Notes: a model not told the origin generated them from the letters alone. Shown: positions 1 through 64,000, counted from the stretch's first letter. The stretch: 64,000 nucleotides of DNA from a bacterium (GCA_021790895.1 JAJYFM010000001.1:4494-68493), one strand, 5' to 3'. Numbers and translations are program-made.

Positions 1-18
1 AACTGCGCTCCTCACCGC

Positions 19-429
19 TCACGGCAGCGACTCGGCATCGAATGCCTCGGGGAGTAATTCACGAAGAGGTTGCGCTCGCGGCTGCCCGGCGCGCATGGTA
101 ATAATTTCGATATCGAGCCCGAACTCCGAGAGAAACTGTCGACACGCTCCGCACGGCGTCAAATCGAGCTCCTTCGGACCGATCACCGCAATGGCGAGGT
201 AGCGGCGCGAACCTTGCGCAACGGCGCGCACGACAGCCGCGCGTTCAGCGCAGATCGAGAGCCCGAAACTCGCGTTTTCAACATTTGCCGCCGTAACAAT
301 CGCGCCTGAATCGAGCAACAACGCCGCCCCGACCGGAAACGCCGAATAGGGTGCGTAGGCATGCTCCCGCGCGTGCATCGCCTCCGATACGAGCGCAGCG
401 ACCTTCTCAGGCGAGAGCACGCTCGGCAC
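19..429 (-). CDS. cdd: cytidine deaminase
   Basis: 136 aa. Has the zinc-ligand motifs of the cytidine/deoxycytidylate deaminase family (CAERAA and PCGACRQ) and sits in the conserved dgkA-cdd neighbourhood. GTG start. Confidence 0.9.
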   Translation of the reverse strand: MPSVLSPEKVAALVSEAMHAREHAYAPYSAFPVGAALLLDSGAIVTAANVENASFGLSICAERAAVVRAVAQGSRRYLAIAVIGPKELDLTPCGACRQFLSEFGLDIEIITMRAGQPRAQPLRELLPEAFDAESLP

Positions 430-1711
430 GCTCCGATTCGCTCTTTCCGTTGTAGAAGATTCGCACGGCGAGAATGCGCCGACGTCGCAATCGGTCGACG
501 CGCAATCGCGTCTCCGGATCGGCGACGACCTCTTCTCCTTCGCCGGGTAATCGACCGAAGAGCCCGACCGTGTATCCGCCGATCGTCTCGAACTCTTCGG
601 TCGGGAGATCGGTGCCGAGTTTCGCGTTGACGTCTTCGATATTCGTCGCTGCCTCGACGACGGCTTCGCCCTCGGCGACTACATGAATCGGCTCTTGTTC
701 GTCCTCGTCGTGTTCGTCGCGGATCTCACCGACGATCTCCTCGAGGAGATCTTCCATCGTCACGATTCCCGCAGTACCACCATATTCGTCGACAACGATC
801 GCCATCGAAAATTTATCGCGTTGCATTTCCCGAAGCAGTTCCGCGATTTTCTTGGTCTCGGGAACGTGAATCGCCGGCCGCATAAACGACCGCAGCGACT
901 GCTGGGCGAGCGTTCCGTTCGCGAGGGCGACGAGCAACTCGCGATCGTGCACGACCCCAACGATATCGTCGCGGGACTCTTCGAAGACCGGCAATTTCGA
1001 GTAGCCCTCCGCGATGACCGCATCGAGCGCGCGGCGCGCGGAATCGTCGACGGAGATCGCGATCATCGAAGGACGCGGCGTCATGACCTCGCGCACGATC
1101 GTATCCCCGAATTCGATCACCGAATGGATCATCTCGCGTTCTTCTTCTTCGATCACGCGTTGCTCGGCGCCGACATCGACGAGCGTGCGAATATCCTCTT
1201 CGGTGACGAAGAGCGAACTGCGACGATCGATCCCGAATGGACGCAACAGAAAAACCGTAATCCACAGCATGAGGCGCACGAAGGGTGAGAGCACCCACGC
1301 GACGGTACGCATCGGCATCGCCAGGCGCACGGCCCAGCGCTCGCTATCGGCGACGGCGATCGTCTTGGGGATGATCTCGCCGAACAACAGCACCAACAGC
1401 GCCATCACCAACGTCGCGACCAACGCCGCCTGCGGGATTCCGAGTTCGATCGCAAGCCATGTTGCGAGCGACTCCGCTCCCAGCAATACCAATGTATTGG
1501 CGACCAAGACCGTCGTGAGAAAGCGTTGGCGATCCTCCACGAGGAGGAGCACGTCGCGAGCTCGCGCCAAGCCCTTCTCCTGCATGGAGAGGGCGCGAAG
1601 GCGCGATATCGATATCAACGCTCCCTCCGACGCAGCGAAGAATGCGGCGAGGAGCACGAGCACGGCGATGGCTGCAAACCAGAGCCAATCGTTCTGGAGT
1701 TCGAGCATCAT
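407..1711 (-). CDS. CNNM/CorC-HlyC family membrane protein (DUF21 TM domain, CBS pair, CorC_HlyC C-terminal domain)
   Basis: 434 aa. Hydrophobic N-terminal half, then the region [11 protein letters not shown], then the C-terminal transporter-associated domain ([16 protein letters not shown]) typical of TlyC/CorC-like proteins. Confidence 0.85.
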
Positions 1712-1756
1712 CGCGCGTTACGACTTCGTGAGGAAGGGTCGTTCAAAGCGCGCTCA

Positions 1757-2473
1757 TTATACCACGAGATGTCCATGGATCGCGCCTCCGATCAGCAGCG
1801 TCACCGCGGTGCCGAGCAGCGCACCGCGCATGACCTCCGGCCACGTGTGGATACCACCTTCGACCCGCGACTGAGCGACGAGGACGGCGACGAGGTAGGC
1901 GAGCACGATCGGAATCGGCTGCTGCACCAGCAGCGCGAGCAGGGTCGCCGCAGCAAAGGCAAGCGACGCATGCCCGGAGACGGCGCCGCCGCGCAGCGCC
2001 GAACCGTTCGTCGGAGCGAGTGCTTTTCCAAAGATCGTTAGAATCGCCACGATTGCCAGCACCGCGACGATGATATCGACCGGCAAGCGAAACATCGGCA
2101 GAAATACCAATGCGCCGACCACGACTGCGGCGAGCGCGACGATAAACACTGCAGCAGCGGCGGCATCCTTGGCGCTTTTTGCCAATGGATGATGGGTCGC
2201 GGTGAGCAAATCGACGACCGATTCAATCGCCGTGTTCATCAATTCCATGGCGATCACCACGGCGATCAGAACGACGATTGCAATGACCTCTCCGCGCCGA
2301 AGATGCACGAAGAGCGTCGCCGCTAAAACGGCGACGGCGACGAGCAGATGGATGCGCAGGTTCGGTTGCGTTCGCGCGGCATAGACGATCCCATCGATCG
2401 CGTGTCCGAACGAACGTACGATGCGTTGAAAGCGCTCGCGTAGCGGCTGTACGCTCACGGGTCGTACGGCCAC
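1757..2473 (-). CDS. dgkA: diacylglycerol/undecaprenol kinase (DgkA-type) fused to a PAP2-like lipid phosphatase domain
   Basis: 238 aa. The N-terminal ~120 aa resemble prokaryotic DAGK (FGHAIDGI, ELMNTAIESVVDL). The C-terminal ~110 aa carry the PAP2 signatures SGH and SRVEGGIHTWPEV. Lies in the ybeY-dgkA-cdd context. Confidence 0.75.
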   Translation of the reverse strand: MAVRPVSVQPLRERFQRIVRSFGHAIDGIVYAARTQPNLRIHLLVAVAVLAATLFVHLRRGEVIAIVVLIAVVIAMELMNTAIESVVDLLTATHHPLAKSAKDAAAAAVFIVALAAVVVGALVFLPMFRLPVDIIVAVLAIVAILTIFGKALAPTNGSALRGGAVSGHASLAFAAATLLALLVQQPIPIVLAYLVAVLVAQSRVEGGIHTWPEVMRGALLGTAVTLLIGGAIHGHLVV

Positions 2474-2901
2474 GGCATACCGATCGCGGCTGCGAGCCGA
2501 CGCTCTTGCGCGATCATGACGTCGCGTTCGGCAGCCTCTTCATGATCGTGTCCGAGCAGATGCAAGAGCCCGTGGATCAGCAATCGTTCGACCTCGCGTT
2601 GGAGCGACGCGTCGTAGAGTGCGGCCTGACGCATCGCCGTCGGTACCCCGATTACGATATCGCCGAGCAACTCCTCACCCGGCATATTCGGATCGGGTTC
2701 GAGCGGAAAGCTCAACACGTCGGTCGGCTTCTTCTTTCCGCGGTGTAGCGCATTGAGGCGCTCGATCGCTGCGTCGCTCACGAAACTGATCGAGAGCGAT
2801 GCCGTGCCCCTTCCGACGGCGACGAGTAACTGCGAGGCGGCGCGCTTGACCGCGCGCGCATCGATGCCGCTCTTTCGCACGGTATTACGGTAGTGAATCA
2901 C
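2455..2901 (-). CDS. ybeY: rRNA maturation endoribonuclease YbeY
   Basis: 148 aa with the metal-binding motif HGLLHLLGHDH. Located downstream of phoH. Confidence 0.9.
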   Translation of the reverse strand: MIHYRNTVRKSGIDARAVKRAASQLLVAVGRGTASLSISFVSDAAIERLNALHRGKKKPTDVLSFPLEPDPNMPGEELLGDIVIGVPTAMRQAALYDASLQREVERLLIHGLLHLLGHDHEEAAERDVMIAQERRLAAAIGMPWPYDP

Positions 2902-3797
2902 GGAGCTGTTTCGTAGGCGCGAATGATGCGCGCGACGAGCGGGCGCCGCACCACGTCGGCACCGTCGAGATCGACGACCGCAACTTCCTCGACGCCTCGT
3001 AAACGGCGCGCAGCATCGCGAAGTCCACTGCGCGCTCCCGATGGGAGATCGACCTGCGTTGCGTCGCCGACGACGACCATCTGCGAGCCTGCGCCGATGC
3101 GCGTGAGCAGCATCTTCAGTTGCTCGGGGCCGGCGTTCTGTGCCTCGTCGACGATGACGAACGCATTGGCGAGCGTCCGACCGCGCATGTAGGCGATCGG
3201 TGCAACCTCGATGACGCCGCGTTCGATATATTTTGCCGCCGTGCTTTCATCGAGCAATTCGTCGATTGCATCGTAGAGCGGGCGCAGATAGGGATCGATT
3301 TTTTCCTTGAGGTCGCCGGGGAGAAACCCGAGTCGCTCCCCGGCTTCGACCGCCGGGCGCGTGAGGACGATCCGCGAGACGTTCCGGTCGCGCAGCGCAC
3401 GCAGCGCCATCGCGATTGCCAGGAAGGTTTTTCCGGTCCCTGCGGGGCCGATACAGATGGTCAGCGCATTCCGTTCGATCGCTTCGACGAAGCTACGCTG
3501 TCCCGCCGTCCGCGCCCGAATCTCGCGGCCGCGTTTGCTGCGCAAGAGCGTCGCCGGCAGCATGGCGGCGACCGTCGCGGGAAGGTCGGCGTCGGCGACC
3601 GCGAGCGCGACATCATCGGGGGTCATCTGCTCGCCGCGCAACGCGGAGACTAAAAGCGCGCGGACCGCCGATTCGGCGCGCTCGGTCTTTCCGGCGGCAC
3701 CGGCGAGCACGAGCGACTCGCCGTCGACGAAGCAGCGCACGCCGCAACGCTCTTCGATCGCCGCCAAATTTGCATCGAACGCTCCAAAGAGTCGCAC
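2898..3797 (-). CDS. phoH: PhoH-like ATPase
   Basis: 299 aa. Walker A motif GPAGTGKT, Walker B motif FVIVDEAQN, and a PhoH family C-terminal region. Confidence 0.9.
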   Translation of the reverse strand: MRLFGAFDANLAAIEERCGVRCFVDGESLVLAGAAGKTERAESAVRALLVSALRGEQMTPDDVALAVADADLPATVAAMLPATLLRSKRGREIRARTAGQRSFVEAIERNALTICIGPAGTGKTFLAIAMALRALRDRNVSRIVLTRPAVEAGERLGFLPGDLKEKIDPYLRPLYDAIDELLDESTAAKYIERGVIEVAPIAYMRGRTLANAFVIVDEAQNAGPEQLKMLLTRIGAGSQMVVVGDATQVDLPSGARSGLRDAARRLRGVEEVAVVDLDGADVVRRPLVARIIRAYETAP

Positions 3798-3874
3798 CCG
3801 TTCGCCGAGCGAATCGAGGGCAACGGTACGACGGTCGAGGTTATTCAGAAGGCTTCAGTCACTCCACCGCATCC

Positions 3875-4405
3875 CTACCACGTTGGAGGGCCGCTCTCCC
3901 GCATCGCCAGCGGCGGGGAGAGCAATTCTGCGATCACCACGCCACTCGCCCAGTCGAGACGCCGCCCCGAGAGCGGCCGCGCGATTTGGGTCGCTCGCTC
4001 CGCGGTTGGATCCTCGACGATCTCCAGCGCCATGAATTCGACGGGGAGCTCTTCGGTTCTCGGCGATGCAGGCGGGAGCGGCGCCGCAACGACCGGCGGC
4101 GCAACGACCGGCGGCGCAACGACCGGCGGCGCATCGGCGACCCGGAGTGCGTCGACGATCTGCCGGGCCGTCTCGCGTGCAGCCGTCCCCCGCTGCGTAG
4201 CGGCGATCCGCTGCGCAGCGGCAATCCGCTGCGAAACGGCCATCCGCGGCGTCGTGGCGACCTGCGGCATCGTCGCGACCCGCGGCTCGGTCGCCGGAGG
4301 CTTCCCGACCGCACGTACCCTCCCCGCGGCTCGCCGCAGGCTCGAAAAGACCGCCGCGATCACGATGAGCGCCCAGAGCAGCGCCCCGAAGTCGCTCAGA
4401 CGCAT
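3875..4405 (-). CDS. hypothetical membrane-anchored, repeat-containing protein (in the yqfB position of the flotillin operon)
   Basis: 176 aa. One N-terminal TM helix, then internal peptide repeats (PPVVA x3, RIAAAQ/RIAATQ) that are mirrored by 15-bp DNA tandem repeats at 4081-4140. Starts 3 nt downstream of floA. No recognisable domain. Confidence 0.55.
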   Translation of the reverse strand: MRLSDFGALLWALIVIAAVFSSLRRAAGRVRAVGKPPATEPRVATMPQVATTPRMAVSQRIAAAQRIAATQRGTAARETARQIVDALRVADAPPVVAPPVVAPPVVAAPLPPASPRTEELPVEFMALEIVEDPTAERATQIARPLSGRRLDWASGVVIAELLSPPLAMRESGPPTW

Positions 4406-4408
4406 CGC

Positions 4409-5407
4409 TTACTTCTGCGGGGGCGCCGGCGGCGCGCTGCCTTGATCGCCACCTGCACCGCCGATCGAACCGCGCATCTCGGTATCGGCCTGAATATTTT
4501 TCAAGCGATAGTAATCCATCACGCCGAGGTTTCCGTTTTTGAATGCCGCGGCGATCGCTGCCGGAATCGAGGCTTCCGCCTCAACGACGCGAGCGCGCAT
4601 CGCTTGCGTTTCGGCTTTCTGTTCTTGCTCGGAGGCCATGGCGGCATATTGCCGTTCCGCGGCCTTCGCTTGCGCGATCCGACGATCGGCCTCTGCCTGA
4701 CTGGTCTGCAATTCCGCGCCGATATTCTTGCCGACGTCGACATCGGCGATATCGATCGAGACGATCTCGAACGCCGTTCCGGCATCGAGCCCTTTGCTGA
4801 GCACCGCCTTGCTGATGCGATCGGGATATTCGAGCACTTCTTTGTGATCGATCGCGGCACCGACTGCGGCGACGACGCCCTCGCCGACGCGGGCGATAAT
4901 CGTCGGCTCGCCGGCGCCACCGACGTAGCGGTCGAGATTGCTGCGCACCGTCACGCGCGCTTTCACGTTGAGCTGAATACCGTTCTGCGCAACCCCTTGA
5001 AAGGTCGGCGTTTCGATGACCTTCGGATTGACCGACATTTGCAGCGCTTCGACGACGTTGCGGCCCGCAAGATCGATGGCGGCGGCGCGTTGCCACTCAA
5101 GCGGAATCTGCGCGCGTTGCGCCGCGATCATCGCGAGCGTCACGTTTTCGACGTTGCCGCCGGCGAGATAATGCGATTGCATCTGATCGACGTAAAGATC
5201 GAGCCCGGCCTTTCGCGCTCGCACGTAGTTCGTGACGATGACGCCGGGTGGAATACCGATCAAGCGCATGCGTACCAACGAAACAATTCCTAACGGTACG
5301 CCGGCGGCAATCGTGCGAATCCACAAGCCCAGCGGAAAATAGTAGAGGAAAGCAAAAAACGCGATAATCGCGACAATAATAAGAACCGCTGCGCTCGCCT
5401 GAATCAT
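4409..5407 (-). CDS. floA: flotillin-like protein FloA (UPF0365/YqfA family)
   Basis: 332 aa. N-terminal TM segment, SPFH-like body and an EA-rich C-terminal coil. Strong resemblance to B. subtilis YqfA. 4-nt overlap with nfeD. Confidence 0.9.
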
Positions 5408-6597
5408 GAAGTAATCCTTTCACGGGGGAAGGGAATCGGTTCGACGAAAATTCGTGCTCCCTCGACGCGAGTGACACGAACCGGCGTCCCGGCTGCGATA
5501 AACTCGCCGTCGGTTAGCACGTCGATACGTTCGCCGTCGAAGAGCCCATGCCCGGCAGGGCGGAGATAGGTCAGGGCAATTCCGCTCTTCCCCAGGAGAT
5601 CGAAGCGATTCGGGGCGGTGACGAAATCGGGGCCCTGAACCGCGGCGAGCGCGAACTGCGAACTCCAAGCGTTCTCGGGAAAGGCGCGCAACGCCATCGT
5701 GAAGCCGACCGTCGCCAGGACGATCGCGGTCGCCAGCGCTTCGATCCCGCCGATGAGGTAGGGAACGCCGAACGAAAAGAGGAGCGCTACGAGGAGCAAG
5801 GTCGCCCCAAGGGCTCCCGGGAGTGTGTGCCCCGGCAGAACGTGGAGCTCCCAGAGGATGCCGAGGACGCCGAGCAGCGCAACGAGCGCGACGAACCAGT
5901 CGGCAAAGCCGGAAAAGAGCTGCGCGCTAAAATAGAGCGCGAGGGCCGCAATCCCGATAAATCCCGCGAGCCCATGCATCGTCTGCATCTCGACGAGCAG
6001 CCCGAGAAGACCGAGCCCGATCAGGATGCCGGCGACGAGCGGCTCACTGACGAAACTCGCGATACGCTCCGCGAGCGTGACCGAAACCGGCACGACCGCG
6101 GCGCCCCCCAGACCCGTGCTCGACAATGCGGCCTCGAGCGTCGGGGCGACCCCCGCGGCGAGGTGGGCTTGCACGGCCTCGGAGCTATCGAGCACGAGCA
6201 TGCCGTTGGCGTTCGCCGTCGTCGGCGTCGAAATCGTGGCATCCGGCGCAAGAACGACCCGCCGAGCGGCAAGCGCGATGAGCGCGGCGCTGTTGTAGGC
6301 CTCCCCGGAGACGTAGGCAAGGGTCGGGATCGGCGCGCTCCGGATCTCCGAGCGGATCGGCGCAATGACGCTATCGAGCCCACCCGCGCTGTTGATATCG
6401 AGGACGAGCGCACGCGCGTGCGAGCCGACGGCGAGCGCGATGGCGCGGTGAACGAGTTGCTCGGTTCCGCGATCGACCGAACCGGTGATCGGCACCAAAA
6501 CGACCGGCGCCGAGGCGCCGCTCGCCCGTGCCGCCCCGACGGCGGCGAGAGCGATCAGGCTCCCGGCAAGGATGATTCGGAGGCGAATACTCCACAT
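5404..6597 (-). CDS. NfeD-family membrane-bound ClpP-class serine protease (YqeZ-like)
   Basis: 397 aa. Signal/TM segment, ClpP-like N-terminal domain, multi-TM middle region and a C-terminal NfeD OB-fold. Sits upstream of floA, as in the Bacillus yqeZ-yqfA arrangement. Confidence 0.85.
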
Positions 6598-6627
6598 GCG
6601 GGTATCTACCCGCCGCGGCGGGGGAAG

Positions 6628-7083
6628 TTACGCCCCGTGCTCTCCAAGTGCGTGCGTAACGACCTCGCGCACCAGGTTGCCGTCGGCAAGCCCTTTGAGT
6701 TGCGGCATCACGGCTTTCATGACCGCGCCCTGATTGCGCCCACTCTCGGGGAGCGCGGCGACTGCGGCGGCGACGATCTCCTCGATCTCGCGGCGCGATT
6801 TCTGTGCCGGAAGGTAGGCGACGAGAATCTCGCGTTCGGCATCTTCTTTGGCGGCGAGCTCTTCACGCCCGGCCTTGCGGAACTCGGTCGCGGCATCGAT
6901 ACGCTGCTTGACCTGTCGGCCGATCACCTCGAGCTCCTGGCTCTCGGTGAGGTCGACGCCGGCTTCACTGCGCTTGTAGGTAAAGCCGGAGAGAGCCGAA
7001 CGTAACGTATCGACCCTCAACTGCTCGCGAGCCTTCATCGCCGTCTTCAAATCTTCGGCGATGCGCTCTTTCAATGCGGCCAT
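6628..7083 (-). CDS. yqeY: GatB/YqeY domain protein
   Basis: 151 aa. N-terminal LKERIAEDLKTAMKA is typical of the YqeY family. Adjacent to rpsU, as in Firmicutes. Confidence 0.85.
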   Translation of the reverse strand: MAALKERIAEDLKTAMKAREQLRVDTLRSALSGFTYKRSEAGVDLTESQELEVIGRQVKQRIDAATEFRKAGREELAAKEDAEREILVAYLPAQKSRREIEEIVAAAVAALPESGRNQGAVMKAVMPQLKGLADGNLVREVVTHALGEHGA

Positions 7084-7089
7084 GACGCT

Positions 7090-7260
7090 TTAGGTCCGGC
7101 GCTTGCGCGCGGCGGCCGACTTCTTCTTTTTGCGGACGCTCGGTTTTTCGTAGTGTTCGTGCTTGCGCGCTTCGGCGAGAATGCCCGCTTTTTGCGTGGC
7201 TTTCTTGAAACGGCGCAGCGCGCTCTCGATGGTTTCACCGGCTGAGACACGTACTTCCAT
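7090..7260 (-). CDS. rpsU: 30S ribosomal protein S21
   Basis: Internal ATG at 7260 gives a 56-aa protein, [20 protein letters not shown]...KRRT, the classic S21 sequence. The longer track ORF (to 7356) is a 5' over-extension. Confidence 0.9.
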
Positions 7261-7391
7261 TGCTAATTCGACCCCCTTTCGCGCTCGTGCGGACACGACA
7301 AAGCCCGCCCGGCTAGAATCATCTGCGACCTTAACACGCGAGGCGCCCGGCGTCAAATGCCTTCGGTCGGGGCGCGCTCGCCGCGGGCGCC

Positions 7392-7820
7392 CTAGGGAAT
7401 CAGCCCCCAGCGCGTGATCCGCGCCATTCCCGGTGCCTCCACGCAGGTCGTAAACGCGGCGTCACTCGCAGCCGAGCCGTTCGCCGCCCGCGACATCGAG
7501 ATCTCGACGCGTCGTTCGCCGGGCGGGAGCCGATCGATCAGCAGCGTCATCGGTTTGAGCGCGGCAACGCGGGTCGAGACCGCGAAGCGCCGCGCACCGT
7601 CGACGGCGGCGATAACGAAGCCGCTCCAGGCGCGCTTGCCCTTCGGAGCGGCGATCATGAAGCGCAACCACAGGCGACGATGCTGGAGCGTCGCCCGGAC
7701 GGGAATCAGCGAGAGCGCGTTGCGGTGAACGAAGAAGACGTTTTCGCAGCGCGCACGCGCGCCGATCGGTACGAGCACGGCGAGCGCAAGCGCGAGCGCT
7801 GCCGTTAACCGGGGGGCCAC
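7392..7820 (-). CDS. hypothetical secreted protein
   Basis: 142 aa with an N-terminal signal-like segment ([19 protein letters not shown]). No recognisable domain. 16-nt overlap with the end of the upstream HIT gene. Confidence 0.45.
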
Positions 7821-8137
7821 TGCATCGCCCTACCGCCGAGCACATGGATGTGGAGATGTTCGACCGTCTGTCCGCCGTCGTCCCCGGTATTGACGACGAA
7901 TCGGTATCCCGAGCCGCAACGTTCGCCGATCTCGGTTGCCAGCGTGAAGAGCGCGGCGAGCCCCTGCGGGCGTTCGCGTAGGTAGGCGGCAAAATTCGCA
8001 GCGTGAAAACGCGGCATCACCAAAACGTGGGTCGGCGCCATCGGATGGAGATCGGCGATCGCAATCGCTTCATCGTTTGCCGCGACGAGCGTTGAAGGGA
8101 TCTCGCCGGCGAGGATTTTGCAGAAAATACAATTCAT
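7805..8137 (-). CDS. HIT family (histidine triad) nucleotide hydrolase
   Basis: Histidine triad HLHIHVLGG and N-terminal CIFCKI. The start at ATG 8137 forms an ATGA overlap with the upstream stop codon. Confidence 0.85.
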   Translation of the reverse strand: MNCIFCKILAGEIPSTLVAANDEAIAIADLHPMAPTHVLVMPRFHAANFAAYLRERPQGLAALFTLATEIGERCGSGYRFVVNTGDDGGQTVEHLHIHVLGGRAMQWPPG

Positions 8138-9636
8138 GGGCGCACGGTAAAACTCCACGAACGCGTTGCGATATTCCCGGCAAAGTCGGAGACGCGAACG
8201 GTGACGTGCACGACGCCGGAGTAATTAATCTCGGGGATAAAATGAATGAATCGCGCGCTGCGAATCGTTTCGGAGGTCACGTCGTGGCCGTCGACGATCA
8301 GCGTCGCGCTGCGCGGATCGACGCCGACGGCATCGGGAAGAAAGGTCGCGTAGATCGCCGGCGTCGTGCTGCTGACGATACTTCCCGGGGCGGGGCCGAC
8401 GCGCCCGATCCCCGGCGGCACCGACGATGCGCTCACCAACGTCGCTCCTCGCGCAACCGAATGCACCGAGCCGACCATCAAGTTCACGATCACCGGAGAA
8501 CGCGCGATGCTCACCGCATCACCGATGCGCAGCGAGCCGCCGTAGAAGCCGGGACGCTCTTCGCGCATGCCGACGTCGTGAACGAGGCCGCCGATATCAA
8601 AACTCGCAATTCCACCGGGAGTGCCGCGCATCGTCACGCGTAAGAGTTCTCCCGCTCGCAGCGGCGTCGTCGGATCGATAACGATCGAGGAGATCGCGCC
8701 GCTCGGCGCGAGCGGATCGTGGCGGTCGCTTAAGATGACTTGGAGAATTTCGTCGCTTTCGACGTTATAGCGGATCGTCGCATCGTCGCCGGGACGAACC
8801 TGCGCGAAAGTTGCCGGTGCTCCGTCGAGCAACCACTGCGTCGTGCGATCCGGCACGATTACGTGGCCATCTGCGAGTACGAATTCACCGCCGGCAACGG
8901 CGGCAATGCGACCGGCGCGCACGCCGAAATCGTCATGAATCTCGGTTCCGCGCCCCTTCTTCCCCAGATCGACGCGCACGAAATCCCCCGGCAGCACATC
9001 GGCCAGCGTTCCCGGTCGCACCACGTTGGTGGCGACGTCATGAAGTTCGACGCGAACGTTCTCGTGCAGCGCAATCGTGTGCGCACTTCCGCCGAAGAGC
9101 AGCGTCACCGTCATCGGAGTCGACAGCACATCGAGCGCGCTGACGCTCCCTTCGCGCACGCCGTGCCCGCTCGCCGAGAGCACGAAACCGCTCCCGGTCT
9201 CGCCGACCGAGGAACCGACGATGGCGATCCTCCGTGCTTGCGCATCGTAATGTGCCTGCGCCCCCAACACCGCGCCGACGAAACGCAACGGAACGTAGGT
9301 CGTGAAATCGCGCACGAGCGGCGGCGCCCCAAAATCGACCGCGCTCCCGTCGAGCATCGCGCTGCTCTCGCCGAGGCGGAGCGTGACGCGGTGCGCGCCG
9401 AAGCGCGCGTGAAGGACGCCGTTGCGGAGTCGGAAAGGAATCCCCAACGCGTCGAGCGTTCGTTGTAGCGGTACGTAGACGCGCCCATGCACGATGAGCG
9501 GCGGCGGCTGAACGAGCACGCGCACGCCGTCGACGAAAAGTGTCGGCGCGCCCGGCGTCGGCGATGGAGACGGTGAGGCGCTCGCGCCCAAGAACGCGAG
9601 GAGAACGGCAACGGCGAGCAACGGTCGAAAGCGCAT
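8134..9636 (-). CDS. secreted protein with a copper amine oxidase N-terminal-like (stalk) domain and Ig-like repeats
   Basis: Internal start MRFRPLLAVAVLLAFLGASA (signal peptide). The segment VDGVRVLVQPPPLIVHGRVYVPLQRTLDALG is typical of the Cu_amine_oxidN1 domain. Beta-rich C-terminal domains. Confidence 0.7.
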   Translation of the reverse strand: MRFRPLLAVAVLLAFLGASASPSPSPTPGAPTLFVDGVRVLVQPPPLIVHGRVYVPLQRTLDALGIPFRLRNGVLHARFGAHRVTLRLGESSAMLDGSAVDFGAPPLVRDFTTYVPLRFVGAVLGAQAHYDAQARRIAIVGSSVGETGSGFVLSASGHGVREGSVSALDVLSTPMTVTLLFGGSAHTIALHENVRVELHDVATNVVRPGTLADVLPGDFVRVDLGKKGRGTEIHDDFGVRAGRIAAVAGGEFVLADGHVIVPDRTTQWLLDGAPATFAQVRPGDDATIRYNVESDEILQVILSDRHDPLAPSGAISSIVIDPTTPLRAGELLRVTMRGTPGGIASFDIGGLVHDVGMREERPGFYGGSLRIGDAVSIARSPVIVNLMVGSVHSVARGATLVSASSVPPGIGRVGPAPGSIVSSTTPAIYATFLPDAVGVDPRSATLIVDGHDVTSETIRSARFIHFIPEINYSGVVHVTVRVSDFAGNIATRSWSFTVRP

Positions 9637-9638
9637 CG

Positions 9639-10658
9639 TTATGAAGCGAGCACTTCGGCATAGACCGCCGCAATCCGGCGTGCAAAGCGATCCCACGTGA
9701 GCTCGCTTGCGGCACGGCGCCCGGCGGCGACGCGCTCCTTCCAGCGCTCCGGCTCGCCGCGAAGGCTCTCGATTGCGCGTGTTACCGCCGATACGTCGCG
9801 CGGAGCGAAGGTGACCGCCGCAGCGGCCAAGGGCTTGGGCACCGCATCGCTACAGGCGATCACCGGGGTGCCAACCGCCATCGCCTCGAGCATCGTGAGG
9901 CCGAAGCCTTCCCAAAGCGCCGGGTGCACCAACGCGCTCGCTCCTGCATAGCAGCGTCGCAGCATCGCTTCGTCGATATCGCCGCAAGCGATCAAGCGAC
10001 GACCGAAGCGTTCGTAGCGAGCGTGCAGGTCACCGAAATCATCGGCACCGGTGACGAGCATATCGTAGTCGACGCCTTCGGGAAGCGCGGCCCATCCTGC
10101 GAGCATCGTCGGCAAGTCTTTATGTTCGCGGTGATTCCCGGCGTAGAACAGATAGGGTCGCTCGACCGACGGCGCGGGTACCGGCTCGAGAAACGATCGC
10201 TCGATGCCGAGCGGCACGACGCGAACGCGCGCCGTGTCGACGCCAAGGTAGCGCTCGCAATCCTCGATGCTGCGATCGTCGCCGACGATAATGCGTTTTG
10301 CGCGACGCGCTGCGGGGGCGACGACGGCTCGATAATACCACGCGACTTTCGCTTCGTAAAATTCCGCAAAGCGACAGTGAATGAGATCGTGGATCGTGAG
10401 AACGTAGGGAACCCGCCGTACCAGCGGCAGATATTGCGTCGGATAATGGACGAGCTCGACCTGCGATCGTGCGATCTCCAACGGCAACAGCACCTGTTCG
10501 GCGATGCTGAAGTTCTCGCCATGCCCGCACGGAATGAGATCGATCTCCGGCGCGAGCAGCGAGCGCCGGTCGAGCAGCGCCTGCGTGTAGGCCTTCATGC
10601 CGACCGACATCTGGCGCGTCAACCGCGCGTCGATCGCTACCCGCGCCATGCGCGCCAT
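9639..10658 (-). CDS. glycosyltransferase, GT4 (GT-B fold) family
   Basis: C-terminal half has the GT1/GT4 signature (LVHPALWEGFGLTMLEAMAVGTPVIA). I chose the start at internal ATG 10658; the maximal ORF reaches 10760. Confidence 0.8.
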   Translation of the reverse strand: MARMARVAIDARLTRQMSVGMKAYTQALLDRRSLLAPEIDLIPCGHGENFSIAEQVLLPLEIARSQVELVHYPTQYLPLVRRVPYVLTIHDLIHCRFAEFYEAKVAWYYRAVVAPAARRAKRIIVGDDRSIEDCERYLGVDTARVRVVPLGIERSFLEPVPAPSVERPYLFYAGNHREHKDLPTMLAGWAALPEGVDYDMLVTGADDFGDLHARYERFGRRLIACGDIDEAMLRRCYAGASALVHPALWEGFGLTMLEAMAVGTPVIACSDAVPKPLAAAAVTFAPRDVSAVTRAIESLRGEPERWKERVAAGRRAASELTWDRFARRIAAVYAEVLAS

Positions 10659-11380
10659 GCCACCACCGCCGGATAGAGCGCCGACCACCACATCACGTAC
10701 CACCCGCGCGGCCCGTCGAGCAGCGCTCCACGCACCAGCGCGAGCTTCGCTAATCGCCACGGAAGCAGCGCCGATTCGCGCACGAAACGACCGAACGATG
10801 GTGTGAGTCCGCGCGCTTCGATCTCGGTATAGCGCGCAAATTTCCGTCGATATTCGTTGCGGTCGGCATAAGAATCGTGCTGCAAGCAGCCGGCGAGTTC
10901 GCCGAGTGCTCCATCGCAGAGATATCGCTCGTGCAACACGGCTTCACCACCGACGGTCGGGAATGCCTCGACGCGAACCGCATCGACGCGAAAACAGCGC
11001 AAGAGCCGCTCGCCGCTCCACATGCGCAACGCTCGCCCGGCAAAACTTGTGTCGCGACGCACGAAGTAGCCGTCGACGTCGGTGCGCGCTTGCGCGAGTG
11101 CGCCGCGGAGCCGCTCGTCGAAGATCTCGTCGGCATCGACGGCGAACGCCCAGGGCGTCGTTACCTGCGCGAGCGCAAAGCGACGCGCGTCGACGAAGTC
11201 CGTCCACGCGCGGACGTGCAGCGTCGCGCCGTACGCGCGCGCGATTCGCTGCGTCGCGTCGGTCGATTCGGCATCGAGCACGAGGATCGGCATCCCTTTC
11301 GGCAACGCCTCGAGTGTATGGGAGAGCCGTCGTTCCTCATTTTTCGTAAGGATGACGGCAGTTATCTCGGCGAGATTCAC
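10637..11380 (-). CDS. glycosyltransferase family 2
   Basis: 247 aa. N-terminal ITAVILTKNEERRL and the DxD-like motif VDADE, typical of GT-A/GT2 enzymes. GTG start. Confidence 0.8.
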   Translation of the reverse strand: MNLAEITAVILTKNEERRLSHTLEALPKGMPILVLDAESTDATQRIARAYGATLHVRAWTDFVDARRFALAQVTTPWAFAVDADEIFDERLRGALAQARTDVDGYFVRRDTSFAGRALRMWSGERLLRCFRVDAVRVEAFPTVGGEAVLHERYLCDGALGELAGCLQHDSYADRNEYRRKFARYTEIEARGLTPSFGRFVRESALLPWRLAKLALVRGALLDGPRGWYVMWWSALYPAVVAWRAWRG

Positions 11381-11414
11381 CGCGCGGAGTGTCGCGTGCT
11401 ACCTTGGGGCACGC

Positions 11415-14019
<2,605 letters not shown>

Positions 14020-14023
<4 letters not shown>

Positions 14024-15138
14024 CGATCCCCTGCGTTCGGCAAGCGCGCCTCACTCCCCGCCAGAAGCCGAGCGCGTTCGTCCTGCAACAGCGCATCGAC
14101 GAGGCGATCCATGTCGCCGTCGAGCACGCCGCGAAGATTTCCGAAGTTCTCGTTCACACGATGGTCGGTGATCCGATCCTGCGGAAAGTTATAGGTGCGG
14201 ATCTTCTCCGAACGATCGCCGGTGCCGACCTGGCTGCGCCGAATCGAGCCGAGCACCTCTTCTTGCTCGCGGCGCTTCCGTTCGTAGAGCGTCGATCGGA
14301 GCATCTGCATCGCTTTCTCGCGGTTTTGAATCTGCGAACGCTCCTGCTGCGAGGCAACGATGACCCCCGTCGGAAGATGCGTGATGCGGATCGCCGACTC
14401 GGTCTTGTTGACGTACTGCCCGCCGGCACCGCTCGATTTGTAGGTGTCGATCTGCAGATCGGAGGGACGAATCTCCACGTTGACATCGTCATCGACCTGC
14501 GGCAAAACCGCGACCGTCGCCGTCGAGGTGTGAATCCGCCCCTGGCTCTCGGTCTGCGGCACGCGCTGCACCCGATGCACGCCCGACTCGTATTTAAAAC
14601 GCCGGTACGCTCCGGCTCCCTTCACCGAAAAAACGATCTCTTTGTAACCGCCGGCATCGCTTCCGCTCTCGGAGAGCAGTTCCACCTTCATGCGGTGCGA
14701 TTCCGCATAGCGCATATACATGCGCGCGAGATCTCCGGCGAAGATGGCGGCTTCGTCGCCGCCCGCGCCGCCGCGAATTTCGATGAAGACGTCGCGGTCA
14801 TCATCGGGGTCGCGCGGCAGCATGAGCTCTTGAATCTCAGCATCGAGCGCGGCGAGCCGCTCGCGCAGCGAGCCGATCTCTTCATCGGCGAGTGCGCGGA
14901 GCTCCGTATCACCGGCGGTTCGAGCGAGCGCTGCCGCCTCGGTTAATTCGTTCTCTAAACGCTCTCGCCGACGAAAGGCAGCGACCGTCGGCTCGAGGGT
15001 CGCGCGCTCTTTCGAGAGCGCGGTGAAGCGCACTTGATCGAACGAGCCGCTCGGGTTTCCCAGCTCGCGTTCGACCTCATCGAAACGCCGCGCCGCAGTG
15101 CGCAGCCGTTCGATCATTCCCTCGTTGAGTTCGGCCAT
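14020..15138 (-). CDS. prfA: peptide chain release factor 1
   Basis: GGQ motif (SGAGGQYVNK) and RF1-type PxT region (VPQTES). ATG at 15138 chosen; the track ORF begins at a TTG at 15150. Confidence 0.95.
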
Positions 15139-15193
15139 GGCAAAAATCAAAAGCGAGCCGCGGAGGCGGCTCGCTTGCGTTTCGTTTGCAGCG

Positions 15194-15466
15194 CTAAGCG
15201 GAGGTGGCGGAGCTCTTCGACTCGCGCGCAGCTTTGCGTGCGGCGGCTTCGGCCTTCTTCTGCTCTGCAGCGGCGGCGCGTTGGTTGAACTTGTCGACGC
15301 GTCCGGCGGTATCGATCAGCTTTTGCTGACCGGTGAAGAGCGGGTGGCAAGCCGAGCAAATTTCGACGCTGATCTTCTGATGCGTCGAGCCGGTCGTAAA
15401 CGTACTTCCGCACGCACAATGGACCTGCGCGTCGGGGTACCAGGTGGGATGAATCTTAGGTTTCAC
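15194..15466 (-). CDS. rpmE: 50S ribosomal protein L31 (zinc-binding C+ form)
   Basis: [10 protein letters not shown]-terminus and the cysteine motifs CACG...CSACHP. A GTG start at 15466 gives the canonical N-terminus; the upstream ATG at 15490 is an alternative. Confidence 0.9.
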
Positions 15467-15490
15467 AGCCCTCGTAGTATAGCAGCCCAT

Positions 15491-15526
15491 GCAAGAGACC
15501 TCAGAGGCACCTCTGAGGTCTCTTGC
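15491..15526. other. perfect 17-bp inverted repeat (hairpin) between the S53 peptidase stop and the rpmE start
   Basis: gcaagagacctcagagg-ca-cctctgaggtctcttgc, read directly from the sequence. A second small ccccc-agaa-ggggg hairpin follows at about 15536-15549. No U-tract on either strand. Confidence 0.8.
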
Positions 15527-15557
15527 TCTCCCCCTCCCCCCAGAAGGGGGAAACCTC

Positions 15558-17648
15558 CTAGTTGACCGGGGTTTGAGTGATCGCCGTGATGAGCCGCCCC
15601 GTCATCGGGACGCCGAGCCCGGTCACGAGATCGTATCCCGGGGTCGAGAAGCAACAGCCGGTGATCGGCCCGCCGCCGTTTTGGTTCGCCTGGTTCTCGC
15701 CGTACTGTACGTCGTAGAAGACCGAGGCGTAGTTCGCCCGTGCTGAAGCGATCTGGTAGAAGAGCGGGGCGGGGTTCCCCAAACGATAGCTATACGGGCC
15801 GGTCGAGCCGTTCCCGCAGGTCGCCGATTGCTTGCAGGCCTGGAGGACGAGCGCCCATTGCGCGGCGGCCTGCGGCGCTGCCATCGAGGTTCCCCCTAAG
15901 GCAGCGATCGTTCCGCCCTCGGCGATATAGAAGCCGACTCCCTGGCCGGTGTACGGATCGGCATCCATCGAGATATCCGGGATGCCGCGGAAGCCGCCGA
16001 GCTGAGGGTTTCCCCCGGTCAGCGTGAGTCCGGCTTGCCACGGGGGTGCCGGAATGAGGACCGAGACGCCGCCGCCGGAGCCGACATTGTTGCCGAAGGT
16101 TCCGTCGCCGCCGAGCGTCGTCTGATCGGCCCACGCGGTGATCTGGCCGAGGAGATTGCCGGCGCCATCGACTGGGAGATTCACCCCGCCGACCGCGACC
16201 ACGTTGGCATCGCTCGCCGGGTACGAGACGCAGGGGCTCGTCGGGTATAAGCCCGCAGCGGGATTCGCACAGTCGGCGTTTCCGTTATCGCCGGAGGCGA
16301 CGAAGACCGCGATCCCTTCCGCAGCGAGCGCTGCGAACTCCGCCGGGCCGAGCCCGGTACCGCCGGGCCCGACGTAGGCGGAACCGAAGCTCGTCTCGCC
16401 GCCGCCGTAGCTGAGGCTCAACACGTCGGAGCGATTATCGGCGATCGCCTGCTGGATCTCGAAATCGGCGAGTTGGATGCCCTCGGCATCGCCGAGCGTT
16501 TCTCCGCTCGGGCAGCCCGTCACGCCGACGTTTGCGGTGTCAACCACGCCGGTCGTCGCGTTGTAACAGTACGAGTAATAGGCGAGATAGAAGTTCTCGT
16601 TCACGCCGGGGGCGAGGCTCGCGGTCGCCTCGGTATCGAGTTGCGCTTCGCCGTCCTCAACATTGCAGGTCTGGAAATTCGGAACGCCCGAACCCGAGAG
16701 TTCGCACGGCAAAAAGTTCGGGTTGAGCGGCGTCGTCACCGGCGGAGGCATCGTAAAGCCCGTCGCCGGGAAGCCCGGACCGATAAGCGCTGGAATCGTC
16801 GCCGGATTCACGAAGAGCGGCGAGGTTGGAATCAGGCTGATCGTCGCGACCCGCGTGTGAAACGCCGCACCGTAGTAGGGAACGTCGTTCGGATCGATCG
16901 GCCCGGTGCCGATAATTCCGAGGCCGATTCCGCTTCCGGTAAGCCCCGCGTTATACGCGCCGGAGAAATCGAAGGCGCGCGCGACTTGCTGCGGGGAGAG
17001 CCCGGGCCCGAAGGTTCCGGTGGAGGGACGGATGAGAAAATTATGCACCTGCGAGGCGATCGGGACGAGCGCATTGAGTGCGGCCAGCGGGATGCTGCCC
17101 GCCACATGCGGAGTTCCGATCGGAGCGATAAAGCGCTCTTTCCCGTATTGGTAATAACCGAACTTCACGCCGAGCGCGGCGGTGAACTGCGTGCTGGTGC
17201 CGACGAGCGAGAGCACTAAATTCTGCGGCCATGAGCCGACGCCGATACCATACTGCTGAAAATAGGCGCTGACTTTTGCGCTACTCTCCGGCGCAGCACC
17301 GTAGATCTGCCCGATCTGCTGCGGGCTCAGGAAGTGCCGGTAATTCGGATTCCCCGGCGTACTCGCTTGCTGCGCGTAGGAGATCAGTCCGGCTTCGTTC
17401 TGTAACTGCGGTTGTGCGAGCATCGCCAACGCGACGGGTTTGGTGAGCGGACCGATGTAGGTCGCCTGTTGCAGCATGCGCTGCCCCCAGCGAAACGATG
17501 ACGGACCCGTCGACGTGATCGGCGGGAGATTGCCGCCGCCGTTGCTCGTCGGCAGCGCCGACCCTGCGCCACCGCCGCCACATGCCGCGAGTAAGGATGC
17601 CGCGATGACTGCTGCGGCTGCGGTTTGAATGCGCTGCATGCGAAACAT
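15558..17648 (-). CDS. secreted S53 (sedolisin/kumamolisin-like) serine-carboxyl peptidase, lipoprotein-type signal
   Basis: 696 aa. Lipobox LLAACGGGG. Pro-kumamolisin-like activation domain ([16 protein letters not shown]). Catalytic motifs [14 protein letters not shown] and GGTSMAAPQ. Confidence 0.85.
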
Positions 17649-19006
17649 CAGCGTTTACCTCCGAGTGAGAGCGTAGGGGCGAAGCGTAGGAACATCTTCG
17701 CAAACGCCGTGCGCGCTTGCGTCCGTTCGCTCGCGATATGCGCTTGGAAAGCCGTACGATCGGCAGCGAAGATCGCCGTCGATATCGGCGCGACCGTCGT
17801 GCTCTTCGTCGAGCGAGCCTCGCTTTGAATCGAAGTTCCCGCAGTTTGCAGTGTGAGCGTCTGCGTATAGGTCTTCGTAATTTGCGGCGTTCCGGCGAAA
17901 TTGCCGAGGCCGGTCGAAGCAATCGTATCGCTGAGGAAGTTGTAGTAATAGGTCTGAACGTCGTTCATCGCCACGCAGACCGGGCCGAATCCCTGTGCCG
18001 TATAGGTGGTCGTGTTCGTGACTTCATCGAGCCCGAGAATCGGATCGATTTTCGTGATCGTTTGCGCGATTTCGTTTCCGCTCGTACCGAACGTACTCGG
18101 AACGGCGCACGTGCTCGGAAAAGTGACGCCGGTGCTCACTGCATCGCTCTCTTGATAGAGTTTCGGTGATGGAGAGAACCATGCCGACGGCACGGCGACG
18201 ACCGTCGGCGGGTTCGGCGGCGGCGTACCCGTCGCTCCCGGAGAGGGTGCGGGCGTCGGCGTCAGTACCGAGACCGAGATGCTCCCCGCGCTCGGAGCCG
18301 TAAACGAAACGACATAGGGCGTTCCGAAATACACGAACGACCACGTCCCCGAACCGTCGGGCGCAACGACGAAATTCATCGACGGCATACCGCCGGTCGG
18401 AAAAGTATCCTTTTCGCTGTAGGTGCCGTCGGCATTCGTCATGCGTACGATCGCGGCGCCGTCGGCGTCCCGCTCGGAATAACTGCCGGCGGGAGAGTTC
18501 GACCAGGTCGCTCCCGCGGTCTCGGGAAGTTCGTCGAGAATCTGCGGCGTGGTATAGACCCACTCGTAATTATTCTTGCTATCGTCGACGCTCTGCTGAG
18601 CATTCAGCACGAAATTCGTGCCGCTACCGGCGCTAACCGTCGAATAATACGAATCGCCGGTGGTGACGTGCGTTGCGGTGGTGCCGACGCTCGTGGTCGT
18701 GGTATGAAAATCGGTTCCACCGGCGCCGAGCGGATCGGCGCTCGCGGTTACGACGACGTTTTCGTCGACCTTCGCGGCGGTAGAGGTGCTGGGGAATGGG
18801 CTTCCGACCGGATAGGTAAAAACGTCGTTCTCCAGGGAGCTCCCCGAGAACGCGAAGGTGTCGCCGACCGTGGCGGGGTGTGCGGAGCTTGAGACCGCCG
18901 GGCTTCCGGCGCCGCCGGTCGCAGGAGGGGTCGTCGGTAGAGACGGTGCGCCGCCGCCACCGCATGCCGCTAAGAGCGCAGCAGTAGCGAGCGCCCCAAA
19001 GAGCAT
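17648..19006 (-). CDS. hypothetical lipoprotein, Ser/Thr/Gly-rich, translationally coupled to the S53 peptidase
   Basis: Internal start [19 protein letters not shown] (ATG 19006, or GTG 19021 preceded by gagagagg). Its TGA stop overlaps the peptidase ATG by 1 nt. No recognisable domain. Confidence 0.6.
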   Translation of the reverse strand: MLFGALATAALLAACGGGGAPSLPTTPPATGGAGSPAVSSSAHPATVGDTFAFSGSSLENDVFTYPVGSPFPSTSTAAKVDENVVVTASADPLGAGGTDFHTTTTSVGTTATHVTTGDSYYSTVSAGSGTNFVLNAQQSVDDSKNNYEWVYTTPQILDELPETAGATWSNSPAGSYSERDADGAAIVRMTNADGTYSEKDTFPTGGMPSMNFVVAPDGSGTWSFVYFGTPYVVSFTAPSAGSISVSVLTPTPAPSPGATGTPPPNPPTVVAVPSAWFSPSPKLYQESDAVSTGVTFPSTCAVPSTFGTSGNEIAQTITKIDPILGLDEVTNTTTYTAQGFGPVCVAMNDVQTYYYNFLSDTIASTGLGNFAGTPQITKTYTQTLTLQTAGTSIQSEARSTKSTTVAPISTAIFAADRTAFQAHIASERTQARTAFAKMFLRFAPTLSLGGKR

Positions 19007-19136
19007 CGCAGGTATTTTCACGTGTATATAGACCTCTCTCGAGGAGGAGCAGCAATATGGCCTGAACCCCGCCCTTTTCTCAACGGCCTCCACGTAATTC
19101 CTGTGACACTTTCCACCTAGCGAGCGTTTTTCGAAC

Positions 19137-19682
19137 ATGCACAATCGATATCGACTACCACTCACCCTCGCGGCGCTCGCGTTGCTCGCCGCGGCCGCTC
19201 CCTGCCGCCTCGACGGCGCGCGCATTATCGACACCGGCTCGACCAACGTGCAGGGTTACACGATCGCCGTCCGTTCCGACGGCACCGGATGGTGGCGACC
19301 GACGAGCCGAGTTGCGCAGCCCGCAGCACCCGCGCACACCTTTACCATCGCGCAGGGCATCGCGCGGCGATTTCTCGCCGCACTCGCAGCGGGCCGCGCG
19401 CAGCACGTCCGCGGCGTGCCCTGCATGAAGTCGGCCTCATTCGGTCACAGCCTCTTCGCGCTCTGGCACGGCTGGCGCTCTCCCGACATTACCTGCCCGC
19501 TCGACGGCGCGCAGGCCCGTCGAATCGCGACCCGGATGCGCGCCGTTATCGCGGCCTCGGGCATGCCCGCACCGACGGTCGGGCGACGCATCGGCATCCC
19601 CGGCAACGAACCGCGCCGTCAGCCAAGCGAACCGTCGCCCGCAGGGTCAGCGACGCCGCAACCGCGAAGCACACCGTCGTGA
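19137..19682 (+). CDS. hypothetical secreted protein
   Basis: 181 aa with signal-like LPLTLAALALLAAAAP. No recognisable domain. Its stop overlaps the next ORF's GTG start (GTGA). Confidence 0.5.
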   Translation: MHNRYRLPLTLAALALLAAAAPCRLDGARIIDTGSTNVQGYTIAVRSDGTGWWRPTSRVAQPAAPAHTFTIAQGIARRFLAALAAGRAQHVRGVPCMKSASFGHSLFALWHGWRSPDITCPLDGAQARRIATRMRAVIAASGMPAPTVGRRIGIPGNEPRRQPSEPSPAGSATPQPRSTPS

Positions 19683-20257
19683 AGTCACTACGTCGTACCC
19701 TCGGCTGCGCGCTCGCAGCCCTCATCGTTATGCCTGCCGCAGTGCAGGCGCAGCAGGCCCTTCCCACCGCATCGCCGACCCCGGCGCCGGCTCCCCAACC
19801 GGCAAAACCGGCGGTGAAGCCGGTCCTCAAGCCGACCCCGAAGCCGCCGCCGCCGCATCGGGTCGGGATCAGCGGCGTTTGGGAGATTCAAATTCAGTAT
19901 CCCAACAAGACGATTTACGCGCACTTCAGCATGCACCAACATGGCGATGCGCTCGGAGGAACCTATTTGAGCCCGCAGGGTAAAAAATCGCGGCTCGCCG
20001 GTAGCGTCTCCGGAGAGAACATGGTGGTCGTCGTCACGCTCGCCGACGGAAAAGTGCTGCGCTTCGAATCGCAATTGAACGGCACGACCGATATGGTCGG
20101 CATGATGACGAAGGCCGACGGGAAGCGCGTCGTTTTCACCGCCTCCTATCGCCCGAAAGAGAAATTCTTCGATTCGCTCAGCCCGATCCCCGGTGGAATC
20201 GGGAGCGGCATCGGCACCGGCATCGGGAACGGCGGCAGCTACAACCCACCGCGATAG
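19679..20257 (+). CDS. hypothetical secreted protein with a Pro/Ala-rich linker
   Basis: A GTG start at 19679 gives VKSLRRTLGCALAALIVMPAAVQA (signal peptide), then a PTPAPAPQPAKP linker, a beta-rich domain and a Gly-rich tail. The longer track ORF from 19289 overlaps the previous gene and is unlikely to be real. Confidence 0.55.
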   Translation: MKSLRRTLGCALAALIVMPAAVQAQQALPTASPTPAPAPQPAKPAVKPVLKPTPKPPPPHRVGISGVWEIQIQYPNKTIYAHFSMHQHGDALGGTYLSPQGKKSRLAGSVSGENMVVVVTLADGKVLRFESQLNGTTDMVGMMTKADGKRVVFTASYRPKEKFFDSLSPIPGGIGSGIGTGIGNGGSYNPPR

Positions 20258-20276
20258 TCCGTAGAGCAAATAAAAA

Positions 20277-20302
20277 GACGGCTCACGGAATCGTGAGCCG
20301 TC
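20277..20302. terminator. bidirectional intrinsic terminator
   Basis: 11-bp stem gacggctcacg / cgtgagccgtc with loop gaat. An A-run precedes it and a T-run follows it. It lies between the convergent genes ending at 20257 (+) and 20311 (-). Confidence 0.8.
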
Positions 20303-20310
20303 TTTTTTGC

Positions 20311-20817
20311 TTAGGCTCGTTCGGCGAGCCGACGCTCGACGTACGGAATCAATCCGCCGGCGTCGATGAGCGAGCGCATAAAGGGCGGAAACTCCGCGGC
20401 CTTATAGCTCGTGCCTTTCGAGAGATTCCGGATTGCGCCGGCTGCTGGGTCGATCTCGATCTCGTCGCCCGCAGCAATCGCATCGACGGCCTCGGGGCAT
20501 TCGAGGATCGGAAGACCGATGTTGATCGCGTTGCGATAAAAAATGCGCGCGAAGGACTTTGCGATGACCGCTCCAACGCCGGCCCCTTTAATGGCGATCG
20601 GTGCGACCTCGCGGCTCGACCCGCAACCGAAGTTGCTGTCGGCGACGATGATATCCCCGCCCTTGACGCGGCTTGAGAACTCCGGATCGATGCCCTCCAT
20701 CGCATGTTTTCCGAGCTCTTTTTCCTCGACGAGGTTGCAGTATTTCCCCGGAATGATGACGTCGGTGTCGACATTCTTTCCGTAGGTATGGGCGCGTCCG
20801 CGCAGCGTTTTTTCCAT
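20311..20817 (-). CDS. leuD: 3-isopropylmalate/homoaconitate dehydratase small subunit, short (type 2, archaeal-like) form
   Basis: Internal ATG 20817 gives 168 aa, [26 protein letters not shown]..., with the GSSRE motif ([10 protein letters not shown]). Confidence 0.85.
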
Positions 20818-20833
20818 CGATGATCGCTCCTCT

Positions 20834-22123
20834 TTACGAATAAGCCGGCGCCGAGGCGACGACGCGCGGGTCGGTGATCCAGCCGGTGAGTGCCGAAGCG
20901 GCGCAGGTCGCGGGGGACGCAAGATAGACCTCGGCTTTCGGTGATCCCATGCGTCCGACATAATTGCGGTTCGTGGTCGAGAGGCAGCGTTCGCCGTCGC
21001 CCAGCGTCCCCATGTGTCCGCCGAAGCAGGCGCCGCAACCGGGTGTATTGACGACGCAACCGGCGCTCGCCAACGTTTTCAAAATACCCTCGTCTACGGC
21101 TTGCAGCCAGACTTTCTGCGAGCCCGGGTTGACGATTACGCGCACGCTCGGCGCGATCTTTTTCCCATGAAGAATCTTCGCTGCGGCGCGGAGATCCTCG
21201 ATGTACCCATTCGTGCAACTGCCGATGAACACTTGGTCGAGGAGTACGCGGTCGCGCGTCACTTCGGAGATCGGGTGAACGTTATCGGGCGTATGCGGAC
21301 AGGCGATTTGCGGCTCGAGAGCGTCGACGTCGATGGTCACGATACGTTCGTAGACGGCGTCGGCATCGGCGCGCTCGACGACGAAGGGGCGATCGGTGCG
21401 CTCGCGCACGTACGCCAACGCCTTCTCGTCGGCGTGGAAGATACCGTTCTTCGCGCCGGCTTCGATCGCCATGTTCGCCATCGTCGATCGCCCGGTAATC
21501 GAAAGCGCATCGATGGTCGAGCCGTGAAACTCGATCGAGCGGTAGGTCGCGCCGTCGATGCCGAGTCGCCCGACCGTCGCGAGCATCAAATCCTTTGCGT
21601 AGACGCCCTCTTTGAGCATGCCGTTATAGACGACCTTGATCGTCGGTGGTACGCGTAGCCAGACTTCGCCGAGCACGAACGCCGCAGCGATATCGGTTGA
21701 ACCCATGCCGGTCGCAAAAGCACCGAGAGATCCGTAGGTGCAGGTATGCGAATCGCCTCCAACGATCAACTCGCCCGGAGCGACGAGCCCTTCCTCGGGA
21801 AGCACGACATGCTCGATGCCTCCTCTACCGACATCGAAAAAATGTTCGATCTCTTGCTCAGCGGCGAACTCTTTCATCTGCCGCGCGAGGTTCGCCGATT
21901 GTGCGTCCTTCGCCGGAACAAAATGATCTTCGACGAGCGCGATCTTCGTACGATCGAAAACGCGCTTCGCACCCTTCATCGTGCGCATCACATTCACGGC
22001 GACCGCAGCGGAGAGTTCGTTCGCCAACACGAGATCGACCTTCGCGTTGATGATCTGCCCTGGTTCGACGCGATCGAGCCCGGCGTGGCGCGCAAGAATT
22101 TTTTCGATGAGGGTCATTCCCAC
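20834..22123 (-). CDS. leuC: 3-isopropylmalate/homoaconitate dehydratase large subunit (aconitase family, type 2)
   Basis: 429 aa. N-terminal [11 protein letters not shown] and Fe-S cluster cysteines (GSCTNG and [12 protein letters not shown]). Confidence 0.9.
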
Positions 22124-22252
22124 GATGCTTTGGTACTCCGTTAAGCGTTTGGGTGGAGAAACGAAGGCTCCCGTTCTCTATTCTCCCCGGCGCGGGCGAC
22201 TCCCGCAGTGCAGCAGGCATAGCCCCGCAGAGGCGCGCACATTCCAAAGAGT

Positions 22253-23557
22253 ATGAACGATCGAACCTTCGGCTTCGCGACGCGCGCCATCCATGCCGGA
22301 ACGCCTCCCGACCCCGTCACGGGCGCACGCGCGGCACCGATCTATCAGAGCTCCGCATTCGTCTTCGGCTCCACCGAGGAGGCGGCCGAACTCTTCGCAT
22401 TGCGGGGTTACGGACACATCTATAGCAGAATCAGCAATCCCACCGTTGCTTCGTTTGAAGAGCGCATGGCGAGCCTCGAAGGCGGGCTCGGCGCGGTCGC
22501 ATTCTCGAGCGGACTCGCCGCGCAACTCGCAATCGTCCTTGCACTCGCGCGAAACGGCGACCACATCCTCTGCTCGCAAAGCGTCTACGGCGGAACGATC
22601 ACGCAATTTTCTATAACGTTGGAACGCATGGGGATCGCGGTCACCTTCGTGCCGCTCGACGACCCAAACGCCATGCGCGCCGCGCTACGCCCCGAAACGA
22701 AGATGCTCTTCGTTGAAACGATCGGCAACCCGTCAGGTTCGATCGCCGATCTCAAAGAACTCGCGGCATTCGCGCACGACAACGGCTTCCCGCTCGTCGT
22801 CGATAACACGTTCGCTTCTCCCTATTGCTGCCGCCCCATCGAGTTCGGCGCCGATATCGTCGTCGCATCGGCGACGAAATTCATCTGCGGACACGGAACG
22901 ACCGTCGGCGGCATCGTCGTCGATGCAGGGCGCTTCGACTATGGATCGGCGCGCTTTCCGTTACTCTCCGAACCGAGCCGCGGCTATCATGGGAAGATTT
23001 TCACCGAGACCTTCGGCGAGTATGCGTTCCTGATGCGGCTGCGCGCGGAGATTCTCCGCGACGTCGGCGCGCAACTCGGCGCACACGATGCATGGCTCTT
23101 GCTGCAAGGTCTCGAGACGCTGCCGCTCCGAATGGAACGCCACGTCGCCAACGCGCAAGCGATCGCGCAGCATCTCGAACGCCACCCCGACGTCGTTTGG
23201 GTACGTTACCCCGGCCTGCCCTCGCATCCCGATCACGCTCGCGCCGCGCGTTATCTGCCGCGCGGAGCAGGGTCGGTCTTTACCTTCGGCATTCGTGGCG
23301 GACGCGATGCCGGTCGGCGTTTCATCGACGCGTTGGAATTATGGAGCCATCTCGCCAACGTCGGCGATGCGAAATCGCTGGTCATCCACCCCGCCTCGAC
23401 GACGCACTCGCAACTCAACGACCAAGAGATGCTCGCCGCAGGCGTTGCGCCCGAAGCGATTCGTCTCTCGGTCGGTCTCGAAGATCGCGAAGATCTCCTT
23501 TGGGATCTCGAGCGGGCGCTTGCGCAGGCGCACTCCGGTGAGGCGGCGAGCCGATGA
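22253..23557 (+). CDS. metY: O-acetylhomoserine/O-acetylserine sulfhydrylase (Cys/Met metabolism PLP enzyme)
   Basis: 434 aa. PLP-lysine region SATKFICGHGT and typical N-terminal FATRAIHAG and YSRISNPT. Confidence 0.9.
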   Translation: MNDRTFGFATRAIHAGTPPDPVTGARAAPIYQSSAFVFGSTEEAAELFALRGYGHIYSRISNPTVASFEERMASLEGGLGAVAFSSGLAAQLAIVLALARNGDHILCSQSVYGGTITQFSITLERMGIAVTFVPLDDPNAMRAALRPETKMLFVETIGNPSGSIADLKELAAFAHDNGFPLVVDNTFASPYCCRPIEFGADIVVASATKFICGHGTTVGGIVVDAGRFDYGSARFPLLSEPSRGYHGKIFTETFGEYAFLMRLRAEILRDVGAQLGAHDAWLLLQGLETLPLRMERHVANAQAIAQHLERHPDVVWVRYPGLPSHPDHARAARYLPRGAGSVFTFGIRGGRDAGRRFIDALELWSHLANVGDAKSLVIHPASTTHSQLNDQEMLAAGVAPEAIRLSVGLEDREDLLWDLERALAQAHSGEAASR

Positions 23558-24036
23558 TCCTCACTCGCCCCTCAGAGTACCGCGACCTGCTCGCGCGCAG
23601 CAAAAGCATCGCTATGGTCGGCGCATCGAGCGACCCGTTGCGCCCGAGCTATACCGTCTTCTCGTTCGTACGCACCGGCGGGCTCTTCTCCGTCGTGCCG
23701 ATCAATCCGAAGCTCGACGAGATCGACGGTCTCCGCGCATATCCTTCGCTCGTTCAATATGCCGAAGCGCTCGGCGCGCCCGATATCGTCGACGTCTTCC
23801 GCAATCCGGCCTCGGTGCTCCCGGTCGTCGACGAAAGCATCGCCGTCGGCGCGAAAGCGATCTGGTTCCAATACGGCGTGATCAACGAAGAAGCGATCGC
23901 CCGTGCCGACGCCGCCGGGATCGACGTCGTCGTCGACCGCTGCATCAAAGTCGAGATCGCACGCTTTCACGGAGGTCTTGCGACCGCGGGGCTCAATAGC
24001 GGCGTCATCACCTCGCGTCGCAGCGGAGTTCGATGA
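23554..24036 (+). CDS. CoA-binding domain protein (YccU/YneT-like)
   Basis: 160 aa. SIAMVGASSDPLRPSY Rossmann-like CoA_binding_2 signature. ATGA overlaps on both sides. Confidence 0.85.
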   Translation: MILTRPSEYRDLLARSKSIAMVGASSDPLRPSYTVFSFVRTGGLFSVVPINPKLDEIDGLRAYPSLVQYAEALGAPDIVDVFRNPASVLPVVDESIAVGAKAIWFQYGVINEEAIARADAAGIDVVVDRCIKVEIARFHGGLATAGLNSGVITSRRSGVR

Positions 24037-25145
24037 GTCGAGAACGCGAGGCCGAGCATCTCGACACGCGCATTCTCGCGACGATAGAACGCTGGCATCG
24101 CCACGGAGACTCTCTGAGCGACGCGGAATTCGACGACCTCGCCATCGCGATTTTCGACTACCAGTTGCGCTACGCACCGGCGTACGCGGCGTACTGCGCG
24201 GGGTACGGGATTTCGCCGAGCGCGCTGCCGACGACATGGCGCGCGATTCCGCCGCTCCCCGCGCGTGCGTTCAAAGAGGCCGCAATCGCCGCGTTTCCGA
24301 GCGAATGCGCCGAATTACTCTTCGAGAGCAGCGGCACCACCCTCGGCGCACCGAGTCGGCATTTTCTCGAAAACCGCCGCCTCTACGACGCGTCGCTGCT
24401 CGCGGGCTTCGAACGAGCGATGCTCGGCGACGGAGCACGGCTCCGTTATCTGCTCCTCGTTCCGAACCCCGCACAACGCCCCCACTCTTCGCTCGGCTAT
24501 ATGATGGGGCGCGTCGCCGCGCAGTTCGGTGACGGCGAGACCGGCTGGTACCTCAACGAGGATCGCTTCCTGCTCGATGCGTTTACCGCCGATATTGACG
24601 ATGCATGCGAGCGCGCGCAGCCGGTCTGCATCGCCACCACCGCATTCTCGCTTCTCCATCTCCTCGAGGCATTCGAAGAGCGCGGCAAAACGCTCGCCCT
24701 TCCCGCAGGCTCGCGCATGATGGAGACCGGCGGTTTCAAAGGGCGCGAGCGCTCCGTAGCGCGAGAGGAGCTCTACGCACGCGCGATGCATGCGTTCGGA
24801 ATCTCCGCCGAAAGCATTCTCGCCGAATATGGAATGAGCGAGCTCTGCTCGCAGTACTACGATCTTCCGGGCTCGGAGCGACGTGTCGCCGACGCGATCC
24901 ATCGCGTGAAAATCGCGCCGCCGTGGCTTCGCACACGCGTCCTCGACGAACGCGAGCGCGATTGCGCTCCGGGAACGATCGGAGCGCTCGCGCATATCGA
25001 TCTCGCAAATCGTAGTTCCTGTCTCGCCGTGCTCACCGAAGATCTCGGGGCCAGCCTCGACGAGGGCATCGTGCTCCTCGGGCGCGAGAGCGGCGCAGCG
25101 TTGCGCGGCTGCTCGCTCGACGCCGAAGATCTCCGTCGAGCGTGA
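24033..25145 (+). CDS. LuxE-like acyl-protein synthetase (adenylate-forming)
   Basis: 370 aa. N-terminal FDDLAIAIFDYQLRYAPAYAAYC and FESSGTT motifs resemble the LuxE family (PaaK-related fold). Size fits LuxE. Confidence 0.75.
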   Translation: MSREREAEHLDTRILATIERWHRHGDSLSDAEFDDLAIAIFDYQLRYAPAYAAYCAGYGISPSALPTTWRAIPPLPARAFKEAAIAAFPSECAELLFESSGTTLGAPSRHFLENRRLYDASLLAGFERAMLGDGARLRYLLLVPNPAQRPHSSLGYMMGRVAAQFGDGETGWYLNEDRFLLDAFTADIDDACERAQPVCIATTAFSLLHLLEAFEERGKTLALPAGSRMMETGGFKGRERSVAREELYARAMHAFGISAESILAEYGMSELCSQYYDLPGSERRVADAIHRVKIAPPWLRTRVLDERERDCAPGTIGALAHIDLANRSSCLAVLTEDLGASLDEGIVLLGRESGAALRGCSLDAEDLRRA

Positions 25146-26353
25146 CCGCGCTCTCCTCGCTCTCGACGCGCGCGATCGCAACCGCGATCGGCGATGCCGC
25201 GACGCGTTGGTGCGACGCCGATTTTCCGCCGCGCGTCCGCGTGACCGAGGATATCGCGGAACGAACCGGTTATAGCGTTCCCGCCGTCGAGTTCGCGCTC
25301 GATGCGCTCTTCGGCGAGTTGCGCACCGCTGCGCTGCTCGAGACGATCGGACGCGAACTCGGCGATCCTGCAGCGCTCGATGCCCCCACGCCGCGGATAC
25401 TCCCGCTCGGGCGCATCGCGATTCTCTCCAGCCGCACCACGATCGGCGTGGCGATCCCCGCGATGTGCTTTGCGCTCTGCGCGAAGAACGACGTGCTCGT
25501 GAAGGATCGCGAAGATCGTCTCGTCGCCGCTTTTGCCGAAACGCTCGGAGAGGAGCTCGAAGCCTTCGATCGCGCACTCCACGTCGAGAACTGGGATGCG
25601 CGTCACAAAGGAACGCGTTTGCAAGATGCACGTCTCATCGTCGTCTATGGCAACGACGAAACGATCGCCAACGTGACGAGCGAGCATGCGGGAAGCGCGC
25701 GTACTATCGGCTTTGGTTCGCGCACGAGCATCGGCTTTCTCGGCGCCGCGGCGCAGAGCGAGCCCGCTGCGCGCGCGGTTGCGCTCGCCGGTGCCGCGCG
25801 CGATGCGAGCCTCTACGAAGGCGACGGTTGCATGAGCCTGCACGCACTCTTTTTCGAACGGAGTTCCGCCGGCGATCCAAACGCACTCGCCGCCGAGTTC
25901 GCTGCGGCAATGGAGCGCGCGGCGATCGAGTTTCCCGTCGGGACGCGCTCGACATCGCAGCGCGCCGCGATGCTGCAAGAGCGCAATCTTGCAGCGTTTC
26001 GCGCCGCTGCCGGGAACGGCGCCGCATTTTGCGACGAACACCTCAGTTTTCTCGTGCTGCTCGCGCCGCCGACGCAGGAGCCGCCGAAGTTCTTGCCGCG
26101 AACCGTCGTATTGTTGCCGGTCGGCTCCCTTGAGGAGATCGCCGCCTACGTCGAACGGCACGCCTTGCCGGTGGAATGCCTCGGCGTTACCGGGACTCCG
26201 CGCTCGTACGCGGAACTAGCCTCGCGTATCGGCGCCGCTCGCATCGCACCACTCGGTGAGATGCAACGGCCGCCGCTCGGTGCACATCACGGTGGGCGCC
26301 CTCGGATCGCCGAGTACGTCCGCTTCCTCGATGTCGACGGAGAGCATCTGTGA
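25142..26353 (+). CDS. LuxC-like acyl-CoA (acyl-protein) reductase
   Basis: 403 aa, aldehyde-dehydrogenase-like, with a candidate catalytic Cys in YEGDGCMSLHALF. Follows the luxE-like gene with a GTGA overlap. Confidence 0.75.
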   Translation: MTALSSLSTRAIATAIGDAATRWCDADFPPRVRVTEDIAERTGYSVPAVEFALDALFGELRTAALLETIGRELGDPAALDAPTPRILPLGRIAILSSRTTIGVAIPAMCFALCAKNDVLVKDREDRLVAAFAETLGEELEAFDRALHVENWDARHKGTRLQDARLIVVYGNDETIANVTSEHAGSARTIGFGSRTSIGFLGAAAQSEPAARAVALAGAARDASLYEGDGCMSLHALFFERSSAGDPNALAAEFAAAMERAAIEFPVGTRSTSQRAAMLQERNLAAFRAAAGNGAAFCDEHLSFLVLLAPPTQEPPKFLPRTVVLLPVGSLEEIAAYVERHALPVECLGVTGTPRSYAELASRIGAARIAPLGEMQRPPLGAHHGGRPRIAEYVRFLDVDGEHL

Positions 26354-27651
26354 GCGAACCGCTGGAGAACGTACGCGGCCCCATTCCCGGAAAGCGCAGC
26401 ACCGAGTTGCTCGCGCGTCTCCGCGCGCATGAATCGCGCAATGTGACCGCAATAGAAGAGCGCTTCCCCGTCGTCTGGGAATCGGCGCTCGGATCGGTCG
26501 TCACCGATGTCGACGGGAATGAGTACCTCGATCTCACCTCAGCATTCGGCGTCGCGGCGATCGGGCACAGCAATCCCTACGTCGCGTCGGCGGTCGCCGA
26601 CCAAGTCGTGCGACTCGCGCACGGCATGGGCGACGTTCACCCCAGCGAGGTACGGATCGAGCTGCTGGAGCGTATCGCTTCGCTTCTCCCGCCCGGGCTC
26701 GGCCATACCTACCTCGCAACCTCGGGCTCCGAAGCGATCGAGGTTGCATTGAAGACCGCGATACTCGCAACCGGAAAGCCCGGCCATGCGAGCTTTCGCA
26801 ATAGCTATCACGGCTTGAGCCTTGGGGCGTTGGAAGTCACCGGAATAGAACGCTTTCGCGCGCCGTTCGCAGGAGCGATCGGCGGCGACGCGCTCTTTCT
26901 CGATTATCCGCGCGCGCGAAATGCCGCCGACGACGATGCCGCCGCGGCGCTCGAGCACGTGCGTTCGGCGCTCCGCGCGCGCAGCGATATCGGCGCGCTC
27001 GTCATCGAGCCGATCCAGGGACGCGGCGGCGTCATCCTTCCACCGACCGGTTTTTTGAGCGGCGTTCGCGAGATCTGTCGCGAGCTCGATATCCTCATGG
27101 TCGTCGATGAAATATGGACCGGCTTCGGGCGTACGGGGACGATGTTCGCCTGCGAACGCGAGGCGGTCGTTCCCGATCTGCTCTGCATCGGCAAAGCGAT
27201 GGGTGGCGGTCTCCCGATTGCCGCAGTCGCCGGCACCGAAGCAGCGATGAACGCGTGGCCGCTCTCGGAGGGCGAAGCGCTGCACACATCGACGTTTCTC
27301 GGCAATCCGCTCGCCTGCGCGGCCGCGCTTGCAACCATCGGCGAGATCGAGCGCAATGAACTCGTCGCACGGGCAAAGCATATCGGCGTAACGATGGTCT
27401 CCCGACTTGGGAATCTCCACCATCATAAGAGCGTCCTCGATATTCGCGGTCGCGGCATGATGTGGGGTGTCGAACTCGACAGCGCGGCGAGCGCGCATGA
27501 AGCGGTCGTACGTGCGTTATCGCTCGGTCTCATCATCTTGCAAGCCGGACCGGAGGGAAATGTGATCTCCATTACGCCACCACTCGTTATGAGCGAGCGA
27601 CAGCTCTTCCGTGCGATCGATCTCCTCGACCGCGCATTGGCACCGCGATGA
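26350..27651 (+). CDS. class III PLP-dependent aminotransferase (acetylornithine/GABA/omega-transaminase family)
   Basis: 433 aa. Motifs GSEAIEVALK, DEIWTGFGRTG and PLP-lysine CIGKAMGGG. Confidence 0.9.
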   Translation: MSEPLENVRGPIPGKRSTELLARLRAHESRNVTAIEERFPVVWESALGSVVTDVDGNEYLDLTSAFGVAAIGHSNPYVASAVADQVVRLAHGMGDVHPSEVRIELLERIASLLPPGLGHTYLATSGSEAIEVALKTAILATGKPGHASFRNSYHGLSLGALEVTGIERFRAPFAGAIGGDALFLDYPRARNAADDDAAAALEHVRSALRARSDIGALVIEPIQGRGGVILPPTGFLSGVREICRELDILMVVDEIWTGFGRTGTMFACEREAVVPDLLCIGKAMGGGLPIAAVAGTEAAMNAWPLSEGEALHTSTFLGNPLACAAALATIGEIERNELVARAKHIGVTMVSRLGNLHHHKSVLDIRGRGMMWGVELDSAASAHEAVVRALSLGLIILQAGPEGNVISITPPLVMSERQLFRAIDLLDRALAPR

Positions 27652-28697
27652 GCGCTCCTATCCGCGTCGGGATCGTCGGGAGCGGCTTCGGTGCGAGCAC
27701 GCACCTCCCCGCACTCCGCGCGCACGCGCGCTTCGAGGTGATCGCCATCGCTTCGCCGCGCAATGCCGCCCGCATCGCCGCCGATCGAAAGATCGAGCAT
27801 GCGTTTTCTTCCTGCGCCGAGATGCTCGCCGGCTGCATGCTCGACGCCGTCGTCGTTGCATCGCCGCCCTTTGCCCACCACGACGATGCGCTCGCGGCGC
27901 TCCGATCCGGGAAGCACGTCCTCTGCGAGAAACCCTTTGCGCTTGATATCGCGCAGGCCGAAGAGTTGGTGGCAACGGGAAAATCGGCCGGCACAGCGTG
28001 TGGAATCGCACATGAGTTTCGCTTCCGCCCCGAGCGAATTGCGTTGGCGGAACTGGTCGCCAACGGCCATCTCGCACCGATCAGGGAGATCGAATACACG
28101 CAACTGTCGGGTTTCCTGCGCGCAAAGGAGATGAGGCCACGCGGATGGTGGTTTCAACGCGCGCGCGGCGGCGGTATCGCCGGCGCGATGCTCTCGCACG
28201 CGATTGACGCAGCGAACGCCGTCCTCGGTATGATCCCGGTCGAGGCGATCGGCACACTGCGTACGGCAAACCCCGAGCGCTGCGACGCCGAGGGTACGTT
28301 TATCAGCGAGGTCGACGACGGCGCTTTCGCCCTGCTGCGCTACGCCGATGGTACCGTTGCACGCTTAAGCGTCGACGGCACGGCGGCAGTCGATTCTTTC
28401 ACTTTTGCGATTCACGGCGAGAGCCGCACTGCCGTCTGCAGTGGGAAGAGTATCGCCGATCAGCGCTTCTTCAGTGTCGACGACGAGGAGACGAACGAAC
28501 TCGACTGCGCGCCCTCACGGTACGCTCGTTTCGCCGCAATCAATGCGAACGTTCCGCCGATGATGGAGCTCTACGATGCGTGGGTTGCGAAGATTGACGG
28601 AAGCACCGCTCCGAGCGCGGCCGGGCAGGCGCTCCCGAGCTTCGCTGACGGACTTGCGACGCAGCGCATTCTCGCCGCGATCGGTTTCGGGAAATAA
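27648..28697 (+). CDS. Gfo/Idh/MocA family NAD(P)-dependent oxidoreductase
   Basis: 349 aa. N-terminal IRVGIVGSGFGASTHLPAL Rossmann motif and EKPFAL motif. Confidence 0.85.
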   Translation: MSAPIRVGIVGSGFGASTHLPALRAHARFEVIAIASPRNAARIAADRKIEHAFSSCAEMLAGCMLDAVVVASPPFAHHDDALAALRSGKHVLCEKPFALDIAQAEELVATGKSAGTACGIAHEFRFRPERIALAELVANGHLAPIREIEYTQLSGFLRAKEMRPRGWWFQRARGGGIAGAMLSHAIDAANAVLGMIPVEAIGTLRTANPERCDAEGTFISEVDDGAFALLRYADGTVARLSVDGTAAVDSFTFAIHGESRTAVCSGKSIADQRFFSVDDEETNELDCAPSRYARFAAINANVPPMMELYDAWVAKIDGSTAPSAAGQALPSFADGLATQRILAAIGFGK

Positions 28698-28705
28698 CGC
28701 GCCAC

Positions 28706-28829
28706 GCGCACCACTGTCAGCCCGAGTAGCGCGTAGCGCACCACTGTCAGCCCGAGTAGCGCGTAGCGCACCACTGTCAGCCCGAGTAGCGCGAAGCGCA
28801 CCACTGTCAGCCCGAGTAGCGCGTAGCGC
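28706..28829. repeat. 30-bp direct tandem repeat, 4 copies plus a partial copy
   Basis: Unit gcgcaccactgtcagcccgagtagcgcgta at 28706, 28736, 28766 (one t-to-a change) and 28796. Copies abut with no spacers. Confidence 0.95.
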
Positions 28830-28930
28830 GTATCGAGGGCACCGCGCACATCTCGATACCGCATGCCTCGATACGCTGCCGAGCCTGCCCTGAGCGAGCG
28901 AAGCGAGTCGAAGGGGCAGCTACTCGGCAT

Positions 28931-29640
28931 GACAGCGAAGCTATTCGGCGCGGCGACGATCAATGCAGCGGCGCGCGACGACGCCTGCGGATGCACCCGA
29001 CGAGCGTCTAGCGAGGAGCGGTGCGCCGCAGGCGTGGTACGCGCGCGCCTCGATACGCGCTTCGCGCTACTCGGCGTGACAAGCTACGCGCGCCTCGATA
29101 CGCCGCTTCGCGGCTACTCGGCGTGACAGCGAAGCTATTTGGCGCGGCAACGATCAATGCAGCGGCGCGCGACGACGCCTGCGGATGCACCCGACGAGCG
29201 ATTAAGCGAGCGGCGAGGACCCTGACATTGCTTGTCCGAGCCGCGAGCGTCTAGCGAGGAGCGGTGCGCCGCAGGCGTGGTACGCGCGCGCCTCGATACG
29301 CGCTTCGCGGCTACTCGGCGTGACAAGCTACGCGCGCCTCGATACGCCGCTTCGCGCTACTCGGCGTGACAGCGAAGCTATTTGGCGCGGCAACGATCAA
29401 TGCAGCGGCGCGCGACGACGTCTGCGGATGCACCCGACGAGCGATTAAGCGAGCGGCGAGGACCCTGACATTGCTTGTCCGAGCCGCGAGCGTCTAGCGA
29501 GGAGCGGTGCGCCGCAGGCGTGGTAAGCGCGCGCGCCTCGATACGCGCTTCGCGCTACTCGGCGTGACAGCGACCTGCTCGGCGTGGTAAGCGTGCGCGC
29601 CTCGATACGCCGCTTCGCGGCTACTCGGCGTGACAATGCA
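28931..29640. repeat. long direct repeat, 3 copies (194 bp, then 243 bp, then 243 bp or slightly more), each with an internal hairpin and paired ~45-bp sub-repeats
   Basis: Copies begin at gacagcgaagctatt at 28931, 29125 and 29368. Copies 2 and 3 carry a 49-bp segment absent from copy 1. The sub-repeat cgcctcgatacgc(c)gcttcgcg(g)ctactcggcgtgaca occurs twice per unit. Confidence 0.9.
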
Positions 29641-29644
29641 CGCG

Positions 29645-31990
29645 CTACGGCAGCGCGAAACTCGACGAGTTGATGAGTACCGGCACGAGCCCGCTCGCCG
29701 AGGTGCACGGTGCACTCGCGCTACAGATGCCCGAGGCAGCGAAGTAATCCCCGGCATCGACTTTCCCGTCGCCGTTTGCATCGTACCAGACCGCGATGTG
29801 GTAGTTCGTTGCCGATGCGGGAATATCGGCGATCCGGAACGTGCCGTTCGCCGCCACCGGAACGCCGGTGGTGAAGTTGCTGTCGAGGATCGTCGGCGCG
29901 GCGTTGGTCGCATTACTGTTGCTGTAAGCGAACGCGACGAACTGCGCTTTCGCCGGTATCGTCGACGCGAACGCATTGTCGTTTTCGAGTTGCGCCATCG
30001 CACGATAGACATCGAGGCGCCCATGCCCTTGATTGGGATCGTTGATGTTATCGGCGGTTCCGTCGATGAGCCCCTCGAGTTGTGCGACGGTTAACGACGG
30101 ATCGGCGGAGAGTAAGAGCCCTGCCGCTCCGGTGACGTGGGGCGTTGCCATCGAGGTTCCGGCGATCAGCGTGTAGCAGGTCGCGGGGGTGGCGCACGGT
30201 GGGCTCCCCGTCGTCGAGTAGAGATTGGCGATCCAGTGGAGATCGTCGTTGTCGCCGGTGCCCGACGGGTCGCCGCCCGGCGCGACGACACCGAGCCCCG
30301 GGCCGCTGTTGGAGTACGATGCAACGTACTCCCCCGGTGCGGGAGTATCGGCGGTCGGAAGGGCGGCGGTGCAGGCCGCACTCACCGTCGGCCACGTATC
30401 ACCGGCGCAGGCGTTATTGTCGTTGAGCGCGGTCGCACCGACCGAGAGAACGCCGGGATAGGCCGCCGGATAGTCGAGCCCTTGCACACCTTGATTGCGT
30501 TCGTTCCCGGCAGCGGCGACGACGAGCACGTTATGCGCGAGCGCGTATTCGACGGCATCCTGCTCGGTGAAATCCGGGCCGCTGTTTGGTTGCGAGCCGA
30601 GACTCAGATTGATGACGCGGTCGCCTTTGAGCACCGCATGATAGATCGCGGTCGCTTCATCGGCGGTCGAAGCGCTCGAGTTCGCTCCCGAACCGGAGAA
30701 GATTTTATAGAAATCGAGCGTCACGCCACCGGCGACGCCGGCGAAACCGGCAACGTTGTTGTCGGCCGCAACCGCGATTCCCGAGACGTTGGTCCCATGT
30801 CCATCGTTATCTTGGACCGCCGGACAGGGCGTAGCGAGCAACGGCGTCGGACAGACGGTCGTCACCGTCGCGCTTCCGCCGACCGGCGTCACATCTTCTT
30901 CAGCGCTGCCGAGATGCGAGATGAGATCGTCCTGTGCCCACGTGTTGCTCGGCTCGGTATCGATACCGGTATCGAGCACCGCAACTTTGGTCGTCGATAG
31001 ACCGAAACCGACGTTGACCGGCCAACTGCTGCCGTAGTTCCAGGCGTGCATCATACCGATCTGATACATGTCCCACTGGTCGAGCGGATCGAACATCGAG
31101 TCGTTCGGCGGCGTCGTGAGCGCGAGGTTGAGCGGATAGCGGCGCCCGACGCTTTGGACGCTGAGCACCCCCGCGTGCGCGCGGAGTCGCGCCGCAACGA
31201 TCGCGGCGCTTCCGGCAGGAACGCGGAGCAGATCGCTGCGCACCGGAGCGTCGCTCGGCGTAATCGTTCGCGCGAGCAGTGCGCCGCTGCGCGCTGCGAG
31301 CGCAAACGGATGCACGCTGCCCGCGCCGATCGCCGCCGGATCGTAGCGCACCTCCAGAAGGGTCGCGTGCCCGGAGATCGGCGTCGACGGCGCGACCTCA
31401 AGCGGGCGACGCACCGGCATCCGGACGAACGGCAGCGATGCAGGGCCGCGCCCAACCGAGCCGACCGATGCGATACTGCCCGCCGTGTCGGCCTGCTGGT
31501 TGTAGAGAATCGTGACCGGGTTCGCGTTGCTCTGCACGCAGAGCGTATAGGCGCCGTTCGCACTGCCTCCCGTGAAGCTCACCGTCATCAGCGTCTGGCT
31601 CTGCGGGAACGGATTCGCGCTGCCGCCGTAGGGAGGCGTGGTGGCGGTCGGCGTGACACCGATCGCGCTACCGTTGACGCTGACCGGTATGCCGGTCGGA
31701 AGCGAGACGAAGCTGAGCGCGGCGGGCGTCGGCGATGGGCGCGTGTCGGGAACCGGCGTTGCCCCCGGGGTCGGCGTCGCCGTCCCGGTCGGCACGATCC
31801 CAATCCCCGCGGTGCAGAGCCCCGGCGTCGGCACAACCGAGGGTGCAACTGAGGGCGTCGTCAGCGGCGTCGGCGAGAACGTCGGCACGGGGCTCGGCGA
31901 GCCGCCTCCGCCGCCGCAAGCGACCAACAGCGCACACGTCGCGCTTAGCGCCGCGAATGCAGGGAGAAAACGCACGCTCGAACTCTTCAC
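29645..31990 (-). CDS. secreted S8 subtilisin-like serine peptidase, lipoprotein-type signal, with a C-terminal extension
   Basis: 781 aa. Lipobox LLVACGGGGG. Catalytic triad motifs VAVLDTGID, DGHGTNVSG and GTSMATPHVTGAAG. Confidence 0.9.
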   Translation of the reverse strand: MKSSSVRFLPAFAALSATCALLVACGGGGGSPSPVPTFSPTPLTTPSVAPSVVPTPGLCTAGIGIVPTGTATPTPGATPVPDTRPSPTPAALSFVSLPTGIPVSVNGSAIGVTPTATTPPYGGSANPFPQSQTLMTVSFTGGSANGAYTLCVQSNANPVTILYNQQADTAGSIASVGSVGRGPASLPFVRMPVRRPLEVAPSTPISGHATLLEVRYDPAAIGAGSVHPFALAARSGALLARTITPSDAPVRSDLLRVPAGSAAIVAARLRAHAGVLSVQSVGRRYPLNLALTTPPNDSMFDPLDQWDMYQIGMMHAWNYGSSWPVNVGFGLSTTKVAVLDTGIDTEPSNTWAQDDLISHLGSAEEDVTPVGGSATVTTVCPTPLLATPCPAVQDNDGHGTNVSGIAVAADNNVAGFAGVAGGVTLDFYKIFSGSGANSSASTADEATAIYHAVLKGDRVINLSLGSQPNSGPDFTEQDAVEYALAHNVLVVAAAGNERNQGVQGLDYPAAYPGVLSVGATALNDNNACAGDTWPTVSAACTAALPTADTPAPGEYVASYSNSGPGLGVVAPGGDPSGTGDNDDLHWIANLYSTTGSPPCATPATCYTLIAGTSMATPHVTGAAGLLLSADPSLTVAQLEGLIDGTADNINDPNQGHGRLDVYRAMAQLENDNAFASTIPAKAQFVAFAYSNSNATNAAPTILDSNFTTGVPVAANGTFRIADIPASATNYHIAVWYDANGDGKVDAGDYFAASGICSASAPCTSASGLVPVLINSSSFALP

Positions 31991-32032
31991 GGCGCTCCTA
32001 TTCGTGTCGACGCGTGCGAGTTCTTTGCGTAC

Positions 32033-33805
32033 CTAGTGCGCGGCCGGAAGATTCGGGTCGCCGAGGGCGTCCGCCATCGCGCGATAGATATCGAGCCGCC
32101 CACAGCCCTGCGCCGCCGCGCTCACGCTCGGAAGCACGTACGCATCGCTGCAGAGATAGTTCCGCACTTGGGTCGGCGTGAGGCTCGGCTTTACCGAGAG
32201 CAGCAACGCCGCGGCTCCCGTCACGTGCGGCGTCGCCTGCGACGTACCGGCGATGAGAATGCGGCAATCATTCGTCGAACCGGCAGCGGCATCGAAATCC
32301 GGCGTACAGGTCGCGCCGCTCATCGCGGTGCTCGAGTAGATGTTCTCGATCCAATGCAAGACGTCGACGCCGGGGCCGACGTTCGCCGGGTCGCCGCCCG
32401 GTGCAACGAGCCCCCAAGTCGTGCTTCCGGCGACATAGTTGGAGTACGAGGCAACGTACTCGACCGGTGCAGTCGGGCTGCCGGGCGCGCCGACGCTATA
32501 GGTGCCGTTGGGATAGCCGTCGGAGAGCGCGCTTGCACCAACCGCAATCACCCCGGTGTCGCAGGCAGGCGCATCGAGCGAAGCGCTACCGGAGTTTCCG
32601 GAAGCGGCGACGACGACGACGCCGGCTGCGAGCGCGTTGGCGACGGCGTTCGCTTCGAGCGGATCGTCACCGCCGACGCAACTCGCGCCGATGCTCAAGT
32701 TGATGACCTTCGCACCATGTGCGACGGCATCGTCGATGCCGGAAGCGATATCGGCAGTCGATGCACTCGTGCTACACGCCTGCGGGTTACTTGCGAGCTG
32801 CGATGCGCAACTCGACGGCGGCGATGGAAAGACGCGCTCGATGATGAGCGAGACGTTCCCGCCGGCACCGACGAAACCGAGGCTATTGTTGAGATCTGCC
32901 GCGGCGATTCCGGCAACATCGGTGCCGTGTCCATCGAGATCGGTGACGTAATTCGAACTCGATTGTACGCCGGTGCTGATGTTGGTAATGAAGCAATGCG
33001 TGTAGACGACTTTCGATTGAATCTCGGGATGAGTTACATCGGCTCCGGTATCGACGATAGCGACCCGAATCGCCGAATTTCCCATCGCATCGGCGTTCTG
33101 ATAACCGACCGGTGCATCGGCAGCGTTCGCGTAGGCCCACGCATGGCCCAGCGAGATCGCATGCATATCCCATTGCCCCGGCAGGCTCGAACCCGGCGAT
33201 GGACTCGGCGCGGGATTCCCGTTCTCGTAATAGGGTGCAGAGGAGCCCGTGAATCCGTGGAAATACGGATCGTTCGTCGTTACCGGTGCGAGAACGCCTT
33301 GCGTGGAGCGCAAACCCATCGGCACGACCGCGGTGACGCCGGGCAACAAGCGTAACTGCGCTGCGATCGCTGCGCTCTTCGCGGCATCGACGGCGACGAT
33401 ATCGACGGCGGTCGCGAGATGCGAAAAAACAAAGCGCTGCTTCACGTTACCGCCGATACGCGCTATCTGCGTCGAAAGCGTCCCGCGCGCACCCGTCGCA
33501 ACGGCGGTGCTACGAACGACCTCCAGCAGCCCCGGAATCGTCCTCGGCTGCAAGCGCACCTTCGTCGGTGCCCTGCGGATTGCGTCGCTGCCGAACGAGG
33601 CGAGCGATGCCGCCATCCGCCCCGTACTCGTCCCGTTGACGCTGCTCGGGCAGCTGTACCCGACACTCGTACTCACCGGCGCACTCGTCGGTGCGGGCGT
33701 CGGTACGAGGCCGCCGATAATCCCACCGATACCGCCTCCACCGCCGCAGGCGACGAGGAGCGATCCGGAAAGGAGCGCTGCGAGCGCGATCCGAGCGGAG
33801 ATCAT
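32033..33805 (-). CDS. secreted S8 subtilisin-like serine peptidase, lipoprotein-type signal
   Basis: 590 aa. Lipobox LLVACGGGGG. Catalytic triad motifs VAIVDTGAD, DGHGTDVAG and GTSQATPHVTGAAA. Confidence 0.9.
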   Translation of the reverse strand: MISARIALAALLSGSLLVACGGGGGIGGIIGGLVPTPAPTSAPVSTSVGYSCPSSVNGTSTGRMAASLASFGSDAIRRAPTKVRLQPRTIPGLLEVVRSTAVATGARGTLSTQIARIGGNVKQRFVFSHLATAVDIVAVDAAKSAAIAAQLRLLPGVTAVVPMGLRSTQGVLAPVTTNDPYFHGFTGSSAPYYENGNPAPSPSPGSSLPGQWDMHAISLGHAWAYANAADAPVGYQNADAMGNSAIRVAIVDTGADVTHPEIQSKVVYTHCFITNISTGVQSSSNYVTDLDGHGTDVAGIAAADLNNSLGFVGAGGNVSLIIERVFPSPPSSCASQLASNPQACSTSASTADIASGIDDAVAHGAKVINLSIGASCVGGDDPLEANAVANALAAGVVVVAASGNSGSASLDAPACDTGVIAVGASALSDGYPNGTYSVGAPGSPTAPVEYVASYSNYVAGSTTWGLVAPGGDPANVGPGVDVLHWIENIYSSTAMSGATCTPDFDAAAGSTNDCRILIAGTSQATPHVTGAAALLLSVKPSLTPTQVRNYLCSDAYVLPSVSAAAQGCGRLDIYRAMADALGDPNLPAAH

Positions 33806-33859
33806 AACCCTTAGACGTTACCCCCGCGCGATTCGTTTCATTCCCCCGCTCGCCAAACG

Positions 33860-35107
33860 TTACGAGATCTTCACCTCGCGCCAAAGGAGGCCGAGCGCGG
33901 CGGTCGTCGCCCGCGACTGAATCGCCGCTCGATCGCCGCGCAATTGCAGCGTCCACGCTCGTTCGCCGCGCGGGCCGACGAACGCAACGCAGAGCGTCCC
34001 GACCGGCTTCTCCGCGCTTCCACCCTCGGGGCCCGCGATACCGGTCGTTGCGATGCCGATCTCGGCACCGAGACGATCGCGAACGCCGCGTGCCATCGCC
34101 AGAGCGCACTCCTCGCTAACCGCACCGAAACGCGCAAGCGTCTCCTCCGGCACCCCGAGCTGCGCGAGCTTCACCGCATTGTCATAGGCGACCACGCCGC
34201 CGAGAAAGCGCCGCGATGCACCGGGAACCGCGGTCAACGCCGCCGCGACACGCCCTCCGGTGCAGGATTCGGCAACGGCAAGGCGCTCCGCGCGTTCGTC
34301 GAGCGCGGCGAGCACTGCACCCTCCAACGTCGTCGCATCGATTCCGAAGACGTGCCCGTGAAGTCGCGAGCGCAACTCCGTTTCCAATGGCGCGATCGAG
34401 ACGAGCGCGCTCTCCGTCGATGCGGCCTTCGCCATAATTTTTACATCGCAACGATAATCGTGTGCGAGCACGGCGATCTTCGGATTCTCCGACGACGTAA
34501 AGAGATCGGCAATGCGATGATCGATCTCCGATTCGCCGATATTCACCGTGTGCAAGATGCGCGTTACGATGCCTTCGCGCACCGCGAAATGCGAGCGCAA
34601 CCAGGGAAGAAGCCGCTCTGCGAGCATCGGTTTCATCTCGCGTGGAACGCCCGGCATGCAGGCGGCGAACTTCCCGTCGGCGCGAAAAGCAATAAATCCG
34701 GGTGCGGTCCCATGCGGATTGACGAGCGGAAGACTTCCCTGCGGCAGAAAAGCCTGCTTTCGGTTATTCTCGCGCATCGTCTGACCGATCGAAGCAAAGA
34801 AGCCTTCGATCTCGGCGAGCGCGGCCGAATCGAGCACGAGTTCGAGCCCGAAGGCATCCGCGACCGCCTCTTTCGTGAGATCGTCAACGGTCGGGCCGAG
34901 CCCTCCCGTCGAGATAAGTCCATCGGCGCGTTCGAGAATCTCGCGCACCAGATTCGCGATCCGCTCGCGATTGTCGCCGACGGCATGGCTCGCGTAGCAG
35001 TCGATGCCGTTCTCAGCAAGCGTTGCGGCGACATACGCGGTATTGGTGTCGACGAGTTGCCCGAGCAACAACTCCGTCCCAACCGCGACGAGTTCGACGT
35101 TACTCAT
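33860..35107 (-). CDS. cinA: CinA: MoCF-binding domain fused to nicotinamide-nucleotide amidohydrolase (PncC) domain
   Basis: Internal ATG 35107 gives MSNVELVAVGTELLLGQLVDTN, the canonical CinA start. The C-terminal CinA/PncC domain has ESCTGG. Confidence 0.9.
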   Translation of the reverse strand: MSNVELVAVGTELLLGQLVDTNTAYVAATLAENGIDCYASHAVGDNRERIANLVREILERADGLISTGGLGPTVDDLTKEAVADAFGLELVLDSAALAEIEGFFASIGQTMRENNRKQAFLPQGSLPLVNPHGTAPGFIAFRADGKFAACMPGVPREMKPMLAERLLPWLRSHFAVREGIVTRILHTVNIGESEIDHRIADLFTSSENPKIAVLAHDYRCDVKIMAKAASTESALVSIAPLETELRSRLHGHVFGIDATTLEGAVLAALDERAERLAVAESCTGGRVAAALTAVPGASRRFLGGVVAYDNAVKLAQLGVPEETLARFGAVSEECALAMARGVRDRLGAEIGIATTGIAGPEGGSAEKPVGTLCVAFVGPRGERAWTLQLRGDRAAIQSRATTAALGLLWREVKIS

Positions 35108-35717
35108 CCTCAAGAACCTGCGGAGCAAATGAGATTGCCAGCTCTTCTTCAAACCATTCCGGATAACGGAAGCGAATCTCCGCATCGAAACCGTCGGCGA
35201 TACGGATCATCTCTTTTCTGCGGAGCCCGCCTTGCTCGGCCGCAGCGTAGCGTTGTCGAATACGCTCTTTCTGCGTCGCCAGACACTCGATAAAGCGTTC
35301 GAAGGTGCCGTCCATCGCGCGTTGCAGCGCGGCGCGAAGATTCTTTCCTACGCGCGGCGCGAGGCCGGTCGTGGAGATGGAGATGCGCACCGGGCCGGCC
35401 TTCGCCGTCGCCGCCATCGCGACGATGCCGTAGCGCGGCTGATCGATACAGCAGAGCAAAAAGCGATGGCGGTCGGCATACTCGCGCAGTCGTGCCGAGA
35501 GCCGTTCGTCTTGCGGCGTCGAGATTACGAAGAACGCATCGCTCACGTCGCTCTCGCGAACCGCCGACGGATCGGTGAGCCGGAGAAGATCGGCTCCGCT
35601 CTCTTCCAGCGCTGCAGCTTTTTCGATCGCCTCTCGGTCGTCCGCCGCACCGATCACGATGCATCGACGACCCTTCAGATTTAAACTCACCGGATAGAAC
35701 GGAATGACGGGTTTCAT
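35100..35717 (-). CDS. precorrin-2 dehydrogenase / sirohydrochlorin ferrochelatase-like protein (SirC/CysG N-terminal-like)
   Basis: 205 aa. FYPVSLNLKGRRCIVIG resembles the SirC/Met8 N-terminus, but the glycine-rich NAD loop is degenerate (IGAADD). Confidence 0.65.
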   Translation of the reverse strand: MKPVIPFYPVSLNLKGRRCIVIGAADDREAIEKAAALEESGADLLRLTDPSAVRESDVSDAFFVISTPQDERLSARLREYADRHRFLLCCIDQPRYGIVAMAATAKAGPVRISISTTGLAPRVGKNLRAALQRAMDGTFERFIECLATQKERIRQRYAAAEQGGLRRKEMIRIADGFDAEIRFRYPEWFEEELAISFAPQVLEDE

Positions 35718-36568
35718 GAAAAATCGACCGGTCGCAGATAGAATTCATTGATCGCGGTATCGCTCAACATCGCGGTCGTCGGCAGGTGGCGTTTCCAATG
35801 CGTCCCCTCCAAGCGCCGTCGCACGAGCGCAACCTCCGCCGCGTCGAAACCGCGCGCCGTCAACTGCTTGTCGCGATATCCGAGCAACATCGATGAAAGA
35901 ATCGCATCGGCGCGCGGATAGCGAATGCCGAGATCGCCTTCGTCGGTCTGGTTCGCTTCAAGATCGGCGCTCGGCGCCTTCTCGATCAGCGGCGCGGGAA
36001 CGCCGAGGTAACGCGCGAGCTCCCACACCTGCGTCTTGAAGAGATCGCCGAGCGGATTGATCGGCGGCGCGTCGTCGGCGTGCCAGGTAAAGTAGCCGAG
36101 AAGCCGTTCGGTCTTATTTCCGGTGCCGATCGGTAAGGCGGCGAACTTCGCCGATTGATCGAAGAGAACGAGCATGCGCGTGCGCGCCAGCACGTTGCCG
36201 CGACGGCGTGGATCGGCGTCGGGTTCGTATTGCAGATAGCCGTCGACTGCGGCGCTGATATCGATGGTGTGCGCGACTGCACCGAGTGCGTCGATGACGA
36301 GTTGTGCGTCGTCAAGGCTCGCGGCGCTCGAGAGCCGGTAGGGCATGCGGATGAGATGCACGTTCTGCGGCCCCAGCGCACGCGCGCAAAGGTAGGCGGT
36401 GACCGCCGAGTCGACTCCGCCCGAGAGCCCGATGACGGCATTCTTGATCCCGCGACGCTCGATGCATTCGTCGCGTAGAAAGGCAACGAGCCAACGCGTC
36501 GCTACCTCGGGATCGATCTTGGGAGCAGCGTACGGGTCGCGCGGCGGCGGATCAACGATCGGCAGCAT
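35714..36568 (-). CDS. nadE: NAD+ synthetase, synthetase (ATP pyrophosphatase) domain protein
   Basis: Internal ATG 36568. PP-loop motif GLSGGVDSAV. The frame stays open upstream to 36694 and overlaps the end of the CN-hydrolase ORF. Confidence 0.85.
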   Translation of the reverse strand: MLPIVDPPPRDPYAAPKIDPEVATRWLVAFLRDECIERRGIKNAVIGLSGGVDSAVTAYLCARALGPQNVHLIRMPYRLSSAASLDDAQLVIDALGAVAHTIDISAAVDGYLQYEPDADPRRRGNVLARTRMLVLFDQSAKFAALPIGTGNKTERLLGYFTWHADDAPPINPLGDLFKTQVWELARYLGVPAPLIEKAPSADLEANQTDEGDLGIRYPRADAILSSMLLGYRDKQLTARGFDAAEVALVRRRLEGTHWKRHLPTTAMLSDTAINEFYLRPVDFS

Positions 36569-37478
36569 CGCTGCGCCCTCGCGACCAGGGCAACTCCTCA
36601 TCGGCAAGCAGATCGGGAAGCACCGCGCGTAGATCGGCGAGCAACGGAAGATTCGCCCGCGCGATCTCGATATCGTCGAGAAAGAGCTCCGCACGAACGA
36701 TGCACGCGTCGTCGCCCTCGGCCTTCACCAATATCGTGCCGTCGGGGCCGATCGCGCACGACGACCCGGTCATGCCCTTCCCACCCTCAAAGCCCGCAAG
36801 TCCGGCATAGAGCACGAAACACCCGTGCTCCATCGCGATTCCGCGCAACAACTCACGCCAGCGCGTGACCGAGAGCAACTCGCCCTCGCCGTCGATCCCG
36901 CGACCGGGTGCTGCGCTCGGAACGACGATCGATCGCGCTCCCTTCAATGCCGCGATCGTCGGCAGCAGCGAATGCCAGACATCCTCACAGATCAGCAGTG
37001 CCGTCGTGCCGAGCAGTGGAGAATCGAAGACCTGCACGCGATTCCCGCGCGAAAGAAAACGCTCTTCATCGAAAACTCCGTAGGTCGGGAGGAACAGTTT
37101 GCGATGGACGTGGAGAATGCGCGTCTCCCGCTCGTCGAGCGCCAACCAAATCGCGCTGTTGTAATACGATCCGCTCTCGACTTCGTAGAAGCCGGCGACG
37201 ATCTCCCCCGGGCGCTGCCCGGCGACATCGCGCCAAAGCGAGGAGAGTTCATGCCCGAAGCGCTCCGCCGTTCGCGCTGATTCGTAGACCGCTCCCTCGA
37301 GGAAGTATCCGGTGAGCGCGGCCTCCGGCAGAACGACGAGTTGCGGCGGCGCATCGAGCGCAGCGAGCTGGGCAAATACCGCACGCAATGCGGCAAGATT
37401 CTCGATATAGTCGCCCTTGCGCGGCTTGCTCTGGACGAGCGCTATGCGCGCGCGGGCGGCGTGGCTATCGCTCTGCAC
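36552..37478 (-). CDS. carbon-nitrogen hydrolase (nitrilase-superfamily) protein, likely the glutaminase subunit of NAD+ synthetase
   Basis: CN-hydrolase signatures (LVVLPEAALTGY and LICEDVWH with catalytic Cys). I propose the GTG start at 37478; the maximal ORF reaches 37589 and would overlap the upstream gene. Confidence 0.8.
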   Translation of the reverse strand: MQSDSHAARARIALVQSKPRKGDYIENLAALRAVFAQLAALDAPPQLVVLPEAALTGYFLEGAVYESARTAERFGHELSSLWRDVAGQRPGEIVAGFYEVESGSYYNSAIWLALDERETRILHVHRKLFLPTYGVFDEERFLSRGNRVQVFDSPLLGTTALLICEDVWHSLLPTIAALKGARSIVVPSAAPGRGIDGEGELLSVTRWRELLRGIAMEHGCFVLYAGLAGFEGGKGMTGSSCAIGPDGTILVKAEGDDACIVRAELFLDDIEIARANLPLLADLRAVLPDLLADEELPWSRGRSDAADR

Positions 37479-38868
37479 CGACGGCACTCGTGCTGATTTT
37501 CTCGGCACACTCTTCAGCGGGGTAGGTCCAAATTTCGGCAAGCGTGGGGTGGAGGTGCGGAATCTTCGCAAATTGCTCGACCGTCGCATCGAAGTGCATC
37601 GCGACGATGACCTCGTGAATTAATTCCGAGGCCTCGGGGCCGATGCAGGCCGCACCCAAAATACGCCCGTCGTTCGGATCGGCAAGCATTTTCACGAACC
37701 CGTCGGTCTTGCCGAGGCACATCGCCTTTCCGTGCTCGGCGAATGCGTAACGCCCCGAGACATACGGCGTACCCGCACGCTGCAGCTCTTTCTCCGAGGC
37801 GCCGGCAACGGCGATCTGCGGCTCGGTAAAAATCGTATGCGAACGTTGTAGACGATAATCGGCTCGCTCGTCTCCGCCGGACAAGGCGTTGCGCGCGGCG
37901 ATCTCACCTTGATAGATCGCCACGTGCACCAAAAGGAACTCGCCGGTGACGTCGCCGACGGCGAAGATGCGCGGATTACTGGTGCGCATCGCGGTATCGA
38001 TCTCGATGCCCGAGACGGCATGCGCCTTGACGCCCGCGCGCTCGAGATCGAGTCCGCCGATATTGGGCACACGCCCCAAACAATAAAAAATCTCCTCGGC
38101 ATCGACATCGAGCGCGATGCCGTCGCGTTCGAGACGCACGATCTTCCGGCCGCGTTCTTTGCGCACCGATTGCATCCGCGAGCGGAGATGGACCGCGATC
38201 CCCTCGTTGCGAAACGCCTCGGTGATCGTTTCGCCGATATCGGTATCGGTGCCGGAGAGGAGGTGCTCTCCGCGAATGACGACCTGCGTACGCGCTCCCA
38301 TGCGCGAAAGAAACTGACCGAGCTCGCAGCCGACGTAGCCGCCGCCGAGAACGATCGCCGATTCCGGCACCCGCTCCATCTCCAGGAGCGCGTCACTATC
38401 GAGAAAGCCGGTCTCCTGCAATCCCGGAAGCGCCGGCGGCGCGACGATACTTCCCGTTGCAATAATGAAAGTATCGGCCTCAAGCAACTCGTCGCCGACC
38501 GCGAGTTCGCGATCGCTAACGAAGCGCGCTTGTCCGCGATGCAATGGAAAACGCTCGATTCCGTCGATGCGATCCGCGGCGAACTCGCCGACCAGCGCGC
38601 GTTTGCGCGCGGCAATATACGGCATATCGATGCGCGGTTCGCCGGTGGTTATGCCGAGTGCCACCGCGGTGCGAATTGCTTGTACGCGATCGCTGCTGGC
38701 AAGGAGCGCTTTGCTCGGCATGCATCCTCGCAGAATGCAGAGTCCCCCAAGCGGGCCGCGATCGACGATTCCGACGCGCGCGCCGAGATCGCGCGCGGTC
38801 CGCGCCGCAGCATAGCCGCCGCTACCCGCGCCGATCACCACCAGATCGTAGTGTATCCGGCGGCTCAT
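37465..38868 (-). CDS. class I pyridine nucleotide-disulfide oxidoreductase (dihydrolipoyl dehydrogenase / mercuric reductase-like)
   Basis: 467 aa. FAD motif VVIGAGSGG, redox disulfide GGLCILRGCMPSK, NAD motif VLGGGYVGCE and C-terminal HPTLAE. Confidence 0.85.
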   Translation of the reverse strand: MSRRIHYDLVVIGAGSGGYAAARTARDLGARVGIVDRGPLGGLCILRGCMPSKALLASSDRVQAIRTAVALGITTGEPRIDMPYIAARKRALVGEFAADRIDGIERFPLHRGQARFVSDRELAVGDELLEADTFIIATGSIVAPPALPGLQETGFLDSDALLEMERVPESAIVLGGGYVGCELGQFLSRMGARTQVVIRGEHLLSGTDTDIGETITEAFRNEGIAVHLRSRMQSVRKERGRKIVRLERDGIALDVDAEEIFYCLGRVPNIGGLDLERAGVKAHAVSGIEIDTAMRTSNPRIFAVGDVTGEFLLVHVAIYQGEIAARNALSGGDERADYRLQRSHTIFTEPQIAVAGASEKELQRAGTPYVSGRYAFAEHGKAMCLGKTDGFVKMLADPNDGRILGAACIGPEASELIHEVIVAMHFDATVEQFAKIPHLHPTLAEIWTYPAEECAEKISTSAVGAER

Positions 38869-39830
38869 CTCCTACTGCCGAGATGATGCGTCGTGGAAAC
38901 GAAGCGCACCGTTCCGCCCGCTTGGACGAGAATCGATCGCGTTCGCGCTCGATTTTCGTAGAAGCGCACGCCGTGGACGAGATCGCCGTCGGTGATCCCC
39001 GTCGCGCAGAAGAGCACCTCATCGCTCTTCACAAGATCGTCGATTGCAAGCACGCGGTCGAGGTTGCCGAATCCCATTGCTTGCGCGCGCGCCGCCTCTT
39101 CCGGATTTCGCGGTTTTAATCGTCCCATGAAATTGCCGCCGAGGCATTTGATCGCTGCCGCAGCGAGGACGCCCTCCGGCGCGCCGCCGATGCCCATCGC
39201 GACGTGAACTCCGGTGGTATCGATGGCGGTAGCGATACACGCGTCGACATCGCCGTCGGAGATCAATTTGATGCGCGCACCCGCGCTGCGCACCTGTTCG
39301 ATAAGCTCGCCGTGGCGCGGTCGGTCGAGGATGACCACACAGATATCGCCGATCGGCTTCTCGAGCGCGCGCGCGACTGCTGCGAGATTCTCGTGAACCG
39401 AGGCGTCGATATGCACGTGCGGCGCCGCCTTCGGCCCGACGGCGAGTTTTTCCATATATGAATCGGGAGCATGCAAGAGTCCGCCGCGCGGCGCGATCGC
39501 CATGACCGCGATCGAGTTCGGGAGACCGTTCGCGACGAGATTCGTTCCTTCAACGGGATCGACGGCAATGTCGACGGCTGGGCCGCCGCAGCCGACCTCT
39601 TCACCGATGAAAAGCATCGGCGCTTCGTCGCGCTCGCCTTCCCCGATGACGATCCGGCCGCTGATCTCCATCTCGCCCAACGCCGCGCGCATCGCTTCAA
39701 CTGCGGCGCCGTCGGCGATATCGCGCTCGCCGCGACCCATCCAGTGGGAAGCCGCAAGCGCTGCGCGCTCGGTTATGGTAACGAAATCAAGCGAGGGCTT
39801 CATGCGCTCCTGCGTGGTTACATCGTTCAT
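38865..39830 (-). CDS. glpX: fructose-1,6-bisphosphatase class II
   Basis: Internal ATG 39830. GlpX family motifs (VTITERAALAASHWMGRG and DPVEGT). Confidence 0.9.
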   Translation of the reverse strand: MNDVTTQERMKPSLDFVTITERAALAASHWMGRGERDIADGAAVEAMRAALGEMEISGRIVIGEGERDEAPMLFIGEEVGCGGPAVDIAVDPVEGTNLVANGLPNSIAVMAIAPRGGLLHAPDSYMEKLAVGPKAAPHVHIDASVHENLAAVARALEKPIGDICVVILDRPRHGELIEQVRSAGARIKLISDGDVDACIATAIDTTGVHVAMGIGGAPEGVLAAAAIKCLGGNFMGRLKPRNPEEAARAQAMGFGNLDRVLAIDDLVKSDEVLFCATGITDGDLVHGVRFYENRARTRSILVQAGGTVRFVSTTHHLGSRR

Positions 39831-39880
39831 CCGCCTCAGGCTACAAGGGAAGCGGTGCGAATCCTTTAACTCCCCCCGGC

Positions 39881-41395
39881 GTGTCCGAACGTCACGCCAA
39901 TGCAGCATCCCCTACCGGCTATTCCGGCCAGCGCGCGCTCGAAGGAGGCATTCCTGCTCTTCTCGTCGTGATGCTCGCGGGGCTCACCCTCGGCTTCTTT
40001 CTCTGGGAGAGCCTCGCAGCACCGCGCTTGGGCGCGTTCTTCAGCGAGATCGCCTTCCTCGCGCTACCGCTCCTCGGGGCCGCCGCAACCTACTTTCTCT
40101 GGCTGGAGTACGCGCGCTATTTCAGCGCCCGAGCCGGGGTCACGTTTGCGAAATCGCTCCGGCACGACGCCATCACCTGGGCGCCGTTTCTCCTACTCTG
40201 GGCGACCTACGTCGTGCCACCGAATCTCGCGACCGGCTCGCGGATGCTCGTGCTCGCAGCGATGCTCTCGGCGATTCTCAAAGTGCTCATCGCCGCGCGC
40301 TTCAACCAGACCGTGCGCGAGGTGCTGCTCGACTTTGTGGCCACACGCGCAGCGATCATCGTCATCGCCGAGCTCGCCGCGGTCATCATCGGCCAGCGCC
40401 CCGGGCAGCACGTCAGCGAGTCGTCGCAACTCTTGCTCGCGGTTTGGGGACGCTGGGATGCCGTCCACTACCTCAACATCGCAACGCACGGTTATCAAGG
40501 CACCGAGATGGCCTTCTTCCCGCTCTATCCGATGATGATCCGCGCCCTCGGCGTGCTCGTCGGCAATCACCTCGTTGCCGGGCTGCTCATCTCCAACGCG
40601 TGTTTTTTCTTCGCGCTCCTCTTTCTCTATAAATTACTCGAACGCGAATTCGACCGCACCGTTGCGCGGCGCGCGATTTTCTACGTCTCGATTTTCCCCT
40701 CCGCGGTCTTCTTCTCGGCGGTCTACACCGAATCGCTCTTCTTCATGCTCACGGTGGCGACGTTCTTTTACCTACGGCGACGCCGCTGGCTCGTCGCCGG
40801 GGCGATCGGCTTTCTCGCGGCGATGACGCGCGTCGAGGGTATCTTATTGGTCGTCCCGTTCGCATTGGAGTGGTACTCCGTCTATCGGCAACGTCTGCTC
40901 GAGAATATCCGTTCGCTGCTCCCGGCTGCGCTGATCGGCTGCGGACTCGCGCTCTATATGGCCTACCTTTGGGTGCTCACCGGCGATCCGCTCTTCTTTT
41001 CACACGTTCAGGCGCATTGGAACCGCCACCTCGCGCCGCCGTGGGTGAGCGTCGCAAATTCGTTTATCGCCATCGCCCACGCACAATCAGGCGCGGCGGT
41101 TGCGAACCAGGCGCTCGAGCTGAGTTTCACCGCGCTCATGGTCGCGGTGCTGATCTTCGGCTGGAAGCGATTGCGCCCGTCCTATATCGCCTATATGGCG
41201 CTCTCGATCCTCATCCCGATGTCGACATCGAGCCTGATGAGCATGCCCCGTTTCGCGCTCGTGCTCTTTCCGCTCTTCGCTATCCTCGCTCGCTGGGGCG
41301 ATCGTCCCTGGGTCAACAATCTCATCCTCGCCTTCTCGCTCCCGCTCTTAGGGCTCTTCACCGTTCTCTTTGCCGATTGGTATTGGGTTGCATAG
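39881..41395 (+). CDS. polytopic membrane glycosyltransferase, PIG-V-like mannosyltransferase family (GT-C fold)
   Basis: 504 aa, many TM helices. WDAVHYLNIATHGY followed by FFPLYP resembles the PIG-V/GT76-like signature. GTG start. Confidence 0.65.
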   Translation: MSERHANAASPTGYSGQRALEGGIPALLVVMLAGLTLGFFLWESLAAPRLGAFFSEIAFLALPLLGAAATYFLWLEYARYFSARAGVTFAKSLRHDAITWAPFLLLWATYVVPPNLATGSRMLVLAAMLSAILKVLIAARFNQTVREVLLDFVATRAAIIVIAELAAVIIGQRPGQHVSESSQLLLAVWGRWDAVHYLNIATHGYQGTEMAFFPLYPMMIRALGVLVGNHLVAGLLISNACFFFALLFLYKLLEREFDRTVARRAIFYVSIFPSAVFFSAVYTESLFFMLTVATFFYLRRRRWLVAGAIGFLAAMTRVEGILLVVPFALEWYSVYRQRLLENIRSLLPAALIGCGLALYMAYLWVLTGDPLFFSHVQAHWNRHLAPPWVSVANSFIAIAHAQSGAAVANQALELSFTALMVAVLIFGWKRLRPSYIAYMALSILIPMSTSSLMSMPRFALVLFPLFAILARWGDRPWVNNLILAFSLPLLGLFTVLFADWYWVA

Positions 41396-41819
41396 CATCG
41401 TTCATTCCGTCGCCAAGCGCCGCGGCGTCCGTCAATTCACAAAATTTGCGATCGTCGGGCTCTCCGGGACGATCCTCAACTTCATCCTCTTCACCGTCCT
41501 CCAGCACTTCGTTCCCAACCACGACCAAGCGTTGCAGTATGCGATCATCTATTCGATCGCGTTCATGGCGGGCGGCGTCTCGAATTACTATCTCAATCGA
41601 CGTTGGACGTTTCGCTCCGATGCAAACGCGGTACGGGAGGGCGTGCAATTTCTCACGGTCTCTGCGCTCGCGTTGCTCGTCGGTCTCGGGGTCGCTCCGC
41701 TCACCAAACCGTTCTTCGGCAACCATTACGGGCATCGCACGTGGCTGGTCGGAACGATCGCCGGCATCTTCGTCAATTTTTTCGTCAATAAATACTGGAC
41801 GTTCCGGCACACGCGGTGA
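41370..41819 (+). CDS. GtrA-family membrane protein (polyprenyl-phosphate-sugar translocation)
   Basis: 149 aa, 4 TM helices. Motifs FTKFAIVGLSGTILNF and NYYLNRRWTFR are typical GtrA. The start is uncertain (TTG 41370 or TTG 41388). Confidence 0.8.
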   Translation: MPIGIGLHSIVHSVAKRRGVRQFTKFAIVGLSGTILNFILFTVLQHFVPNHDQALQYAIIYSIAFMAGGVSNYYLNRRWTFRSDANAVREGVQFLTVSALALLVGLGVAPLTKPFFGNHYGHRTWLVGTIAGIFVNFFVNKYWTFRHTR

Positions 41820-43411
41820 AATCGTTCCGTTTTCTACTGATTGCCATCTGCGTGCTCGGCGCAGCCTTACGGTTGCACGGCATTCATAATCCAATCCTCG
41901 ATCATCCGAACTGGCGTCAAGGCGACACCGCGAATATCGCGCGGAATTTCTATCGTCTCAACGGCAACATTCTCTACCCACAGACAAACTACGACGGGCC
42001 GCCTCCGCACTACGTCGAGTTAGAGTTGCAGATCATCCCCTATCTCGCCGCCGCTCTCTATCACGTCTTCGGCATCCACCCGATCTTCGGACGACTCCTC
42101 ACCCTCGGGTTCAGCGTCGCGACGATCTTCGTGCTCGGACTTTTCGGGCGTTGGCTTTTTGACGATGCACTCGGCGGGCTCGTCGCCGCGCTCGCATTTG
42201 CAATCTTTCCCGGCAGCATCTACTACGGGCGCACCTTCACTCCCGACGCAGCGATGGTCTTTTTTCTCACCGCGGCGCTCTACGCAACGGCACGATTGCT
42301 GCTGGAAGATCTCGCGGTCGAGCCGCGCCGACTCGCGCGGGCTGCGGGGCTCTGTACGATGGCCCTGCTTGCAAAGCCGGTCGCGCTTGCCGGCCTCGTC
42401 GGCGCCGTCGGCCCGCTCGTCGAACGCTTGCGCGCCAAACATCCGATCCGCCCCACCGCGCTGATCGTTCTCGGCTTCGTACCGCTCGTCATTCTCGAAA
42501 TGTACGATCATGCGGTGCGCGCGCATGCGCAATGGCGCTGGGCGAGCGGCATTCTCGACAAGCACGTTCTTCCGCATCTTCTCGGATCGTTTACCTCGAT
42601 CCATGCGTTCGCACGGCAGATCGAACTTGCGCTCTACGGTTTAAACCTCTTCCGAATCACGATGCTCGGGAGCATCGGCACGATCGTCGTTCTCCTCTCG
42701 CTCGTCGTGCTTCCGCGCGTCCGGATGCGTTCTCCGCTTCTCCTTCCGCTCTGGTTTCTCGGCGCGGCGTGCTATACGTACGCGGTAATCGCGGTCGAAC
42801 GCGTCGATTACTATCTCTTTCTGCTCCTCCCGCCGTGCGCACTTGCCATCGGCGGCGCAGCGACCTGGGCGCGCGATCGCTTCGGCAAGAGCCGGCCCGC
42901 CTCGATTGCGCTCGCGGCCGGGGGAGCGATCCTCGGAACGGCGGTTCTCCTCGGCGGCCTCACCGCGATCGCACCGTACTATCACTATAGCAAATCGGCG
43001 TACCGAAACGCGGTCGCTCTCGACCGCGCGCTACCGCGCAACGCCTTACCCGTGATCGCGCATTACGGTCCCGATATCTTTTACTACATGGATCGTTTCG
43101 GCTGGGAAGAGGACCCCTACATCTGGACGCCCTTCGACGAGGAGAGCGCGATCGCCAAGGGATCGCGATATTTTATTTCGATCGAGGACGCGCGCTTCCG
43201 AAAGAATCTCGAGCTCTGCGCGTGGATGTCGCGCTTTCCGCTCGTTCGCTTTCCCGGCGTAAGTTGGCCGGTCTACCACACCTCGCTCCGCGCGATGCTT
43301 CCCGGAGCGCGACGACGCTGGCGCGCGTTTCGCCGCGCCGAGCACGCGGGGCAGGGGCGCGCCTTCCTCACTGCGCACGGGCTCTGCCTGCTCCACTCAG
43401 GGCAGGGGTAG
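41816..43411 (+). CDS. ArnT/PMT-like polyprenyl-phosphate-sugar-dependent glycosyltransferase (GT-C fold)
   Basis: 531 aa. Polytopic N-terminal two-thirds with an early loop (NWRQGDTANIARNF) and a soluble C-terminal domain. GTGA overlap with gtrA. Confidence 0.7.
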   Translation: MKSFRFLLIAICVLGAALRLHGIHNPILDHPNWRQGDTANIARNFYRLNGNILYPQTNYDGPPPHYVELELQIIPYLAAALYHVFGIHPIFGRLLTLGFSVATIFVLGLFGRWLFDDALGGLVAALAFAIFPGSIYYGRTFTPDAAMVFFLTAALYATARLLLEDLAVEPRRLARAAGLCTMALLAKPVALAGLVGAVGPLVERLRAKHPIRPTALIVLGFVPLVILEMYDHAVRAHAQWRWASGILDKHVLPHLLGSFTSIHAFARQIELALYGLNLFRITMLGSIGTIVVLLSLVVLPRVRMRSPLLLPLWFLGAACYTYAVIAVERVDYYLFLLLPPCALAIGGAATWARDRFGKSRPASIALAAGGAILGTAVLLGGLTAIAPYYHYSKSAYRNAVALDRALPRNALPVIAHYGPDIFYYMDRFGWEEDPYIWTPFDEESAIAKGSRYFISIEDARFRKNLELCAWMSRFPLVRFPGVSWPVYHTSLRAMLPGARRRWRAFRRAEHAGQGRAFLTAHGLCLLHSGQG

Positions 43412-44068
43412 AAGCGAGGTTCCCCCGAGGTTCGACGAACCCGGCGCTGCGGCGTTGGGAACCCCCGAACTCACCAACTGTCGATAGGCGATCAGGCGAT
43501 TGGTGTTGCGCGCGACGTCAAGCTCGAGTTCGTACGAGGCTTTGATCGCCGAGGTGAGATCGGCGGTATCGTAGGTGTACGAAAAGCGATGCAGGTTGCG
43601 CACGATCGCCGTGTTCGCAATATCCAGCTGCGCATACGCCTCTAAGATGCGGCGTGCCGCGCTGCGATAGGTCGGGTAATTCGAGCTGACGATGCCTTGT
43701 TTGAGGCTCGCGCTTTCGATCTCGGCGCGTAATGCTTGCAAACGCAGATCTTTCGGCGCGATATGCTCGGCCTGACGGATCGTTCCTAGCGCCCCTTGGA
43801 GGTCGCCGAGCGTGTACTGCTTGTGCGCGAGATCGGCAGCGGCGGCGACATATCCGGCTCGCACCGTCGCATCGTGCGGATCGATCTTCAGCGCGAGGCG
43901 ATAGGAGAGTTCGGCGCCGCGGACGTCGCCGCGTGCAAGCGCGAGGCGCCCCTGGTGAACGCGCGTCTGCGCGATCCAGGAGGCGACGGTATGCGCGCAA
44001 CCGCTCAGCGCGAGCACCGAGGTGACGAGTGCGAGAGAGCGGATGCTAGAAGTGAACGTGGACGGCAA
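43397..44068 (-). CDS. hypothetical lipoprotein with TPR-like helical repeats
   Basis: 223 aa. Lipobox LALSGC and Ala-rich helical repeats resembling TPR (ELSYRLALKIDPHDA). Confidence 0.5.
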   Translation of the reverse strand: MPSTFTSSIRSLALVTSVLALSGCAHTVASWIAQTRVHQGRLALARGDVRGAELSYRLALKIDPHDATVRAGYVAAAADLAHKQYTLGDLQGALGTIRQAEHIAPKDLRLQALRAEIESASLKQGIVSSNYPTYRSAARRILEAYAQLDIANTAIVRNLHRFSYTYDTADLTSAIKASYELELDVARNTNRLIAYRQLVSSGVPNAAAPGSSNLGGTSLLPLP

Positions 44069-44873
44069 AGCGGGCTACCTCCTCGACCAGAAGCGCTGCA
44101 GGCACGAAGAACAATTGCGAGAGTATCGTACCGATTATCGCGGTCAGCGACAAGTAGAAGACCATCGCGCGCACTTCGTCGATGTTCCGCTTCCCGTGGA
44201 TTGCCTGGTCGGTAATCATCGACGAGGTCGGATCGACGAAGAGCGTAAAGGCGATCGTGCCGATGCCGTTGATGACGCCGGAGAGGCTGATCGCGGTGCG
44301 CGAGACCGCCGGATCGAAGACCGAGGCGAGAAACGCAGCCTGCACGCCGATGGCGTAGACCGCCATGACCAGAATGTTGAAGATCAACATCCGGCGCGGT
44401 AAGCTTCTCCAGTTAAAGGATCGCAGTTGCGCCAACGTCGGGAAATGCTGCGCTCGTAGAACCTCTAACAAGATCCGCGGACGCAAGAGGCGGGCGACGG
44501 CATGGGGAACCGAGCCGCGCGCTTCAAAAGAGGCGACACCGCGGCGAAAGAGATAGGCGAACATCGGCAGGAAGAGCGCGAAGACGATCATGCCGAAGGT
44601 TCCGGCCAACACGATCAAGCGAAGTTGCATTTCGAAGGTATGCTGCCAGAGCGCGACCGCGTGCGGATGATGATGGTACCGCACCACGGCGCGGCCGGCG
44701 GTATCGGAGAGCGGGCCGACGAAAAACGCGGAGAACAGATTGGCGAGTCGCCCGGTCGTGACGAAGAGATTGAAGAGCGAGATCGAGGTCGCGATGCGTT
44801 TGGTCTGCACGCCGGCGAGACGGGCTGCATAGGCGCCGATCGTCACGCCTTGCACGATGAACGTAATGAGCAT
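44046..44873 (-). CDS. amj: Amj-family lipid II flippase (DUF2837)
   Basis: From ATG 44873, 275 aa. YAARLAGVQTKRIATSISLFN and LSGVINGIGTIAFTLFVDPTSSMITD closely resemble B. subtilis Amj (YdaH) as I recall it. Confidence 0.75.
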   Translation of the reverse strand: MLITFIVQGVTIGAYAARLAGVQTKRIATSISLFNLFVTTGRLANLFSAFFVGPLSDTAGRAVVRYHHHPHAVALWQHTFEMQLRLIVLAGTFGMIVFALFLPMFAYLFRRGVASFEARGSVPHAVARLLRPRILLEVLRAQHFPTLAQLRSFNWRSLPRRMLIFNILVMAVYAIGVQAAFLASVFDPAVSRTAISLSGVINGIGTIAFTLFVDPTSSMITDQAIHGKRNIDEVRAMVFYLSLTAIIGTILSQLFFVPAALLVEEVARFAVHVHF

Positions 44874-44919
44874 CGCGCCCCAGAGCTTCCCGGAAAAGAG
44901 ATGCGGAACCAACGAAAGG

Positions 44920-46191
44920 CTATGCACCGTGCGCTCCCCACCCGATCTCGGCGGCGGCGGTCGGGCCGACGAGCGCGAGCGCTCGGCGTTGCGGTGTAAA
45001 AGCGAGCCGTGCAATCTCAAGCACGTTCTCGGTGCTCACCGCATCGATGCCGCTCTCGATCTCCTCTTGTGGGATCTCGCGACCATGGACGAGCTCTTGA
45101 CGCCCCAGGCGCATCATGCGGCTGGAGGTGCTCTCAAGCCCGAGCATCATGCTGCCCTTGAGGTGCTCTTTCGCCTGACGTAGCTCTTCTTCTCCGACCG
45201 GCTCGCTCGCGAGTCGACCGACCTCATCGAGGATCGTGTCGATACAGGGCTGCGCGTTTTTCAGCGAGGTTCCGGCGTAGACCGCGAGACTTCCGGCTTC
45301 GCGATAGGTGCTGCCGTACGCCGTGACGGTATAGACGAGTCCGCGTTTCTCGCGCACTTCTTGAAAGAGACGGCTCGACATCCCTCCGCCGAGAATCGTT
45401 TGCGCGACCGAGAGCGCGTACCGTCGGTTGTCGCGCGCGCTGACGCTCGGGCCACCGAGAACGAGATGAACCTGTTCGATCTCTTTGCTTCGCCGCGCAA
45501 GCGAGATGTGCGCGGGTGGTGCCGCGGCGGTGGGAAGTTTCGCTGTGCCGCGCTGCGCGCCGAGCGCTTGCCGCGTTAATGCGACGATCTCATCGTGATC
45601 GACGTTTCCGGCGGCGCAAAGCACGACCGCATTCGGTGCGTAATGCGCGGCGAGGTGCGCGTGCAGATCGCTCGATTCCAGCGCGGCGACCGTCTCGGGG
45701 AAGCCGATCGTCGGCGCTCCGAGATCGGAGCCTTCCCAAAGTTGTTGAGAAAAAATCTCGTGCACGAGATCATCGGGCGCATCTTCGTACATCTTGATCT
45801 CTTCGAGGACGACGTTGCGCTCTTTCCGTAACTCCTCGGGGTCGAAAAGCGAATGGGCGAGCATATCCGCGAGCACGTCGATCGCGAGCGGAACGTGCCG
45901 ATCGATGACCTTTGCGTAGTAACAGGTCGTCTCTTTGTCGGTAAAGGCGTTCAGATCGCCGCCGACGGAATCGAGCGCTTCGGCGATCTCGCGCGCGCTT
46001 CGCCGCTCCGTCCCCTTAAAGAGCATGTGCTCGACCATGTGCGAGATGCCACGAAGGTGCGGTGCCTCGGCGCTGGATCCGACATCGACCCAGAGCCCGA
46101 TGCTCGCCGAACGCACCGAGGACATCTCCTCGGTGATGACGCGCAGCCCATTCTCCAGAACGCTCTTCTTACGCACCGCCGTCTCTCCCAT
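44920..46191 (-). CDS. M16 family (pitrilysin/insulinase-like) zinc peptidase
   Basis: Inverted zinc motif HMVEHMLFKGT (HxxEH). Internal ATG 46191 chosen. Confidence 0.85.
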   Translation of the reverse strand: MGETAVRKKSVLENGLRVITEEMSSVRSASIGLWVDVGSSAEAPHLRGISHMVEHMLFKGTERRSAREIAEALDSVGGDLNAFTDKETTCYYAKVIDRHVPLAIDVLADMLAHSLFDPEELRKERNVVLEEIKMYEDAPDDLVHEIFSQQLWEGSDLGAPTIGFPETVAALESSDLHAHLAAHYAPNAVVLCAAGNVDHDEIVALTRQALGAQRGTAKLPTAAAPPAHISLARRSKEIEQVHLVLGGPSVSARDNRRYALSVAQTILGGGMSSRLFQEVREKRGLVYTVTAYGSTYREAGSLAVYAGTSLKNAQPCIDTILDEVGRLASEPVGEEELRQAKEHLKGSMMLGLESTSSRMMRLGRQELVHGREIPQEEIESGIDAVSTENVLEIARLAFTPQRRALALVGPTAAAEIGWGAHGA

Positions 46192-46702
46192 GAAGTGCGC
46201 GCGCAACCCAGCGCGGGTCGGTGACGACGCCGATGCCCGCCTGCAAGCGATGCGCGAGCTCCGTCGCGCTCTCGCCGCGCCGCACACTAACCGTCAGGAC
46301 ATCGCGCTCGGTCGGCTTCGCCTTATCGCCGGAGACATCCGTTCCCGGCGCGACCGGAATCGGCACGACGATCCAGCAATCGACTTCGCGGATCGTCGGC
46401 GAGACCGCGAAGGAGATCTCCACCGCGCCGACGAGCTCCCGGTCGAGGAGCGCCGCGCTCACCGGACCGTGGAACTTCTCACCAGAAAAACGCAGCCCGA
46501 CATAGGTGCGGTTCCCCAACCCCGACGCGCGGATCTCGAGTAACTGAACGGGTAAGACGCGCGAAAAAATCCGTTCGCCGATCGTTTCGGCGAGTGCGCG
46601 CCGATTGCCGCGAGCGCGCGCCTCGGCATCGATCTGTGCGATCGCCGGATGAGCGCGGAGCGCGGCAAGCGCCGAGATCGGCGTGACGAGGGTCATCGTC
46701 AT
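46169..46702 (-). CDS. hypothetical protein with an N-terminal signal/TM segment
   Basis: Open frame between proS and the M16 peptidase in the same orientation. Start MTMTLVTPISALAA at 46702. No recognisable domain. Confidence 0.4.
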   Translation of the reverse strand: MTMTLVTPISALAALRAHPAIAQIDAEARARGNRRALAETIGERIFSRVLPVQLLEIRASGLGNRTYVGLRFSGEKFHGPVSAALLDRELVGAVEISFAVSPTIREVDCWIVVPIPVAPGTDVSGDKAKPTERDVLTVSVRRGESATELAHRLQAGIGVVTDPRWVARALHGRDGGA

Positions 46703-46724
46703 GGCAAACGCCACGCCAAGAATG

Positions 46725-48182
46725 CTAGTACGATGCAGCAACGTAGGCTCGTACCTTTGCCGGCTCGCCGCAGGCAACGCAGTGTTTTTCGTCACCGTCG
46801 AGTGGGCGAAGCACGCGCGTGGTCGCCGAGCATTCGGCCTTGATGTGCGCCTCGCACTCAGCCCGATCGCACCATGCGATATCGATCATCCCGGCGCGCT
46901 CGCGTGCAGCCGCATAGAATGCCTCGCGATCGACGATACGGATGATGCGCGCATCGAGCGCGGCTTTTGCTTGTGCGTAGAGCGACTCTTGCACCAACTC
47001 CAGCGATCGGCGCACTTCGCCCTCGAGTGCATCGATGGCGATGCTCCGCTTCTGATCCGGCATGCCCTTCTCGAGATCGCGTCGTACGAGAACGATGCTT
47101 CCGGCATCGACATCGCGCGGGCCGATCTCGATGCGCAGCGGGACTCCGCGCATCTCCCACTCTGTATACTTCCAACCTGGAGATTGGTCGCGGTCGTCGA
47201 CGCGCACTCGCATTCCGGAGTGCTTGAGCGCGGCGGCGAGTTCGTGCGCCCGATCGATCGCCCGGCGATCCTCACCGCGAACGATCGGAATGAAGACCAC
47301 TTCGATCGGCGCGAGCTTCGGCGGAATGCGCAGCCCGCGATCGTCGCCGTGTGCCATAATCGTGGCGCCGAGCATTCTCCACGAGACCCCCCACGAGGTC
47401 GTATAGGCGTGCTTCACCGCACCGTCGATATCGGTGAACTCAATATTGAACGCGCGCGAGAAATTCTGTCCGAGGTCGTGCGAGGTTCCCGACTGTAAGG
47501 CTTTACCGTCGGGCATCAACGCCTCGATGCTGTAGGTCTCAACCGCACCCGGGAAACGCTCGCTCGCGCTCTTCGGTCCGGAGAGCACCGGGAGCGCCGC
47601 GACGTTCCGCGCGAACTCTTCGTAGACGCCGAGCATTTTCAGCGTCTCTTCGCGCGCTTCTTCCGCCGTAGCGTGCGCGGTGTGCCCTTCCTGCCAGAGA
47701 AATTCCATCGTCCGCAGGAACGGGCGCGTCGCCTTCTCCCAACGCACGACGTTCGCCCATTGGTTGATCAGGATCGGTAGATCGCGATAGGACTCCACCC
47801 ACTGCGCGTACATCGTTCCGATCGTCACCTCGGAGGTCGGTCGAATCGCCAGCCGCTCGGTAAGTTTTTCGCCGCCGCCGTGCGTGACCCACGCCACCTC
47901 CGGCGCAAATCCTTCGACGTGTTCGGCCTCTTTCGTCAGCAGACTCTCCGGAATCAATAACGGAAAGTACGCGTTCTCGTGACCCGTCGCTTTGAAGCGT
48001 GCATCGAGCTCGCGTTGCAGATGCTCCCAGAGTCCGTACCCATAGGGACGCAAGACGACGCAGCCGCGCACCGGCGCGTACGAGATGAGTTCGGCCTTCA
48101 GACAGACGGCGGTGTACCACGCCGAGAGATCCTCGGATTTCGGCGGGATCGATTTTGGGAGTGCGACGGGAGCTTCGGACAT
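46725..48182 (-). CDS. proS: prolyl-tRNA synthetase, archaeal/eukaryote-like type (no INS editing domain, C-terminal zinc-binding domain)
   Basis: 485 aa from ATG 48182. WYTAVCLKAELI...VRGCVVLRPYGYGLWE N-terminus, class II motifs, and a Cys-rich C-terminal domain ending in Tyr. Confidence 0.9.
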   Translation of the reverse strand: MSEAPVALPKSIPPKSEDLSAWYTAVCLKAELISYAPVRGCVVLRPYGYGLWEHLQRELDARFKATGHENAYFPLLIPESLLTKEAEHVEGFAPEVAWVTHGGGEKLTERLAIRPTSEVTIGTMYAQWVESYRDLPILINQWANVVRWEKATRPFLRTMEFLWQEGHTAHATAEEAREETLKMLGVYEEFARNVAALPVLSGPKSASERFPGAVETYSIEALMPDGKALQSGTSHDLGQNFSRAFNIEFTDIDGAVKHAYTTSWGVSWRMLGATIMAHGDDRGLRIPPKLAPIEVVFIPIVRGEDRRAIDRAHELAAALKHSGMRVRVDDRDQSPGWKYTEWEMRGVPLRIEIGPRDVDAGSIVLVRRDLEKGMPDQKRSIAIDALEGEVRRSLELVQESLYAQAKAALDARIIRIVDREAFYAAARERAGMIDIAWCDRAECEAHIKAECSATTRVLRPLDGDEKHCVACGEPAKVRAYVAASY

Positions 48183-48246
48183 AAGCGCACCGGGTTCGCG
48201 TGATTTAGCGGGGCCGCCTGCGCGGAGGCGCGAACCCGAGCCGTCG

Positions 48247-48846
48247 ATGCCCAAACTCACCCGCATTTACACGCGCACCGGCGATGACGGAAGCACCGGC
48301 CTCGTCGGCGGCCAGCGCATCGCAAAGAACGACCTGCGCATCGAGACCTACGGAACGGTCGACGAATTATCGAGCGCGGTCGGGCTCGCCCGCACGGCAC
48401 TTCGCCCGCTGCTCGCCGAGCACGCGCGCGCACAACGCCTCGATGCGTGGTTGAGCTGGGTGCAGGATGCCCTCTTCAATCTCGGCAGCGATCTCGCCAC
48501 GCTACCTGCCGACCGCCGAGAGGCTATGCCGCTTGCTTCGACCGCGGATGTACGCGCGTTGGAGCGGGCGATCGACGAAGCGCAGCGCGACCTCGAACCG
48601 CTGGCGAACTTTATCCACCCCGGCGGTGCACCCGCCGGCGCGTTTCTCCACCTCGCGCGCACGATCTGCCGACGCGCGGAGCGCTTGCTCGTCACCCTTC
48701 GCGGCGAAGAGGAGGGGCTCTCCGTCGAGACCCTCCATTTCCTCAATCGCCTCTCCGATGCGCTCTTCGTTTGGTCGCGATGGATCAACGCCGAGTTACG
48801 CGAGCCGGAGTATCTTTGGAACCCCAAGGGAGCCCCGCCGCTCTAA
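48247..48846 (+). CDS. ATP:cob(I)alamin adenosyltransferase, PduO type
   Basis: Internal ATG 48247 gives MPKLTRIYTRTGDDGSTGL, the canonical PduO-type N-terminus. Confidence 0.85.
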   Translation: MPKLTRIYTRTGDDGSTGLVGGQRIAKNDLRIETYGTVDELSSAVGLARTALRPLLAEHARAQRLDAWLSWVQDALFNLGSDLATLPADRREAMPLASTADVRALERAIDEAQRDLEPLANFIHPGGAPAGAFLHLARTICRRAERLLVTLRGEEEGLSVETLHFLNRLSDALFVWSRWINAELREPEYLWNPKGAPPL

Positions 48847-48894
48847 CGCTCGCCTAGGGGGACGCCGCGACCGGGCCTGCGAAGAGCGCGGCCG

Positions 48895-50418
48895 ATGGCA
48901 TTTTTTGAACGGATGTTCGCTACAACGAACGTCGAGCGGCTGCGCGCGCTCGCACAACGAAAGATTCTCAAACGCGCATTATCGGCGAAGGATCTCGTTG
49001 CCATAGGGTTGGGAACGATGATCGGCGGCGGTATCTTTACCACCATCGGCACCGGCGTCAAGGGAGCCGGCCCCGCGGTGATCGTCAGTTACCTGCTCGC
49101 CGGTATTACATCGTTCTTTGCCGCGCTCTGCTATGCCGAACTCGGTGCGATGGTGCCGATCGCCGGCAGCGCCTACACCTATGCGTATGCGACGATGGGC
49201 AAACTCTTTGCGTGGATTATCGGCTTTGCGCTCATTTTTGAGTACGGAATCAGTGCCGCGCCGGTCGCACAACAATTTTCAGCAGCATTTCAAGACGTCC
49301 TGAAATCGATCGGTTTCGTGCTTCCCGCGTGGGCCCAGCAATCCAATCTCGTCATTCACGGGCAATGGTGGCAGCTCAACACCTGGGATCTCGCGCACTC
49401 GCAGGTCGATCTCATCGGTGCGCTCTTCGTTCTCGGCCTCTCGGTCCTACTCTCGGTCGGCATTCGCGAAACGGCGACGACCAACAACGTCTTCGTGGTC
49501 CTGAAGATCTCGGCGCTGATGGTCTTTATCGTCGCCGGTCTCTTCCTCTTCCATCCGGCGAATCTGCACAATTTCAATCCGTTCGGGTGGGGAAAGCTCA
49601 CTCCGTTCGGCGGTTCGGCGGACTACAATTCGACGGTTCAGCCCTACGGCATCGTGGCAATCGCCGCATACGTATTCTTTAGTTATATCGGATTCGATAC
49701 GGCGACCACGACCGCCGAAGAATGCAAGAACCCCAAGCGCGACGTTCCGCTCGGCGTCCTCGGCGCGTTGGGAATCGGCACGCTCATCTACTGCGCGACC
49801 GCGATCGTCCTCGTCGGCGCGATGCCGTGGTCGACGGTGCCGATTAAAGATCCGTTGGTCGTCGCGCTTGCACCGCTCCATCTGCCGTTCGTTAGCGCGA
49901 TCATCGTCATCGGCGTCCTCGCCGGTACGACGAGCGTTGCCTTGAGTTCGCTGCTCGGTCAGTCGCGCATTTTCTACGTTATGGCACGCGACAAGATGCT
50001 GCCGCCGATCGTCGCCAAAGTGCATCCGAAATTTAAAACGCCGGTCAATACGACGATGTTTACCGGCTTCGCCGTCGCGATTCTCACGCTCGTGGTGCCG
50101 CTCAATCAGCTTCTCAACCTCGTGAACATCGGCACGTTGATCGCGTTCACGGTCGTCTGCGCCGGCGTGCTCTACCTGCGTAAACGCAAACCCGACATGC
50201 CGCGCAGCTTCCGCGTACCGTTCGTTCCGCTGTTCCCCATCTTAGGCATCGTCTCGTCGCTTTTTTTGGCGATCTTCGGGCTCTCGCGCACGACCTGGGA
50301 GTGGTTCGCAGGCGCGCTCGTCATCGGTCTGGTCTTCTTCTTCAGTTACGGCTTTTGGCGCTCGAACCCCGAGCAGATCGTGCCGGTCGACGAACCCGAG
50401 GGTCTCAGCGAGGTTTAG
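48895..50418 (+). CDS. APC superfamily amino acid permease (cationic amino acid transporter-like)
   Basis: 507 aa, about 12-14 TM helices. N-terminal motif GLGTMIGGGIFTTIG. Confidence 0.9.
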   Translation: MAFFERMFATTNVERLRALAQRKILKRALSAKDLVAIGLGTMIGGGIFTTIGTGVKGAGPAVIVSYLLAGITSFFAALCYAELGAMVPIAGSAYTYAYATMGKLFAWIIGFALIFEYGISAAPVAQQFSAAFQDVLKSIGFVLPAWAQQSNLVIHGQWWQLNTWDLAHSQVDLIGALFVLGLSVLLSVGIRETATTNNVFVVLKISALMVFIVAGLFLFHPANLHNFNPFGWGKLTPFGGSADYNSTVQPYGIVAIAAYVFFSYIGFDTATTTAEECKNPKRDVPLGVLGALGIGTLIYCATAIVLVGAMPWSTVPIKDPLVVALAPLHLPFVSAIIVIGVLAGTTSVALSSLLGQSRIFYVMARDKMLPPIVAKVHPKFKTPVNTTMFTGFAVAILTLVVPLNQLLNLVNIGTLIAFTVVCAGVLYLRKRKPDMPRSFRVPFVPLFPILGIVSSLFLAIFGLSRTTWEWFAGALVIGLVFFFSYGFWRSNPEQIVPVDEPEGLSEV

Positions 50419-50875
50419 CGACGCTCTGAAAATTGAGACCGGGCGTGAGAATATCGACGCGGTTGCGTGCTTTTTCGTAGGCGACGTGAACGGCGAACGC
50501 ACGCGAGATAATCGCCGCATCGACCATCGTCCGTCCGTGCAGGACAAACGGCGCGCGGCTTAACGGAATCGCGCGCCCGTCAAGATTCGCGAAGCGATCG
50601 CCGATGCGAAAGCGCACGACGGTGCGACCGCGGATGAGAATGACTTCCCGTTTCGCCGGAATCACTTCGATCCGTCCGCCGACGCGCCGTGCGATGCCGC
50701 GCACCGGAAGAAAGAGATGCTCGTCGGCGGTCACGAACGGCGCGACACGCGGGTTGACCACGCGCCCGTTCACACGCAACTGCGGGCGCTGCGCGAGCGC
50801 AAGCCAGAGGGCGGTGAAGCCGGCGAGCGCACAGGTCAGCAAGACGGTGCGCGCGCGTGGTACGGTATAGGTCAC
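50405..50875 (-). CDS. small exported protein with a copper amine oxidase N-terminal-like domain
   Basis: GTG 50875 forms a GTGA overlap with the ispG stop. TM/signal segment LLTCALAGFTALWLALA, then VNGRVV...FLPVRGIARRVGG, typical of Cu_amine_oxidN1. Confidence 0.6.
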   Translation of the reverse strand: MTYTVPRARTVLLTCALAGFTALWLALAQRPQLRVNGRVVNPRVAPFVTADEHLFLPVRGIARRVGGRIEVIPAKREVILIRGRTVVRFRIGDRFANLDGRAIPLSRAPFVLHGRTMVDAAIISRAFAVHVAYEKARNRVDILTPGLNFQSVAKPR

Positions 50876-52014
50876 GAAACGAGCGTCACCTCGTGTCGAT
50901 AGGCGGGATATTTTTCCAGAATGACGCGTTCGATCTCCAGACGCAAGGCGCCGAGCAGTTCGTCTTCCGGATAGGTGCCGATCAACGCACCGGCCCGATA
51001 GATTGCGCCTTTCCCCTTGCCGCCGGCGACGCCGACATCGGCCATCTTCGATTCCCCCGGCCCGTTGACGACGCAACCCATCACCGCGACTTTGACCGGA
51101 GCGGTGTAGAGCTTGGCGATCGCTTCGACGCTACGCCCGAGTTCGAGCACCGAGATCTCGGCACGACCGCAACTGGGGCACGCGGTGATGTCGAAACCTT
51201 TCTCGCGTAGACCCAACGATTTGAGAATCCCCCAGCAGACCGGAATCTCTTCGATCGGATCGGCGGCCAATGAAACGCGGATCGTATCTCCGATACCTTC
51301 GAACAACAATATCCCCAAGCCGATCGAGGATTTGATGGTGCCGTCGCGCAGCAATCCGGCCTCGGTGATGCCAAGGTGCAGCGGATAGGGCGTGCCGCGA
51401 TCGCGCAGGCGCGTATCCATCAAGCGATAGGCATGAACTGTGGTAAGAACGTCGTGCGCCTTTAACGAGACCGCGATATCGTCGTGCCCGTGCTCTTCGA
51501 GCATCGCGATGTGGCGCATCGCCGATTCAACCATCGCCTCGGCGCTATGGCCGAGCCGCTCTTCCAAATCCGGTGCAAGCGAACCCATATTGACGCCGAC
51601 GCGAATGGGAATGCCCCGCTCTTTCGCCGCACGGACGACCTCCGCGACCTTCTTCGGATCGCGGATATTTCCGGGATTGAGCCGCAACTTCGCGACGCCC
51701 GCCTCGATCGCCGCGAGCGCCATGCGATGATCAAAATGAATGTCGGCGACGATGGGAACCGGCGAGCGATGGACGATCCCCGGAAGCCCGGCGGCATCGG
51801 GAGTATCCTTCACCGTCACACGGACGACTTCGCAGCCCTCCATCGCCAGGCCGTAGATCTGCTCGAGTGTCGCATCGGCATCCGCGGTATCGGTCGTCGT
51901 CATCGATTGAACGACGACCGGATGATCGCCGCCTATCCACACGCGTTTAACATCCGCTTTGCCGGTCTTATTAAAGAGCTCGATCGCTTTGCTCTTCCGA
52001 CGAAGACGGAGCAT
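50872..52014 (-). CDS. ispG: 4-hydroxy-3-methylbut-2-en-1-yl diphosphate synthase
   Basis: 380 aa with GcpE family sequence throughout. Fe-S cysteines CPSCGR and GCVVNGPGE. Confidence 0.95.
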   Translation of the reverse strand: MLRLRRKSKAIELFNKTGKADVKRVWIGGDHPVVVQSMTTTDTADADATLEQIYGLAMEGCEVVRVTVKDTPDAAGLPGIVHRSPVPIVADIHFDHRMALAAIEAGVAKLRLNPGNIRDPKKVAEVVRAAKERGIPIRVGVNMGSLAPDLEERLGHSAEAMVESAMRHIAMLEEHGHDDIAVSLKAHDVLTTVHAYRLMDTRLRDRGTPYPLHLGITEAGLLRDGTIKSSIGLGILLFEGIGDTIRVSLAADPIEEIPVCWGILKSLGLREKGFDITACPSCGRAEISVLELGRSVEAIAKLYTAPVKVAVMGCVVNGPGESKMADVGVAGGKGKGAIYRAGALIGTYPEDELLGALRLEIERVILEKYPAYRHEVTLVS

Positions 52015-53144
52015 TAGTTGAGCGCCCCTTTACCGGCGATGATATTCCCAATATCGTGAACCGCGATGACGGCAAAGAGTGCGAGCACGACGGCAAAGCC
52101 CGCAAAATGCACCATCGCTTCGCGCTCGGGATCGACCGGTTTGCCGCGAATCAATTCAGCGATGATAAACGCCGCGCGGCCGCCGTCGAGCGCCGGAATC
52201 GGCAAAAGGTTGAAGAGCCCGAGCGCAAACGAGATCGTTGCCGCGAGCGCAAAGTACGGCCCCCATCCGAGATCTTGAATGGCGATCGCGGCGCGTCCGA
52301 TCCCAATCGGTCCGCTCACCTGTCCCGCATATTTCGTAAAATGGGTGACGAGCTTTTCGATGCTTCCGACGCTCTGCGCCGCGATGAGGCCGTAGGTATA
52401 ACCCGCATCGATGAATGCATCCTTGAAGCCGACGCGTTCGTAGGGAATACTCGCGGCAATGCCGATACACCCGTCGCGCGCGTGCCCCGGGCAAGGGCCG
52501 GGAACGGCGCTCTGCACGCGCGTAACGCCGTCGTGCAGAAACGCAATGCGAAGCGTCTTTCCAAGCGACCCATGCAACTTCTTCACCAACGCCGTACCAC
52601 TTGAATAGGCGACACCGTCGACGGAGAGGATCTTATCGCCCGGAGCGATTCCGGCGCGCTGCGCGGGCGAGCCGCTCTCCACGAGCGCGACGACGGTGCT
52701 CGGTCTCGAGGAAGCAACTCCGAATGCGAGGATTCCGATCAACAGAATCACGTAGGCGAGAAGAAAATTCACGATCGGCCCGGCGAGCACGATCGCCAGC
52801 CGCGCGAGGGGCGCTTTACTTTGAAAATCCCCCTCCTCGGCCTGCTGCGCCCCGCGAAACTCCCGCTGCTGCTCGGCCTGCGTCCGCGTGCCGTCCTCAC
52901 CGAGCATCGCGCAGTATCCGCCGATCGGCAATGCGCGGACCGAATAGAGCGTTCCGCTGCGCGGACTGGTGTATCCGAAGAGTTTCGGCCCCATGCCCAA
53001 TGCAAATTCATTGACGCGCACGCCGTTGCGCCGCGCGATCGCAAAATGCCCGAGTTCGTGCAACACCACGAGAATCGAGAGCATGACGAGAAACGTCAGA
53101 ACCTTTCCGAGCATGGCGATCGGAATTAGCGACAGTAGATGCAT
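52014..53144 (-). CDS. rseP: RIP site-2 metalloprotease, M50 family, with PDZ domain
   Basis: 376 aa. HELGH zinc motif, a PDZ segment, and the C-terminal motif NLLPIPALDGG. Confidence 0.9.
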   Translation of the reverse strand: MHLLSLIPIAMLGKVLTFLVMLSILVVLHELGHFAIARRNGVRVNEFALGMGPKLFGYTSPRSGTLYSVRALPIGGYCAMLGEDGTRTQAEQQREFRGAQQAEEGDFQSKAPLARLAIVLAGPIVNFLLAYVILLIGILAFGVASSRPSTVVALVESGSPAQRAGIAPGDKILSVDGVAYSSGTALVKKLHGSLGKTLRIAFLHDGVTRVQSAVPGPCPGHARDGCIGIAASIPYERVGFKDAFIDAGYTYGLIAAQSVGSIEKLVTHFTKYAGQVSGPIGIGRAAIAIQDLGWGPYFALAATISFALGLFNLLPIPALDGGRAAFIIAELIRGKPVDPEREAMVHFAGFAVVLALFAVIAVHDIGNIIAGKGALN

Positions 53145-54299
53145 TTAGACTCCGGTGGAGAGGGAGGAACGTTCGGCGAGACGTGCGCGGACAAAAGAGC
53201 GTGCCGCCCCATCGGCGATGCGAAGCCCCGGCAGCGTGAGATCGTACGCCGGAAGCCCTGCGAGCGCCTCACCGACGAGCCGGGGGATATCCCCGAAGCC
53301 GATGCTACCGGCGACGAAAGCCTCGACGGCGACTTCATTGGCGGCGGAGAGCACGGCAGGAGCGCATCCGCCGCGCCGGAGGGCGTCGTAAGCGAGGGCC
53401 AGGCTGGGAAAGCGCTGCGGATCGACACGTTCGTAATCATAACGCAGGAGACTGGATTTCGGTTGTGCCCCCAGGATCTCGAGAGGGTCCAACGCTTGCT
53501 CCGCCGGGGCTCGCTCGAGGCGATGCGGATAGGCGAGCGCATAGCCGATGGGAACCCGCATATCCGGGGCGCAGAGCTGCGCTTTCACGCTCCCGTCGCT
53601 GAAGAGCACCGCACCGTGGAGCAGTGATTGGGGGTGCACCACGACCAGCACGCGCTCCGCCGGCATCGAAAAGAGGCGCGACGCCTCGATCGCTTCGAGC
53701 CCCTTATTCATCAGGGTCGCCGAATCGATCGTATTCTTCGTTCCCATGCGCCAGGTGGGGTGATTCATCGCCTGCTCGAGCGTTGCAGCGGCGATCGTTG
53801 CCGCCGAAGCCGTTCGGAACGGGCCTCCCGAAGCGGTGATCAGCAGCGCGGCGACGCGCGCGCGATCCTCACCGACGAGGCATTGAAAGAGCGCGCTATG
53901 TTCGGAATCGACGGGAAGCAATCGTCCGCCGCCGCGCACGGTCGCATCGACCAGTAACTCGCCGGCCGCGACGATCGCTTCTTTATTGGCGACTGCGAGA
54001 TCGATGCCGCGCTCGGCGGCGGCGAAAATCGCATCGAGCGCAACGGCTCCGGTCGTTGCCGCAAGAACGATATCCGCGCCGCTTCCGGTTGCAGCGCGCA
54101 GCAAACCTTCGGCGCCCGCGCGCGCGTCGACGACGACCGCGGGTTGAAAGGTGCGTGCCTGCTGCTCGAGGAGCGAACGGTTTGCGCCGGCGGCGAGGGC
54201 GACCACCTCAAAGCGCTCCGGATGTGCGGCGATAACATCGAGCGCTTGCGTGCCGATCGATCCCGTCGAGCCGAGTATCGCTACCTTTCTCCGCGCCAT
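53145..54299 (-). CDS. dxr: 1-deoxy-D-xylulose 5-phosphate reductoisomerase
   Basis: 384 aa. KVAILGSTGSIGTQ N-terminus and conserved LPVDSEHSA. Confidence 0.95.
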   Translation of the reverse strand: MARRKVAILGSTGSIGTQALDVIAAHPERFEVVALAAGANRSLLEQQARTFQPAVVVDARAGAEGLLRAATGSGADIVLAATTGAVALDAIFAAAERGIDLAVANKEAIVAAGELLVDATVRGGGRLLPVDSEHSALFQCLVGEDRARVAALLITASGGPFRTASAATIAAATLEQAMNHPTWRMGTKNTIDSATLMNKGLEAIEASRLFSMPAERVLVVVHPQSLLHGAVLFSDGSVKAQLCAPDMRVPIGYALAYPHRLERAPAEQALDPLEILGAQPKSSLLRYDYERVDPQRFPSLALAYDALRRGGCAPAVLSAANEVAVEAFVAGSIGFGDIPRLVGEALAGLPAYDLTLPGLRIADGAARSFVRARLAERSSLSTGV

Positions 54300-54300
54300 C

Positions 54301-55161
54301 CTAGCGAACGCTCATCAAGCCGAGGATATGGAGCGCGGCGAAAAAGACCGTTCCGCCGAAAATATACGAGTCGAAACGATCGAGAAAACCACCGTGCCCG
54401 ACGATCGCCGTGCCGGTATCCTTTACGCCGACATCGCGTTTGAGTGCGGACTCCACCAGGTCGCCGGCCTGCGCGCCGATATTGGTCGCGGCAGCGAGCG
54501 CCACCGCCTGCCAGAGCGTCAGTCCGAGCGGTGCGTACCGACTCGCCAGCGCGGCGAACGCAGCGACGCAGAGCAACGCGCCGAGCGATCCCTCCACGGT
54601 CTTCTTCGGCGATATACGCGTGAGTTGTCGACGCCCAAAACGATTGCCGATCAACATTCCGAAAATATCGGTGAAAGCAATACAGAGCAACGCAAAGACG
54701 GTCCAGTAAGCGCCGACGCCGGGAACATTGCGGAGGAAGACGAGATAGGTGAGGAGTTTTCCGATGTATAGAACGGCGAGCAATGTGTAGGCGGTGCGCG
54801 CGAAGTAGCCCCGTTGATCGCCGTACATGCCGATCGAGAACGCCGCAATCGTCACCCCGGCAAGCAAGACGCCCTCCCACTTCTGCAGACGCCCGAGACT
54901 CGCCAGGACGATATACGCAAAGACTCCCAGTACCGCGATCGGATATTCGAGCTCTTGTCCCTTGATTTCACAGAGCGCATTGAGTTCGTAGAGGCAGGCA
55001 AGCCCGATCGCCAAGACGAGGAGATCGAACGCGGGCGCCCAGACGATGGAGGGCAGGCCGATAGCGGCGATGAGCAGTCCGACGGCAACGCGGCGCTTGG
55101 TGACACGCGGCCGCCCCGTCCTCACTGCGGTCGCTGAATTCGACGCGACCGACTCGCTCAC
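54301..55161 (-). CDS. cdsA: phosphatidate cytidylyltransferase
   Basis: Polytopic membrane protein with the C-terminal CTP-transferase signature SALKRDVGVKDTG...GHGGFLDRFDS. GTG 55161 forms a GTGA overlap with the uppS stop. Confidence 0.9.
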   Translation of the reverse strand: MSESVASNSATAVRTGRPRVTKRRVAVGLLIAAIGLPSIVWAPAFDLLVLAIGLACLYELNALCEIKGQELEYPIAVLGVFAYIVLASLGRLQKWEGVLLAGVTIAAFSIGMYGDQRGYFARTAYTLLAVLYIGKLLTYLVFLRNVPGVGAYWTVFALLCIAFTDIFGMLIGNRFGRRQLTRISPKKTVEGSLGALLCVAAFAALASRYAPLGLTLWQAVALAAATNIGAQAGDLVESALKRDVGVKDTGTAIVGHGGFLDRFDSYIFGGTVFFAALHILGLMSVR

Positions 55162-55892
55162 GCGCCCCAGCGCCGCGCGCGCCTCCCAAATTCTTCGATC
55201 GCTGCGGTAAGATCGGAACGCGAAAAATCCGGCCAAAAGATATCGCTCATCACCAATTCGGCATAGGCGGCCTGGTAGAGCAGAAAATTTGAAAGGCGGC
55301 GCTCTCCACCGGGACGGATGACAAGATCGGGATCGGGAAGATCGGCGGTCTCTAAATGCGAGGAGAGCGTCTCTTCGCTAATTTGATCGGGAGCCAACGC
55401 GCCGGCGGCGACTTCGCGAGCGACCGCACGCATGGCATCGCGCAATTCGGCGCGCGAACTATAGTTGACGGCGAGGTTCAGTAAGAGGCCGGTATTCGTA
55501 GCGGTGTCGCGCGCCAACGATTCCAGCGCTTCGCGCGAGCGAGTCGGTAGCGCTTCCCAATCGCCGATAATCCGTACGCGCACGTTATTCTTATTGAGCT
55601 CGGCGAGCTCCGTTCGCGCAAAAAAGACGCAGAGATCGAAGAGAAATGAGATCTCCGTCGGCTCGCGCCGCCAATTCTCGGTCGAGAAGCCGTAGACAGT
55701 GAGCACTTCGACGCCGAAATCGCTCGCGGCGCGCGTAATCTCTCGCAGCGCGAGAATGCCGCGACGGTGCCCTTCAACGGCGGGCAGGCCGCGCTGACGC
55801 GCCCACCGCCGGTTGCCGTCCATAATGATCGCGATATGCCGCGGAATCGTCGCGCTCGCGCCGGAGTCCGCCGCGGCAACGGGGGCCTTCAC
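55158..55892 (-). CDS. uppS: undecaprenyl (isoprenyl) diphosphate synthase
   Basis: HIAIIMDGNRRWA motif. GTG 55892 is preceded by ggaggg. Confidence 0.9.
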   Translation of the reverse strand: MKAPVAAADSGASATIPRHIAIIMDGNRRWARQRGLPAVEGHRRGILALREITRAASDFGVEVLTVYGFSTENWRREPTEISFLFDLCVFFARTELAELNKNNVRVRIIGDWEALPTRSREALESLARDTATNTGLLLNLAVNYSSRAELRDAMRAVAREVAAGALAPDQISEETLSSHLETADLPDPDLVIRPGGERRLSNFLLYQAAYAELVMSDIFWPDFSRSDLTAAIEEFGRRARRWGA

Positions 55893-56100
55893 GTTCCCTC
55901 CATGCGAGCGTAACGCTCGTAGCCGACAAGCAGTTCCAACCCACTCTCCACCGCGCGCACCGCGATGACACGCAGCGTCCCGACACCGGCCCAGTTCCCG
56001 TACGGTCGCACGACATGCGTCCGCACGCACCGATCGCCAAGCAATCGGCGAGCATGGACCTCGGGCATCAACGCCAATTGCAGATCCACGAAGCTCTGCG

Positions 56101-56658
56101 TCAGACCTCCATCACTTCTTTTTCTTTCGTCACGACGAGCGCGTCGATATCCTTGCTAAACCGATCGGTCAATTTTTGCAGATGCTCCTGCATCCGCTTG
56201 CTCTCGTCTTCGGTAATCGTCGAGCCCTTCAATTGCCCTTTGATATCGTCGTGTGCTTTATGCCGGACGTTGCGTAGCGCGATCTTCCCATCTTCGGACT
56301 TCTTCTTGATAACTTTCACGAGTTCGCGACGGCGCTCTTCGTTCAACGGCGGAACGCTTAACCGAATCGTCGTTCCATCAACGTTGGGACTCATACCGAG
56401 ATCGCTCTTCTCGATCGCTTTGCGAATCTCGCCCACGACGCCCTTATCGTACGCCGTAATCACGAGCGTCCTCGCATCCGGTGTGGCGATCCCGGCGACC
56501 TGTTTGAGCGGAACGCTCTGTCCGTAGGCATCGACGTGCAAACGGTCGAGCAACGCCGGCGTCGCGCGACCGGTGCGGATCGCGGCGAACTCCGAACGCG
56601 TCGCATCGATGCATTTTTGCATCTTCCCTTCGACGTCTTTGAAAAATGAATCGTTCAT
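56101..56658 (-). CDS. frr: ribosome recycling factor
   Basis: 185 aa with full-length RRF resemblance. Confidence 0.95.
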
Positions 56659-57407
56659 GCAACCCCTCCGGCGATCACCGTCGCCACATTTTTACCAACG
56701 TAGGTCCCGATCGCTTCACCCTCGATCGCACGTCGAATGTTTCCCGAAACGCCCATGTCGAAGACGAGGATCGGCAAGGTATTGTCCATACAGAGCGCCA
56801 TGGCGGTCGTATCCATGACTTCGAGGCCGCGATTGAGCGCATCCATGTAATCGATGCGTTCGAAACGCCGCGCGGCGGGATCCTTTTTGGGATCCGAGGT
56901 GTAGATGCCGTCGACCTTCGTCGCCTTGAGAATCGCCTGCGCTCCGACTTCAACCGCTCTCAACGCCGCTGCGGTATCGGTCGTAAAATACGGGTTTCCC
57001 GTTCCGGCGGCGAAAATGACGACGCGTCCCTTTTCAAGATGGCGAATCGCGCGTCGGCGAATATAGGGTTCGGCGATCTGATGCATCGCGATCGCCGTCT
57101 GCACGCGCGAAGGTACGCCGATCCGTTCGAGCGCGTCCTGAAGCGCGAGCGCGTTGATCGTCGTTGCGAGCATCCCCATATAATCGGCGGTCGCGCGCTC
57201 CATGCCGGCAGCTTCGTGCTCTTTACCGCGCCAGATATTTCCGCCCCCGACGACGACGGCGATGCTGGTCCCGCCGCGCGCAACGTCGGCAATCTCGCGC
57301 GCCATCGCCTCGGTCGTTCGCACGTCCACCCCGTTCTCGCTCGAAGCGAATGCCTCGCCGGAGAGTTTTATGAGAACCCGGGAGAAGCGCGCGGTGCTCG
57401 CCTGCAC
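56655..57407 (-). CDS. pyrH: uridylate (UMP) kinase
   Basis: 250 aa. Motifs [11 protein letters not shown] and [10 protein letters not shown]. Confidence 0.95.
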
Positions 57408-57413
57408 GTGTAT

Positions 57414-58019
57414 CTACTCGCCCAACGCGAACTTCACGAAACGCCGCACGCGAATATTTTCGCCGAGCGCTCCGACGGCGGCATTGACGAGATCGCCGAC
57501 CGTGATCGAATCATCCTTCACGAACGACTGATCGAGCAGACAGTGATCTTCGTACCATTTGTTGAGCTTGCCCTCGACGATTTTCGCTGCGACCTCGGGT
57601 GGTTTCCCCGCCGGCACCGATTCTTCGAGCTCTTTGCGCGCCTGGGCGACGACGTCTTCGGGAACCGACGCGCGATCGAGGTAGGCGGGCGACATCGCTG
57701 CGACATGCATCGCCACATCGCGCACCAGCTCGCTGAACTTGGGGTTCCGTGCGACGAAATCGGTCTCGGAGTTCACCTCAACCAGCACGCCGATCTTTCC
57801 GCCGGCGTGAATGTAGCTGCCGACCAACCCTTCGTTTGCAGCTCGCTCCGATTTTTTCTGCGCCTGTGCCGCGCCGCGCTCGAGGAGCAGCGCCTTCGCG
57901 CGCTCGCGATCGCCGCCGGCTTCCACCAGCGCTTTTCTGCAATCCATCATCGGGGCGCTGGTCTCGTCGCGGAGGGCCTTGATCTCATCGGCCTTCGGTT
58001 GGTAGGTCATAGTACTCAC
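57414..58019 (-). CDS. tsf: elongation factor Ts (short form)
   Basis: 201 aa. UBA-like N-terminus LRDETSAPMMDCRKAL. Located downstream of rpsB. Confidence 0.9.
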   Translation of the reverse strand: MSTMTYQPKADEIKALRDETSAPMMDCRKALVEAGGDRERAKALLLERGAAQAQKKSERAANEGLVGSYIHAGGKIGVLVEVNSETDFVARNPKFSELVRDVAMHVAAMSPAYLDRASVPEDVVAQARKELEESVPAGKPPEVAAKIVEGKLNKWYEDHCLLDQSFVKDDSITVGDLVNAAVGALGENIRVRRFVKFALGE

Positions 58020-58062
58020 AGATTCTCTCCTTGGCGTTCGTTTGCTTTCATGCGTACGAAGA

Positions 58063-58080
58063 GAGGCCGACGACGGCCTC
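58063..58080 (-). terminator. possible rpsB-tsf intergenic hairpin (attenuator)
   Basis: 7-bp GC stem gaggccg / cggcctc with a 4-nt loop. On the minus strand it is followed by a weak tctt. The SD aaggagag for tsf lies downstream. Confidence 0.3.
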
Positions 58081-58112
58081 CCTTGCGATGGGTCTCTTCA
58101 CGGGAGCGTGGA

Positions 58113-58883
58113 CTAGCCTGCGACAGGCTCTGCCGCCTCAAAGGCGCCCGCTTCGTTGATGGGAGCTTGAGCGTAGACGGCGCCGTCGAAGGAGCTCTCC
58201 GCCTCGGTCCGGCCCTCGATGATCGCATCGGCCATCTTCCCGACCATCAGCTTCACCGCGCGAATCGCGTCGTCGTTGCCGGGGATCGGGTAGTCGATTT
58301 CATCGGGGTCGCAGTTGGTGTCGATTACCGCGATCGTCGGAATGCCGAGCTTGCGCGCCTCGAGCACCGCGATGCGCTCTTTCTTCGGATCGACGATGAA
58401 GATCGCGTCGGGGAGGCGATGCATATCTTTGATGCCGCCGAGAAAGCGCTCGAGCTTGTTGAGCTCGTCTTGAAGCTTTGCGACCTCTTTCTTGGGCAAG
58501 CGGTCGAAGTCGCCTTGGAGGCGCATATCCTCAAGCTCGCGCAAGCGGGCGATGCGTTTCTGAATCGTCGAGAAGTTCGTCAGCGTTCCGCCCAACCAGC
58601 GCTGGTTGATGTAGAACGTTCCGGCGCGCTCGGCTTCATCTTTGACGACCTCTTGCGCCTGCTTCTTCGTTCCCACGAAGAGAATGACGCGCCCCTCGCG
58701 CGACATCTGCTTGACGACCTCATAGGTGTCGCGGACGCGCTGCAGCGTGATGGCGAGATCGATGATGTAGATGCCGTTGCGCTCCTGGAAGATGTACGGT
58801 TTCATCTTCGGATTCCAACGACGGGTCTGGTGACCGAAATGCACGCCGGCTTCAAGAAGCTCGCGCATAGAGATAACGGACAT
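58113..58883 (-). CDS. rpsB: 30S ribosomal protein S2
   Basis: Internal ATG 58883 gives [25 protein letters not shown], the canonical S2 start. Confidence 0.95.
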
Positions 58884-59043
58884 GAAGGGATTCCTTTCAG
58901 CTGGCCCCCGTCCGCGATGCTCTCCGAGCGGTGCGAGCGTTTCTTTAGGACCATCGAAGCCCAGCCTCCGTGCCGGGCGAGTTGACAACCCTCGGAGTAT
59001 AGCACGGGCGGAGGGAGGTTACGCAAGCGCGAAGGAGCGAGCG

Positions 59044-60048
59044 ATGCGATATCTCGTTACCGGCGGCCTCGGATTCATCGGCTCGGCCTTCATCCGCCTG
59101 CTCGCCGCCGAACGCCCCGAGGTCGAGATCGTCAATCTCGACGCGATGACCTACGCCGCGAATCCCGCGAACCTCGCGAGCCTCCCCGTCGGAGCCCGCT
59201 ACCGGTTCGTCAAGGGCGATATCACCGACCCGAGCGCGGTCGCCGAGGGGCTCGGCGACGGGGTCGATGCGATCGTCAATTTCGCCGCCGAGACGCACGT
59301 GGACCGCTCGATCCTCGACCCGGAGGCCTTTCTGCGAACCGATATCCTCGGCACCCATACCCTGCTCGAGGCCGTCCGCGAGCGCGGCATCCCCCGGTAC
59401 CTGCAGGTCTCGACCGACGAGGTCTACGGCGATGTCTCCAGCGGCGAATCGATCGAGAGCTCCCCACTGCGCCCGCGCAGCCCCTACAGCGCGAGCAAGG
59501 CCGGCGGCGACCTTCAGGTGCTCGCCTACCGGACCACCTACGGGCTTCCGGTGCTCGTGACGCGCGGCAGCAATACCTACGGCCCGTACCAGTACCCTGA
59601 GAAGCTGATCCCGCTCTTTGTGACCAACCTCATCGACGACCAGAGCGTGCCGCTCTACGGCGACGGCCTCCAGGTGCGCGACTGGCTCCACGTGGAGGAT
59701 CATGCCCGTGGAATCCTCGCCGTTCTCGAGAGCGGCGAGCTCGGTGAAGTCTACAATATCGGCGGCGGCAATCCGCGAACGAACATCGATATCACCCGCC
59801 GTCTCCTCACCGGTTGCGGGCGCGCCTTCGAAAGCCACGTCCGTCATGTCGCCGACCGCGAAGGGCACGACCGCCGATACGCGATTGCGAGCACGAAGGC
59901 GCACGCCCTGGGCTGGAGTCCACGGATCGATTTCGAGCGAGGAATCGAAGCGACGATCGCCTGGTATCGCGAGCACGAATCGTGGTGGCGACCGCTGAAG
60001 TCGGGCGAGTTCCTCGCTTACTACCAACGTCAGTACGCACACCGATAG
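59044..60048 (+). CDS. rfbB: dTDP-glucose 4,6-dehydratase
   Basis: Internal ATG 59044 gives MRYLVTGGLGFIGS. SDR extended family YxxxK motif (YSASKAG). Confidence 0.9.
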   Translation: MRYLVTGGLGFIGSAFIRLLAAERPEVEIVNLDAMTYAANPANLASLPVGARYRFVKGDITDPSAVAEGLGDGVDAIVNFAAETHVDRSILDPEAFLRTDILGTHTLLEAVRERGIPRYLQVSTDEVYGDVSSGESIESSPLRPRSPYSASKAGGDLQVLAYRTTYGLPVLVTRGSNTYGPYQYPEKLIPLFVTNLIDDQSVPLYGDGLQVRDWLHVEDHARGILAVLESGELGEVYNIGGGNPRTNIDITRRLLTGCGRAFESHVRHVADREGHDRRYAIASTKAHALGWSPRIDFERGIEATIAWYREHESWWRPLKSGEFLAYYQRQYAHR

Positions 60049-60063
60049 GGAGTCCGCTATTTC

Positions 60064-60801
60064 ATGAAAGGCATCATCCTCGCAGGTGGGCTCGGGAGCC
60101 GCTTGCGCCCGCTCACGAAGGTCACGAACAAGCATCTCTTGCCGATCTACGACAAGCCGATGATCTACTATCCAATCGAAACGTTGGTTCGCGCCGGCAT
60201 CAAGGATATTATGATCGTCACCGGCGGCAACTCTGCGGGTGATTTCCTGCGCTTGCTCGGCAACGGTTCGGAGTTCGGGCTCAAGGATATCTACTATACG
60301 TACCAAGAGGGCGAAGGCGGAATCGCCGATGCACTCAAGCTCTGCGAGCATTTCGCCGAAGGGAACCGCGTCGTCGTCATTCTCGGCGATAATATCGTGC
60401 AGGACGATATCTCGCCGTACGTACGGCGATTCGAACAGCAGGATTCCGGCGCGCGCATTCTGCTCAAAGCCGTTCCTGACCCCGAGCGCTTCGGCGTGCC
60501 CGAACTCGACGGCGAGCGGATCGTGCGGATCGAGGAGAAACCGAAGCAGCCGAAGAGCGGCTATGCGGTGACCGGCATCTACATGTACGATCGCCGCGTT
60601 TTCGATTTCATCCGTCGCATTCAGCCGTCGCACCGCGGAGAGCTTGAGATCACCGACGTCAACAACCACTACATTCGTGAAGGCGATCTGCATTACGACG
60701 TACTCGACGGGTGGTGGACCGATGCCGGCCAGTTTGAATCGCTCTTCAACGCAACGCAACTGATCGCACGCGAGCGTATGGGAGCGGAGCAGAGCCCGTG
60801 A
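60064..60801 (+). CDS. rmlA: glucose-1-phosphate thymidylyltransferase-like sugar nucleotidyltransferase (short form)
   Basis: 245 aa with the signature MKGIILAGGLGSRLRPLT. Confidence 0.85.
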   Translation: MKGIILAGGLGSRLRPLTKVTNKHLLPIYDKPMIYYPIETLVRAGIKDIMIVTGGNSAGDFLRLLGNGSEFGLKDIYYTYQEGEGGIADALKLCEHFAEGNRVVVILGDNIVQDDISPYVRRFEQQDSGARILLKAVPDPERFGVPELDGERIVRIEEKPKQPKSGYAVTGIYMYDRRVFDFIRRIQPSHRGELEITDVNNHYIREGDLHYDVLDGWWTDAGQFESLFNATQLIARERMGAEQSP

Positions 60802-60816
60802 AGGTTCGATAACCGC

Positions 60817-61527
60817 ATGCCGTTCTGTTCCGTCTGCGAAACCGAAGTTTCGGCGTGGCTACCGCACCCGAACGCCGCCGCCCGCAGCCCGCTGATGGCG
60901 ATGATGGGGACGGTCGGCTCCGACCTTCGAAATTATCTCTGCCCGAATTGCGGTTGTAACGATCGCGACCGCCATCTCTGGCTCTACCTCACCAATTCCG
61001 GGCTCGCCGACCGCATCGCCGGCGCGCGCGTTCTTCATATCGCGCCCGAAGCCAAGATCTCTCCACGTATCTCTGCTCTCAAGCCCGCCGAATACGTCCG
61101 CGGTGACCTCTACCCTACGTCGCCGGAGTTCGTGCGCGTTGACTGCGAGAAAATGGATTTCCCCGACGCGCATTTCGATCTCATTATCTGCAATCACGTT
61201 CTCGAGCACGTCGCCGATCCGGAGGCAGCCTCTCGCGAGTTCTATCGCACCCTCGCTCCCGGCGGGTACCTCGTTGCACAGACGCCGTACGTTCCGGTAC
61301 TTCGCTATCGGATGGAATTCCTCGGACAACTATCACCCGAGCAAGCACGATTTTTCTATGGCCAGGAAGATCACGTTCGACTTTTCGGGCGCGACGTCGC
61401 CGACTGCATCCGCACTTCCGGCCTCGAAGGCGAGCTCTTTCCCCACGAGCGGGTGCTCCCGCAACACGACGCCGCAACCTACGGATGCAATCCCGAAGAG
61501 CCGTTTTTTCTCTTTACAAAAAAGTAG
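60817..61527 (+). CDS. class I SAM-dependent methyltransferase with an N-terminal Cys4 zinc-ribbon-like segment
   Basis: 236 aa. CSVCE...CPNCGCNDRDR, then a Methyltransf_11-like core (DLIICNHVLEHV). Confidence 0.8.
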   Translation: MPFCSVCETEVSAWLPHPNAAARSPLMAMMGTVGSDLRNYLCPNCGCNDRDRHLWLYLTNSGLADRIAGARVLHIAPEAKISPRISALKPAEYVRGDLYPTSPEFVRVDCEKMDFPDAHFDLIICNHVLEHVADPEAASREFYRTLAPGGYLVAQTPYVPVLRYRMEFLGQLSPEQARFFYGQEDHVRLFGRDVADCIRTSGLEGELFPHERVLPQHDAATYGCNPEEPFFLFTKK

Positions 61528-62087
61528 CCGAAACGAGGCGTGCGAACCGCTTTGGTGGAGAGGCTCCGCTTTACACGCAAAACTTCCGCCCTTTCGCGCG
61601 CGAGCGCCACTTTTTCATCGCTCGGTGGTGCAGAGCCCCGTCGCTCGTCTCCTCCACCCATCCCCAAGCCCGGATCGAATCGCCTAGACGGGCCCCGCAT
61701 GGCCGGAAATCAGCCATCCGGCAGCGAAGGACGCGGCCATATGGGAATACCCGTTGAGCGTTTTTTAAAAAAGACGAGACCCGGTCGATTGATGTTTGCG
61801 GATTTCGGACACACGGACCTCATGGGCAGATTGCATGGAATATCCAACGTCTGAATGTGTAGAACGCCCAACGTCGCTCGTCCCGGTAGACGCAGCAGGG
61901 CGGGCGCTCGCTCGTCCCACCGAAGAATCGATCGCGGCCCTTTGTTGCAAGCAAGGGTCGCTCCCTAAGCCTCGATTCGACTCTTGGCAGAACGTGTTCT
62001 TCGGAAGTTTTTCGAATCGCAAACACCACACAACTTTCCACGGTTCGAACTCCTCCGCCGCTCCCAAAAGGAAACAGGGTAAAGTTG

Positions 62088-63296
62088 ATGTTGGATAACG
62101 AGCTGATAGCGGCGAAGCGCTCCGTCGACGACCTCGCAGTGTTCGGCGGATCTCCTATCTTTGCAAGACCTCGGTCAACATCAAACCTCGTACGGCCGAA
62201 TTTTGATTCGTTTCTTGAGTACTCACGATTGTTCTTTAACGAGCATCGATACACAAACGGTGGGCCGGCGGTCCAACTCCTCGAAAAGCGTCTCGCCGAC
62301 TTCCATGGCGTCAAGCACTGCGTCGCACTTGCGAACGGATTTTGGACGCTTGTCATCGCCATGCGGTGTTTAGCGCTTCCAGGGCGGCGCGAAGTGATCA
62401 TGCCATCCTTGACATACCGTCGGCTCGCCGATGTTACCGCATGGGCGGGGTTCACTCCGCGTTTCTGCGAGGTCGACGAACATAGTTTGGCAATCTCTCC
62501 CGATTCCGCCGCCGCATGCATCAACTCCGACACTGCGCTTTTGATGGGGGTCCATCCCATTGTTAATTGCTGTGACGTTCACGGTTTGGAGGATGTTTCG
62601 GAACGCTCGGGGATACCGCTCCTATTCGACACGGTAGAATCCAACTATGAAACCTATCTCGGTGTCCGAGTTGGAGGTTTCGGCAAAGCCGAGTGCTTCT
62701 CTCTCCATGCAAGCAAGCTTCTCAATGGATTTGAAGGCGGCTACCTCACGACAAACGATGACGAATTAGCAGAGCGCGTTGGGTACATGCGTGGATTCGG
62801 TTTCAAGGGCCAGGACACCGTCATTGATTTGGGAAACAACGCGAAACTCAACGAAGTTCATGCTTCTATGGCGCTAGCAGCGCTCGACGACCTTCCGGAC
62901 CAAGTACGACGCAATGAGTCTCGCTATCGATGCTATCAGCGATTGCTCGCTGATATTCCGGAATTGCGACTACTTGAGTTCGACGAACGCGAAGAGACGA
63001 GCTTTAAAAACATCGTCGTTGAGCTTCGCGATTCGTGGCCCATAACGAGAGCCGCAACGCTGCGAATACTGAACTCGGAAGGAGTGTTCGCTCGAGCCTA
63101 TTATGCGCCCGCGTTGCACCAAAAGAAAACATCGTATGAAACGCGGTTCGGCGATTTGTCATTGACGGACAAACTCGTCGAGCGGTTTCTAAATCTTCCA
63201 TGTGGAGAGCTCGTATCTCTCAATGATATCGAACACACCGTTCTCCTTTTGAAATTCATCCGCGATCACGCCGACGCAGTAGGTGCCCGTATATGA
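62088..63296 (+). CDS. DegT/DnrJ/EryC1/StrS family PLP-dependent sugar aminotransferase/dehydratase
   Basis: About 402 aa. Family-typical N-terminal region and the probable PLP-lysine motif FSLHASKLL. ATG 62088, with a TTG at 62085 as the track start. Visibly lower GC than the rest of the window. Confidence 0.85.
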   Translation: MLDNELIAAKRSVDDLAVFGGSPIFARPRSTSNLVRPNFDSFLEYSRLFFNEHRYTNGGPAVQLLEKRLADFHGVKHCVALANGFWTLVIAMRCLALPGRREVIMPSLTYRRLADVTAWAGFTPRFCEVDEHSLAISPDSAAACINSDTALLMGVHPIVNCCDVHGLEDVSERSGIPLLFDTVESNYETYLGVRVGGFGKAECFSLHASKLLNGFEGGYLTTNDDELAERVGYMRGFGFKGQDTVIDLGNNAKLNEVHASMALAALDDLPDQVRRNESRYRCYQRLLADIPELRLLEFDEREETSFKNIVVELRDSWPITRAATLRILNSEGVFARAYYAPALHQKKTSYETRFGDLSLTDKLVERFLNLPCGELVSLNDIEHTVLLLKFIRDHADAVGARI

Positions 63297-64000
63297 ATCA
63301 GCTTGCAATTCTCGGAGGTTCGCCGCGTTTTTCTTCTGATTTGCCGGTTGGGCAGCTATATTTCCCTTCCTGGGATCGATATGAAGCGGCTATGCGCGGA
63401 ATTTTCGAACGCCGCTACTATACGAATCAGGGCCCGCTGACCAACATCCTCGAGGAAACACTATCTGCGTTTTTCGGCGTCAAGCACGTGGTAGTTGTTA
63501 CAAACGCAACGCTCGGCCTCATCATGGCGGCGAAGGCTCTGAGCCTGCAGGGAAAGGTTATTGTTCCGGGGTTTACGTTTATCGCTAGCGTCCAGTCCCT
63601 CACCTGGGCCGGTATCGAGCCGGTGTTCTGTGACGTCGACATCGATACGCACGGCCTGCACCCTGCAAGTGTCGATAGCTTAATCGACAAGGATGTCTCG
63701 GGAATTCTCGCAGCCAATCTTTGGGGCGGAGCATGCGCGATAGAAGAATTGCAAGAAATAGCTCTCAAGAGAGGCATAAAACTCTATTTTGACTCGGCGC
63801 ACGGCTTCGGCGTTGAAGCCTTCGGCCGCAAGCTCGGGGGTTTCGGCGAACTTGAGGTGTTTTCGTTTCACGCTACGAAAATTCTAAGCGCGACCGAGGG
63901 CGGATGCATCTGTACCAACGATGATACTATTGCCGCGAGACTGCGCAATATGCGTAGCAGCTATGGCGCCGGCCCCCCGGTGGATGTGCCCCTCACGAGC
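63293..64000 (+). CDS. second DegT/DnrJ/EryC1/StrS family aminotransferase, 3'-truncated by the window end
   Basis: My own translation from ATG 63293 (ATGA overlap with the previous stop) gives MNQLAILGGSPRF...VTNATLGLIMAAKAL...FSFHATKILSATEGG (PLP-lysine motif). The frame stays open to 64000. This ORF is absent from the track because it has no stop codon in the window. Confidence 0.8.
   Translation, partial: MNQLAILGGSPRFSSDLPVGQLYFPSWDRYEAAMRGIFERRYYTNQGPLTNILEETLSAFFGVKHVVVVTNATLGLIMAAKALSLQGKVIVPGFTFIASVQSLTWAGIEPVFCDVDIDTHGLHPASVDSLIDKDVSGILAANLWGGACAIEELQEIALKRGIKLYFDSAHGFGVEAFGRKLGGFGELEVFSFHATKILSATEGGCICTNDDTIAARLRNMRSSYGAGPPVDVPLTS

Follow-up and report, generated by a model that had tools for sequence, protein, structure and literature searches.

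The window, as we call the analysed stretch of 64,000 nucleotides, is core chromosome of a bacterium of the little-studied phylum Eremiobacterota (WPS-2) and carries an operon whose conserved core would be a carboxylic-acid reductase made up of two soluble proteins, LuxE-type and LuxC-type, together with a class III PLP enzyme. We propose, with a probability of about 55%, that the reductase is coupled to this dedicated PLP enzyme in a route leading from a carboxylic acid through an aldehyde to an amine. The first-pass annotation had suggested the same route; its family, residue and co-conservation components held, while the extent of the cassette and its connection with LeuCD did not.

The ORF map confirmed four + strand ORFs between 24033 and 28697, as previously described, but the boundaries of the cassette had to be moved, as the operon consists of six genes. 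Their order is O-acetylhomoserine sulfhydrylase (MetY), CoA-binding protein, LuxE, LuxC, aminotransferase and a Gfo/Idh/MocA oxidoreductase (GFO). All five of the five gene junctions are 4-bp overlaps (ATGA/GTGA), no internal terminator above chance was found within the operon, and the six-gene unit is a translationally coupled operon, all the products of which look soluble. The + strand frames are coding according to codon-position GC (GC3 0.73-0.78, GC2 about 0.5). Long antisense ORFs were rejected as genes on the same measure, being high-GC shadows.

Between leuC (- strand) and the first operon gene, which diverge, lie 129 bp of intergenic DNA (22124..22252, +); this is the presumed promoter region, in which neither a sigma-70 consensus match nor an Rfam riboswitch or leader at E<=1 was found. 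The LeuC/LeuD-type genes (20311-22123) lie on the opposite strand and are transcribed divergently from the operon. The homoaconitase-like LeuCD pair to which the earlier reading had appealed is therefore a genuine neighbour, but a syntenic housekeeping one outside the operon, and its link with the pathway was dropped. The chromosomal surroundings are likewise housekeeping (CTP synthase, RF-1, leuCD, nadE, ispG and dxr). Downstream, the operon is ended by a repeat-rich non-coding spacer (28706..29569), which is a boundary and not part of the pathway. Tandem Repeats Finder detected there a 30-bp unit in 4.1 copies (28706-28829) and a 243-bp unit in 2.3 copies (29001-29569); the repeat unit occurs nowhere else in the window. 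Contig L003 matches the window at 100% through GFO and diverges directly after it.

The LuxE-type acyl-protein synthetase (370 aa; 24033..25145, +) matched the PF04443 profile with 40.5 bits against a gathering cut-off of 24.9, its residues 41-361 covering profile positions 46-383 of 391, and its sole significant PDB match was LuxE itself (7xc6_E). In the alignment, FESSGTT (residue 97) corresponds to FTSSGTS of LuxE, and GGFK236 to GGWK238, so that the Lys238 equivalent is kept. The C-terminal motif KGCxLS of LuxE carries Cys364 (PMC9157457). Its counterpart at the C-terminus of the window protein is RGCSL with Cys360, and LRGCSL[DSTA]AE is invariant in the approximately 70 intact Eremiobacterota LuxE orthologue tails listed. 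Judging from these conserved motifs, LuxE would use ATP to adenylate a free carboxylic acid and then bind it, in thioester linkage, to Cys360, which lies on a flexible C-terminal tail.

The LuxC-type acyl-thioester reductase (403 aa; 25142..26353, +) scored 135.7 bits with PF05893, for which the cut-off is 21. Its Cys230, located in the motif GDGCMS (residue 227), corresponds in the alignment to the catalytic Cys in QQACFS of 7xc6_A and is invariant across 60 diverse LuxC homologues, and His382 aligns with the essential His442 of 7xc6_A. The AlphaFold model (pLDDT 94.2) found 7xc6_A as its top PDB match, with a TM score of 0.84 and an rmsd of 2.9 Å, whereas ordinary ALDHs reached TM scores of 0.58-0.70. 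The protein does not contain the approximately 45 N-terminal residues or the C-terminal P460-P488 segment of LuxC. The profile searches thus agreed with the LuxE and LuxC memberships assigned earlier, and the acyl-carrying residues of both proteins are kept. Conserved residues and fold suggest that LuxC would accept the acyl group from the LuxE tail on Cys230 and reduce it with NAD(P)H to the aldehyde.

The class III PLP enzyme (433 aa; 26350..27651, +) belongs to its assigned family by profile (Aminotran_3, PF00202, 341 bits), contains the motifs DEIWTGFGRTG (253) and GKAMGGG (281) quoted for it, and retains Lys282 and Asp253. Among proteins of solved structure it is closest to putrescine and GABA aminotransferases (about 1e-68); it also matches the PigE transaminase domain (1.8e-61) and racemases and epimerases of solved structure (about 1e-58 to 1e-60), and it approached none of the NCBIfam equivalog cut-offs. 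Three active-site positions are exchanged, with Arg225 for the gate Glu, Ser407 for the alpha-carboxylate Arg and Leu156 for the distal Arg/Lys, and all three are invariant or near-invariant among 67 orthologues. Class III enzymes without the alpha-carboxylate Arg include racemases and aminomutases. As the Arg that serves glutamate and 2-oxoglutarate is missing and an Arg occupies the gate, the enzyme may be no simple transaminase. The missing carboxylate-binding arginines also disfavour the ornithine/lysine-type aminotransferase considered in the first-pass annotation, and the name transaminase is itself interpretative. Despite this atypical active site, the enzyme is most likely a transaminase that makes a primary amine from the aldehyde supplied by LuxC. 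Its position next to LuxC, one fusion and the reappearance of the triad in a sister clade suggest that it would act on the reactive aldehyde directly.

The last operon gene encodes an NAD(P) oxidoreductase (349 aa; 27648..28697, +) that matched both the N-terminal (PF01408, 92 bits) and C-terminal (PF22725, 61.6 bits) profiles, in agreement with its earlier assignment to Gfo/Idh/MocA; its solved relatives are distant only (about 1e-20). The Rossmann GxGxxG, Lys95 of EKP and His184 are conserved in 60 orthologues, and Ala replaces the usual Asp of the GGGxxxDxGxH motif. From its adjacency, this enzyme, which is specific to the Eremiobacterota version of the cassette, probably contributes a single NAD(P)-dependent oxidation or reduction at a hydroxyl, hemiacetal or carbonyl of the same molecule, which would be the weakest part of the scheme, drawn from context. 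At the other end of the operon, the CoA_binding_2 protein (160 aa; 23554..24036, +; PF13380, 123.6 bits), whose gene has 4-bp overlaps at both ends, is likely a frequent accessory to LuxE/LuxC: it is present in 54 of the 65 Eremiobacterota loci, stays with LuxE in six genomes that have no MetY, and accompanies LuxC in the divergent lineage L085/L086. The MetY-type O-acetylhomoserine/O-acetylserine sulfhydrylase (434 aa; 22253..23557, +; PF01053, 436.5 bits; TIGR01326, 589.6 bits against a cut-off of 495.1) occurs in 48 of 65 evaluable loci, never without the CoA-binding gene, and is probably a co-transcribed housekeeping gene and not a pathway member.

Conservation was counted over those Eremiobacterota loci that were retained after the genome scan, the number of evaluable loci differing per gene pair. 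LuxC, aminotransferase and GFO are contiguous in about 95% of the 64-69 evaluable genomes. The aminotransferase adjoins LuxC in 66 of 69 evaluable loci, which bears out its expected co-conservation with LuxC, GFO directly follows the aminotransferase in 63 of 64, and LuxE adjoins or sits one inserted gene away in 68 of 75. Five loci have LuxC, aminotransferase and GFO with no LuxE within 8 kb, and a divergent lineage keeps MetY, the CoA-binding gene and LuxC with no LuxE, aminotransferase or GFO nearby. At one locus (P0140/L174), LuxC and Aminotran_3 are fused in frame into a protein of 818 aa, with LuxE directly before it and no GFO. Only one contig, of 4.6 kb, shows this fusion, and a sequencing indel could account for it. 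Part of the co-conservation within the phylum is plain synteny, as the genes on either side (leuCD, cinA, nadE and peptidase genes) keep their order too; the flanks vary, however, while LuxC, aminotransferase and GFO hold together.

The association of LuxE and LuxC with a class III aminotransferase is also found outside the phylum. In the LuxC clade that forms the nearest outgroup (about 28% identity), five loci again carry LuxE, LuxC and a class III aminotransferase, all without GFO. The aminotransferases of this sister clade are no closer to that of the window than is E. coli YgjG (about 36% identity), which indicates repeated recruitment. More distant LuxE-LuxC pairs have other partners, either a Zn-ADH fused to LuxE (13 metagenomic loci) or an SDR (about 20 metagenomic loci) with an ABC importer alongside; the downstream enzyme thus appears to be a variable "aldehyde taker".

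Among characterised systems, LuxC-LuxE of Photobacterium phosphoreum (PDB 7XC6; luxCDABE) shares both protein families with the window, as well as the adenylation motif, the Lys238 equivalent, the (K/R)GCxL Cys of LuxE, the Cys and His of LuxC and, in the model, the LuxC fold. It differs in sequence (about 18% identity), in having a luciferase in place of an aminotransferase as partner, and in its longer LuxC (about 480 aa), where P460-P488 builds the long hydrophobic cleft. Neither a luciferase (luxA/B) nor luxD turned up in the operon or in those neighbouring ORFs that were scanned, and the NCBIfam LuxE and LuxC equivalog cut-offs were missed by far (28.6 versus 550 and 30.4 versus 750 bits), which supports the earlier statement that the operon does not serve bioluminescence.

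Natural routes from an acid or thioester through an aldehyde to an amine are known from PigE of prodigiosin synthesis, a thioester reductase fused to a class III transaminase (PMC8341465), from the reductase-transaminase fusion TamA/TamH of tambjamine YP1 (PMC9594044) and from the TabQ/TabE/TabA dodecylamine pathway of Streptomyces albus, whose authors compared TabE with LuxC (bioRxiv 10.1101/2025.08.11.669332). They are precedents for channelling between these two kinds of enzyme, thioester reductase and class III transaminase. They also mean that the logic itself is not new; only the LuxE/LuxC version is new, and, in agreement with the first reading, no characterised pathway of this composition was found in the searchable literature. 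As in PigE and TamA/TamH, where reductase and transaminase are physically coupled, the window family includes a LuxC-aminotransferase fusion. The reductases themselves differ: PigE, whose N-terminal domain is AAR/GluTR-like, was not detected by a profile of the LuxC clade found in the window, and TamH has a C-terminal thioester reductase domain. Both systems belong to sporadic natural-product clusters and act on ACP-bound chains, whereas the window genes are core, phylum-wide and without a carrier protein. TabE and TabA are, like the window proteins, a stand-alone ALDH-superfamily acyl-thioester reductase and a stand-alone class III omega-transaminase; unlike them, TabE acts on an ACP thioester without ATP or a LuxE partner, and the pathway lies in a pigment BGC with no GFO or CoA-binding protein. 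The same three steps, with a class III fold enzyme last, are found in ArgB/ArgC/ArgD, LysZ/LysY/LysJ and GluRS/GluTR/GSAM. These systems activate by phosphorylation or tRNA ligation instead of adenylation and a protein thioester, use reductases of GapDH or GluTR folds, and need the carboxylate-binding arginines that the window aminotransferase does not have. Engineered cascades, to which the first-pass annotation had already pointed, combine ATP/NADPH-dependent acid reduction by CAR (carboxylic acid reductase) with an omega-transaminase. CAR is a single A-PCP-R protein requiring phosphopantetheinylation, whereas the carrier in the natural arrangement of the window would be the LuxE tail Cys.

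Two alternatives concern the substrate. The only characterised LuxE/LuxC act on myristate, and TamA/TamH and TabE/TabA make fatty amines, so a (3-hydroxy) fatty acid might be converted through a fatty aldehyde to a long-chain amine or amino-alcohol of a membrane lipid, with GFO oxidising the 3-hydroxyl for a second amination or reducing the aldehyde. The hydrophobic pocket positions of the aminotransferase (Leu156 and Tyr/Phe/Trp256) fit such a substrate, as do the sister-clade neighbours, which include an RND efflux pump, ABC exporters, an MFS transporter and an undecaprenyl-diphosphatase. In the phylum's sole cultured member, Vulcanimicrobium alpinum, iso-3-hydroxy fatty acids make up 27%, and its polar lipids are all unidentified (PMC9758169). 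We nevertheless consider this envelope role unlikely: LuxC does not have the segment that closes the >40 Å hydrophobic myristoyl cleft, the operon contains no luxD-type thioesterase, ACP or acyltransferase, its six proteins look soluble, related LuxE-LuxC pairs adjoin importers of small polar solutes, and no aminolipid is reported for V. alpinum (PMC9758169).

Those importers (TauA/NMT1-type ABC importer or xanthine/uracil-family permease) speak instead for a small polar acid and a non-orthologous route to an essential amine. The acid could be an amino-acid side-chain or alpha-carboxylate, malonate, a sulfo-carboxylate or a uronic acid, and the product a diamine or polyamine, beta-alanine, a taurine-like aminosulfonate, ornithine or lysine by ArgBCD/LysZYJ logic, or 5-aminolevulinate by an aminomutase-like step following GluTR/GSAM logic. 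This role in primary metabolism accords with near-universal occurrence in the retrieved Eremiobacterota loci, in a housekeeping region beside leuCD and metY, with the putrescine/GABA aminotransferase relatives, with sister-clade aminotransferases that almost reach the ArgD subfamily cut-off (388 versus 410 bits), and with a BpsA-type polyamine aminopropyltransferase domain in the gene string of one sister locus. Loss of the 2-oxoglutarate-binding Arg reportedly resembles GSAM-type enzymes. The primary-metabolism role still seems improbable to us, as the distal-carboxylate position is occupied by Leu, which speaks against GABA, ornithine, acetylornithine or diaminobutyrate as substrates, the window aminotransferase comes near no equivalog cut-off, and unprotected amino-acid semialdehydes cyclise, which disfavours their direct transamination. 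Under the preferred acid-to-amine route, the substrate leans away both from Lux-like C14 fatty acids and from amino-acid semialdehydes requiring a distal carboxylate site.

Since dehydrogenases are the commonest LuxE-LuxC partners in the related metagenomic loci, GFO could instead be the true partner, reducing the aldehyde to an alcohol or oxidising it as a hemiacetal, and the class III enzyme, without the canonical Arg and with racemases and epimerases among its solved relatives, could be a racemase, epimerase, lyase or transaminase acting on another intermediate. This is quite doubtful, as it is the aminotransferase and not GFO that adjoins LuxC, is fused to it in L174 and persists in loci without GFO, and the GFO family, as also seen in the match list, typically acts on sugars, cyclitols and hemiacetals rather than simple aldehydes. 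That the genes share no pathway and are neighbours by regional synteny only, as their order-conserved flanks might suggest, is very unlikely and already disfavoured by the five consecutive 4-bp overlaps, the fusion protein, the reappearance of the triad outside the phylum in unrelated genomic surroundings and the constancy of LuxC-aminotransferase-GFO between variable flanks.

For the proposed acid-to-amine pathway, phylum-wide conservation in a housekeeping region points to a core metabolite or an envelope component rather than a sporadic natural product.

The cassette of LuxE-type, LuxC-type, class III aminotransferase and Gfo/Idh/MocA oxidoreductase (GFO) genes is part of a longer operon on the plus strand of the window. 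The operon begins with a MetY-type O-acetylhomoserine sulfhydrylase (22253-23557, 434 aa; Pfam Cys_Met_Meta_PP, 436 bits) and a CoA_binding_2 protein (23554-24036, 160 aa; 124 bits in Pfam). These are followed by the LuxE-type gene (24033-25145, 370 aa; Pfam LuxE, 40.5 bits), the LuxC-type gene (25142-26353, 403 aa; Pfam LuxC, 135.7 bits), the class III aminotransferase gene (26350-27651, 433 aa; Pfam Aminotran_3, 341 bits) and GFO (27648-28697, 349 aa; PF01408, 92 bits, and PF22725, 61.6 bits). The four ORFs of the first-pass annotation kept their coordinates and Pfam families, while the unit itself was found to comprise six genes, with a 4-bp ATGA or GTGA overlap at every junction. The codon-position GC of the plus-strand frames is coding-like (GC3 of 0.73-0.78, GC2 of about 0.5), and the long antisense ORFs over the operon are the usual shadows of high-GC DNA. 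MetY exceeded the cut-off of a curated NCBIfam equivalog (TIGR01326, O-acetylhomoserine/O-acetylserine sulfhydrylase; 589.6 bits, cut-off 495), and the other operon proteins scored below the cut-off for every one of them. No riboswitch or leader, a possible tie to SAM or methionine, was detected upstream of metY at E ≤ 1; in the operon region no sigma-70 consensus was found, and terminators were not above chance.

The remainder of the window is core chromosome, with genes for CTP synthase, PrmC, RF-1, LeuCD, CinA, NadE, GlpX, ProRS, IspG, RseP, Dxr, CdsA and RRF. An identical LuxC-type protein is encoded on contig DAHZJF010000006.1 (assembly GCA_027406585.1), and its relatives are labelled Eremiobacteraeota, Vulcanimicrobiota or Baltobacteraceae. 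Downstream of GFO, a repeat-rich spacer of 950 bp is followed by two large minus-strand genes for subtilases. The spacer carries a 30-bp unit repeated 4.1 times in a perfect-looking array (28706-28829; GCGCACCACTGTCAGCCCGAGTAGCGCGTA) and a 243-bp unit repeated 2.3 times at 98% identity (29001-29569); the 30-mer has no second site within the window. Because another contig (L003) matches at 100% through GFO and then carries entirely different genes, the repeats are taken to coincide with a strain-level breakpoint or an assembly join. Three large genes for secreted-type serine peptidases, all on the minus strand, flank the operon on both sides (15558-17648, 29645-31990 and 32033-33805); they encode one pro-kumamolisin/S8 peptidase and two S8 subtilases (590 and 781 aa) and are syntenic in many relatives. 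A PMT_2/PIG-V-like glycosyltransferase, a GtrA-family membrane protein and a second PMT_2 protein are encoded in a row at 39881-43411, where the AT skew is the most negative of the window (-0.23 to -0.18). At the window end (60817-63296) the GC content drops from about 0.63 to 0.53-0.59 over genes for a class I methyltransferase and a DegT/DnrJ/EryC1 sugar aminotransferase, which may be the edge of a polysaccharide/O-antigen locus or of acquired DNA.

The LuxC-type protein matched PF05893 of the ALDH superfamily (GA 21) over residues 6-388, corresponding to profile positions 3-394 of 401. The structure of the Photobacterium phosphoreum LuxC-LuxE complex (7XC6) was its only significant solved relative in the PDB search by sequence, and the profile of the LuxC clade matched the LuxC chain of this complex (7xc6_A, 1.7e-17) and nothing else. 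The AlphaFold model built on an alignment of 60 homologues (pLDDT 94.2) had the same chain as its best PDB match (TM 0.84, rmsd 2.9 Å, E 4e-21), followed by aldehyde dehydrogenases (TM 0.58-0.70, E ~1e-14). In the alignment, the counterpart of the LuxC catalytic residue Cys296 (QQACFS; P. phosphoreum numbering) is Cys230 in GDGCMS, a residue invariant in 60 homologues with identities down to ~21%. His382 aligns with the essential His442 of LuxC (the GAHDG His), and its neighbour in the conserved HHGG pair, His383, is present in at least 90% of 60 LuxC-type sequences; mutant data on the catalytic Cys and His of LuxC have been published (PMC9157457). Compared with the Lux protein, the LuxC-type protein is ~75 residues shorter: it lacks ~45 N-terminal residues and the C-terminal 'oligomerization' segment P460-P488, and its alignment to 7xc6_A stops at chain residue 443 (454 in the numbering of the paper) with 8 query residues left. 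In LuxC this segment spans the neighbouring subunit and closes the hydrophobic myristoyl cleft of >40 Å (PMC9157457).

The LuxE-type protein matched PF04443 (GA 24.9) over residues 41-361, or profile positions 46-383 of 391, and its sole significant sequence match in the PDB was the LuxE chain of the same complex (7xc6_E, E 8e-6). The adenylation motif FESSGTT aligns with FTSSGTS of LuxE, and GGFK236 aligns with GGWK238, which holds the catalytic Lys238; the K238A variant of LuxE is inactive (PMC9157457). A short tail takes the place of the ANL C-terminal subdomain and ends 10 residues past Cys360 (LRGCSLDAE; the C-terminal end of the window's protein is ...LRGCSLDAEDLRRA). The corresponding tail motif in Lux is 358-TRxxKGCxLS-367, with the acyl-accepting Cys364 (PMC9157457), and all of the ~70 intact tails listed for Eremiobacterota orthologues carry LRGCSL[DSTA]AE. 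The AlphaFold model of this protein was made from the single sequence, with no alignment behind it, and has a pLDDT of 35.

Both proteins lie above their Pfam cut-offs, which bears out their earlier assignment to the LuxE and LuxC families. Neither is an orthologue of its bioluminescence counterpart, because they reached 28.6 bits against the equivalog NF052244 (bioluminescence LuxE; cut-off 550) and 30.4 bits against NF052251 (lux LuxC; cut-off 750). The LuxE/LuxC relay mechanism can be carried over to the window's pair with some confidence; the specificity of Lux for C14 fatty acids cannot.

Among solved structures, the class III enzyme is closest to the putrescine aminotransferase of E. coli and to GABA aminotransferases of mycobacteria (~1e-68); it also matched the transaminase domain of PigE (1.8e-61) and several racemases and epimerases that share its fold (~1e-58 to 1e-60). 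The Schiff-base Lys282 (GKAMGGG) and the PLP-N1 Asp253 (DEIW) align with E. coli YgjG and are invariant in 67 orthologues. The gate Glu (EPIQGEGG) is replaced by Arg225 (EPIQGRGG) in 67/67 Eremiobacterota orthologues, the alpha-carboxylate Arg (tiRiePPL in YgjG) by Ser, Ala or Thr at position 407 (viSitPPL in the window), and the distal Arg/Lys (FHG-K/R) by Leu156 (YHGL). Residue 256, which follows DE(I/V) and is Gln elsewhere in the group, is Tyr, Phe or Trp in the orthologues. All four signature positions (156, 225, 256 and 407) are conserved across the 67 Eremiobacterota orthologues and absent from the enzymes of the sister clade, the nearest outgroup LuxC clade outside this phylum. As to their roles, the equivalents of GabT E211 and R398 form the Glu/Arg switch for glutamate/2-oxoglutarate; in GabT and OAT the Arg anchors the alpha-carboxylate of these compounds and the distal Arg/Lys serves the omega substrate.

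When the class III enzyme was compared with curated equivalogs (GabT, ArgD, PatA, BioA, LysJ, PigE and others), the best score was 312 bits at a cut-off of 574, and all 25 NCBIfam families listed for it fell below their cut-offs. The enzyme forms a distinct subfamily with an inverted substrate-recognition pair. Its signature argues against substrates of the GABA, ornithine, acetylornithine or diaminobutyrate type, and keeps open that it is something other than a plain 2-oxoglutarate-dependent transaminase. The omega/class III transaminase of the first-pass annotation is thus retained as far as the Aminotran_3 family, Lys282 and Asp253 are concerned, but without the Glu/Arg switch and the distal Arg/Lys; an ornithine-type substrate, which had also been considered, is disfavoured by the loss of the usual carboxylate-binding residues.

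GFO consists of an N-terminal Rossmann domain and a C-terminal alpha/beta domain (PF01408 and PF22725). Its motifs GIVGSGFG, CEKPFA (with the EKP Lys95) and SH184xID (with His184) are conserved in 60 orthologues, and Ala stands in place of the usual Asp of the family motif GGGxxxDxGxH. It was placed in no characterised subfamily (IolG, AFR, GFOR, WlbA and others), being remotely similar to all of them, with a best NCBIfam match of 82.9 bits (cut-off 330) and a best PDB match at E 2.5e-20. A role in supplying or sensing CoA or acyl-CoA is possible for the CoA-binding protein, and MetY is probably a passenger of the operon. The four cassette proteins belong to the LuxE, LuxC, class III-fold and Gfo/Idh/MocA families, and fall outside the lux system and every curated equivalog.

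The genome and metagenome scans were based on short, subfamily-specific patterns, and the best 80 loci were kept from each. With one genome scanned per species, tblastn confirmed 206 relatives of the LuxC subfamily; the best 80 of these loci belong to Eremiobacterota, except for a few contigs that carry an Acidoferrum or Verrucomicrobiia label and have the same synteny. Complete Eremiobacterota chromosomes with the cassette include OY969808.1, OY969429.1 and OY970243.1. Among these best 80 loci, the aminotransferase gene directly follows LuxC in 66/69 evaluable cases and GFO follows the aminotransferase gene in 63/64. LuxE is located directly upstream of LuxC in 55 of 75 loci, upstream with one opposite-strand DUF1565 gene in between in 13 of 75, and outside the locus in the other 7. 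The CoA-binding gene is present in 54/65 and MetY, never without the CoA-binding gene, in 48/65. Since the flanks (leuCD, cinA) are also syntenic, conservation by itself counts as weak evidence for a common function; the overlaps of the cassette genes, seen in most genomes, the variation around a constant core and a LuxC-aminotransferase fusion are stronger evidence.

The fusion, found at locus L174, is a protein of 818 aa in which LuxC (residues 5-374) is in frame with the aminotransferase (384-810); LuxE precedes it, an unrelated gene follows and GFO is absent. As it was seen on one short contig only, it is possibly an assembly indel. A copper-amine-oxidase N-terminal 'stalk' domain is encoded directly after the fusion (3768-4625 of L174) and also in the window (8134-9696, minus strand), which is probably a coincidence, this domain being a common module of secreted proteins. 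At another locus (L087), two GNAT genes lie between LuxE and LuxC, and the AAC(6')-like one (6777-7217; 138 bits against AAC_6p_group_E, cut-off 140) overlaps the LuxC start and is translationally coupled to it; as a hint of an aminosugar product, this insertion is a single case on one Eremiobacterota contig. In one sub-clade, comprising L015 (6677-7948) and ~18 other loci, an opposite-strand DUF1565 gene with a pectin-lyase fold is located immediately upstream of LuxC; LuxE lies beyond it in some genomes and is gone from the locus in others. The deep-branching loci L085 and L086 (7564-11971) carry MetY, the CoA-binding gene and LuxC between two hypothetical genes within the same CTP synthase-PrmC-RF1-L31 synteny. 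The other three cassette genes are missing from the vicinity, and the two flanking hypothetical proteins had no match in Pfam or NCBIfam.

In the exhaustive profile search the LuxC subfamily reached ~35% identity, and a second tier, made up of longer LuxC proteins, lies below it at ~28%. The best LuxC of this tier and its relatives are again found in LuxE-LuxC-Aminotran_3 strings, with locus-specific neighbours. The sister-clade triads lie next to two PhyH dioxygenase genes (L088), a BpsA_C polyamine-synthase-domain gene and an RND pump (L091), a divergent undecaprenyl-diphosphatase gene (L094 and L099) and ABC exporters (L105, in the order aminotransferase-LuxE-LuxC). The aminotransferases of these triads resemble ArgD (TIGR00707, 388 bits, cut-off 410) and retain the canonical Glu/Arg pair; at ~36% identity they are no closer to the window's enzyme than E. 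coli YgjG is; for this reason the pairing probably arose more than once, as a repeated invention. Reductase and transaminase are genetically coupled across lineages, by adjacency within the phylum, by the one fusion and in the five sister-clade triads, so the association first noticed in the window recurs elsewhere.

The survey of partners in the wider clade covered the best 80 metagenomic loci (including L089, L092 and L103-L172). Among these, a Zn-alcohol dehydrogenase is fused to the LuxE N-terminus at 13 loci, an SDR gene occurs within ~4 kb downstream of LuxC at ~20, and further LuxE-LuxC pairs have no obvious partner. The sole annotated SDR locus (L089, Comamonas) carries a TauA/NMT1-type ABC importer between LuxC and the SDR gene. 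Because the partners differ, LuxE-LuxC can be viewed as a modular acid reductase and the adjoining gene as a variable aldehyde consumer, which in the window's family would be the class III enzyme. The survey suggests that environmental LuxE-LuxC pairs form a modular, apparently uncharacterised family of small-acid reductases.

The proposed pathway has four steps. From its conserved motifs, the LuxE-type protein would adenylate a free acid and thioesterify it onto Cys360; from the conserved residues and the fold of the LuxC-type protein, the acyl group would pass to Cys230 and be reduced with NAD(P)H to the aldehyde. The class III enzyme would convert this aldehyde to an amine, as suggested by gene coupling, the fusion, repeated recruitment and the analogy with PigE, TamA/TamH and TabE/TabA. 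By context only, GFO might add one redox step on a hydroxyl, hemiacetal or carbonyl. The acid-to-aldehyde-to-amine logic is already established: PigE, TamH and TabE/TabA follow it in specialised metabolism, and ArgBCD, LysZYJ and GluTR/GSAM in primary metabolism; the LuxE/LuxC version appears to be uncharacterised and conserved across a candidate phylum. The reductase families and activation chemistries of PigE, TamH, TabE/TabA, ArgBCD, LysZYJ and GluTR/GSAM are unlike those of LuxE/LuxC. Acid-to-aldehyde-to-amine precedents have been described for PigE, TamA/TamH and TabE/TabA (PMC8341465, PMC9594044, bioRxiv 10.1101/2025.08.11.669332). PigE itself was ruled out as a characterised LuxC-aminotransferase fusion, as the LuxC clade profile misses it (4ppm) and its reductase domain is AAR/GluTR-like (PMC8341465). 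In agreement with the first-pass annotation, the literature searches gave no description of a LuxE/LuxC-transaminase pathway: those on LuxC/LuxE with aminotransferase led only to the tambjamine work and to flagellin-glycosylation islands that contain LuxC/LuxE homologues, and those on Eremiobacterota with putrescine nothing useful.

The LuxC-type protein without the cleft-closing segment, the absence of thioesterase, ACP and acyltransferase genes from the operon and the importers linked to relatives all point to a small polar acid as the candidate substrate. The most far-reaching of the candidate readings would take the cassette as a phylum-wide, carrier-protein-free route of primary metabolism from a small anionic acid to an essential amine or amino-ketone, replacing a canonical pathway in Eremiobacterota. 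It would join the LuxE/LuxC reductase with a re-wired class III enzyme that has Arg at the 'gate', and its products might be, for example, a diamine or polyamine, beta-alanine, an aminosulfonate or a compound of the 5-aminolevulinate type; to all of this jointly we give a probability of roughly 15%. A lipid product is kept alive by the hydrophobic residues at pocket positions of the class III enzyme and by the efflux and envelope genes next to the sister triads, which may be read in that direction. Abundant iso-3-hydroxy fatty acids have been reported for the phylum's one cultured member, whose polar lipids are all unidentified, and the description of this Vulcanimicrobium offers no amine lead (PMC9758169). 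A route from alpha-aminoadipate to lysine finds no support, and the distal carboxylate site absent from the class III enzyme would count against it. The homoaconitase-like LeuCD pair, earlier placed just upstream, lies on the minus strand (20311-22123), divergent from the operon, and as syntenic housekeeping genes is ruled out as an operon member. Bioluminescence, already rejected in the first-pass annotation, is ruled out by the tiny equivalog scores and the absence of luxABD, as no luciferase or LuxD family was found among the operon genes and neighbouring ORFs scanned.

To our knowledge, LuxE and LuxC are experimentally known only as the fatty-aldehyde supply of bacterial luciferase. The window's pair keeps every residue of the acyl relay, yet it occurs in a non-luminous, barely cultured phylum and is coupled to a class III PLP enzyme. 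In the survey, environmental LuxE-LuxC pairs are modular, with interchangeable aldehyde-consuming partners (transaminase, Zn-alcohol dehydrogenase or SDR). If the proposed chemistry holds, this would be a third independent natural solution for turning an acid through an aldehyde into an amine, after the PigE/TamH-type fusions and TabE/TabA, and one that needs no phosphopantetheinylated carrier, which would make it attractive for biocatalytic amine synthesis. It would also add to the class III enzymes one in which an arginine has been relocated, with a substrate logic yet to be explored, and would mark an apparently core metabolite of Eremiobacterota. Should the primary-metabolic reading be true, the cassette would be the first case of the fatty-acid-reductase machinery of Lux in a housekeeping role.
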